DNA from: a virus
Lineage: Duplodnaviria > Caudoviricetes
Reading direction: 5' to 3' (one strand)
Length of the DNA: 38,494 nt
Virus record (IMG/VR): IMGVR_UViG_3300032103_000069
Coordinates: 1-38,494 of that record
In this document: positions 1 to 38,494 of the stretch, piece by piece
Layout: every line of letters starts with the position of its first letter
Position numbering within the stretch: position 1 is the stretch's first letter
Translations under genes and position numbers: made by a program
The notes under the pieces: model-generated
Databases searched by the model: none
What the model was told of the DNA's origin: nothing
The model's input: the letters and a program-made list of their open reading frames with translations, nothing else

Positions 1-55
1 AAGATTAGAAACAAACATACCACTTGTGGTCACGCGCGGCTGGCACTAGGGTGGT
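1..55. repeat. 55-bp direct terminal repeat (copy 1); circular-assembly overlap
   Basis: Bases 1-55 (aagattagaaac...ctagggtggt) are identical to 38440-38494. 55 is a common assembler k-mer, so this indicates a complete circular or permuted genome. Confidence 0.95.
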
Positions 56-91
56 TTAACTTGCACAATCCCCTAAAAATAGAGGAATAAA

Positions 92-2485
92 ATGGTGCGA
101 AGAACGACGCCGACAGGCTCGGCGGTTCAATCGTTGACGAATCCCAGGGCTTGGGCGAAGTATTGTCGTGACAACGGGTTCAAGAATCTTGGCGGGGGGA
201 AAGCCCAGAGGGCGGAAGGGTATCAAGTCTTTGTCCTGGAGCTCCAGCCGGACGGTTCGGTGGCGGGTGACAGGGCTCCCCAACCGGACTCGGTTGTCCG
301 TGATCAGCTCCGGATGGCCTTTGACGAAATTCGCTCCGAGCGCATTCCACTTCTTCCGGTTCCCCCCGGGGCGGGGCTGCCGCCGATTGGTCAGAGGGAG
401 GGGGCGGTCGCCCTGCACGAGTATCGAAACGCGGTCGGAGAGCTCATGTGCTGCGTCGAGCGGTTCATCCGCCCGGACGGAGATAAGCAGTGTCTCCCGT
501 GGTTCTATTACGAGGGCGAGGGATGGGTTCCTCGTGACGCTCCGGACGGATTTCCGACTCCGTTGTTCGGCAATCACCACAACCGCTCCAGGGTGATAAT
601 CCACGAGGGGGAGAAAGCGGTTGAGGCGGCTATCAAAGCGTGTGACCCATCGTCGGGGCACCCGTGGTCCTCGTTCCTTCGCCGGTTCGGACACTGCACA
701 TGGAAGGGTGGAGCTATCGCCGGGATGGTCGGCCGGGCGAACTGGTCAGAGATGAGGGGGGTGAAAGAGATTTTCTTAATGCCCGACAACGATCAGCTCG
801 GATATGAGGCGATGCTAAAGGTTCGCCGTCAATTGCCATGTGACTCGGTCTACATCGTCCACTGGAACGGATTCGAGGGAATTGTCCCCAAGAAATGGGA
901 CATAGCCGACCCGTGCCCGGCTATCACCGAAGAAGATTTGGAGTCAGCCTTCACACTCTACGAAGAGGCAACTGAGCGTCGGATGAATCTTCAGACAGGT
1001 GAGGTGGAGGTCGTCGTTAGAGACGAGTTTATCAAAAAGTTTATCTATTGCGTCACCACGGCGGAGCTCGTGGAGCGTAATCGGCCTCGAGTAAGATACA
1101 CGAACATTACGTTCAACAATCGATTCGGTGAACTGGCCCCCGGCATCCGGAGCCTGGACAAGGAATTCTTCCGGTCACCCCACCTTCAGAAAAGCGATCG
1201 TTTCGGCTACTTTCCAAAGGTCGTCATCGACGAGCTCGGGCAGTATCGCCCCCCTCCGAGGTCGGTGTTCTCTTCTGAGACTCGTGAGAGCACGATCAAC
1301 CTGTATCGTCCACCCGCGATCAAGGAGCGGGAGCCAGCCGCCATAGGGCCGAGGTGGCGGGAAACTGTCTGGTCGCTCCGGCCGTTCCTGGCCTACATGT
1401 CGAAGATGTTCCCCGTCCCACAGGAGCGGAAAATCGTCATGCGGTGGATCTGCCACAATCTGACTGTCCAGAAGCCGATGGATCGCGTTCCGTGGGCGAT
1501 CCTCCTGATCAGTGAGATGGAGGGGACCGGCAAGTCAACCCTTGGCAACCTGCTCAGGCGGATTCTGGGGTCCGACAACGTGTCCAAGGTGGAGGGGGGA
1601 ACGGTCAGCGACAAATTCACCGGATGGTTGGAGGGGATCCAACTGGCAATCGTGGAGGAGATCAAGGAGGAGTCGGCATTCAAGCTGACAGAAAGCCTCA
1701 AAGCGAAGATCTCCGAGCCGACCGTGTCCATTCGCCGGATGCAGACAGACGTGTATGAGGCTGATAACTTCATGTCGCTTCTGGCGTCGTCCAACCATCC
1801 GGGGGCCTTGTCTCTGTCGGAAAAGGATCGCCGATGGTTCGTTCCTAGAGTCACGGAAGACATTTCCCCCCGGAACAAGTGGCAGGCTCGGCGCTATCTT
1901 CGGGAGTCTCCGGAAGGTTCCAATGACGAGTTTTTCGCGGCACTCTGGGACTGGTTCAACGCCGGGGGTGATCGCCATCTGCTCTGGTGGTTTCGGCGAT
2001 ATGGGCTGGCTCTTCAGGAGCGAGGGTGGCGGCGGAAATATGGTCGAGCACCTGAATCAGACAGGAAGAAGGACGTTCAAGAGCGATCACTTCTCAGTTG
2101 GCAACGGATGATCGATTTGGAACTGGCTGGCGAGGAATGCGTTGTCCGAGAGGACGTTACCGCGTGGATCCAGGAGCAGGGCGGTCGTCCGCCACCCCCC
2201 GATGCGCTTTCGTCGTTCTTGGCCACCCTCGGGTTCGGCCGGATGTATTGTGAGCCCGGCTCTGCCAACAGAAGACACAAAACCGGGCGGACGTATCTGA
2301 TCCCGAAGCCCTCTGGTGGATACATTGAAGGGTTCGTCTATGGGAAGAAAGAGCTTCTGGTAGAACCAGCAAGTCACTGGAGGGGTCGTGGGAAGGTTCA
2401 TCCGTGGCTCTCGGACAAATTCAAAGGTCTCAGTGCCAATCGGGGAATTGGGGGTGGTTCGTCGTCGAGTGGGGAGGTTTTTTAG
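92..2485 (+). CDS. DNA primase-helicase (N-terminal Toprim primase, C-terminal SF3/D5-like P-loop NTPase)
   Basis: Toprim motifs IIHEGEKA, MPDND and KWDIAD; Walker A EGTGKST; Walker B AIVEE; motif C ASSNH; DRRW arginine finger; RBS AGAGGA upstream. Confidence 0.85.
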   Translation: MVRRTTPTGSAVQSLTNPRAWAKYCRDNGFKNLGGGKAQRAEGYQVFVLELQPDGSVAGDRAPQPDSVVRDQLRMAFDEIRSERIPLLPVPPGAGLPPIGQREGAVALHEYRNAVGELMCCVERFIRPDGDKQCLPWFYYEGEGWVPRDAPDGFPTPLFGNHHNRSRVIIHEGEKAVEAAIKACDPSSGHPWSSFLRRFGHCTWKGGAIAGMVGRANWSEMRGVKEIFLMPDNDQLGYEAMLKVRRQLPCDSVYIVHWNGFEGIVPKKWDIADPCPAITEEDLESAFTLYEEATERRMNLQTGEVEVVVRDEFIKKFIYCVTTAELVERNRPRVRYTNITFNNRFGELAPGIRSLDKEFFRSPHLQKSDRFGYFPKVVIDELGQYRPPPRSVFSSETRESTINLYRPPAIKEREPAAIGPRWRETVWSLRPFLAYMSKMFPVPQERKIVMRWICHNLTVQKPMDRVPWAILLISEMEGTGKSTLGNLLRRILGSDNVSKVEGGTVSDKFTGWLEGIQLAIVEEIKEESAFKLTESLKAKISEPTVSIRRMQTDVYEADNFMSLLASSNHPGALSLSEKDRRWFVPRVTEDISPRNKWQARRYLRESPEGSNDEFFAALWDWFNAGGDRHLLWWFRRYGLALQERGWRRKYGRAPESDRKKDVQERSLLSWQRMIDLELAGEECVVREDVTAWIQEQGGRPPPPDALSSFLATLGFGRMYCEPGSANRRHKTGRTYLIPKPSGGYIEGFVYGKKELLVEPASHWRGRGKVHPWLSDKFKGLSANRGIGGGSSSSGEVF

Positions 2486-2495
2486 TCGGATATGG

Positions 2496-2642
2496 GACCC
2501 CCCGGTAAAAAATAGTTCACCCTAGTGCAGAATAGGCTGCCCCTATACTTATACGCGCGAGGTTTCAAACTGGAGTAAAATCTATGGCAAGTATATAACC
2601 AGCCTATTTCGCACTACGGTGAACTATTTTTTGCGGGGGGTC
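2496..2642. repeat. Large imperfect inverted repeat, putative replication origin
   Basis: Left arm gaccccccggtaaaaaatagttcaccctagtgcagaataggctg..tatactt (2496-2550) matches the reverse complement of 2589-2642 (gaccccccgcaaaaaatagttcaccgtagtgcgaaataggctg..tatactt). It lies in an AT-rich non-coding gap right after the primase-helicase. The repeat is seen directly; the origin role is inferred. Confidence 0.75.
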
Positions 2643-2760
2643 GGCTAATTCCCGACGCAGGATTAGCGGGGGGCTTTGGATCATTCAAAAATCGGAGAGA
2701 TGAATTCACTACCGGATTACAAACCACAAAAATAGGTCAGAATAGGCCAGAAAGGTTGTG

Positions 2761-3225
2761 ATGGGTAAAGAGCTAGAGGCGCTGAGTGCTAAACTAAGGG
2801 CGACGCGAAATCGAGACGAGTCGGGGCTCTGGGGGCAGATGAGCCGGATGACTCCGCTCGGGATCAGAATTCATCGGATGGAGGTCCGTCATCCAGCCGG
2901 GTTCCCGGACTGCATCTGGTGGGCCCCGAGTCGCGGGGGGAACTCATCCATCGGGATGCTGGAGCTAAAGGACAGTGACCCGGAGATCAGGCCGCAGCAG
3001 AGGATTTTCCTCCAGGCGGCTCATCTGGACGGACAATCCGCGTTCGTTCTTCTGAGGCAGGGGCCGACGATTAGGCTTATCAATCCACAATTGATCAAGA
3101 CAGACCTGAAGATCGGAAATTTGCCGGGGGTTTTGGCGGTGAACACCGATGATCTCGGACCTCGTGAAGCGTGGGGTCAAATCTGGGACTTCCTTGTCCC
3201 CACAACCAGAGGATACGACACATGA
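2761..3225 (+). CDS. VRR-NUC/PD-(D/E)xK-like nuclease (Holliday junction resolvase-like)
   Basis: GFPD...LELK...RPQQ..F motif pattern; AAAGG RBS; ATGA overlap with the next gene. Confidence 0.7.
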   Translation: MGKELEALSAKLRATRNRDESGLWGQMSRMTPLGIRIHRMEVRHPAGFPDCIWWAPSRGGNSSIGMLELKDSDPEIRPQQRIFLQAAHLDGQSAFVLLRQGPTIRLINPQLIKTDLKIGNLPGVLAVNTDDLGPREAWGQIWDFLVPTTRGYDT

Positions 3226-3764
3226 TCTACCGAATCGGAACCATTCCCCCATTCCGGGGGGGCTTTGTCGAAGATCGCTTGGCCGCGTTCAATATTACCT
3301 ACCTCTATCCGAAACAGCTCGTGGAGGTGAGGATTGGCAGGCGTCGGGTTCGGGAGCTCAAGCCGAGGCCGATTCTCCCTGGACTAATTTTCGTTGACGA
3401 GGTCCAGGCCGATGAGTCGATGGTGGTTCTTCGCGAACGTGGAGTTTCGATTTGGTGGCTCCGCAACCGTTTGGCCGACGATGCTCCGGCCAGATGCACC
3501 GACCAAGATGTTGCGCCTCTGCTCCAGTGGATAGAGGCGGAAAACAGCCGATTTTTTGCAGACGACGGTGCCGATTTGCAGGCCGAGCTTCCGTTGTTCG
3601 TTAGGCATCTTCCGGGGACAATGGTCATGATCTCTAATGGCCCATTTCAGGGGATGCTCGCAACAATCGTCAGGGATGATGGGAAGGTGGCTCAGATTGA
3701 TCTTGCGACAGGGCGTTTTTCGATGCAAATATCCTCTTGTAATCTGCGGCTGCCCGGCGTATAA
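3222..3764 (+). CDS. NusG/RfaH-family transcription antiterminator (NGN + KOW)
   Basis: NGN signature YP......R......PILPGLIFV; KOW motif PGTMVMISNGPFQGMLATI; start moved to ATG 3222 (ATGA overlap). Confidence 0.8.
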   Translation: MIYRIGTIPPFRGGFVEDRLAAFNITYLYPKQLVEVRIGRRRVRELKPRPILPGLIFVDEVQADESMVVLRERGVSIWWLRNRLADDAPARCTDQDVAPLLQWIEAENSRFFADDGADLQAELPLFVRHLPGTMVMISNGPFQGMLATIVRDDGKVAQIDLATGRFSMQISSCNLRLPGV

Positions 3765-3765
3765 T
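3737..3765 (+). promoter_or_regulatory. Putative sigma70 late promoter
   Basis: TTGTAA (3737-3742), 17-bp spacer, TATAAT (3760-3765). It overlaps the end of the NusG-like gene and points into the terminase operon. Confidence 0.7.
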
Positions 3766-3863
3766 GACCCTGTGCTCCCATATAGGGAGCGGCGAGTTGC
3801 CGTGGCGCGCCACCCTCGCATTAGGCCGCAGGTCCAGATCCTCGGCCAGTTCGGAAGAATGGA

Positions 3864-4406
3864 ATGTCGCGAGTCACCGCTATCCGAGAGGGTCATCTGG
3901 ACGTCTTCGCCGATCATTGGCGTCGCGCCCGGATCATTGACCCCCGAGACAGTTACCGCGATCCAAGAGTTCTCCAAGAAGCCTGCCTGGAGTATTTTGA
4001 GTGGAACGCAAATAGCCCGATCGTTTCGGAGGATGTGTTTAGCACGAAACAGGCCGGAGTTGCCCGCGAGAAGGTCTACCTCCATCGGACGATGAGCATC
4101 CGTGCTCTGTGCCTTCGAATCGGCATCCCGACGTTCCTGTGGCGTGACTGGCGTCGTGAGTGCCCGATCCGTCGGCCGGTTGTCCTTTGGGCTGAAGACG
4201 TGATCTACGCGATCAAGCTGGAGGCGGCTTCTTCCGAGATGATTAACCCGATGATCGCGGTTCGTGAGCTCGGGCTTCGTGACGGTCATGAGGTGACAGG
4301 GCTGGACGGCGATTCACTGATTTTGCAAGTAGATCCCAAAGATGTCCTCGTTGATCGCCTCACTCGCATCCTTGCCGCCAAGCGAGATTCGACACCTCAT
4401 CTGTGA
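3864..4406 (+). CDS. terS: Terminase small subunit (P22 gp3-like DNA-packaging protein)
   Basis: L.EAC.EYFEW...P and MSI..LC..IGI..W..W pattern, INP.I..RELGL.D; directly upstream of terL. Confidence 0.8.
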   Translation: MSRVTAIREGHLDVFADHWRRARIIDPRDSYRDPRVLQEACLEYFEWNANSPIVSEDVFSTKQAGVAREKVYLHRTMSIRALCLRIGIPTFLWRDWRRECPIRRPVVLWAEDVIYAIKLEAASSEMINPMIAVRELGLRDGHEVTGLDGDSLILQVDPKDVLVDRLTRILAAKRDSTPHL

Positions 4407-5715
4407 ACTGACGGACCGCCAGGCAGAGCAGCTTCTTTACGACTGGTCGTTCTGGGCAAGGCCCGAACAACTGGAGCCTCCTGGCGACTGGCTCACATGG
4501 GCGATCATCGCTGGGCGCGGGGCAGGCAAGACGAAGACCGGCGCCGAGACTATCCGGTCTTGGGTCACTGGATCCACACCGCTCGCACGGGGATCCTGCC
4601 GTCGGGTGGCGCTGGTCGCGGAGACTGCGGCTGACGGTCGCGACGTCATTGTGGAGGGCGACTCCGGTATTCTCGCGTGTCACCCGAAGGATTTTCGGCC
4701 GACGTATGAGCCGTCCAAGCGACGCCTGACTTGGCCGAACGGGGCGCTCGCCACGATCTATAGTGCCAGCGATTCAGACCAGCTTCGGGGACCGCAGCAT
4801 GACGCAGCGTGGGTAGACGAACTCGCCAAGTGGGCGAGGGCTCAAGACGTCTGGGATCAGGTTCAGTTCGGGCTTCGACTCGGCCAGCGTCCCCGAGCCA
4901 TTGTCACGACAACGCCGAGGCCGATACCGCTTTTGAAAAAGCTGATCGCGGATCAGTCAACCGTAGTCACTCGTGGAAAAACAGAGGACAACCGCGCCAA
5001 TCTGGCCGAGTCTTTTATCAAAGCGATCTACGGAAAGTATGGGGGGACAAGGCTAGGCCGACAAGAGCTGGACGCCGAGATTCTAGAGGATCTGGAGGGG
5101 GCGCTCTGGGTTCGGTCGTTCTTTGACCCCACCCCCGAGTCGGGATACCGAGGTCGAGCGAACAAAGGCGACATACCGGATCTCGTCCGTGTTGTTGTCG
5201 CGGTTGACCCGTCTGGGGCGAGGAATGCGTCTGACGGGGGCGACAGTATTGGGATCATTGTTGCTGGGCTGGGCACCGACGGACGCGGATATGTTCTGGC
5301 TGACTGGTCCATCAGGGACGGTCCGGCTGGATGGGGGCGCAAGGCGGTTTCCGCGTATCAGTTCTTTAGTGCCGATCGCATCGTGGCCGAAGCCAACTTC
5401 GGCGGTGGTATGGTGGAGTCTACGATCAAGACGGTGGATCCCAGTGTTCCGGTGACACTTGTCACTGCTAGTCGGGGCAAGATTCTTCGGGCTGAGCCTA
5501 TTGCTTCGCTTTACGAACAGGGCCGAGTGACCCATGTCAGAGGCGCCGATCCTCGGGACGATGGCACGGGGCTTGCGGCTCTGGAAGACCAGCTCTGCCT
5601 AATGGCCTATGACGGGTTTGCCGGAGAAGGGTCCCCGGACCGTGTTGACGCCCTTGTCTGGGCGCTCACCGAATTGATGCTTGAGCCTCAGGGGCGAGCG
5701 GGAGTTCTCTGGTGA
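4342..5715 (+). CDS. terL: Terminase large subunit
   Basis: Walker A AGRGAGKT; LRGPQHDAAWVDE Walker B; VTTTP motif; GRQEL; nuclease VVAVDPS and SPDRVDALVWA. Confidence 0.95.
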   Translation: MSSLIASLASLPPSEIRHLICELTDRQAEQLLYDWSFWARPEQLEPPGDWLTWAIIAGRGAGKTKTGAETIRSWVTGSTPLARGSCRRVALVAETAADGRDVIVEGDSGILACHPKDFRPTYEPSKRRLTWPNGALATIYSASDSDQLRGPQHDAAWVDELAKWARAQDVWDQVQFGLRLGQRPRAIVTTTPRPIPLLKKLIADQSTVVTRGKTEDNRANLAESFIKAIYGKYGGTRLGRQELDAEILEDLEGALWVRSFFDPTPESGYRGRANKGDIPDLVRVVVAVDPSGARNASDGGDSIGIIVAGLGTDGRGYVLADWSIRDGPAGWGRKAVSAYQFFSADRIVAEANFGGGMVESTIKTVDPSVPVTLVTASRGKILRAEPIASLYEQGRVTHVRGADPRDDGTGLAALEDQLCLMAYDGFAGEGSPDRVDALVWALTELMLEPQGRAGVLW

Positions 5716-7070
5716 ATAATTTCCGGTCCATCTTCACCCGCTTTCTGGTGGGTGAGAAGCGGAACAACTGGCAAACCTTTGGCTATCCGGTGTCTGTGGT
5801 CCCCGAATCATATTGGCTCCGGTATCGCAGGAATGGGATTGCGAACCGTATCGTGAAAGCCTATCCGGATGCCTGCTGGCGCGGGTCCCCCGTGATTCAG
5901 GATGAGCAAGGGTCCAGCCCGAAGTCGGACCAAGACGACTACTCGGAGTTCACAGGAGCCTGGGAAGATCTGAACGAACGGTTTGGCGCACTCCGACTAC
6001 TTCATCGTGCCGACCGGCTGGCGCGAGTCGGCCATTACTCGATTGCCCTGCTTGGGTTCCAAGGCCCGGAGCCTCTGGACAAGCCGATGGAGGGACAGTC
6101 CCCCCTTGCCTACCTGACCGCTTACAGCGAGCGGTCGGCGAAGATCGTGGAATGGGACGTGAACACTTCTAGCCCACGATACGGTCTACCGACCATGTAT
6201 CAGGTGAACACGCTCGCCGACGACGTTGTCGGGCAGTCCATCCGGGGTTCCAACTTTCGAGTTCACTGGACGCGCGTCATCCACATCGCCGAGAATTTGG
6301 AGGAGAACGAGGTCTTCGGGGAACCGGCCCTGCGGCCGATTTGGAATGACCTTCTTGATCTGGAGAAAGTCAGTGGTTCGGGGGCCGAGGCGTTCTGGCT
6401 CAACGCTCGCGGCGGGCTGTCGGTTGAGACGACGAAGGACGCCACCCTGTCCTCTAGCGATCGCGAGGAGATGAAGAAACAGATTGACGATTACGCGAAC
6501 GATCTTCGTCGTGTCCTTGCCATGCAAGGAGCCACAGTCAAGCCGATCACCCTTAACCCGGCCGACCCGAACCCTGCGATCAGCTCCATCCTCCAGATTA
6601 TCAGCGGGGCTACTGGCATTCCTCAGCGGATCCTGACGGGTTCTGAGCGGGGGGAACTGGCCTCGTCGGAGGATGCGAATAGTTGGGAGTCCAGAGTTGA
6701 CGAACGGCGAGTGGATCACTGCGGCCCTCAGATTCTGACCCCGTTCGTCAACCGGATGATCGAGACTGGCAATCTTCCGGAGCCTGTCGGCAACTGGATC
6801 GCCAAATGGCCGGAAGCCTCGGCTCTGTCACCCGAAAAACAAGCGGACATCGCGGTGAAGCGGGTGACGGCGGCTTCGACATGGTCGGTCGGTGGCGGTG
6901 ATCGGCTGATCGCGCGGGAAGAGATGCGCGGAATGCTCGGCCTTTCGGCGGAGTCTGAATACGATATCGTCGATGAGTTGGATGAAGTCGATGACGGAGA
7001 CGAGGACGACACCCCTGCCGGGGGCAGCGGGGGTGTCGGTGAGGAGGGTCAACCTCCTGCCGAGGTTTGA
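5712..7070 (+). CDS. Portal protein (DUF1073-like)
   Basis: Follows terL; RNGIANRIV...P, RVHWTRVIH and GATGIPQRILTG..G.LAS.ED motifs; acidic C-terminus. Confidence 0.88.
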   Translation: MNNFRSIFTRFLVGEKRNNWQTFGYPVSVVPESYWLRYRRNGIANRIVKAYPDACWRGSPVIQDEQGSSPKSDQDDYSEFTGAWEDLNERFGALRLLHRADRLARVGHYSIALLGFQGPEPLDKPMEGQSPLAYLTAYSERSAKIVEWDVNTSSPRYGLPTMYQVNTLADDVVGQSIRGSNFRVHWTRVIHIAENLEENEVFGEPALRPIWNDLLDLEKVSGSGAEAFWLNARGGLSVETTKDATLSSSDREEMKKQIDDYANDLRRVLAMQGATVKPITLNPADPNPAISSILQIISGATGIPQRILTGSERGELASSEDANSWESRVDERRVDHCGPQILTPFVNRMIETGNLPEPVGNWIAKWPEASALSPEKQADIAVKRVTAASTWSVGGGDRLIAREEMRGMLGLSAESEYDIVDELDEVDDGDEDDTPAGGSGGVGEEGQPPAEV

Positions 7071-8005
7071 GGCCGAGAATGATGACCACAGGCATCAGAC
7101 TTGGCCTCGCCTCGGCCCTCGCCCTGGGCAAAAAAACCAAGAAGCCTCTGGTTTTTTCGCGGCCGACCCGTGAGCGTCGGGCGGATCCAACTCGCACCAT
7201 GTCGTTGACCCGTGACTGGGAGCGGGAGTTTATTCGTCGGTGGGACAAGGTTATTAAGGAAGTTCTTCGAGAGGTTCGAGACCAAGACGGGTTCGGGTTG
7301 AAAACTAACGCGGGTCGGTTTCAGTTTGGCTCTAACCCCCAGCGAGTGCTGGCATTCAGTTCCTGGTTGTCCGCACAGATGGATCGCTACCTTTTTGGCG
7401 GAACCTTGTCGCAGTCTTATGACGAAGCCTCGGATCGGTTCTGGGGAAACTCGTGGGCGAATACAGCATATCGTCGCGGACTGCTGAACGCCGCTGGCCA
7501 AATCCGCAGAGCTGGCGGAACGGTGGATCGTGAATATGTTGAGCGGGCAGTTGCCAGAGGTCGGCACTATGACGCGATCAGACAGGTTCACTCTAGAGCC
7601 TTTGAAAAGTTGAGGGGCATCACAGAAGAGGTCGCAACCCAGATCGGGGACGCCATCGCGACCCAGCTAGGTCTGGGCGGGGGTGCCAACGAGATTGTGA
7701 AATCTATCGTGGATCGCATTGATAAGATTGGCAAGACTCGCGCAAGACTTATCGCCAGAACCGAGGTCATCAGCGCATACAACGAGGCTGAACTCAATGT
7801 CTACGACGACGCAGCTCTTCACGGAGTGGTGCTTATCCCGGAATGGGTGACAGCGGGTGACAGCCGGGTCTGCGAACGGTGCAAGTCTGCGGCCGAAAGG
7901 AAGTGGACCATCGAGACCGCAAGGGGGGCACTCCCTCTCCATCCTCGGTGCCGATGCGCGTGGGCGCCGATCATCGAAAAGGGTAAGGAGCTGAAGCTGC
8001 TATGA
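7067..8005 (+). CDS. Head morphogenesis/minor capsid protein (SPP1 gp7/Mu F-like)
   Basis: RARLIARTE, W.TAGDSRVCERC and PLHPRCRC motifs. Start uncertain (TTG 7067 or ATG 7079). Confidence 0.9.
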   Translation: MRPRMMTTGIRLGLASALALGKKTKKPLVFSRPTRERRADPTRTMSLTRDWEREFIRRWDKVIKEVLREVRDQDGFGLKTNAGRFQFGSNPQRVLAFSSWLSAQMDRYLFGGTLSQSYDEASDRFWGNSWANTAYRRGLLNAAGQIRRAGGTVDREYVERAVARGRHYDAIRQVHSRAFEKLRGITEEVATQIGDAIATQLGLGGGANEIVKSIVDRIDKIGKTRARLIARTEVISAYNEAELNVYDDAALHGVVLIPEWVTAGDSRVCERCKSAAERKWTIETARGALPLHPRCRCAWAPIIEKGKELKLL

Positions 8006-9240
8006 CGTGTGCCTGCATCGACTTCAAGCCGAGTCAGCGAATCCATGTGAAGGCGAATTTCACTGCCACGAAACGGATCGAAATGTTCCGGGGTCGTCGC
8101 CACCTTGTCGTTCCGGTTGTCATGCTCAAGGAGACGGTGGTCAACGGAGCATTGGTCAAGGCCGACGCACTCGTTGCGGAGGCCTGGAACGGCGTCCCCG
8201 TAACAGTTTCCCATCCGACCGACAAGGGGCAGGCGGTGTCGGCGAATAGCCCGAAGACACTTGAGAAGTGGCAAGTTGGTACGATTTTCAACGCGAAGGT
8301 CGAAGAAGGCAAGCTAAAGGCCGAAGCGTGGGTGGACATCGATCTCGCAGATTCGCTGGCCCCCGGTCTGGTGAAAGCGCTCCGGAGCGGAGCCGCAATG
8401 GACGTTTCCACCGGATACTTCACGACCGCGCAGAAGAACGCGGGCGAATACGAGGGCAGGCCCTACACCGAGGTTCATTCGGAGCTGAAGCCCGATCATC
8501 TGGCCCTTCTCCCAGACGAGGAGGGTGCCTGTTCCTGGAAGGACGGGTGCGGAGTCCGAGCCAATCACAAGAGGAAGACGCCGATGGCGAATGTGACGCT
8601 GAAAAAGATCCTTGTCGCTCTGGCCGGGGACAAGAAAACGAAGACTATCGAGGAAGACAAGGTCGCGGCGCACGACGCGATGGTCGACACCCTGATCGAG
8701 GACAGCAATACCCCGTTCGAGGAGGCCGATCGCGAGACGCTGACCGCCCTGCCCGACGTGGCTCTGGAGGCGATCGCCGAAAAGATGCTGGGGGAAGAGG
8801 GTGAATCTGAGGTGAACTCCGAGGGCGACAAGGAGAAGGACGTGGATTCGAACAAGAACAGGCAGAAGACCGTGGCGAACATGACCGCCGACGATCTGAC
8901 CAAACTGATCGCGAATGTTTCGTCCGATGCCGCGAAGAAAGCGGTCACCGAGGCTCTGGCGCTCAACGAGCGACAAGAGCTGGAAGCCAAGATCTTGGCG
9001 AACAAGTCGCTGGGCCTGGACGCCGAGGATCTGAAGAGTCTGCCGATCAAAACCATGAAGAAGCTGGCGGCGAAGATGGGCTCCTCCTTCCGCGTCAATG
9101 GTGACATCACGACCAAAACGAACTTTGGCGGTCGCTGCATCCAGACGCAGAGCGAATCGGGTTCGGAGAAGAAGTTCCCCGGCCTGTCCGTCGCCAGCGT
9201 TCGCGCTCCGGTGGCCGACAAGGACAAAAAAACTGCCTGA
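8002..9240 (+). CDS. Capsid maturation protease-scaffold (DUF2213-like)
   Basis: WNGVPVTVSHP, DVSTGY and PDHLALLP.EEGACS..DGCG motifs, followed by an acidic, helical scaffold-like C-terminal half. Confidence 0.82.
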   Translation: MTCACIDFKPSQRIHVKANFTATKRIEMFRGRRHLVVPVVMLKETVVNGALVKADALVAEAWNGVPVTVSHPTDKGQAVSANSPKTLEKWQVGTIFNAKVEEGKLKAEAWVDIDLADSLAPGLVKALRSGAAMDVSTGYFTTAQKNAGEYEGRPYTEVHSELKPDHLALLPDEEGACSWKDGCGVRANHKRKTPMANVTLKKILVALAGDKKTKTIEEDKVAAHDAMVDTLIEDSNTPFEEADRETLTALPDVALEAIAEKMLGEEGESEVNSEGDKEKDVDSNKNRQKTVANMTADDLTKLIANVSSDAAKKAVTEALALNERQELEAKILANKSLGLDAEDLKSLPIKTMKKLAAKMGSSFRVNGDITTKTNFGGRCIQTQSESGSEKKFPGLSVASVRAPVADKDKKTA

Positions 9241-9298
9241 CAGCGACCTAACGTCCTGACATAACGGGGGAAGCCCCCCTTCACTAGAGGACTATCAC

Positions 9299-9781
9299 AT
9301 GAGCGATCTGACTCCCAAGACCATCCTTCTGCGCGGCGATCCGCTCTACGGCGAAGCCCGCGCAACGGCCGAGATTCGGCCGGGGATGGTGATTACCACG
9401 TCCGGCGGTGTCCGGACGATGCGCAATGACCCGACTTGCGCTCCCGCGACGGCGGGTGCCGTGGCGCCCATCGTCGCTCGCGAGAACGACATCGTGGGCA
9501 AGCGGATCGACGACAACTATGCTGTTGGCGACAACGTGCTGTTCATACACTTGCGTCGCGGCGATCAGGTCTACGCTCTGTTGGCGAACGGGGTCAACGT
9601 CGCGGTGGGCGGCGGACTGTCGGTCGGCCCGGGGGGCCTTCTGGTTCTGCCGACGGCGGGATCCGCCACGGGCTCACCGGTGACAGCTGTCACCTTTCCG
9701 ACGGCGATCGTCTTCCGGGCGCTGACGGGGCTCAACAACACGACGGGCTCGCCCGCTCGCATCAAGGTGGAGGTCGTTTGA
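9299..9781 (+). CDS. Capsid decoration/cement protein
   Basis: 160 aa between scaffold and MCP; A...IRPG, E....GK.IDD.YA.GD.V and A.LA.G..V..G..L pattern typical of decoration proteins; AGAGGA RBS. Confidence 0.7.
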   Translation: MSDLTPKTILLRGDPLYGEARATAEIRPGMVITTSGGVRTMRNDPTCAPATAGAVAPIVARENDIVGKRIDDNYAVGDNVLFIHLRRGDQVYALLANGVNVAVGGGLSVGPGGLLVLPTAGSATGSPVTAVTFPTAIVFRALTGLNNTTGSPARIKVEVV

Positions 9782-9783
9782 CC

Positions 9784-10860
9784 ATGAAGAACGATGAATT
9801 CGCACATATCAGCGGCGGAAGCGGCATCCCCCTCCTGATCGGAGCCGACGGGCGCATCAATGTCAATTTGATGCGCCCGTTCATCGACGACGAGGGTCAG
9901 GCCCGGATCGTCACGAACGCCGAGGGCGACAGCCTCGTGGTGAACAACGGGCTGCTCCAGTTCCAGGAATGGCTGGACATCGACCGGACTGTCATCCAGG
10001 CGATGGAGCTGCGGCTGTCTGGGATCACCGATCTCCGTGCGGCGGGCTTGGTCCACAACCTTGGGAGCATCGGCCAGACTGTCACGATGTGGCAGACGGT
10101 TTCTGAGATGTCAGAGGCGAACGTGTCGATGGACGGCGTCGCTGCCGGTGAAGAGGACACGATCCAGTTCGGCACGGCCCAGGTTCCGGTTCCGATCATC
10201 CACAAAGACTGGCGCCTGAACATGCGCCGCCTCCAGGCGAGCCGGATGTTCGGTGAGTCGCTGGACGTGACGGCGGCTTCGGTCGCCGGCTCGCTGGTGG
10301 CTCAAGCCTCGGAGCGGATGCTCTTTGGGGGCGCTCCCATCCGCGTGGACGCTTCGACGATCTACGGGTATCGCACCTTCCCGGCTCGCGAACAGGTGGA
10401 TTTGACGGCGGATTGGCTCACGGCGACTCCGACGGAGATCAAGGCCGACGTCCAGACGATGTTGGCGCGTCTGCGGGCGAACCGCTTCTATGGCCCGTTC
10501 ACCCTGTATATCCCGGGCGACTGGGAGGGAGTGCTGGACGAGTTCTTCGTGCTTGAGGGGAGCGATGGGTCCGACGGGATCGCAGTTCCGGGCCGGACGA
10601 TCCGCGATGTGCTGCTGTCGCTGTCGGGGCTGAACTCGATCAAGGTCGCCGACATGCTGAATGGCGAGAATGAAGCTGTGATGGTGGCTCTGGACCGCCG
10701 GACTGTGGACCTCGCAATCGCGCAGGACGTGACGACCATCTCGTGGCAGGCGATGGGGGGAATGCAGGAACGGTTCAAGACGATGGCTGTCTGGGTCCCC
10801 CGTCTGAAGGCCGACTTCCGGGGTCGCTCGGGGATCGCTCACCTGCGCACGAACCCCTGA
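9784..10860 (+). CDS. Major capsid protein (HK97 fold, linocin/encapsulin-like subtype)
   Basis: EW..ID..V, VP.PIIHKDW.L..R.L.ASR..G.SLD and YGPF.LY motifs; position; strong codon bias. Start set at ATG 9784 rather than 9436. Confidence 0.88.
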   Translation: MKNDEFAHISGGSGIPLLIGADGRINVNLMRPFIDDEGQARIVTNAEGDSLVVNNGLLQFQEWLDIDRTVIQAMELRLSGITDLRAAGLVHNLGSIGQTVTMWQTVSEMSEANVSMDGVAAGEEDTIQFGTAQVPVPIIHKDWRLNMRRLQASRMFGESLDVTAASVAGSLVAQASERMLFGGAPIRVDASTIYGYRTFPAREQVDLTADWLTATPTEIKADVQTMLARLRANRFYGPFTLYIPGDWEGVLDEFFVLEGSDGSDGIAVPGRTIRDVLLSLSGLNSIKVADMLNGENEAVMVALDRRTVDLAIAQDVTTISWQAMGGMQERFKTMAVWVPRLKADFRGRSGIAHLRTNP

Positions 10861-10882
10861 CGGGGGTCGGATGACAGTATTT

Positions 10883-10908
10883 AGAACCCCCCGAATTCGG
10901 GGGGTTCT
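10883..10908 (+). terminator. Perfect 26-bp palindrome after the MCP gene; probable intrinsic terminator or attenuator
   Basis: agaaccccccgaattcggggggttct followed by only a short pyrimidine tail. Confidence 0.65.
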
Positions 10909-10925
10909 TCACACAGGGGGGAAAG

Positions 10926-11225
10926 ATGCCCAAGTTTAAGATTCTCGGCGGCTCGTGGACCCGTGGCACGGGACGCGGCCGGAAGACTTTTGGCAAAGGT
11001 GACGTCGTGGAGTGCTCGGAAGAGTCCGCCAAGGTGTTCGGCCAACAACTTCTGGAGCGGCTGCCCTCGGAGCCCGCAAAGCCCGCTTCTGAAGCTCTTG
11101 GCGCTGCCCCCGCTAGCGCCCCTACCCCTGCGCCCGCCAAGGCGTCAGAGGTCCCAACCAAAGCGTCAGAACCGACGACCAAGCCCGCCCCGGCGCCCAT
11201 GGCCCCCAAGCCCACCAAGAAGTAG
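10926..11225 (+). CDS. Hypothetical virion-associated protein with Pro/Ala/Lys-rich tail
   Basis: Small gene after MCP with a G.F.KGDVVE.....A N-terminal domain, common at this position; RBS GGGGGA. Confidence 0.65.
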   Translation: MPKFKILGGSWTRGTGRGRKTFGKGDVVECSEESAKVFGQQLLERLPSEPAKPASEALGAAPASAPTPAPAKASEVPTKASEPTTKPAPAPMAPKPTKK

Positions 11226-11232
11226 GTGACCC

Positions 11233-11595
11233 ATGCTTCCGATCACTGCGGCCGAGGTCCAGGCTCTTCTCAATACCCCCTTCTCTGAGCCTGACCTCTT
11301 GTCGTCAATCGAGGAGGCGGCACTCCTTCTCGGGGACTGTGGTAATCAGTATGACGACAGCCGACGCCGAGTGATCATCAAGTGGCTCGCTGGACACCTC
11401 CTGACCAGCCGCCTGTCCGCTGCTCGTGGCAACCTGAAATCCGAGTCAATTGACGGGATTTCTTACACGACAAATACGGCCCAAGTCGGGATGGGCCTGA
11501 AAGGGACGGCACTCGGGCAAATGGCCTTGTCGTTCGACAAGAACGGATGCCTCCAAGATTTGGATCGCCCGGCTGTCGTGTTCATGGCGATCTGA
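11233..11595 (+). CDS. Head-tail adaptor (connector) protein
   Basis: I.KWLAGH.L, SESI.G.S.T and L..T..GQ.A...D..GCL motifs typical of adaptors; position. Confidence 0.75.
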   Translation: MLPITAAEVQALLNTPFSEPDLLSSIEEAALLLGDCGNQYDDSRRRVIIKWLAGHLLTSRLSAARGNLKSESIDGISYTTNTAQVGMGLKGTALGQMALSFDKNGCLQDLDRPAVVFMAI

Positions 11596-12293
11596 TGCTT
11601 CCCCATTCTTTCCACCTGAATCAGACAATGACAAGATGGCCCCGAGTCGGGATGACGTTCGGGAGTCCGATCTTGTTCTCCCAGAACTCGCCGACGGGTG
11701 GCGTCAGGTGGATGCCAATTCGAAAGAACAAGTTCACAAGTGAAGAGGAGCGGATGTCCGCGCCGACGATGAGCGTGATCCTCGGGACGGCGGTCGCTGT
11801 CGGGGATGTCGTCGCGCGGGGGGCCTTTGTGGGGAATCCGTGGACTGCAGCCGAGCCCTACGAGGTAACCGAATATCGGGAAACGGACTCACTGATAGGA
11901 AGCGGAACCGTCAAGCGGGCGACATGCGCTCCGCTGTTCGGAGTCCTTCACCAAACAATCCTGGTCTATCGGATGGTTCGCACCGACACTGTTCGGTCGT
12001 TTACGGTCGCCCGTCACCCGACTGTGGCCTATAACGGACCTGCGTCCGTCCGAGTGCTGAACGCGAATCAAGTGTCCTCGGTGGGCTCCATGGTTCTTCA
12101 GCACGATTGCGTCGTGACAATCCCGATGGTCAATGGGCTGCTGTTCGCCGCCGAAGCATATGAGATAGACTGGAACGGCCCATATGGTCAGATGACTATC
12201 GAAACTTTGGGGCCGACCTATAGCGATCAGCAGTCCCCTTTCTGGCAGACTATCGCCGGAAAGATCCGGCGTCCGGCAGTGGGTTCGACGTGA
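11595..12293 (+). CDS. Head-closure (stopper) protein, double length, apparently two domains
   Basis: ATG overlaps the adaptor stop (TGATG); 232 aa, about twice the usual stopper size; two beta-rich halves each starting with an L.QT motif (LNQTMTRW / LHQTILVYR). Confidence 0.6.
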   Translation: MLPHSFHLNQTMTRWPRVGMTFGSPILFSQNSPTGGVRWMPIRKNKFTSEEERMSAPTMSVILGTAVAVGDVVARGAFVGNPWTAAEPYEVTEYRETDSLIGSGTVKRATCAPLFGVLHQTILVYRMVRTDTVRSFTVARHPTVAYNGPASVRVLNANQVSSVGSMVLQHDCVVTIPMVNGLLFAAEAYEIDWNGPYGQMTIETLGPTYSDQQSPFWQTIAGKIRRPAVGST

Positions 12294-12700
12294 GGCAGGT
12301 TCGCTTTGTCACAAGGCTGCCGGAAGTTAATGATACGATCAAGAAGGAGCTGATCAGTAGGCTTTTCGCTGCGACGCTTGTCTGGCGAGGCGCGGTTGTC
12401 CGTAAGATGCAAGGTCCGAAGTCTGGGAAGTTCTATCGGGTTCCAACAACCGGAGTCATGTATCAAGCGTCTGCTCCCGGCGAATCCCCCGCTATCCGCG
12501 AAGGTCTTCTTCGCGTCAGCTATGGCACCGACGTTGACAAGGAAGAACTGATCGGATTCATGGGCACCGATCTGGATTACGGGCTTTACCTGGAGCGTGG
12601 AACCGTTCACATGGAACCCCGTCCGGTTATCGAGCCTGCATTCATGGACGTCAAAGACCAGATTACCGATCTGATGAAGGGGCCGATCCGTGGAAACTGA
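12290..12700 (+). CDS. HK97 gp10-like tail completion/neck protein
   Basis: ASAPGESPA.R.G.L..S and YG.YLE.GT..M.PRP...PA motifs. Confidence 0.85.
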   Translation: MRQVRFVTRLPEVNDTIKKELISRLFAATLVWRGAVVRKMQGPKSGKFYRVPTTGVMYQASAPGESPAIREGLLRVSYGTDVDKEELIGFMGTDLDYGLYLERGTVHMEPRPVIEPAFMDVKDQITDLMKGPIRGN

Positions 12701-13088
12701 GTTCGCGACAGCCCTTGCGCTTCACCTGACCGCTGAGTTGGCCCCCCTGAAGCCTTTGGAGCGGTCTGCGGTGTATGCTCGCGGGGGGCCTGTCAACGGT
12801 CAGGTGACCTACGCGATCTCTTACGGAACGACCGGAGTTGTCAAAAGCAGGGTGATCTCCGTGACGGTGGATGTCGACATCTGGCATCAAGGTCCCGACT
12901 CTTCGCAGGCCGAGGATCTTGCGAGTCTTGTCGAACAATCCCTGATCGGCTGGTCCGTTAAGACTGTTCGGCAGGGGTCGGTTCGAATTAGCGGGTTTTC
13001 CAGGGCCTATATCAACGATCTGGAACCCAAGTTGTCTCACATCACAATGCGCTTCGATGGGCGCGCTTTCAGGAGGCTGGAACAGTGA
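12690..13088 (+). CDS. Tail terminator protein
   Basis: 132 aa just before the major tail gene; VDIW....S...A..LA..V...L pattern and C-terminal H..MRF. Confidence 0.7.
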   Translation: METEFATALALHLTAELAPLKPLERSAVYARGGPVNGQVTYAISYGTTGVVKSRVISVTVDVDIWHQGPDSSQAEDLASLVEQSLIGWSVKTVRQGSVRISGFSRAYINDLEPKLSHITMRFDGRAFRRLEQ

Positions 13089-13903
13089 GCGGAATCACGA
13101 ACAGGACGTGGGAAAGTATGATCGTGGACGCAGGCGTCGTCTATGTCAACTTCGGTGAACCCGACGAAGCGATTCTCGGTGCGACGAACGGTGGTGTCAC
13201 CTTCGGGTGGGAAGCCATGAACATCCGGACCCCTGAAATCGATGGCTTGAAGGGCCGACTCAAGGGTGCCAGCCGGATCACCGAAGCGAGCCCTCAGATG
13301 GTCGTCAACCTTGTGGAGTGGCACGAGGAAGCGATCCTTGCGGCTTTTCCTGGAGTCGCGGTGCAGACGATCAGTGGCCGGAGGCACATCACCCGCACCA
13401 CGAGGGTTATCGCCCCCACAGATTACCCGGTCAACATCGCGATGGTCGGGAAGCTGTCGTCGGGTGAAGACGTGATCGTCATTCTGAAGAACCCGATGGT
13501 GGTCAGCGGGGCCGAGATCCCGACGGCCGACGACACCGAGGCGACCACGTCGCTGACGTTTGTCGGGCACTATGACCCGGACGACATCGAGGAAGAGCCG
13601 TGGGAGATTATCATTCCGGGCAACACCACGGTCACGCTCCAGCGGCTGCGGATCCCGGCTTCTGCGACCATTGCCAGTGGCGCAGCTTCGACGACCGTTG
13701 TGGCCGCGATCTCCGGCATCACGTCCGGTTCCACGGTCTCTTCGTTGGATGGTCGGTTCGAAGTGTTTTCGGGCAACTTGCGCCGGACGGCTTCGGGGTC
13801 GCTGTCGGCGGGCGTCGTCAACGTCGTTTTGGTTGAAGTGTTGGCCGGAGCCACGAACACTCCGAAAGCGTCGCAGGTCTCTGTGACGGTCACAGCCCCG
13901 TAA
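13085..13903 (+). CDS. Major tail (tube) protein with C-terminal Ig/cadherin-like extension
   Basis: IVDAGVVYVNFG..DE..LGAT.GG..F, R..EIDG..G..KG and F.GHYD......PWEI motifs, then a ~90 aa Thr/Ser/Val-rich beta domain. Confidence 0.85.
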   Translation: MSGITNRTWESMIVDAGVVYVNFGEPDEAILGATNGGVTFGWEAMNIRTPEIDGLKGRLKGASRITEASPQMVVNLVEWHEEAILAAFPGVAVQTISGRRHITRTTRVIAPTDYPVNIAMVGKLSSGEDVIVILKNPMVVSGAEIPTADDTEATTSLTFVGHYDPDDIEEEPWEIIIPGNTTVTLQRLRIPASATIASGAASTTVVAAISGITSGSTVSSLDGRFEVFSGNLRRTASGSLSAGVVNVVLVEVLAGATNTPKASQVSVTVTAP

Positions 13904-13918
13904 CGATCAGGAGCCGCT

Positions 13919-14266
13919 ATGATCAGGACCCGTAAACTAACCGGAAAGGACGTCCGCTTCTTGGCGCGCGTCCTTTCCAAGAGCATCGGCACGTCGCTGG
14001 AGAAGCTCAGAGACTCGCCGCCAACTGTCGACAAGACGCAAATCGGCATCCATTTGTTCGCAGCGGTTCTCGCCGACAACGTCGATGTCATCTGGGAGTG
14101 GCTCGCGTCTGTCGCCCTCATGTCACCGGAAGAGCTGGATGAGGCGCCTCCGGTGACGCCGATCCATATCATCAAGTCCTTGGAGGGGGATGAAGGGGTC
14201 ATGGATTTTTTCGCCTCTGTCTCGGAGCTTCTTCCGGCGAAGCCCGAAAAACTGCCCGGTCTTTGA
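13919..14266 (+). CDS. Tail assembly chaperone (gpG-like)
   Basis: Between major tail protein and tape measure; ends near a DFF-encoding slippery site. Confidence 0.8.
   Translation: MIRTRKLTGKDVRFLARVLSKSIGTSLEKLRDSPPTVDKTQIGIHLFAAVLADNVDVIWEWLASVALMSPEELDEAPPVTPIHIIKSLEGDEGVMDFFASVSELLPAKPEKLPGL
14206..14212 (+). other. -1 programmed ribosomal frameshift slippery heptamer T TTT TTC
   Basis: In-frame GAT TTT TTC. The -1 frame is open from here (FRLCLGASSGEARKTARSLTKIWD...) into ORF 14263-14586. Confidence 0.8.
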
Positions 14267-14586
14267 CGAAGATCTGGGACCGGGTGGCATTCAGATACGG
14301 AGTGCCGCCGACACTCGTTGACGACATGACCCCTGCCCAAATCATCACTGCGCTGGAGGGGCATGAAGAGGATGAACGCCACCAATTCATCCTCGCAGCG
14401 TTCCCGGTCTGGCTGGAGTCGGGCAAGAAAGGCGAGTCCTTCCCGACTTTCGTTTCCAAGCTAGGGCTCGGCGATAAGAAGAATCCCCCCCACAGCCGAG
14501 GGGGGCGCATGACGAAGGCTCAGCTGAATGAGCTTTACGGCAAGGCGGCTGCGATCAAGCGGACGTATCTGGAGACCCGCAAATGA
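14263..14586 (+). CDS. Tail assembly chaperone frameshift extension (gpT-like)
   Basis: In the -1 frame relative to gpG; weak TTG start; D..A.RYG......D.M pattern typical of gpT. Confidence 0.72.
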   Translation: MTKIWDRVAFRYGVPPTLVDDMTPAQIITALEGHEEDERHQFILAAFPVWLESGKKGESFPTFVSKLGLGDKKNPPHSRGGRMTKAQLNELYGKAAAIKRTYLETRK

Positions 14587-16475
14587 GCATGAGACTCTTC
14601 ACCGCTTTCGGGGAAGTGGCGTTCCGTGGAATGGACACGGTAGCTCGCGGACTTCGCCAATTCGAAGCGGTGGGGAGGCAGGTCCAAGAAAGTCTAGATC
14701 GAATCGGATCGTCAGCTGAATATGCGGGCAGGACGTTGTCGGGCAGCATCACAGCCCCGATCCTCGCAGCGGCTACGGCGGCCAGTGCTCTGTCGCTCCG
14801 GACGATTGGCCTTGTTCGTGATCTGAGGAACACGGCTCGGGCGCTGAACCTCACTGCGTCTGAGCTTCAGCGGCTCAGGCTCGGCCTTCGGGGGGTTTTG
14901 GACGAGGCTCAGGTGGATGGCTTGTTCGAAAACCTGAACAGGGGTATCAACGAATTCGTAGCGACCGGCGCTGGTCAGTTCGCGGATTTCTTTGAAAATA
15001 TCGGTCGTCGGTATGGTATCACTGCCGAGCGGATGGCGAGAGCCACCCCGACGGAGCAGCTTGAGACCATGTTTCGTGCTGTTATGCGAAGCAGCCGTTC
15101 ATTTGAACACTTCAGAGCTCAGCTCCAGGCTCTCGGCCCTGAATATGCTGCGATGGCTCAGGAATACTGGGACCACGGAAACGAGATGTTTGACCGAGTT
15201 GAGGCTCGGGCTGCGGAGCATCCGGCTGCGGTCTCGGAAAATTTGATCCAGCTTTCGGAGGAGTGGGATCGTCGGTGGGGCCAAATGGCGGGCGTCGCAA
15301 CCGGCTGGTCAAACCGGATCTCTGAAACCACGATCCCGGTGATGATCACTCTTTTGGATTTGTTTGAACAGCGAGGTATCCCTGTCATTGAAAAACTGAT
15401 CGGCTACGTCGAGCAGATGTCCGAATGGTTCTTGTCTATGGACTCCGAGACGCAGGCGTGGACGATCTCCGTCGTTGGGCTGGTCGCCGTGGTCGGACCG
15501 CTGCTCGTGATTCTTGGTGGCCTCATAAGCGTCATCGGAATCGCAGTTAAAGCTCTTGTGAAGATTGGCAGCGGCTTCCTGAGGCTCGGGGGGGTATTCG
15601 TCGCAGCGGCCGGATACCTCAGGCCTCTTGTCGTGGCGATTGCCTCTGGGATGGGAACCATCGCCGGTCTGGTTGCGCGGGCAGTTCTAACGGTGACATC
15701 GTTGATCCTGTCTGTCGGTTCGGTGTTCGCCAGAGCGATTCCATTCGTGGTGTCGTTCATCGCCAGATTCACACCCATCGGAGCGGCTTTCGCGGCTGGA
15801 TACGCGGCTGGCCTCCTCCTCGTGGAAGCCGTGAGGAGGTTGATTGACATCGGCCTCCAAGTTGGGCCGGCGATCATTGGGGCTGGGCAATCGGTTCTGT
15901 CTTTTTTCTCCAAAATGGCGTCAGAGATCGGGTCGTTGGTCAGTGGATGGGCATCCTCTGCCATGGTGGGTGCGACTCAGATGGCCCGGTCCATCTGGAA
16001 CGCGGTCAGTGGTCTTCCGTCTCAGTTCCTGGCTCTTGGGGCGAGAGTCGGGCAGGCGATGATTGACGGGCTCTCGATTCTACCTTCTGTGGTAATGGGC
16101 ATTATCAGCCACATGGCAGAAAGCGTCACGGCCCGAGTTCGGCAACTGGCATCCGACATCGGATCGACCCTCCAGCGCCTCTATGATCGTGTTGTCGGCA
16201 ACTCTATCATCCCAGACATGGCGTCCGAGGTGGTGGACGAGATTGGGTCCATGGCCGATGGCTCCATTCGAGAAACGCGCCGGATGAGATCCGGCATGAT
16301 CCAACAGATGCCTGAAAGACCCGACTTCAGACCCCCCGCGTCCAGTGCCAGTGGGGGGCAACCGGCTGGGGGCTCTGTGGTCTTCGATCTTCGGCACGCG
16401 ATTTTTCGAGACGACAGAGACATGGTTAATCGCGCAAGGCTTTCGGGCGCGCTCCCGACAGGGGTGTTCGGATGA
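14583..16475 (+). CDS. Tape measure protein
   Basis: 630 aa, Ala/Gly-rich helical with a hydrophobic central segment; C-terminal VVGNSIIPDM motif; position. Confidence 0.9.
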   Translation: MSMRLFTAFGEVAFRGMDTVARGLRQFEAVGRQVQESLDRIGSSAEYAGRTLSGSITAPILAAATAASALSLRTIGLVRDLRNTARALNLTASELQRLRLGLRGVLDEAQVDGLFENLNRGINEFVATGAGQFADFFENIGRRYGITAERMARATPTEQLETMFRAVMRSSRSFEHFRAQLQALGPEYAAMAQEYWDHGNEMFDRVEARAAEHPAAVSENLIQLSEEWDRRWGQMAGVATGWSNRISETTIPVMITLLDLFEQRGIPVIEKLIGYVEQMSEWFLSMDSETQAWTISVVGLVAVVGPLLVILGGLISVIGIAVKALVKIGSGFLRLGGVFVAAAGYLRPLVVAIASGMGTIAGLVARAVLTVTSLILSVGSVFARAIPFVVSFIARFTPIGAAFAAGYAAGLLLVEAVRRLIDIGLQVGPAIIGAGQSVLSFFSKMASEIGSLVSGWASSAMVGATQMARSIWNAVSGLPSQFLALGARVGQAMIDGLSILPSVVMGIISHMAESVTARVRQLASDIGSTLQRLYDRVVGNSIIPDMASEVVDEIGSMADGSIRETRRMRSGMIQQMPERPDFRPPASSASGGQPAGGSVVFDLRHAIFRDDRDMVNRARLSGALPTGVFG

Positions 16476-18004
16476 CTTTGGCGCATGTAAGCCAGACCTG
16501 CACCATTGCCGGAAGAGCCTATCGAGTCCACGGATCTAGTGTTGAATATTCCCTGAATTCTGTGCCCCGAATCCAGTTCGCTGTTGATGCCGATGCGAAC
16601 ACCCTGGAGCCTATTCCCCGATTCGGAGAAGAAGTGGTTCTGACTCAAATCGGCGACGGGGCGCAAGTGTTTCGCGGAACGATCGTCGATCTGGCTCCTA
16701 TCCGGGGCTCAAACTTCACTCAGTATTTGGTGGGGGCTGAGGGCCTAACGGGCCTTGCGGCGTATCGTCGGTTCCTGGACATCGTTCCAGCCGGTTCGGC
16801 GTCTTCAGTGATTTCGGCTATCTGGAATCTCTACGGACCCCCTACCGTCAATTTCCTATATGACCCATCCACTGACGATCTGGGCCTAGGAGAGTATGCC
16901 AGCACCTACGGATCAGTCTCCGACTTTCTAAACTTTGTCACGAACTCTACGGCCCTCGCGTGGCGAGACGAGGGGAATGTGATCAGAGTGTTGGACCCGG
17001 AGTCGCAACCCCTCGGAGCCGAGATTACTCAGCGAGACTTTGCCAAAGGGTCTCTACGGGCGAACTATTCTGGTGCCAGCGTCTTTAATCTGGCGCGGAC
17101 TCAGGCATGGGAGTTCACAACCGTCCAGTTCAACAACCCGATGATGCCGGAGGACGTTCGCCGGAGAGCTTGGGACACAGTTCAGGTCCTATACTGCGCG
17201 ACGAGGTTCAAAGGACCTCCGACGATTGCCGGGTTGTCGTATGATCAGTGGGAGTTTGTGAATGGCCGAGTCGTTCGAGGCAGGGTGGCGGAGTCCAATA
17301 CTCCACTAAGTCAGATTGAAGTGTCGTTTGACGAGGGTGAAAAAGCCGTCACGACAAGCCTCGGCCTTCTGGCTTCTCCGGGCGAAGGGGTTATCGGATT
17401 CACTTCCAGTGTCCTCGTGGAAGGCATCTTCCGGCGTCCAGTCTGGGTGGAAGCGGGTCGCCAGGATTCCATCACTCGATACGGTCTCAGAGAATCTCCA
17501 GTTTTGCCAAACGGCGGGGACATGGACGTCTCGCAGGCGTTGGATCATCTGGAAAACTTCCTTAACCTTGTTTCGCATCCTCCACTGGAGGTGTCGGGGG
17601 AGTATCTTCGGACCGACATTCGTCCTGGGGAGCGTCGGCGGCTGGACCTCCCAGATCTGGGGGTGTCTGGGACGTTTGTCGTAGAGCGAGTCCGTAGAAC
17701 GCATGGCGGGAACATGCTCCAGGTGGAAGCGGTGTTCCGAGAGCTGGTAGCGATCGCCGGGGGCCGAGAAGTTCGGCCCCTGTCTTCGAAGCCCGACCCT
17801 CTACCAGAGGTCCTGAAGCGGCTGGAACGCTTGGAGGGAACTAGGCTAGACGTCACCTCCCACCTCGGAACGGTCTGGCTCCCCGGAGGCGAGCAGGGGG
17901 GTCCGATTGGTTCTCTGGCCAGGTTCGAAGGGGGAGTCGGCTGGTCTGGTGAGTTTGAAGCTGAAATGATTGTCGGCAGCCTGCTGCTCAGGGAGGACTT
18001 CTAA
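16472..18004 (+). CDS. Tail tip/baseplate hub protein
   Basis: Follows the TMP; VF.G.I, S...YG.RE and IRPG....L.LP.LG..G.F.V..V hub-like motifs. Confidence 0.7.
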   Translation: MTLAHVSQTCTIAGRAYRVHGSSVEYSLNSVPRIQFAVDADANTLEPIPRFGEEVVLTQIGDGAQVFRGTIVDLAPIRGSNFTQYLVGAEGLTGLAAYRRFLDIVPAGSASSVISAIWNLYGPPTVNFLYDPSTDDLGLGEYASTYGSVSDFLNFVTNSTALAWRDEGNVIRVLDPESQPLGAEITQRDFAKGSLRANYSGASVFNLARTQAWEFTTVQFNNPMMPEDVRRRAWDTVQVLYCATRFKGPPTIAGLSYDQWEFVNGRVVRGRVAESNTPLSQIEVSFDEGEKAVTTSLGLLASPGEGVIGFTSSVLVEGIFRRPVWVEAGRQDSITRYGLRESPVLPNGGDMDVSQALDHLENFLNLVSHPPLEVSGEYLRTDIRPGERRRLDLPDLGVSGTFVVERVRRTHGGNMLQVEAVFRELVAIAGGREVRPLSSKPDPLPEVLKRLERLEGTRLDVTSHLGTVWLPGGEQGGPIGSLARFEGGVGWSGEFEAEMIVGSLLLREDF

Positions 18005-18402
18005 TGGCCAAGATGATCACTCGCGGAACATGGATTTCAGAAGGCCCTCAGAAGAGAAGGTTCAAAAATCAGCTTCAGCAAGCGGCTTTCGACATGATTG
18101 GGTCATTTTTCGTGAATTCCCAAGGTCCGCGCCCGACGGTCATTGGTTTGGCTGATTCTACGGGCGAGATCTTCGTGTTTCGGCAAGCCTCATTCTCGTT
18201 CGAACCCCCCAGGACCGGGGTCGGAGTCACCATCACTGGAGTGGCGGCTTTCGGCGCGAACGAAGTCACTGAGGACGTTCATTTTTTAATTCTCGGAGAC
18301 AATGAGGGGAACGTCCTCGCGGAAACCCCTGTTGTTCCTCCGTTTCCGGCAAGCCGGGGCCTCAGGGTCACCAGAACCGACTTCTTCGAAGAGGTCCCTT
18401 GA
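18004..18402 (+). CDS. Putative baseplate/tail-fibre attachment protein
   Basis: TAATG coupling; beta-rich 132 aa with KN......, F..NE..., L.D..G.VLA pattern. Confidence 0.5.
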   Translation: MAKMITRGTWISEGPQKRRFKNQLQQAAFDMIGSFFVNSQGPRPTVIGLADSTGEIFVFRQASFSFEPPRTGVGVTITGVAAFGANEVTEDVHFLILGDNEGNVLAETPVVPPFPASRGLRVTRTDFFEEVP

Positions 18403-18677
18403 TGGCTTTCTTCCCGATCTTCAATTATCCACCGATAATCCTATGCTCCAACCGGAACATCAGGATCCGGCTTCCAAACGGGGAGCCAGCTGAGATCCCG
18501 GAGTCAGAGTTCGGGACGGGGTCATCTGGCAACGAAACGTGGACAGAAGTCAGCCGAGTCACTTCTGTCGTCACCACTGACGCGGGTGAGGTCGAACGCA
18601 TCGACCGACTGGTGATGCAAAAGAGTGGCGGGGGGCAAGTGACCCTCGTTTTCCGGAACACCTCCAGCTCTGAATAG
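18399..18677 (+). CDS. Hypothetical tail protein
   Basis: Overlaps the previous stop; C-terminal W.E.SR.TS.V.....VERI..L......G....L.F motif; within the tail operon. Confidence 0.55.
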   Translation: MMAFFPIFNYPPIILCSNRNIRIRLPNGEPAEIPESEFGTGSSGNETWTEVSRVTSVVTTDAGEVERIDRLVMQKSGGGQVTLVFRNTSSSE

Positions 18678-18685
18678 AGGGTTAT

Positions 18686-19711
18686 ATGTCCACTTCTTTC
18701 CAGCTTCATCAAATCGTCGCGGTTAGCCCGGAGACGGGCGGACCCGTGAGCGGGGCTGAGTTGAGTATTTTCGTTGACGACGGATCAGGTGGTAGAGGAG
18801 CCTTGGTCGGAAGCGTGTTCGGAGTCGGCGGCGAGAGTGTGCCTCAACCCATCACAAGCGGGGCTGACGGGATTATCCGGTTCCGCCTTCCGGCCGGAAC
18901 CTATTTCTTGGAGCTTGAGCATGGTTCGAATCTGACCACTCGCCCAGGATTCATGAGTGGCAATGCCTCCGCTCGGGACACTGGGACTGGATCGAGCCAG
19001 CTTCCGCTTCCGGAAAACCTTCCGGCTGCACTCCTCGGTCGTGTGGCAGCGGGCTCGGACGCGCGGAGGTTCTTCGCATTCAACTCTTCTGCGGCATATG
19101 TCCTCTCGTCCCTGTTCGATGTGACCCCCGTCACCGACCGAACCGCTGCAAAAGTCCTCGCTGTGGACGGAGCGGCTTCCGGCCTAGAGTGGGTGACGTT
19201 GCCGACTGGCGATCTTCCGCCACTAACCGGCCAGGAAGGCAGAGTCCTGCGAGTCGATAATGTGGGAGAGGATGTTGAGTGGGTTAGCGCCTTGGACCTA
19301 GTCTTCCCGTCGTTGACGGGTCAGGGGGGGCGAGTCCTGAGAGTTGGTAGTAGGGAAAAGGACGTCGAGTGGGTGACTGCAAACCCTCCCTACATCATCA
19401 ATCTTTTGACGACTACGGGCGATCGAACCGTGGTCGCCGGTGATCACAATACGATCCTGGAGGCTTCGCAAACAGGGCCAATCAACTACGTTCTGGCTCT
19501 TGACAGCGTAGAATCGGTTCCCGTTGGGACTTTGCTCACTGTGGTCAATGTCGGAACCGGCGAAGTGTCAGTCAGCGCTGCGACAGGGGTCACACTAAAT
19601 GGGGTTGATGGCCTGAGCGTTTCCATGAACAATCGGTGGGATGCGGCCACTCTTTACAAGAGGTCCGCCGACGAATGGGTGATCAGCGGCAAGTTTGGGA
19701 CTCCTCCATGA
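18686..19711 (+). CDS. Tail fibre protein with internal repeats
   Basis: N-terminal P..GA...I......P......DG...F...G.Y.L anchor domain; three ~29-aa repeats (KVLAVD....LEWV, LTGQEGRVLRV....VEWV, LTGQGGRVLRV....VEWV); C-terminal G...TV.N.G.G.V.......V.L..........A.L.K...D.W...G domain. Confidence 0.75.
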   Translation: MSTSFQLHQIVAVSPETGGPVSGAELSIFVDDGSGGRGALVGSVFGVGGESVPQPITSGADGIIRFRLPAGTYFLELEHGSNLTTRPGFMSGNASARDTGTGSSQLPLPENLPAALLGRVAAGSDARRFFAFNSSAAYVLSSLFDVTPVTDRTAAKVLAVDGAASGLEWVTLPTGDLPPLTGQEGRVLRVDNVGEDVEWVSALDLVFPSLTGQGGRVLRVGSREKDVEWVTANPPYIINLLTTTGDRTVVAGDHNTILEASQTGPINYVLALDSVESVPVGTLLTVVNVGTGEVSVSAATGVTLNGVDGLSVSMNNRWDAATLYKRSADEWVISGKFGTPP

Positions 19712-20262
19712 GCTGGAGAATCGTTGACCCTATTCAGCGAGCTCGTGGCAGCCGGTTCCTAGTTGCGACCTATGAGTTTCGGCGGACAACCTCATTCCGG
19801 ACCATTTATCAGTTCCCTGTCTATCCGAACTTCTCTGGGTGGCCTCGTCCTTTTCCAATTTACAGCCGATGGGCTTTCCGAGCGGTGGGGGTTGCGGGGA
19901 CTTCCGCACCTACCCAAGCTCAGCTTGAGTCGGCGGCTGGAAATGAGATGGTGCAGATGCGACACTGGTTCACTCGGCCGGATCCGCAAAGACCCAATGA
20001 GATTCCGACAGCTCCCCCCAGCTTGGAGTTTTTCGTCGGCTATGGGCCTCTGACAGCCTCCGTCTATGGGACGGCTCTGACTAGAACGTTCGTGACTTTC
20101 CCGGCCTCAGAGGGAGCAGCGGCTTGGGTGAACTATGTTCCAGCTCCCCACAGAATGGCGCGAGTCAATGCTCATACCGGGCTTTCCCTGAACATTTCCT
20201 TCGCTCCCGTGGAGGTGTTCATTGACAATGCCTTCTCACTGATCAGCGTGGAACCCGGGTGA
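19708..20262 (+). CDS. Hypothetical virion protein
   Basis: ATGA overlap with the fibre gene and GTGA overlap with the next gene; start moved to 19708. Confidence 0.6.
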   Translation: MSWRIVDPIQRARGSRFLVATYEFRRTTSFRTIYQFPVYPNFSGWPRPFPIYSRWAFRAVGVAGTSAPTQAQLESAAGNEMVQMRHWFTRPDPQRPNEIPTAPPSLEFFVGYGPLTASVYGTALTRTFVTFPASEGAAAWVNYVPAPHRMARVNAHTGLSLNISFAPVEVFIDNAFSLISVEPG

Positions 20263-20957
20263 TGTCCTTAATCCTTGGTCGAATCGGATGGGACTTGGCG
20301 GGCGCAGCTTCTATGCCCCCTGCGGATCCCCACACATGGTATAATGCCCTATCTCTGACACTGGACCTCGGAGATCCGGCGCCGATCAACAACCAAACCC
20401 TTCGGATGCGGTTCTCCACGCCCCCCCTTCAAGGACCGGCTGGCGACCATGTTCGCATTCGGTTGCGAGGGTCGAATGTTGCCCTTAGTGTGACCAGGGT
20501 CAATGAGGCGTGGATCGGTAAAGTTGCCAAGGCGACTTCCGGCACACCGATGAACGACGGTGTCCGACTCACGTTCAATAACGGAAGCGCGGAAGTTGTC
20601 ATTGGAACTAACGGCGAGGAGTTCAGCGACGCCGAACCGTTTGTGTTCAACCCCGAAACTCACGACCTGATTGTCAGCCTATTCATTCAATCAGGGACGA
20701 ACTATGCTCCCGATCTGAATCCGGCACCGACCGGGGTGACTGGTATCAACGTGAGTGGAAATAGCGCGTCTTCGTCTTTGTCTCTTGGGGCTGGGACTAC
20801 AGTCGCCTGGATAGTAGACTTGATTCAGGGGAATGCCGAGTATGTGCCCCCCGAAGTTCCGTATTCGCCCCCGGCGGGTGACAATGTCACCCTCAACTTC
20901 ACTGGAACGTATTCGCCCCCGGCTGGCGATAATGTCACCCTCAACTTTGATAATTGA
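20259..20957 (+). CDS. Putative tail/receptor-binding protein with duplicated C-terminal YSPPAGDNVTLNF motif
   Basis: Beta-rich; VRIRL.G...........AWIG and LTFN.G lectin-like pattern; C-terminal tandem motif. Confidence 0.6.
   Translation: MMSLILGRIGWDLAGAASMPPADPHTWYNALSLTLDLGDPAPINNQTLRMRFSTPPLQGPAGDHVRIRLRGSNVALSVTRVNEAWIGKVAKATSGTPMNDGVRLTFNNGSAEVVIGTNGEEFSDAEPFVFNPETHDLIVSLFIQSGTNYAPDLNPAPTGVTGINVSGNSASSSLSLGAGTTVAWIVDLIQGNAEYVPPEVPYSPPAGDNVTLNFTGTYSPPAGDNVTLNFDN
20860..20947 (+). repeat. Tandem 40-bp repeat (48-bp period) encoding YSPPAGDNVTLNF twice
   Basis: cgtattcgcccccggcgggtgacaatgtcaccctcaactt vs cgtattcgcccccggctggcgataatgtcaccctcaactt; the three differences are synonymous. Confidence 0.9.
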
Positions 20958-20966
20958 GAGGCTACA

Positions 20967-21851
20967 ATGGCGCAGTGGACAAAGCTCTTCCCGTCAAGGT
21001 TCGGCTCGGTGGACACCACCATCCCAGCGTCAGCGTCAGGGTTTTCCGACATAACAGCCGGATCAGCCATCACCGGATGGCGCCCATGGTATGAGATCCC
21101 GGGCGGATTTGCTCGGGAGGGCGGCGGAGGTTTCGTGGGGTCTCTTAGGATCACTGCGAACAACTCCGCAACTCAGGCTCACGAAATCATGGCTGTTCTT
21201 CCCGGGCCGGTTGTCAACCAAAACGCGGGAGTCATGCTGCGTTCGCCCGCTTCGTGGAACTCTTCTCCGAATGGGCATGTCCGGGCTTACCTCTGGGGGG
21301 ACGGGCGCTTTTACGTTGATCGGCGATCCACTACCAGCGGAAATGCCATAGTGGGGAGTATTGATCTTGTGACCCTTGGGCGATCAACACGTCCGATCCT
21401 TTGCCGAGTTCGAGTGGGCGGGATTGCCACCGCCACACAGGTTCAGGCGAAAGCGTGGTCTTTCCAGCAACCCGAGCCCGATTCCTGGGACATTAACACG
21501 ACACTGAGCATCGCTCTAAACAATGACGGCCATCCCATCCTTTACCGAGACGGAACCGGGTTCCTGGGATTCTTTGGAATGGCCTTCAGCATCGGGACGA
21601 ACGGCGATTCGGCCCCCAGCTTCGTTGGAGTTATCTCCGGGCAGGTCCGCGTCAACGGAATTCCCCAAAGCGGGCGAGCGGTTCGAATAGTCGCCCGGGA
21701 AGATCCCGGATACCACTGGGACGCGGTTAGTGACGGATCGGGCAACTATTCCGTCAGGGTGATCAGGGGATTCACATATTCCGTCTTCGCCCTCGACCCC
21801 CTTGTGGGCAACTTCAATGCGCCGATTGCGGACAAAGTCGTCCCAGTCTAG
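20967..21851 (+). CDS. Tail-associated protein, lectin-like domain plus C-terminal transthyretin/carboxypeptidase-regulatory-like domain
   Basis: AKAW....EP..W concanavalin-like motif; C-terminal ISG.V..NG.P...R.V.......SD.SG.Y.......Y.V.A.D....NA.IAD.V.P; GAGG RBS. Confidence 0.65.
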   Translation: MAQWTKLFPSRFGSVDTTIPASASGFSDITAGSAITGWRPWYEIPGGFAREGGGGFVGSLRITANNSATQAHEIMAVLPGPVVNQNAGVMLRSPASWNSSPNGHVRAYLWGDGRFYVDRRSTTSGNAIVGSIDLVTLGRSTRPILCRVRVGGIATATQVQAKAWSFQQPEPDSWDINTTLSIALNNDGHPILYRDGTGFLGFFGMAFSIGTNGDSAPSFVGVISGQVRVNGIPQSGRAVRIVAREDPGYHWDAVSDGSGNYSVRVIRGFTYSVFALDPLVGNFNAPIADKVVPV

Positions 21852-21861
21852 GAGAACTAGT

Positions 21862-22311
21862 GTGGTTCGTGGAACGATCCAGCATCACCTCCAGGATTGG
21901 TTCAGCCTGCTATTGACGGGCCTTGGGGTCAGCTTCTCAGCCAATGTCTACATCGGGGGGACCATCCTAGCCCTCGCTGGGGCGTCGGTGGCGATGCGAT
22001 CGGATCCGCAACACGATGATCGGGAACTGTGGCTCGTTTTCCTTTCGGCCTTCCTCGTGGCGCATGTTGCAGCGATGATCGGCCATTGGTTTCAACCCAA
22101 CTTCCCACCTCAGATCGTTATGTTCACGGCGGGGTTTCTGAGCCGCAAGATCGTCAGGCTGGCCATGCGGGTCGCCAGCTTGATGGAGGCGCGGGGGGAC
22201 TCCATCGCCAACCGAATCGTTGACCGGGTCCTCCCTCCCCGAGGTCAGCGACAGTCGGCGGAGGATGTTCCCCCCGTTGTCTCCTCTAACCCACAAAAAG
22301 AAGAGCAGTGA
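21862..22311 (+). CDS. Putative holin
   Basis: AGGAG RBS then GTG 21862; 3-4 hydrophobic segments and a charged C-terminus; directly before the endolysin. Confidence 0.7.
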   Translation: MVRGTIQHHLQDWFSLLLTGLGVSFSANVYIGGTILALAGASVAMRSDPQHDDRELWLVFLSAFLVAHVAAMIGHWFQPNFPPQIVMFTAGFLSRKIVRLAMRVASLMEARGDSIANRIVDRVLPPRGQRQSAEDVPPVVSSNPQKEEQ

Positions 22312-22312
22312 C

Positions 22313-22924
22313 ATGGATCGCGTTCGTCTTAGGCTTTCTGGTATATCCAGCCCCGAGGCTGATTCTCGGGCTGCTCGCCGTAAGATTCTTGAGGACCTTG
22401 CCTCCGAGCTGAAGTTTCCTGGATGCCGGATCGACGGTATCGTCATCCACTGGTCGGCGGGGGCCTACGGCCTCAATTCCCAGGAGGAGGGGGCCTACCA
22501 CTTCGTCGTTCAGCCCGATGGTCGTGTCCAGCGGGGGCAGTTCACTCTTGCTCAGCAGACTCCACCACTGGTGTTCAACCCTCGGAGCTATGCGGCTCAT
22601 ACGAAAGGGTTCAATAGCTATCGGGCGGGAGTCTCCATGGACGCAATGGGTGGAGCCGTGGAGCGACCGTTCAACCCCGGCCGATGGCCAGTCACTGAAG
22701 AGCAAGTGTCCCGAACCTGCGAGCTCTGTGCCGCGATTCTGAAGTTCTATGGCCTGGAGCTGAGCCGAAACACGGTCAACACTCACGCCGAAGTTCCAAT
22801 CGTCCACGGTCGGCCGCAACCGGGCAAATGGGACGTCAACTGGCTCCCCTGGATGCGAGCCCCCGTCGCGCCTCTGGTGGCTGGAGATATCCTGCGGGAG
22901 CAAATCAAGGAGTTCATGAGTTGA
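22313..22924 (+). CDS. Endolysin, N-acetylmuramoyl-L-alanine amidase (Amidase_2-like)
   Basis: IVIHWSAG, YHFVV..DG, AAHT...N and THAE....GKWD Zn-amidase motifs; start set at ATG 22313. Confidence 0.85.
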   Translation: MDRVRLRLSGISSPEADSRAARRKILEDLASELKFPGCRIDGIVIHWSAGAYGLNSQEEGAYHFVVQPDGRVQRGQFTLAQQTPPLVFNPRSYAAHTKGFNSYRAGVSMDAMGGAVERPFNPGRWPVTEEQVSRTCELCAAILKFYGLELSRNTVNTHAEVPIVHGRPQPGKWDVNWLPWMRAPVAPLVAGDILREQIKEFMS

Positions 22925-23286
22925 CACATTCACGGTTGTGGCTGGTCCTCTGCTTTATGACTGTTCTAGGTGGAGCTACGGCGACCGCTTGGTATTACAG
23001 GGGGGCATACCTCAGCGCCGCCTCGAGGGCTCTACAGGCGGAGTCCGAGGTCGCCAGTTATCGGGATGCCCAGCGTATTCTGGACCAGCATTTGCGCCAA
23101 GCTCAGGTTGACCGTGATCGGTGGGAACAAACCGTTCGAGAGTTGGAGACCGTCGATGGTGTGGATGAACCGCTCAGCCCTTATCTTCGCGGGGTTCTTG
23201 ATCGGGTGCGGACCCCGAGTAGAGGTCCAGTCCGTCGTCCCCGAGAGCCTCACCGAACCCGTCATCGTAGAGTGCCCGATGGGTGA
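22921..23286 (+). CDS. Inner-membrane spanin (Rz-like)
   Basis: AAGGAG RBS then TTG overlapping the endolysin stop; N-terminal TM helix (LWLVLCFMTVLGGATATAWYY) followed by a coiled coil. Confidence 0.75.
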   Translation: MTHSRLWLVLCFMTVLGGATATAWYYRGAYLSAASRALQAESEVASYRDAQRILDQHLRQAQVDRDRWEQTVRELETVDGVDEPLSPYLRGVLDRVRTPSRGPVRRPREPHRTRHRRVPDG

Positions 23287-23389
23287 GACCGCTCGGGTCT
23301 TCGGCAACTGTGTGATACGGCTGAGGGCGGGCCTGGACGAATCGAATAGTCGGCTTGAAGCCATCCGCCAAATGTTGACCCCTCGGTGA
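23165..23389 (+). CDS. Outer-membrane lipoprotein spanin (Rz1-like)
   Basis: MNRSALIFAGFLIG-C signal with lipobox; P..LT.P...C pattern; overlaps the 3' end of Rz in another frame. Confidence 0.8.
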   Translation: MNRSALIFAGFLIGCGPRVEVQSVVPESLTEPVIVECPMGETARVFGNCVIRLRAGLDESNSRLEAIRQMLTPR

Positions 23390-23408
23390 TGCCGGGGGCC
23401 TTGAAGTC

Positions 23409-23618
23409 TTACGACCCCAGCTTGGCGGATTGGCGAACCTTCGAACCTGTGAACCCGCTTGTGAGGGTGGAGAGGCTGATAGTTCCTTTGACGTTCCAGA
23501 CAGCCTTGATTACCAGAGGCTTGTGAGCCGGGGCCTTTTCTTCGGCCACAGTGGCTTCTGGTTCGAGGCGGAAGGTGTTCTCGCCAGCGGCGGGGATCTG
23601 GTCGAAGCTGAGGGCCAT
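23409..23618 (-). CDS. Hypothetical protein
   Basis: 69 aa; last gene of the minus arm, converging on the spanin; weak RBS (AAAGAG). Confidence 0.4.
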   Translation of the reverse strand: MALSFDQIPAAGENTFRLEPEATVAEEKAPAHKPLVIKAVWNVKGTISLSTLTSGFTGSKVRQSAKLGS

Positions 23619-23806
23619 GGCGGCAGCTCTTTCGGGTGTGGTGTGAAGTCCGGGCTGTGGGCCAGCGGTTGTCGCTGGCCCATGAGCTCAATGTAGGCCA
23701 CGAATGCGAGGATTGCAATCACTGATATTCGGGAGACCCCCGCCGCCCTGGACGGTCAAAGCGGGCGGGGGCACTATCGTGGCCGCAGTCAGAGCAGTTT
23801 CATAGC

Positions 23807-24001
23807 CTACTCGGCTTCTGAGACAACTTCTTGCCAATGGCGGAAGGCATCCTCCGGACTGCCGCCCCCCGCCCGGACGCAGCACCTGATCGTCATCGTA
23901 CCGACGGAGTATGTTTCACGGGGTTCGGTATAGAGAACCTCCGGGGCATTCCCGCAGATAGGGCAAGCTCTGGCCTCGTGGGGGTGTTTAGTCTCAACCA
24001 T
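23807..24001 (-). CDS. Lar-like (restriction alleviation) zinc-finger protein
   Basis: CPICG..P......I.CC......A...W pattern; TGATG coupling with the upstream gene. Confidence 0.55.
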   Translation of the reverse strand: MVETKHPHEARACPICGNAPEVLYTEPRETYSVGTMTIRCCVRAGGGSPEDAFRHWQEVVSEAE

Positions 24002-24288
24002 CAGAGCATGTCCCTAGTGATCGCCAGTCCCCCCGGGAGCTGCTCCGGGGGGCAGTTTTCACACGGCGGACCCTTGTCCCTCGCCTTTTCTCGGTGATCC
24101 TCGACCCGCCTCATCACCCTCAGATCCAAACGCTTGGCGAGGAACGCTTCTGCTTCGTGAGATTGCAGCTCCCTGACACGGCGGAGCTTGACCGGCTGGC
24201 AGTTCTGATTGGTCATCGGAGGCCCGTCCGTCACCTGAGAACACCAGCTCCCCGTGACGATGAGTCGTTCACTGTAATAGAGCGTCAT
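24001..24288 (-). CDS. Hypothetical protein
   Basis: ATGA overlap with the helicase and TGATG overlap with the Lar-like gene. Confidence 0.5.
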   Translation of the reverse strand: MTLYYSERLIVTGSWCSQVTDGPPMTNQNCQPVKLRRVRELQSHEAEAFLAKRLDLRVMRRVEDHREKARDKGPPCENCPPEQLPGGLAITRDML

Positions 24289-25997
24289 TCGTCTTCCTCC
24301 AGTTTGAGAGTGTCCTTGAGAAGGTGTTCGGGAACCCAGACGTGGTCAGCGATCGTCCGCTTGGTCCGAAGGGCCTCGGCGATGACTTCGTCCAAAGAAT
24401 TCGGCACGACGAGGTCGACATAGGTGCAGCGGTTCTTCTGGCCGATCCGGTGGATCCGATCTTCCGACTGCCACCGAACAGCCGCGTTGAACGTGTTGGA
24501 GTAGTAGACAGCGAGGCTCCACCATGGCATGTCCAGGCCAGTGGAGGCGGACTCGTTGGCGACAAGCCAGTCTACTTGACTGCGCTCCGTGATCCGTTGC
24601 CGCTCTTCAGCGCTGGTGGCGCCGACATGGACCCCGACCCGATACCCGGCTTCTCTGAGGGCCTTCTCCACGAGGCGGACCTCGGGTAGATACCGACACC
24701 AGACGATTCCGCCTCCGGGGTTTTGCTCCGAGATATTCAACAGAGCCTTGATTTTGTTTGACGGAACGGGGTGCGCGATCTTCTCGTTGTCGAAGACAAA
24801 CCCCCCGAGGATCTGCTGGAGCTTTGTCATCTTGGAGATGGCGAGGGGGGCTGTGATTTCAACCCCAGACGACAGCTCTGCCGCCATTGCGCGCTTCATC
24901 TCCCGATAAATTCGCAGTTGTTCCTTGTCCCATTCCACTTGGACGATAGAATACACCTTCTCTGGGAGGTCCAGGCACTCGTCCTTTGTCACACGAAAGC
25001 TGACCCCTTCCAGCATGTCAGACAGCCGCTTCAGGTTCTGATAGCCTCTGATCCGCATAGCCCCCCTCGGGGCTCCGTAGATCTGCTCCAGTTGGCAGAA
25101 CTCTCGGTTGAAACTGGTCTGGCTCCGGTGCCCGAAGATCGTTGGCGACAAGATCTTGATCTGTGAGAACAGGTTCTCGATACCATCAGTTATCGGCGAC
25201 CCCGTCAAGATCCGGCGATAGGCGCACGACGGAGCGATCGCATGGACGAATTCGCTTCGCTTGGACTTCGCGTTTGCATACTGGTGCGACTCGTCGACGA
25301 TTAGGATGGCTCTCTTGCCGAACATTGCAACGAGATCGGCCAGTAATTCTTGGGCGCTGGCCGATGACAGGCTTTCGGTCGCGAACGCGAACACCCGGAG
25401 CCCGGCTTTGAATCTCGTGACTTCGTCCAGCCGCGTCTTGTCCCTGGCCCGCATTGACGACCGATGGGCAAACCCCCTCCATTCCACCTCGCTGGTCATG
25501 TGTTGAGGAATCGCTTGCTCTACCCATTGCCGATGGACACCATTCGGTGCGAGGATGAACATCGTGTCCACATGGCCCTGGATAGCTAGGCTCCCTGTGA
25601 CATCCACTGCCAACTTAGACTTTCCGGTTCCCATTTCCATGAAGTAGGCGAAGAACTCAGAGTTCCGGCTGATGGCGAAGGCCTTTCGCTGGTGATGGAA
25701 GGGCTGCGTCTTGAACGGGAAGGCGGAAGCCTCTGGGGGCAATTCAGAAGCCTTCTGAAGACGGACTGCTTGCCCGGCTTGCCGTGCCCCAAGGTAATCG
25801 TCAATCGCTGGCAAACCGAGCTCTGAAGCAGTCGGAAACGTCTCTAGGATGGCTTGGATGTTGGCGCCTGTGGCGTCCACGAACAGTTTCCCATCCTTCC
25901 ACCGACGCTTCCCGGGTAGCCTCCCGGAAAGATCGATGACTGCCGGGGTTGCGCGGTCAAAGATCAGAGTTGTCACACCCCGCTGGATTAGTGCCAC
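24285..25997 (-). CDS. SNF2-like superfamily 2 DNA helicase
   Basis: PFHHQ Q-motif, MEMGTGKS, IVDESH, LTGSP, STGLDM and QSEDRIHRIGQ motifs. Confidence 0.92.
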   Translation of the reverse strand: MALIQRGVTTLIFDRATPAVIDLSGRLPGKRRWKDGKLFVDATGANIQAILETFPTASELGLPAIDDYLGARQAGQAVRLQKASELPPEASAFPFKTQPFHHQRKAFAISRNSEFFAYFMEMGTGKSKLAVDVTGSLAIQGHVDTMFILAPNGVHRQWVEQAIPQHMTSEVEWRGFAHRSSMRARDKTRLDEVTRFKAGLRVFAFATESLSSASAQELLADLVAMFGKRAILIVDESHQYANAKSKRSEFVHAIAPSCAYRRILTGSPITDGIENLFSQIKILSPTIFGHRSQTSFNREFCQLEQIYGAPRGAMRIRGYQNLKRLSDMLEGVSFRVTKDECLDLPEKVYSIVQVEWDKEQLRIYREMKRAMAAELSSGVEITAPLAISKMTKLQQILGGFVFDNEKIAHPVPSNKIKALLNISEQNPGGGIVWCRYLPEVRLVEKALREAGYRVGVHVGATSAEERQRITERSQVDWLVANESASTGLDMPWWSLAVYYSNTFNAAVRWQSEDRIHRIGQKNRCTYVDLVVPNSLDEVIAEALRTKRTIADHVWVPEHLLKDTLKLEEDE

Positions 25998-26000
25998 TTG

Positions 26001-27953
26001 TCAGTCCTCCATTCCCCAGTCAGCAAGGCTGTCCTCCGTCCAGAACTCACCCTCCTCGCCCCTCAGCATGGAATCTCCCCAGCTAGTGCCGAGCTCAACG
26101 TCACAGACAACTGGAACAGCCAGTTCTGTCGCGGAAGACATGATCTGGGCGATCTGCTCCGCTTGCCCCCTGTCGGAGACAGAGAACCCGAGCTCGTCGT
26201 GGACCGACACGAGGGGTGTGAATCCTGCCCGATGGCAATTGATCATCGCCACTTTCGTCATATCGGCGGCCGATCCTTGGATGACACGGTTCAGAGCCTT
26301 GTGCGTAAACCAGATCTGTCCGTTTGCCTGGCGAGGGAAATAGGCCCGTCGGCCAAGGAGTGTCTTCACATACCCCCGACGCTTGGCGGCTGTCTGAGCA
26401 GCTTCGGCGAGGGCCTTGTCCATGGGGGCAGCGGAGTGAAACCGTTCTAGGAGCTCTTCACCTTCCGGGCCTGCGACCATGATTTCCTTGCCCTTCCAGA
26501 ACTTAGTCGTAAAGGGAAGCCCGAGGCTTGCGCAAAGTGTCCCGCCCCCCATGCCGTAAAGAATTCCGAGTTTGATCGTCTTTGCGTCTTTTCGCTTCAG
26601 CCCACAGAGCTCGGCCGTCTGAAGATAGGCGTCGGCGCGCGGGTTTTCGTTCCAGACACGATACATTACCTCGGAGCCCGGAATGTTCGCCTTGACTCCG
26701 AAATGGGTTGCCAGTCGGGGCTCTTGGGACGAGTAGTCGATGGATGCCCACTGATCACCCTCCTCCGGCTCAAACGCCGACCGGACAAGGGGGCCGAGCT
26801 CGGGGTCTCTGGCTGGGACAACCTGGAGCGAAGGATTGGACCCCGAGAGCCTTCCCGAGACAGTTCCGCCATCGTCACCACGCAGAGCCCTGAGCTCGCC
26901 GTGAATTCGGCCGTTCACAAGGTGGCCCATGATCATACCCTCCACAAAGGTTGACCGGGCTTTGTTATACCGACGAAGAGTGAGAACTTGCTTCGCGATG
27001 TGTCCGGCTGTGTTGTCGCTCTTGGACAAGCCCTTAAGGAACACGTTGTCCACCGACTTTTCGCGCTTCTTCGGTGTCAGCGGGAAGTCCCCCTCTGAGA
27101 CTCCATGTTCCATCAGGGAGTCGATAATCGGGGTTGCGGCCCAGGGGTCGATCGTTCTGCCGCTCAGCGCTCTGAGCTTTTCGGCGGCAGTGTTCTCCAA
27201 CCTGAGGAAATGTTCCCGCATGGCCTGGACGCGTTGCTCGTTGATCCTGACTCCCCGCTTCCGCATGGCATAGAGAACCGGCACGAGATCGCGCTCCACC
27301 CGTGCCACGACCTCCAAATCGCTGTCCCTGATGTCGAATCGCTGGAACAGATAGAGCCAGAGGGTCCGAGCGGCGTCGTCGCGAGCATACTCTTCTACGA
27401 ACGCCGCCGGAAGTTTCCACAGTTGTTCTTTGACGTTCTTCAAGCCGAACTGTTCGGCGGCTTGGCGGAGCCTAGCCTCGCTCTTGGCGAGTCCTAGCCT
27501 GTCCCTGAGGAGGCTGTCCAACGAGTAGGAGCGTCGAGCATCATCCAACAGGGGGGCCTGAATCTGAACGTCATCCAGATCACACTCCCACTGGAAACCG
27601 TCCCATCTCGTCCAGCCGTAGTCGTAGATAATGTTCGCGCCGATAGCTGTTCTGCTCTTGTCTAGTAGCAGCGGTTGGACGATGGGCCGAACTTGGTCCA
27701 TCGGAAAATTCCCCCCACCTTCGTGACGGACGGGGAGGTACACGGAATGGAACCGGGGCTCGATCTCGTGGTTCAGTAGATCTTTTCGAGTCAGCGACTC
27801 CACGTCTCCGTCAAACCACGCAAGGGCATAGCCGACAGGATAGCCTGAGTCGTTGAATGCCCAGCCGGGGCCGAGCGTCTTGAGGTTCGTGTCCTTGGTC
27901 TCCAGGTCGTAGCCGAACAAGGGGCCTGTGATGGGCGATGGAAGGCGGATCAT
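26001..27953 (-). CDS. polA: Family A DNA polymerase with 3'-5' exonuclease
   Basis: Exo motifs YDLET, N..YD and YARDDA; GT.SGRLS...P.LQ; motif A DYSSQEPR; motif B RKDAKTIKLGILYG; N..IQGSAAD; motif C VHDEL. Confidence 0.95.
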   Translation of the reverse strand: MIRLPSPITGPLFGYDLETKDTNLKTLGPGWAFNDSGYPVGYALAWFDGDVESLTRKDLLNHEIEPRFHSVYLPVRHEGGGNFPMDQVRPIVQPLLLDKSRTAIGANIIYDYGWTRWDGFQWECDLDDVQIQAPLLDDARRSYSLDSLLRDRLGLAKSEARLRQAAEQFGLKNVKEQLWKLPAAFVEEYARDDAARTLWLYLFQRFDIRDSDLEVVARVERDLVPVLYAMRKRGVRINEQRVQAMREHFLRLENTAAEKLRALSGRTIDPWAATPIIDSLMEHGVSEGDFPLTPKKREKSVDNVFLKGLSKSDNTAGHIAKQVLTLRRYNKARSTFVEGMIMGHLVNGRIHGELRALRGDDGGTVSGRLSGSNPSLQVVPARDPELGPLVRSAFEPEEGDQWASIDYSSQEPRLATHFGVKANIPGSEVMYRVWNENPRADAYLQTAELCGLKRKDAKTIKLGILYGMGGGTLCASLGLPFTTKFWKGKEIMVAGPEGEELLERFHSAAPMDKALAEAAQTAAKRRGYVKTLLGRRAYFPRQANGQIWFTHKALNRVIQGSAADMTKVAMINCHRAGFTPLVSVHDELGFSVSDRGQAEQIAQIMSSATELAVPVVCDVELGTSWGDSMLRGEEGEFWTEDSLADWGMED

Positions 27954-28297
27954 CGGATAGCTTTCGACGCGCTGATCTTCATGTCGCCCTCCGCGACGCG
28001 GCGCCGATGCTCGGCTCTGATCAGAAGAAGGTAGCCGATCAGGTCGTCCAGGTCGTCACCAATGTCTCCATCGTTGGATTCCTGGGCGGCGAAGATGTCG
28101 TATCCCTGGCGGGCGGTGATGGACTCGATGCGATCCCACTTGCGGCACATCATCATGAACGCGCCGACTCCGCCCCGCTTCTGCCACGACCCCTCATAGT
28201 GCCGCTCCTTTTCCATGAGTGTTTCCACGATATTCTTGGCCACTTCTGAAAGGAAGCCAAGCCACGGGAACCGGGTGATGAGTTCTTCGTTGTCCAT
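27950..28297 (-). CDS. Nucleotide-modification-associated MazG-like protein (Nmad1/DUF1599-like)
   Basis: K...Y..SW..RG..G.F....RKWDR and D.L.DLIGY.LL all-alpha NTP-pyrophosphatase-like pattern; lies in the modification operon. Confidence 0.7.
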   Translation of the reverse strand: MDNEELITRFPWLGFLSEVAKNIVETLMEKERHYEGSWQKRGGVGAFMMMCRKWDRIESITARQGYDIFAAQESNDGDIGDDLDDLIGYLLLIRAEHRRRVAEGDMKISASKAIR

Positions 28298-28298
28298 G

Positions 28299-28829
28299 TC
28301 AGGGGTCCTTGCTCTGTAGGAAGATGGAACTGGAGAAGTGAGCGGGCATCGGAGACGTGGTGAACGACCGGGGGGCTCTGGCCAGCATCTTCTTCATCGG
28401 CTCTTCACAGCCCTTCCACCGCTCCAGATAAATCATCACTCCGAGCCTCTGAACCTGATATCGACACCAGAGAGCCGCTTCCAGAAGATCAGCCCAGCGG
28501 AGCCACCAGAGCTCCTCCTCGGTGAGTTTCCGTGTGGACAAAATGCCCATCTGATCCTCGGCGAGCTCGGTGGCGCTATCCATTGCCGATACCAGTTGAG
28601 GAAATCGACGTTTGGACTGGAACGATAGATCGGAGGTCAGATGTTCTGGTAGATCGTGCTCCAGAGCCGCGCGCAGGAGGCTGATTGACGGGTTCGGGTG
28701 AAACTCTCCAATGATCCAGGCGACCCCCCAGCTATGCGCCGCGATTGTCTGAGGATAGGGGCCGGGCTCCTCGTGATACCGAGTCACCTGCGAGATCTGA
28801 ATCACTCGGTCGTTGAACTTGTAGAACAT
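28299..28829 (-). CDS. HD-domain 5'-deoxynucleotidase (YfbR-like)
   Basis: V.RYH, QT.A.HSW.V, AAL.HDL.E..T.D and ADLLE motifs. Confidence 0.85.
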   Translation of the reverse strand: MFYKFNDRVIQISQVTRYHEEPGPYPQTIAAHSWGVAWIIGEFHPNPSISLLRAALEHDLPEHLTSDLSFQSKRRFPQLVSAMDSATELAEDQMGILSTRKLTEEELWWLRWADLLEAALWCRYQVQRLGVMIYLERWKGCEEPMKKMLARAPRSFTTSPMPAHFSSSIFLQSKDP

Positions 28830-28868
28830 GATTAATTCCTTTCTGGGTGGGGGCAGGGTAGCGGGGCG

Positions 28869-29888
28869 CTAGAATGGAGGCAAGAGAGGTTCACCCCGTG
28901 CAATCCGAATCCTGTCGATCCACTCCCGACACGCTTTTTCCCATGCCCGATCACGGAGACAATTGAGGTTATCACACATCTCATTGACGTCTCCGCTTTT
29001 GAATGCGCGGTGGATCCGCGCCATGCGCTTCCCAACATAATCATAGAACGGTGTCAGAGGGTCCCATCGCCTTGCCGTCGGGTCTTCGATCATGCGCTGG
29101 AGGTCACTGTGAAGCTCCCAAGGTTCGGACTCTTCCAGCAAACGGGGGCCGAGTGCCATTCCGGGATCTAGACCGTAATGATTGACCGGGTTGGCCCCGG
29201 CCATGTTCCACATCTTCTCGGCGACAGGGATTCCCGGATACAGATGCAGATCGTCGCTAACCTGCCGATAGACGCCGACAGAGACATTCAGGGCTCCGGC
29301 CATGTATTCCTGGAGATAGCTGAAATGGACGACGTTCGCCCCATAGGCCCCCCAGATCATGTCGTTGGAGCGGTTCAGGACTGTCATATCCAATCCCCCA
29401 CCGCGTATTTTGAACATGACCTGAGTATTGCAGGGCAGGTCTTTGGAGAACTGATTTTTGAGGTCCGCCCACGGGTCCCAGATGCCAACCACGGCTCGGC
29501 GGCTGCTCGGGTCATTCTTCAAGAGCTGTATGACCTCGCCGAGCTGATCGTAGCCAAAGTGGAACCTCCAGCGGTGTCCGTAGGCCCCGTTCAAAGTCTT
29601 GCCGTCGTCCGAGAACTGGTCCATGTTTTTGGCGAATTGTAGGAGGAACTCAACCTCTCCGGAGCCCGACAGCATCCAAAGGCTCTCGAAGAAGTGAAGG
29701 AACGGATTGCAGTTCCTCGTCGAATCAAAGATGACCCGCTCCAGCGGACGCTCGTAGATCGTCGTGACGGGCTCCCGGAACCGATACACGGTTCCGTTGC
29801 GGGATTGGGCCTCTTCGTGGTCGAGCTTGAGCCGCAGGAGGGCGGTGAACAACGCATCTTCAGCGTTGCGGGCACGGATCGTGATCAT
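28869..29888 (-). CDS. Thymidylate synthase-superfamily dUMP hydroxymethylase
   Basis: R..NPF.H..E..W, FSDDG....GAYG.RW, DQL, SRRAV...WD, catalytic DLPCN, RSND..WG..GAN and Y.Q.SD.LHLY. Asn at the specificity position implies dUMP rather than dCMP. Start moved to ATG 29888 (ATGA overlap). Confidence 0.85.
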   Translation of the reverse strand: MITIRARNAEDALFTALLRLKLDHEEAQSRNGTVYRFREPVTTIYERPLERVIFDSTRNCNPFLHFFESLWMLSGSGEVEFLLQFAKNMDQFSDDGKTLNGAYGHRWRFHFGYDQLGEVIQLLKNDPSSRRAVVGIWDPWADLKNQFSKDLPCNTQVMFKIRGGGLDMTVLNRSNDMIWGAYGANVVHFSYLQEYMAGALNVSVGVYRQVSDDLHLYPGIPVAEKMWNMAGANPVNHYGLDPGMALGPRLLEESEPWELHSDLQRMIEDPTARRWDPLTPFYDYVGKRMARIHRAFKSGDVNEMCDNLNCLRDRAWEKACREWIDRIRIARGEPLLPPF

Positions 29889-30736
29889 GGAAACTTCCTC
29901 CCTGTGTGTCCGCCCTGTTGGATCCGGACATATTTGAACGTCTCGCAGTTCACGTTGCTCGCGACATCGTGAAGTGTGAGCTTGCGATCTGCGACGAGGT
30001 CCTCGGGCAGGGCTTCGAGCTGAGCTCTGCCGACCCGAAGATACTCCTCTTCTGACATGCGGGCCTCGGTGTCGCGACCAAGGGTCAGGTTCATACCACG
30101 GACAGCTCCCGGTCCGAAGGGTGCCCATGTGAGGTGATCAGTAGCATCACGGAGGACGTGAGTATAGGCCAAGTCGGCCGCGATCTGTCCGGCCATGAAG
30201 TCTTTGTATCCGACCTCTTTCCTGAGTGTTTTGACGTATTCCTCTCGACTCTTGGCCACCCGTGGAAACGTCGTGCGATGGATGATGGAGCAGACATACG
30301 CCACTTTCCCCGGGAAGATGAACGGCTCCACAAGCTGGCCGGGGGGAGCTCCGACAAGATACGCCGAGTTGAAGGATCCAACCCCCCGGTTCATCCGGCC
30401 CTGACAGATTCGGTAGACAAGCTCCAGGTTGACGGAGGTCTCGGTGATGGCCCCTGCTGACACGAGGTCGTGGAGAACGCTCGGAAGGTTAAAGAACCGG
30501 GCGACTGCCAGCGCTCGGCCCAGCTCAGCCGGATCTGCACCAGCCTCGTCCATAGGATCTCGGACCAGTTCCTTGACGACTCGAGTGACGGCATCGTCTT
30601 CCCGGGACACGTTGCAAAACCGATGTTTCTGAATGATGGGGTCCGATGTCCATGGGGGCGTAAGACCTGCTTCGCGATTGCGGCGAGCCTCCTCTCGGTG
30701 GATGGACCAGTGTAGGAACGACCAGTTCTGGATCAT
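29885..30736 (-). CDS. aGPT-Pplase1-type helical (HhH-glycosylase-like) thymidine hypermodification protein
   Basis: RE..R....AG..PPWT.DPI....RFCNV.REDD..T, R.FN.P, F.AGQI.ADL.Y, GPGA.RG.N and CE..KY.R motifs; start moved to ATG 30736. Confidence 0.82.
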   Translation of the reverse strand: MIQNWSFLHWSIHREEARRNREAGLTPPWTSDPIIQKHRFCNVSREDDAVTRVVKELVRDPMDEAGADPAELGRALAVARFFNLPSVLHDLVSAGAITETSVNLELVYRICQGRMNRGVGSFNSAYLVGAPPGQLVEPFIFPGKVAYVCSIIHRTTFPRVAKSREEYVKTLRKEVGYKDFMAGQIAADLAYTHVLRDATDHLTWAPFGPGAVRGMNLTLGRDTEARMSEEEYLRVGRAQLEALPEDLVADRKLTLHDVASNVNCETFKYVRIQQGGHTGRKFP

Positions 30737-31356
30737 GTGTTCTCCTCTATGAGCTCTCGGACGAGGGCTTCGGCCTGTTCGGAAGACCCACTCCAGTAGA
30801 GGCGGATCCCGGGCACGTTGTCCAGCAAGAGCTTCTGGTGAACGCGGCAAACAGAGTGCCACTTGTCGGTGACAGTCTCGCGAATCTTGTCGGTTGCCCC
30901 CCGGCCGGAGCGGGCTGCGACTCGTCGGACACACTCTTCCACGTCAGGCATCACGAACACCTTGTGGGTCGTGCGACCGGTCTTCTTGTAGAGGTCGGCA
31001 GCGAGATCACGATATCGAACGTGGATCCCAGAGATCGTGACGCCCTCGAAGAGGACGACTGGTCGGTCAGAGTGAGCTCCGGTAACGATTGCGTCACAAA
31101 TGGCGTCATGCGCCCCTTTCCAAGAGAACTCGTCTGCCCCCCCGCAGGTTGCCCGGTATTCTCCGAGAGCGATAACCCTACCCCCTTGCCCGACCGCCCC
31201 GACCAGCTCTCGGCGTTGGAGCCTCTGTGGGTCGGCCCGGGTCGGCTTCTCCACATGGGTGACCGCCATTACTTCGTGAGCGATGATCTCGCCCAGAACG
31301 TTCCGAACGATCGTGGACTTGCCCGACCCGAACGTTCCTCTGATGTTGATGAGCAC
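30733..31356 (-). CDS. P-loop kinase, 5-hydroxymethyluracil DNA kinase (5-HMUDK)-like
   Basis: INIRGTFGSGKST Walker A; LG.Y...CGG.D, VLFEG and C..RV..R motifs; GGAAGG RBS; ATGA-coupled to the aGPT-Pplase gene. Confidence 0.8.
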   Translation of the reverse strand: MLINIRGTFGSGKSTIVRNVLGEIIAHEVMAVTHVEKPTRADPQRLQRRELVGAVGQGGRVIALGEYRATCGGADEFSWKGAHDAICDAIVTGAHSDRPVVLFEGVTISGIHVRYRDLAADLYKKTGRTTHKVFVMPDVEECVRRVAARSGRGATDKIRETVTDKWHSVCRVHQKLLLDNVPGIRLYWSGSSEQAEALVRELIEENT

Positions 31357-31452
31357 GAGTGGTTCCTTCCTGGGTAAGTTTTTGCCACCTGAAACATCCC
31401 GAATCTGACGACGGTGGCGGTAAGCCGCCGGACTGTTGCCTTTTGGGCTAGG

Positions 31453-31932
31453 CTAGGCCACAAGCGTCTGATTCCTACCCAAGACGAAGGTGACGAGATC
31501 GGCCTTCAGGCTGCGCCCGGCGCTCCAGTCGTGAACTTCGCCGTCCTTGACAGCGAGGACGTGGCCACACGTCCAGAGGAGGCAGGGGGGTAGTCCGCTC
31601 CAGGCTTGCGGGAACCGGATGACTTGTCTGGGGGTGACGAAGGTTTTGGACTGCTTCGCCCTTGGATACCGAAGTTTGACAAACTCCTCAGAACTCATGT
31701 TAACCGGGTTGAGATCCAGCTCCTTGAGGGCCTCTATCATCATGTGGCGGTAGACCCCCCGATCTGGGCGGTATCCGTGACGGAAGAGGAGGGTTCTGGA
31801 ATCGTCGTAAGACAGGCTGGCCACGACGCTTAGGGCGACGACCCCGCAATCCTTGGTGTCTTCGCAATTGATGAATCTCCGACGCTCACAGATGGCTGCG
31901 AAGAGTCCGGTTGTGGGAGTAGACTTTCTCAT
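31453..31932 (-). CDS. Hypothetical protein with papain/C39-like Cys-His-Asp pattern
   Basis: DCGVVALS, GHVLAV.DG.V.DW; AAAGGA RBS. Confidence 0.6.
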   Translation of the reverse strand: MRKSTPTTGLFAAICERRRFINCEDTKDCGVVALSVVASLSYDDSRTLLFRHGYRPDRGVYRHMMIEALKELDLNPVNMSSEEFVKLRYPRAKQSKTFVTPRQVIRFPQAWSGLPPCLLWTCGHVLAVKDGEVHDWSAGRSLKADLVTFVLGRNQTLVA

Positions 31933-31974
31933 GGGCAGATCCTTTCAGGTGAAGAGGCACGGTGGCAATGGTGC

Positions 31975-32006
31975 AGGCAAGGGCAAGTCAACACTTGCCC
32001 TTGCCT
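31975..32006. terminator. Perfect 14-bp inverted repeat (hairpin), terminator or operator
   Basis: aggcaagggcaagt-caac-acttgcccttgcct in the gap between two minus-strand genes. Confidence 0.6.
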
Positions 32007-32017
32007 AGGCCTCATAG

Positions 32018-32500
32018 TCAGGCATCGACGACTTCGGCTTCGACCTCGCCCTCGACCTCTTCCTTCTTGGCGCGGGGCGACGGGGCGGTGCCGGAGCGGA
32101 GGACCGTCAGGGCGTTTGCCGCGATCAAGGTCGACAGGTAGCCCCGAAGATAGGCCTCGGGATCTTCCAGAAACGACCTTGACTTCAGCGAGCCCTTCAG
32201 CGCCTCGACCGCGAACGGAATGGCCACCTGAACCTGGACGCCCTCTTCTCCTTCTGGGGCGTCGAACGCGTCGATGATGGCTTTCAGCTTCGGGCGGGTG
32301 ATCAGCGTCGAGTCGGGGCCGATCGCCAGGACGGTGTCGGCGTAGACGCGGGTGATGGGCGACTTGGCCGGAGCCACCTGATCTTCGGTGGCGGGAGTCA
32401 GATCCTCAGTGACGTTCTCGGTGGCTGGAGCTTCGCCCTCGGTCTCCAGAGTGGCGGCGGGGGTCAGATCCTCGGTGTGGGCTTTGTTGCGCTTGGCCAT
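32018..32500 (-). CDS. Hypothetical protein (acidic termini, repeated TEDLTPA, possible winged-helix core)
   Basis: AAAGGA RBS; own promoter upstream; strong codon bias. Confidence 0.7.
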   Translation of the reverse strand: MAKRNKAHTEDLTPAATLETEGEAPATENVTEDLTPATEDQVAPAKSPITRVYADTVLAIGPDSTLITRPKLKAIIDAFDAPEGEEGVQVQVAIPFAVEALKGSLKSRSFLEDPEAYLRGYLSTLIAANALTVLRSGTAPSPRAKKEEVEGEVEAEVVDA

Positions 32501-32550
32501 GGCTGGGTCCTTTCTGTTGCGCGGGTCGTGGCACCTATACCACTGACCAC

Positions 32551-32578
32551 ATTCTACACGTATCTAGATCGAACACAA
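32551..32578 (-). promoter_or_regulatory. Putative sigma70 promoter
   Basis: Minus strand TTGTGT, 16-bp spacer, TAGAAT, in an AT-richer gap. Confidence 0.45.
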
Positions 32579-32590
32579 GAGAAATTCCGC

Positions 32591-32619
32591 GCCGGGGGAA
32601 CTTTTCTAGCTCCCCCGGC
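32591..32619 (-). terminator. GC-rich hairpin after the SSB-like gene
   Basis: Minus strand gccgggggagc-tagaaaa-gttcccccggc, 5 nt after the stop codon. Confidence 0.55.
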
Positions 32620-32624
32620 ATTGG

Positions 32625-33566
32625 TCAAAAGGCTCCGCCGCCGTCGTGCTTTCCGACGACCTCTCCGGAGCTGCGCTCTTCCACCTCAGCCTTGACAACC
32701 CCGGCCCGGATCAAGTCGTAGAAAGCCCGAGCCGCCGAGTAGACCTCATACCCGACATCGGGAATGGCAATCGTCGGGACGCCCTGCTCCACCTTCCAGT
32801 TGAAGAAGTCCCCCCGGTCGTTGGCCTCGGGCACGGTTCGGAGCTTCCACGACTGATAGAAACGAGCCGGGTTGACCATCCGCCCCGTGCTCGGGTTCTT
32901 GATTTTCACGTTGCGGATCGTCGTATTCCAGGCCCGACTGATCTTGGCCTTGGAGCCACTCATGCTCAGAACCGCCTGTTCGTAGGAACCATCGGGGCGG
33001 ATCACGATGACAAAGTGTTCCGGCGTGACGACGATCTCGTTGCCGTTCGGCAGGACGTAGCCGCCATCCTCGGACCGCTGGCACTGACCCAGGATAGCCT
33101 CTTCGTGATTCGCATTCACCAGTCCGCCGCCCTTTTCGCGCGGGATCCACTCGATATGGCGACGGACATAGGCCACGTTGACGATCGTCAGCGGCTGAGT
33201 GTAGAGCTCTTTCGTGGCCGAGTTGAAGATGGACCCTTCCTCCGCCCCCTCGATGAACTCGGCCTTTTGTTTCTTGATCTCTGGCGACAGGGCCTGGGCG
33301 ACCTTGAGGCGCGGGATGAGAACGTCTTCCTGCCCGACGTTCTCGTTGCCAAGCCCGGCGTCGGCGCAGATGTCGCCAACCAGAGCGGCAAGGGCTGTCT
33401 GCTCCGCGACCACCACCAGCCCGGGCTCTTCAGCCTGCGGCTTGGTCGGCGTCGGCACGGAAGGCTTTTTCGCCACCAGCTTGGGCTCTTCAGCCTGCGG
33501 CTTGGTCGGCGTCGGCACGGAAGGCTTTTTCGCCACATGGGGTTGGATCGTCTTTGTGTTCGTCAT
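32625..33566 (-). CDS. Putative single-stranded DNA-binding/recombination protein
   Basis: G.ENV...D..IPRLK..Q.LSPE, GA..G.IFN..T, EW.PR..GGG.V, M..SK.K.SR.WN and N..G.FF.W motifs typical of the SSB-like gene in polA phages; C-terminal Phe. Confidence 0.65.
   Translation of the reverse strand: MTNTKTIQPHVAKKPSVPTPTKPQAEEPKLVAKKPSVPTPTKPQAEEPGLVVVAEQTALAALVGDICADAGLGNENVGQEDVLIPRLKVAQALSPEIKKQKAEFIEGAEEGSIFNSATKELYTQPLTIVNVAYVRRHIEWIPREKGGGLVNANHEEAILGQCQRSEDGGYVLPNGNEIVVTPEHFVIVIRPDGSYEQAVLSMSGSKAKISRAWNTTIRNVKIKNPSTGRMVNPARFYQSWKLRTVPEANDRGDFFNWKVEQGVPTIAIPDVGYEVYSAARAFYDLIRAGVVKAEVEERSSGEVVGKHDGGGAF
33413..33536. repeat. 60-bp tandem duplication in the 5' part of the SSB-like gene
   Basis: 33423-33476 is identical to 33483-33536 and encodes VAKKPSVPTPTKPQAEEP twice. 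Confidence 0.95.
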
Positions 33567-33649
33567 GCTGGTCTCCGTTAGGTTGTCAGTTGTTCTGGCT
33601 TCTTCAGCCTCGCCGCGCTAGGTGGCGGACCACCAGCCCCCGAGGGGGA

Positions 33650-34189
33650 TCACTTGATCTTGATGAAACGGCGATGGAACAGGCCGAGAGCCTTCAGGTC
33701 CAGGGGGATACCCTGCTCCAGCATCTCGCGAGCCCATTTTTGATAAGTGGAACCGTGGATGGACTCTTCCACGACCGGATTCAGGCCGACGCTCTCCAGC
33801 AAGGTCGCGGCAGTTCGAGCCTGCTCGTCCTGCCCCTTGGGGAAGGCGACGGAAACCTCCGTCTTCATGAGGGCTTCGCCACCATGTTCCTTGAGGATCT
33901 GCATCGCGACGGCGCGATCCCCCTCGTTCTTCGGAAGCCCCCCGTAGAGCTTCTCCTCGACCGTCACCATCCGGTTGCCGACCCTGAACCCGGTGACGCC
34001 GACCTCGTCGAATAGTTCTGGGAACTGGCGCTCTTCCAGATCTCGGAGCTCGTCTTCCGCCACCAGGAGCTCGGCCCTTAGCCGCTCCACGACGTCGACC
34101 CGTTCCTGGTGACGAGCGAATAGTCTCTGAAGTCGGTTGAGGCCCGCCTCGGAAGGTGAGTCTGGGATGTCGTCGAAGATGTCAATCAT
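33650..34189 (-). CDS. Conserved phage replication-module protein
   Basis: Coiled coil, then PELF.E.G...F..G, L...G...L.K..V.V.F.KG.D and IH..T...W.RE..E.G motifs commonly found upstream of the SSB-like gene; AAAGGA RBS. Confidence 0.75.
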   Translation of the reverse strand: MIDIFDDIPDSPSEAGLNRLQRLFARHQERVDVVERLRAELLVAEDELRDLEERQFPELFDEVGVTGFRVGNRMVTVEEKLYGGLPKNEGDRAVAMQILKEHGGEALMKTEVSVAFPKGQDEQARTAATLLESVGLNPVVEESIHGSTYQKWAREMLEQGIPLDLKALGLFHRRFIKIK

Positions 34190-34200
34190 GGCGGTTCCTT

Positions 34201-34551
34201 TCAGGGCTTGATGACGGAGGGGACATAGAATCCGGCGCCGGGGCGACGATCGCCTTCGGAGGTTCGCTCTCGTTCCCAGCGAAGGATTTTGATGCCTTGA
34301 CCGGGAAACTTAAACTGGAGGGACTGGCCGACCATCATCGAGCCAACCCAATCGCCGCCGAGGAAGAGCAGGTAGTCCTCGGTCGGGTCGAAATTGACGA
34401 GGGCCTTGTCGATTTGCCACCGAGCGATTCCGGGGCGAACACTCGGCTGGAATCTGGCGTCGTCAAAGATGAAGTGGATGGTCCCATATCGATGAGCGGA
34501 TGAGAGGTCTTTGTCTCGATACGGAGGTTGGATCACAAAAACCTTGGGCAT
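34201..34551 (-). CDS. Conserved phage hypothetical protein (small alpha/beta fold)
   Basis: KVFVIQ....D.S.A.RYG.I, F....DYLL..G and L.W.R......Y.P motifs; AAAGGA RBS. Confidence 0.75.
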   Translation of the reverse strand: MPKVFVIQPPYRDKDLSSAHRYGTIHFIFDDARFQPSVRPGIARWQIDKALVNFDPTEDYLLFLGGDWVGSMMVGQSLQFKFPGQGIKILRWERERTSEGDRRPGAGFYVPSVIKP

Positions 34552-34571
34552 CTGGTGTCCTTTCTGCCGCC

Positions 34572-34600
34572 AGTGTATACGGCACCCGCTTAGGTAGCAA
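34572..34600 (-). promoter_or_regulatory. Putative sigma70 early/middle promoter
   Basis: Minus strand TTGCTA, 17-bp spacer, TACACT, just upstream of the RBS of 34551. Confidence 0.55.
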
Positions 34601-34871
34601 GCGCCCTCTGGAGCATAATCAGATCACCTTCCGACATGGTGTAGTAAAACCACGGCTGATCCGGGGCTTCCCGACGACGAGCAATCAGTTCTCCATTGGC
34701 AACGGTGATCGTCGGCCGACCGGGGTTGGAGAGTTCTATGTACTCCAGATCCCCCGCCCAATCGCTGGGATTTTCGTGAAGCCAATCCACGAACGCATCG
34801 GTGACCTCGTCTTCCGGATCCATCGGGAGGCGGTAGACTTCGCAAAGCGGGTGAGCGATCAGAGGTTTCAT
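34590..34871 (-). CDS. Hypothetical protein
   Basis: ATGA overlap with the upstream gene; 93 aa. Confidence 0.6.
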   Translation of the reverse strand: MKPLIAHPLCEVYRLPMDPEDEVTDAFVDWLHENPSDWAGDLEYIELSNPGRPTITVANGELIARRREAPDQPWFYYTMSEGDLIMLQRALAT

Positions 34872-35149
34872 TTGTGGTTTTTTTCAGAGAATCCGCTGGT
34901 GATGAGGCGGTTGTAGAGGTTAGCTGCATCTTTACGTGAATACACTCCATCGACCTCGTGTGTGGCAAGACGATTCACAGTCCTGACGCGAATCATGTGG
35001 GATTGGCTGGTTCGGTAGAAATGGGCCATGAGCCTGAACCCGTTGTCCTCGGCCTCCAGAACTGCCGACGGAAAAGGGTCACACTCGATCATATGTCGGC
35101 TGGCAAGCCTTGTCGCTTGCCAGCAACTCAGAGCCTCCGACGGTGTCAT
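34868..35149 (-). CDS. Hypothetical protein
   Basis: Start moved to ATG 35149, 1 nt after the stop of the small membrane ORF; ATGA-coupled downstream. Confidence 0.55.
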   Translation of the reverse strand: MTPSEALSCWQATRLASRHMIECDPFPSAVLEAEDNGFRLMAHFYRTSQSHMIRVRTVNRLATHEVDGVYSRKDAANLYNRLITSGFSEKNHK

Positions 35150-35150
35150 T

Positions 35151-35303
35151 TCACCAGCGCCCCCAGTCACCCCGATGAGTCGGTGGAGCAGGCTCGTTGC
35201 GAAGATGTTCGCGCCGACGGACAAAGAACAAATAGACCGTCACGATCGCGAAAAGGAGGAGCAGAACCCCCCCAAGTGTCAGCGCTGCGAGAAAATAGTT
35301 CAT
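35151..35303 (-). CDS. Small single-pass membrane protein
   Basis: MNYFLAALTLGGVLLLLFAIVTVYLFFV-RRR (TM helix plus positive-inside cluster); AAAGGA RBS. Confidence 0.6.
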   Translation of the reverse strand: MNYFLAALTLGGVLLLLFAIVTVYLFFVRRREHLRNEPAPPTHRGDWGRW

Positions 35304-35335
35304 GCCTTGTGTCCTTTCACTGCTTTCAGAGGATA

Positions 35336-35355
35336 GCCCCGGCCGAAGCCGGGGC
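35336..35355 (-). terminator. cUUCGg tetraloop hairpin after the DUF932 gene
   Basis: Minus strand gccccggc-ttcg-gccggggc; no U-tract, so it may be a stabiliser or processing site. Confidence 0.55.
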
Positions 35356-35361
35356 GGATGA

Positions 35362-36297
35362 TCAGGCGGCGAGCTCGAGGAGTCGAGCCTCCACCTCCAG
35401 CTTCTGACGATGAGAATCACCAGAAAACACCGACTTGAGTCGACCCGCTCCTGGCTTGCCCCGAACGTGATCCGAATAGTGCGTCACCCCGTTCAGGATG
35501 CCGTAGGCAGTCTCCTCCGGCTCGCGCAAGGCGCCGGGGGCCTCGGCGATAGACCGCAGGATGCCCATGACGATCGATGAGTTCTCTGCGACCTTGACGT
35601 CAGGAGCGTAGACAGGGATCAGCACCTTGGTAACAGCATCCTCCACCGACAGCTTGAGGGCGTCCAGTGTCCGCCAGCGGCGCTCGGCAGCGGCGAGGTC
35701 CTCATGTGCAGCTTCCACCGCCTGACGAGCCGCCTCCACATCGAACGGAGTCAGGTGGTTTTGGCGATATCTGACCGCCATCTCCCGGTCGGCAGCAGCC
35801 ATCGTGTTCGCGCAGACGACCCGAACAGTCGTAGTGCTGACCGTGATCGACTTGCCGACTTGATGCGGCGAGGTGAGGAGGAGGTATCCGTTGATCTGAT
35901 CCCCGCGACGAACCTGGAACCCGTGGTTCAGCTTGGCCAGGCCCCAGACGATCTTCCCGTCGCGCAGGGCGCCGATAGTCTCCAGGCTGGCGCCTCCGGC
36001 CCGAACGTAACGATCCATGAAGTTGACGACATCACGGTTCTGCATCGGCTTCCAGCGCTCGCTGGCGACCGTCAGGATCGAACCATCCGTCCCCCGGACG
36101 AGGGCGAAGCGGTTCGGTACTTGGATCAGACCATCCGGCCGCTTGACGTAGGTCGGCTCCATGGAGACGGACCAGTCGAGGTTCGCGGCTTTCAGCCACT
36201 CTTCGGTGGACTGGTCAGGCTGCATCTGAACACCGATCCCGTGCCACGGGACTTCACCAGCATAGGCAATCTGCTCATTGATGATTTCGTGCGCCAT
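35362..36297 (-). CDS. DUF932-family protein
   Basis: MAHE......Y.GE.PWHG.G, A.LDW.V, QN....F, ET.G.L..GK.VW.LA and T.VRVVC.NT motifs; start moved to ATG 36297. Confidence 0.85.
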   Translation of the reverse strand: MAHEIINEQIAYAGEVPWHGIGVQMQPDQSTEEWLKAANLDWSVSMEPTYVKRPDGLIQVPNRFALVRGTDGSILTVASERWKPMQNRDVVNFMDRYVRAGGASLETIGALRDGKIVWGLAKLNHGFQVRRGDQINGYLLLTSPHQVGKSITVSTTTVRVVCANTMAAADREMAVRYRQNHLTPFDVEAARQAVEAAHEDLAAAERRWRTLDALKLSVEDAVTKVLIPVYAPDVKVAENSSIVMGILRSIAEAPGALREPEETAYGILNGVTHYSDHVRGKPGAGRLKSVFSGDSHRQKLEVEARLLELAA

Positions 36298-36346
36298 CCT
36301 AGGCTTCTTTAGTTGGGGGCAGGCGGCTGTTGCCTGCCCATGGAGT

Positions 36347-36375
36347 AGTGTAGCATACCTTTCGGTGCGGGGCAA
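36347..36375 (-). promoter_or_regulatory. Putative sigma70 early promoter
   Basis: Minus strand TTGCCC, 17-bp spacer, tgc-TACACT; followed by a leader hairpin at 36317-36339. Confidence 0.6.
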
Positions 36376-36392
36376 GAACCATTTTGTCTGAT

Positions 36393-36611
36393 CTACAGAT
36401 TTTCCAGCGGGACGAGGGAGAACCCTGCAAACGGGCGATCGAGGATCAGCCCGACTGTTCGTTCACAGCCGTCGGTATCGAGCAGAGTCACACGAAACTT
36501 GTCCAAGCCAGCGTTCGCCGATAAGCGGACAACCGTCAGTCCGGTGACTGTCTCTGTCCAGTCCATCGCCTTAAACATGGCGACCACTTCTGATCTCAGA
36601 AGGTCAATCAT
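36393..36611 (-). CDS. Hypothetical protein
   Basis: 72 aa; overlaps the end of the glycosylase-like gene. Confidence 0.5.
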   Translation of the reverse strand: MIDLLRSEVVAMFKAMDWTETVTGLTVVRLSANAGLDKFRVTLLDTDGCERTVGLILDRPFAGFSLVPLENL

Positions 36612-37098
36612 CGGCGCTCACCCAGGCCGGGGGGCTCCTTCGTTTCCAGGTGAGCACCATGTCGCGAGCCTTTATTTCACGATAGTATCTACGATAGGAA
36701 GTGACGTAGTCGGCCCCCCGCAGGCGGTCTGGCATGACCTGAGGGGGCGGAGTGTCCCCTTCCAGGGGGAACCCATGGAGGACGTATGGCATCGCACAGA
36801 CGAGCTCGGGCAGGAGGCTGGAGCTAGCATGAGCCCTGTCGTAGCGATACTCGTATTCATAGCCCAGAGCGATGAACAGGTTGAGCGTCCGTTGCCAGTT
36901 GTCAGCGCTGGTTGTCGCCCAGATCACACATGGATGGTTCGTGTGAGTGGGGGAGTAGAACGGTCTTCCCCGGACTCCTAGCCGGTCCAAGGCGGAGCAG
37001 AGGATCTGGGCTGTTTCCAGCGTCATCTTGACAACATGTTTGTCACAGTGGTATTCGGCCGCTAGGCGAGGGCAGCGGTCCAACCAAAACAGGTTCAT
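36604..37098 (-). CDS. Pyrimidine-dimer DNA glycosylase/endonuclease V-like protein
   Basis: MN.F.LD..P..AA..HCDKHVVKM.LE.AQ.L, Y..TH.NHPC..W, EY..RY...H and P..MP......V.SYR.YY...K....W..R..P.W motifs. Confidence 0.85.
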   Translation of the reverse strand: MNLFWLDRCPRLAAEYHCDKHVVKMTLETAQILCSALDRLGVRGRPFYSPTHTNHPCVIWATTSADNWQRTLNLFIALGYEYEYRYDRAHASSSLLPELVCAMPYVLHGFPLEGDTPPPQVMPDRLRGADYVTSYRRYYREIKARDMVLTWKRRSPPAWVSADD

Positions 37099-37208
37099 CG
37101 GGACTTCTGACGCAATGGGGAGACTTCTGAAGAGGGTTGCCCGCCCTTGGGCAGGGGCAGGCTAGGCCGGGCAGCGGGGGTCTTCAGAAGGTCGGATTGC
37201 GGGGTCAT
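37095..37208 (-). CDS. Possible 37-aa peptide (not in ORF track)
   Basis: MTPQSDLLKTPAARPSLPLPKGGQPSSEVSPLRQKSR; ATGA overlaps at both ends. Confidence 0.35.
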   Translation of the reverse strand: MTPQSDLLKTPAARPSLPLPKGGQPSSEVSPLRQKSR

Positions 37209-37366
37209 AGCAGCACGTTCGCTTGTCCGTTGAGCCAGATCCAGATCTGCGTTTTTGGCTGACCGTTGACAATGACCTTCATGGCGAACGAGTCGAACGA
37301 CGACCCCGGATCGTGGATCGCTCGCAGGAACACGAACTGTTCTCGAGTGATAGACAGGGTGATCAT
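37205..37366 (-). CDS. Small hypothetical protein, 53 aa (not in ORF track)
   Basis: AAAGGA RBS then MITLSITREQFVFLRAIHDPGSSFDSFAMKVIVNGQPKTQIWIWLNGQANVLL. Confidence 0.6.
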   Translation of the reverse strand: MITLSITREQFVFLRAIHDPGSSFDSFAMKVIVNGQPKTQIWIWLNGQANVLL

Positions 37367-37379
37367 GGTGTGAATCCTT

Positions 37380-37688
37380 TCAGGCTGGGACTTTGTTGTC
37401 CGCGGACTCAGTGTAAGTCAGACGAGGGCGCCTGACAAGAAGAATCAGTGGGCGACCGGAGGGTTTTTTCTTCGTCTTGGGGGCACGCTTCCCCTGTTCG
37501 TTGATGTCCTCGACACATGTGATGTTCGGAACAACAAAGGAAACCGTGAACTCTGATGTCAAGCCATAAAGCCCGACAATCCACGTCATGAGCATCACGG
37601 CTCCCTGAGGGTTCGCTTCGGAAGGAACCTTCTGAAAAGTCGTGCAAGCCGGACAGTTGCAGCGGCAAATGGCCCGGCGGCAGTTCAC
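37380..37688 (-). CDS. Hypothetical protein (start uncertain)
   Basis: GTGA overlap with the upstream gene; N-terminal C...C.C.C..C cluster; fills the gap in the early operon. Confidence 0.35.
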   Translation of the reverse strand: MNCRRAICRCNCPACTTFQKVPSEANPQGAVMLMTWIVGLYGLTSEFTVSFVVPNITCVEDINEQGKRAPKTKKKPSGRPLILLVRRPRLTYTESADNKVPA

Positions 37689-38251
37689 ACCCCCAGCTCC
37701 GGGTCGATCGGATGGGCCGTAGCCGCCAGCAAAGAGGCAGCAGCCGACCTGACAGTGACCGGGTATTCGGCCGGAGCCGTGCGATACATGGAGCCTGCGC
37801 GCAAATCCTCAATCGTGATCAGGGCCTTGTGTCGATGGTCCAGAGTCTCCCATTCGGCACGAATGCGGCGGGCGAGGGTGTCGTAGAGGTCATCCGAAAT
37901 CAGTGCGACGTTGTGGATGTGATAGGTGTAGGACGCCATCAAAAACCACGAGATCAAACCGTTCGAGGTCTTATCAATCACGACTCGACACATGCCGTCC
38001 ATCGGCAGAGGCATCGGCTCTCGGCTGGCGCGACCGGGGGGCGACGGGGGGCGCAGGCTCCTCGGCGGCTTGACCTTGGTCGGTTTGGGGTCGCTCTGGA
38101 TGCGCGGCTGGCGCGAGACGTCGGAGCTCCCCAGCCGATAGATTCGCTCCAAATGCCGGAGGTCTCTGTCGGTCTTCACTTCCTTGGCCTCCAGGAACGC
38201 CCGGTATTCGGCGCGTTCATCTGGGGTCATTTGAGTCACTGCTGTTTTCAT
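37685..38251 (-). CDS. Protein with stand-alone NAD-dependent DNA ligase subdomain Ia-like (Nlig-Ia) C-terminal domain
   Basis: L.ASY.Y......LISD..YD.LA..I...W motif; AAAGGAGG RBS; start moved to ATG 38251. Confidence 0.6.
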   Translation of the reverse strand: MKTAVTQMTPDERAEYRAFLEAKEVKTDRDLRHLERIYRLGSSDVSRQPRIQSDPKPTKVKPPRSLRPPSPPGRASREPMPLPMDGMCRVVIDKTSNGLISWFLMASYTYHIHNVALISDDLYDTLARRIRAEWETLDHRHKALITIEDLRAGSMYRTAPAEYPVTVRSAAASLLAATAHPIDPELGV

Positions 38252-38277
38252 CGGTTGCCTCCTTTCAGACAAGTGAC

Positions 38278-38307
38278 AGGGTAGCACGAGCGGGGAGCTC
38301 AGGGCAA
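38278..38307 (-). promoter_or_regulatory. Putative sigma70 early promoter
   Basis: Minus strand TTGCCC, 18-bp spacer, tgc-TACCCT; same design as the promoter at 36347-36375. Confidence 0.55.
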
Positions 38308-38439
38308 GAGCCAAGTCCCCCCACAATCGCGGCCCCCACAGAGGGGCTGCTCGTCGAACTGGTCGAGGCGATCCGGATCCGCGCTTCAGCCGCTCTATCG
38401 GAGATCAGAGGTCTGGAATTAGTTCAAATAAGTCGCTGC

Positions 38440-38494
38440 AAGATTAGAAACAAACATACCACTTGTGGTCACGCGCGGCTGGCACTAGGGTGGT
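38440..38494. repeat. 55-bp direct terminal repeat (copy 2)
   Basis: Identical to bases 1-55. Confidence 0.95.

Follow-up and report, generated by a model that had tools for sequence, protein, structure and literature searches.

A five-gene thymidine-hypermodification cassette without a recognisable clade-2 transferase in a closed phage genome, and 5-phosphomethyl-dU as its possible end product

The genome analyzed here (the window, 38,494 nucleotides) carries a predicted 5-hydroxymethyluracil (5-hmU) DNA kinase along with a divergent clade-1 aGPT-Pplase within a compact cassette, while no clade-2 transferase was found. This missing transferase is the rare feature. The five-gene block itself is the conserved core of the M6/Pam3 cluster and not a new operon. 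Our best reading, held tentatively at a probability of about 40%, is that the kinase product 5-phosphomethyl-dU (5-PmdU) persists and that the clade-1 protein turns the remaining 5-hmU into thymine. The bolder claim that a wild lineage packages 5-phosphomethyluracil as a natural end product and that clade 1 is the long-missing 5-hmU-to-thymine enzyme acting in DNA is doubtful.

Two questions meet in this cassette: the function of clade 1 and the route from leftover 5-hmU to thymine. The lineage represents a natural deletion of the clade-2 gene among kinase phages that, in our sample, nearly all have it (36 of 40 kinase-bearing clade-1 loci). Three outcomes are separable here: the phosphorylated base may be final, a new class of transferase may be at work, or thymine may be formed at the DNA level. 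Each of them, if true, would be new enzymology. We agree with the initial view of the cassette as a useful natural two-gene test case. The window phage is uncultured; clade 1 also occurs in cultured phages.

Genome closure and cassette layout

The contig termini share a 55-bp repeat and the end-to-start junction is spanned by single unitigs in two sequencing runs (X1, possibly the source run, and X2, from another study). The genome therefore closes into a circle of 38,439 bp, as its initial description as complete implied, despite the 70% completeness entered for the record in IMG/VR. Five minus-strand genes lead into the DNA polymerase:

31356-30733, minus strand: predicted 5-hmU DNA kinase, 207 aa, GTG start, P-loop (homology to M6 gp54 and Pam3 gp49)
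30736-29885, minus strand: clade-1 aGPT-Pplase (HMUDK_hel), divergent subfamily, 283 aa (Pfam, 99.4 bits)
29888-28869, minus strand: predicted dUMP hydroxymethylase of 339 aa, homologous to thymidylate synthase (Thymidylat_synt, 77.4 bits)
28829-28299, minus strand: YfbR-like HD protein, 176 aa, likely nucleotide-pool hydrolase judging from its sequence (Pfam, 23.1 bits)
28297-27950, minus strand: DUF1599/Nmad1-like small helical protein, 115 aa (likeness to Pam3 gp54, predicted structure)
27953-26001, minus strand: DNA polymerase of family A that includes a 3'-5' exonuclease and overlaps the last cassette gene (Pfam DNA_pol_A, 160 bits)

The packing noted earlier proved exact: ATGA overlaps lie at 30733-30736, 29885-29888 and 27950-27953, and the remaining two intergenic gaps measure 39 and 1 bp. 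GC3 ranges from 0.67 to 0.77 across all five cassette genes, and no promoter or terminator signals exceeding chance were found. The ORF upstream of the kinase (31453-31932), considered and rejected as a tailoring enzyme, is peptidase-C39-like at best and is missing from two complete cassette-bearing relatives, G002 and G003.

Against Pfam HMUDK_HMUD1 the kinase scores 22 bits (E 1.3e-4), below the cut-off of 27; its close homologues P0037 and P0039 contain the HMUDK domain. It is similar to M6 gp54 (E 2e-11) and Pam3 gp49 (E 4e-14), and its lineage forms a clade (support 0.957) that is sister to a group including M6 gp54 (0.982). The protein is nested among verified DNA kinases, grouping with M6 gp54 and SP10 gp186N, and an alignment with these two displays Walker A along with the motifs G-x-Y...C-G-G-x-D, E-G and C-x-x-R. 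The identical copy in L006 retains 23 of 28 conserved family columns. No solved structure matched the kinase or clade-1 alignments by sequence. Given these relationships, the kinase likely phosphorylates 5-hmdU in DNA.

The synthase homologue shares 44% identity with M6 gp58 and 33% with the SP10 dUMP hydroxymethylase (gp188), and its best PDB match is a CMP hydroxymethylase, above every thymidylate synthase. C153, R173, S174, D176 and N185 are present, with C153 and N185 invariant in all eight aligned sequences; we take C153 to be the catalytic Cys of thymidylate synthases and N185 to be the Asn of the dUMP type. Both tryptophans of the WDEW stretch, which have a role in hydride transfer in thymidylate synthase, are missing. 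The protein is predicted to be a dUMP hydroxymethylase making 5-hmdUMP, and homology supports the initial proposal of 5-hmU synthesis followed by phosphorylation on DNA.

The HD protein (29% identical to M6 gp59) reaches E 7e-5 against Pfam YfbR-like, its 23.1 bits lying under the 25.9 cut-off. The 115-aa protein, first named Nmad1, shares 53% identity over 57 aa with Pam3 gp54, and its predicted structure resembles DUF1599-containing clusters (TM 0.65-0.74, under the tool's family-naming bar). The ORF has no Pfam match at E<=1, hence none to Nmad1 (DUF1599, PF07659) by profile, and the name is kept as a lead; the protein may be a pool-sanitising pyrophosphatase. DUF3310 holds the slot of this gene elsewhere, with 0 of 87 loci carrying both. 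The dTTPase of phage 15599, considered as a relative of the HD or DUF1599-like gene, is a dUTPase_2. The window polymerase is 36% identical to M6 gp62. Of the families named at the outset for HMM searches, HMUDK_hel scores above its cut-off, Thymidylat_synt matches at 77.4 bits, HMUDK and HD fall under their cut-offs, and DUF1599 and ADDT give no match.

The clade-1 protein and the search for a transferase

The 283-aa protein matches Pfam HMUDK_hel (PF18723; cut-off 25 bits) over residues 7-273, and its best phage matches include phiW-14 gp72 and M6 gp55, the latter with 30% identity. C41, E46, D48, S260, N261, C264 and E265 are invariant in 34/34 sequences. The lineage forms a separate clade (support 1.0 / 100), with a one-residue insertion immediately ahead of the conserved cysteine (Cys264-Glu265). 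From the clade-1 motif D-x-Q/E-N/H-x-x-C-E-x-x-K, Cys-Glu-x-x-Lys is retained with the insertion and a Ser at -4, a position occupied by Gln in 87 of 120 clade-1 proteins. In clade 2, the Glu four residues before the catalytic Cys is essential and metal-binding (PMC13458397). The window protein reads S-N-V-N-C, not the clade-2 E-[TS]-x-x-C, a residue equivalence derived from motif spacing, as profile-profile alignment gave no correspondence. The predicted model (pLDDT 93.7) has clade-2 PaMx11 gp46 as top fold match (8Z2M; Z 9.5, rmsd 4.4, 219 aligned), a lead tied within 1 Z with HhH proteins (an enzyme of queuine salvage as well as an 8-oxoG glycosylase), and Foldseek against the PDB returned nothing at E<=0.001. 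With clustering at 50% identity, 4,305 clusters match the clade-1 profile; a search for longer, fused versions of the window's subfamily yielded none, which is weak evidence. In the literature searched, no activity is reported for any clade-1 protein.

Neither a clade-2 transferase nor tailoring enzymes were found in the window, G002 or G003. ADDT (PF18724) matched none of the 66 window ORFs, the 283-aa protein included, and the E-[TS]-x-x-C motif is absent from window ORFs of at least 180 aa. A broad profile of 57 clade-2 sequences, run on all six-frame ORFs, gave a best E of 0.24 in the window, G002 and G003, and picks up the ADDT of control G018 at E 5e-90. No significant tailoring or transferase match to the window was obtained by tblastn with M6, Pam3, RaNi and TM26 proteins, nor any window match with PLP, radical-SAM, FAD and acetyltransferase profiles, the radical-SAM profile recovering SP10 gp185. 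Within the limited sensitivity of such searches, this upholds the sequence-only reading on all five gene classes. Nmad5, a dCMP deaminase and a separate dNMP kinase were likewise not found in the window, and the aGPT-Pplase3 search was negative in 5/5 records.

The sensitivity to unseen clade-2 subgroups is low: a profile from one subgroup recovers 1/25 and 2/32 members of the other, so that any third group of divergent sequences might escape detection. The M6-seeded profile missed the second subgroup, which was revealed by a Pfam match in G018, and whole-genome ADDT family searches missed the true G018 gene, so that such negatives alone carry little weight. Early-region window ORFs without assignment are at most 213 aa long, compared to approximately 260-340 aa for clade-2 proteins, and no unassigned gene of clade-2 size is common to all three lineage genomes.

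A synthase is present at 46 of 55 clade-1 loci, while the kinase is missing from 15 of 55 and from the complete genome G008, which has clade 1; ten of the 55 combine clade 1 and hydroxymethylase with neither kinase nor clade 2. The existence of such relatives without a kinase points to host kinases as a possible source of the triphosphate. A TAGT glycosyltransferase occurs in 4/10 kinase-less loci or genomes examined and also in phage Neferthena, and phiRSL1 has annotated glycosyltransferases. Clade 1 of phage 15599 adjoins the synthase, with clade 2 located elsewhere. The insertion-type subfamily coincides with the absence of clade 2 in 3/3 complete genomes, and IMG/VR scans with kinase and clade-1 subfamily queries give the identical five contigs; further scans (polymerase, small gene, kinase alignment) added no lineage members.

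Explanations for the missing transferase

By analogy with characterized phages, the genome is likely replicated with 5-hmU replacing thymine. The kinase would phosphorylate a subset of the 5-hmU, in TG/TC contexts if it acts like the characterized kinase. Since the genome yielded no clade-2 transferase, the kinase product would stay final, and 5-phosphomethyl-dU, which we infer to persist in virions, would serve as the anti-restriction mark. Clade 1 would convert residual 5-hmU to ordinary thymine: Cys264 would add to C6, the 5-substituent would be lost and the exocyclic methylene would be reduced by some hydride donor. The HD and DUF1599-like proteins may deplete dTTP/dTMP, as their orthologues suggest.

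Several lines of evidence were counted for this best reading. In each case in which a transfer was measured, it is clade 2 that performs it (M6, ViI, PaMx11, phiW-14 gp109 and 15599 DADT; PMC8989533, PMC13458397). For M6, gp54 and gp51 are sufficient and the clade-1 protein gp55 is dispensable (PMC8989533); for PaMx11, a kinase + gp50 lysate was run and supplement legend S20 credits the product to gp46 only. Where tested, going by that legend for PaMx11, clade 1 is not the transferase, and the assumption that clade 1 is the known phosphate-displacing enzyme and clade 2 an add-on is not supported. Full-length SP10 gp186, a kinase-clade-1 fusion, is reported only as yielding the phosphorylated nucleotide (PMC8989533). 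Furthermore, clade 1 tracks the hydroxymethylase and not the kinase, and leftover 5-hmU becomes T in these phages by a mechanism stated as unknown (PMC5977210, PMC8989533). With its putrescinylthymine synthesis impaired, the phiW-14 mutant am37 is reported to build up the phosphorylated base in its DNA (PMC5977210). On kinase-treated DNA, many restriction enzymes with TG/TC sites are blocked by the phosphate alone, and 5-hmU DNA without phosphorylation resists only ~8% of restriction enzymes (PMC7653180). The am37 accumulation, this resistance, the retained kinase motifs and the missing clade-2 Glu (Ser at -4) all count in the same direction.

Other points weigh against it. No natural phage is reported to package 5-phosphomethyl-dU in the literature searched, and the extra negative charge may be costly, by analogy with phiW-14, in which the amine adduct is required for packaging full-length DNA (PMC5977210). 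A change at the clade-1 catalytic helix in a lineage without clade 2 favors a changed function. The poor clade-2 profile sensitivity and the spacing-based residue equivalence count likewise, as does the restriction footprint: TG/TC palindrome avoidance has a permutation p of 0.006 in the window, 0.70 in G002, 0.12 in G003 and 0.55 in the kinase + clade-2 control G018, the signature thus appearing in 1/3 lineage genomes and being absent in the positive control.

An unlikely but live rival is that the divergent clade 1 took over the transfer, kinase and clade 1 attaching a nucleophile such as an amine or amino acid to 5-PmdU in one step and possibly creating a new base. Stable 5-phosphomethyl-U and a one-step adduct had both been proposed initially; the former is now the best reading and the latter is no longer the default. 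The invariant Cys-Glu is kept, 8Z2M is the top structural match (within the tie given above), the insertion subfamily and clade-2 absence coincide, kinase and clade-1 scans yield the same contigs, and SP10 makes glutamylthymine without clade 2 (PMC5889632 Table 3). However, the literature searched reports no clade-1 transfer activity, the metal-binding Glu is missing, and in SP10 the transfer could be performed by gp185, which has no window counterpart.

A two-step deoxygenation by kinase and clade 1, from 5-hmU through 5-PmdU to T, is quite unlikely; it would leave mature DNA with T or T + 5-hmU and make any protection transient. In its favor, the clade-2 intermediate on 5-PmdU yields thymidine when trapped with borohydride, the kinase and clade-1 genes overlap here and are fused in SP10, and GTAC is nearly absent (3 vs 60 expected in the window, 0 vs 109 in G002), so that at least some T sites remain cleavable. 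The kinase-less loci, G008 and the am37 phenotype oppose it, and the GTAC avoidance is non-discriminating, because RsaI also cuts 5-hmU DNA (PMC7653180). Very improbable is that conventional hypermodification is finished by a transferase that went unrecognized, whether it belongs to a third subgroup of clade 2, has an unrelated fold or comes from the host: the missed G018 ADDT (by family search and first profile) and the poor held-out sensitivity leave room for it, whereas the broad profile (5e-90 in G018, at least 0.24 in the three lineage genomes), the small unassigned ORFs and the lack of a shared gene of suitable size do not. Least probable of all is that DNA is unmodified, the synthase making dTMP or the kinase being a pool-level 5-hmdUMP kinase; the missing dCMP deaminase and dNMP kinase and the sub-threshold HMUDK score speak for this and are set against the likeness of the synthase to M6 gp58 with both tryptophans lost, the grouping of the kinase with DNA kinases, and a triphosphate supply by host kinases as kinase-less relatives suggest.

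Comparison with known systems

The window shares with the Pseudomonas phages M6/YuA and PaMx11 and the cyanophage Pam3 (Lee et al., PMC8989533) a gene order in which kinase and clade 1 are followed by the dUMP hydroxymethylase, the HD protein, a small gene of Nmad type and Pol A, the orthologues being 23-44% identical to the window proteins. In contrast, their upstream module (clade 2, PLP, radical SAM, FAD, acetyltransferase), Nmad5 and dCMP deaminase were not found in the window, and the window clade 1 is a separate subfamily with its insertion ahead of the cysteine. The Bacillus phage SP10 and relatives such as Nachito (alpha-glutamylthymine) resemble the window in having kinase, clade 1 and hydroxymethylase with no detectable clade 2; SP10 and its relatives are the cultured precedent for a clade-2-free system. 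Yet, SP10 has a fused kinase-clade-1 protein, a second kinase and a 144-kb genome, whereas in the window the two genes are separate and gp185, the 896-aa radical-SAM-like gene beside the SP10 kinase, lacks a counterpart. The one-step diamine systems of Delftia phage phiW-14 and Acinetobacter phage SH-Ab 15599 (PMC13458397) likewise combine kinase and clade 1 with no tailoring enzymes, but their single post-kinase step is a transfer by clade 2 (gp109, DADT). Finally, modification stops at the phosphorylated base, as proposed for the window, in SP8 DNA treated with the kinase in vitro (PMC7653180) and in phiW-14 am37 (PMC5977210), and such DNA resists TG/TC-site restriction enzymes. Both are laboratory states, whereas the window represents a wild lineage.

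Genome closure and relatives of the window phage

The window had been taken for a complete genome, which is borne out by read data: unitigs from two sequencing runs cross the end-to-start junction, closing the genome into a circle of 38,439 bp. A 55-bp repeat is present at the contig ends, with no further copy in the contig. Since IMG/VR estimates the completeness of this record at 70%, closure was tested with runs X1 and X2. One 17,796-base unitig of X1 spans 33507-38494 and 1-12863 of the window, and one 9,572-base unitig of X2, which stems from another study, spans 35514-38494 and 1-6646. Another virus record, G004, is colinear with the window across 25.4 kb at 99.75% identity. Within the Pam3 gp34-like gene of the window, 60 bp are duplicated in tandem (33413-33536), and an imperfect inverted repeat of 147 bp follows the primase gene (2496-2642).

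ORF calls and a check of the sequence confirmed the five ORFs of the sequence-only reading, together with their coordinates and three ATGA overlaps. Families were assigned based on Pfam and PHROGs scans of the 66 window ORFs and on tblastn of annotated M6, Pam3, AIIMS-Plu-RaNi (RaNi), TM26 and Neferthena proteins against the window.

Cassette genes of the window, with their matches
30733-31356, minus strand: kinase; tblastn match to M6 gp54, E 2e-11
29885-30736, minus strand: clade-1 protein (HMUDK_hel), 283 aa; M6 gp55, 30% identity, E 6e-28
28869-29888, minus strand: synthase; M6 gp58, 44% identity
28299-28829, minus strand: HD protein; M6 gp59, 29% identity
27950-28297, minus strand: DUF1599-like protein, 115 aa; Pam3 gp54, 53% identity over 57 aa

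Among 87 loci that carry the synthase, 9 have the DUF1599-like gene (in the window at 27950-28297), 55 have DUF3310 and none has both, which suggests that the two occupy the same role.

A protein search with the window clade-1 protein returned 34 matches; the 33 besides a fragment of its own protein share 38-83% identity. Alignments of the clade-1 protein and of the kinase retrieved an identical set of five IMG/VR contigs with the window-type subfamily, characterized by a one-residue insertion before the cysteine. These boil down to two additional complete genomes with terminal repeats, G002 (55,028 bp, to which G001 is 100% identical) and G003 (44,878 bp). Both encode the same five cassette genes in the same order ahead of the polymerase; apart from the cassette, what the three genomes have in common are replication, packaging and Pam3 gp32-34-like genes. 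A homologue of the window's pyrimidine-dimer-glycosylase-like gene (36604-37098; weak Pfam match, phrog_624) is located in G003, some 700 bp upstream of that genome's kinase gene, and is missing from G002. The tetranucleotide GTAC is almost missing from the window (3 versus 60 expected) and absent from G002 (0 versus 109 expected), suggesting a host restriction enzyme for this site. All five genomes tested also show strong avoidance of 6-mer palindromes made up of G and C alone.

Search for a clade-2 transferase and tailoring enzymes

In tblastn searches against the window, M6 gp51-53, Pam3 gp43/46/47, FAD proteins, Nmad5 and the M6 dCMP deaminase gave no match at E<=0.1, and the RaNi acetyltransferase and deaminase gave just short chance-level matches in structural regions. 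When 141 ORFs from the non-structural regions of G002 and G003 were scanned with Pfam, no ADDT (clade-2 amino acid/diamine:DNA transferase), PLP, radical-SAM, FAD, acetyltransferase or glycosyltransferase family turned up. G003 encodes a PAPS-reductase-like protein (L175:11271-11738) and, near the kinase, a 261-aa ORF without Pfam match whose N-terminal motif looks similar by eye (L175:1725-2510); neither is present in the window. Pfam assigns M6 gp51 to ADDT and gp55 to HMUDK_hel, whereas these labels are interchanged in Table 3 of PMC5889632.

A first clade-2 profile and a whole-genome family search both failed to detect the real ADDT gene of virus genome G018, and a new 57-sequence profile spanning both clade-2 subgroups was therefore made. 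This profile recovers the G018 gene at E 5e-90 as a positive control; applied to the six-frame ORFs of all three lineage genomes (window, G002, G003), it gives no match better than E 0.24. In a held-out test, the profile of one subgroup finds just 1/25 and 2/32 members of the other, so that a third subgroup could go undetected. The earlier claim that no clade-2 or tailoring gene is recognisable holds by tblastn and profiles, with the proviso that such a divergent subgroup could escape. The gene inventory is the stronger argument for a missing transferase: early-region ORFs of the window without assignment do not exceed 213 aa, and the larger ORFs without assignment sit in the head-tail module and look structural by position and composition, as judged by eye. 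Many uncultured phages encode a member of the second clade-2 subgroup, which has the motif E-S-x-x-C, upstream of their kinase gene (L075:4056-5045 and some 30 related loci); M6-seeded profiles hardly detect this subgroup.

To place the cassette among clade-1 loci, 171 loci were collected (122 distinct), of which 55 have at least 4 kb on either side, with the window included and five cultured references as well as the short-flanked G002 left out; these loci are top-scoring matches to the window protein rather than a random sample, and many are mutually related. A kinase is encoded in 40 of the 55, accompanied by clade 2 within the fetched stretch in 36. The remaining four are the window, G003, L057 and L169, the contigs of the latter two stopping 8.7 and 5.4 kb downstream. 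In ten loci a synthase occurs without a kinase or clade 2, and a further five lack all three. In this cassette, a known system is present in reduced form; three complete genomes have it, and it is rare among its relatives. Locus L169, on a Dehalococcoidia MAG contig without detectable clade 2, has an unassigned 276-aa ORF between kinase and synthase (11337-12167). The complete 69-kb phage G008 (L186:1619-2997, L021) combines clade 1 and a hydroxymethylase without kinase or clade 2, and encodes a TAGT glycosyltransferase and an FkbM methyltransferase.

The clade-1 protein and its possible role

In all 37 subfamily members, which include P0004, P0008, P0013, P0031, P0033 and P0034, the motif is D-V-x-S-N-V/M-N/F-C-E and exceeds the usual clade-1 motif D-x-Q-N-x-L-C-E by one residue. 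These proteins form a single clade in a 157-sequence tree (support 1.0) and in a second tree (12 of 42 sequences, bootstrap 100). In a 50%-identity library, 4,305 clusters match the clade-1 profile; ten score at least 288 bits and the next one 217. The predicted model of the window protein (pLDDT 93.7) has the clade-2 enzyme PaMx11 gp46 as top structural match, tied with other HhH proteins. According to PMC13458397, clade 2 requires E-T-x-x-C for metal binding and catalysis; compared to clade 2, the window protein retains the cysteine and has serine at the glutamate position. Of 140 other clade-1 proteins examined, 120 have a scorable motif, and 87 of these carry glutamine at that position. 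Clade-1 fusions to Toprim primase, cpYpsA SLOG and, by weak matches, HhH-GPD glycosylase domains occur among proteins P0119, P0165, P0130 and P0137.

The synthase likely provides for 5-hydroxymethyluracil (5-hmU) incorporation, since it retains the catalytic cysteine and dUMP-type asparagine and clusters with hydroxymethylases. Likewise, the kinase likely phosphorylates DNA, because it nests with M6 gp54 and SP10 gp186N in a tree where an identical copy, L006, stood in for the window. Kinase/clade-2 systems and kinase-less glycosyltransferase systems have clade 1 in common, which suggests a shared substrate, 5-hmU itself, and a link to the unexplained conversion to thymine (T). In the reading we consider best, at a probability of roughly 40%, clade 1 would act on 5-hmU and turn it into T, while the phosphate on 5-phosphomethyl-dU (5-PmdU) would stay, as no gene in the window genome appears to take it off. 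The odds on this and four other readings are our own judgement. A takeover of the transfer step by the divergent clade-1 protein is rather unlikely and nevertheless live, as loss of clade 2 goes along with an altered catalytic helix in this subfamily and SP10 forms its adduct without clade 2. Less probable again is a two-step reduction to T by kinase and clade 1 together. A hidden transferase, against which the gene inventory speaks, is improbable, and the lack of any DNA-level modification slightly more so.

Comparison with known modification systems

Transfer is carried out by clade 2 in M6, ViI, PaMx11 and phiW-14, M6 gp55 is dispensable, SP10 gp186 gives a phosphorylated nucleotide, and virions contain T and the modified base without 5-hmU (PMC8989533). 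The phiW-14 mutant am37 accumulates the phosphorylated base, the mechanism of the T-forming step is not known, and full-length packaging requires putrescinylthymine (PMC5977210), and phosphorylation by itself confers resistance at TG/TC sites (PMC7653180). PMC5889632 describes SP10 as lacking clade 2. The 896-aa SP10 gp185 (L190:9652-12342) has a radical-SAM-like C-terminus and an N-terminal part of about 250 aa that reads by eye as thymidylate-synthase-type with a cysteine motif, a reading for which Pfam and PDB gave no support; gp185 could be the SP10 glutamyl transferase.

The openly accessible literature that was searched reports neither an activity of clade 1 nor a phage whose end product is 5-PmdU. 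The term Pplase1 is absent from the main text of PMC13458397. The cassette core is already known, SP10 is a partial precedent and the phage is uncultured; each of the three leading outcomes, if true, would be new enzymology, and all are separable by one assay. Unlike the window cassette, the system of PMC11955845 is dioxygenase-based. By its defining genes, the cassette falls outside the pathways of M6, ViI, PaMx11, phiW-14 and SP10.
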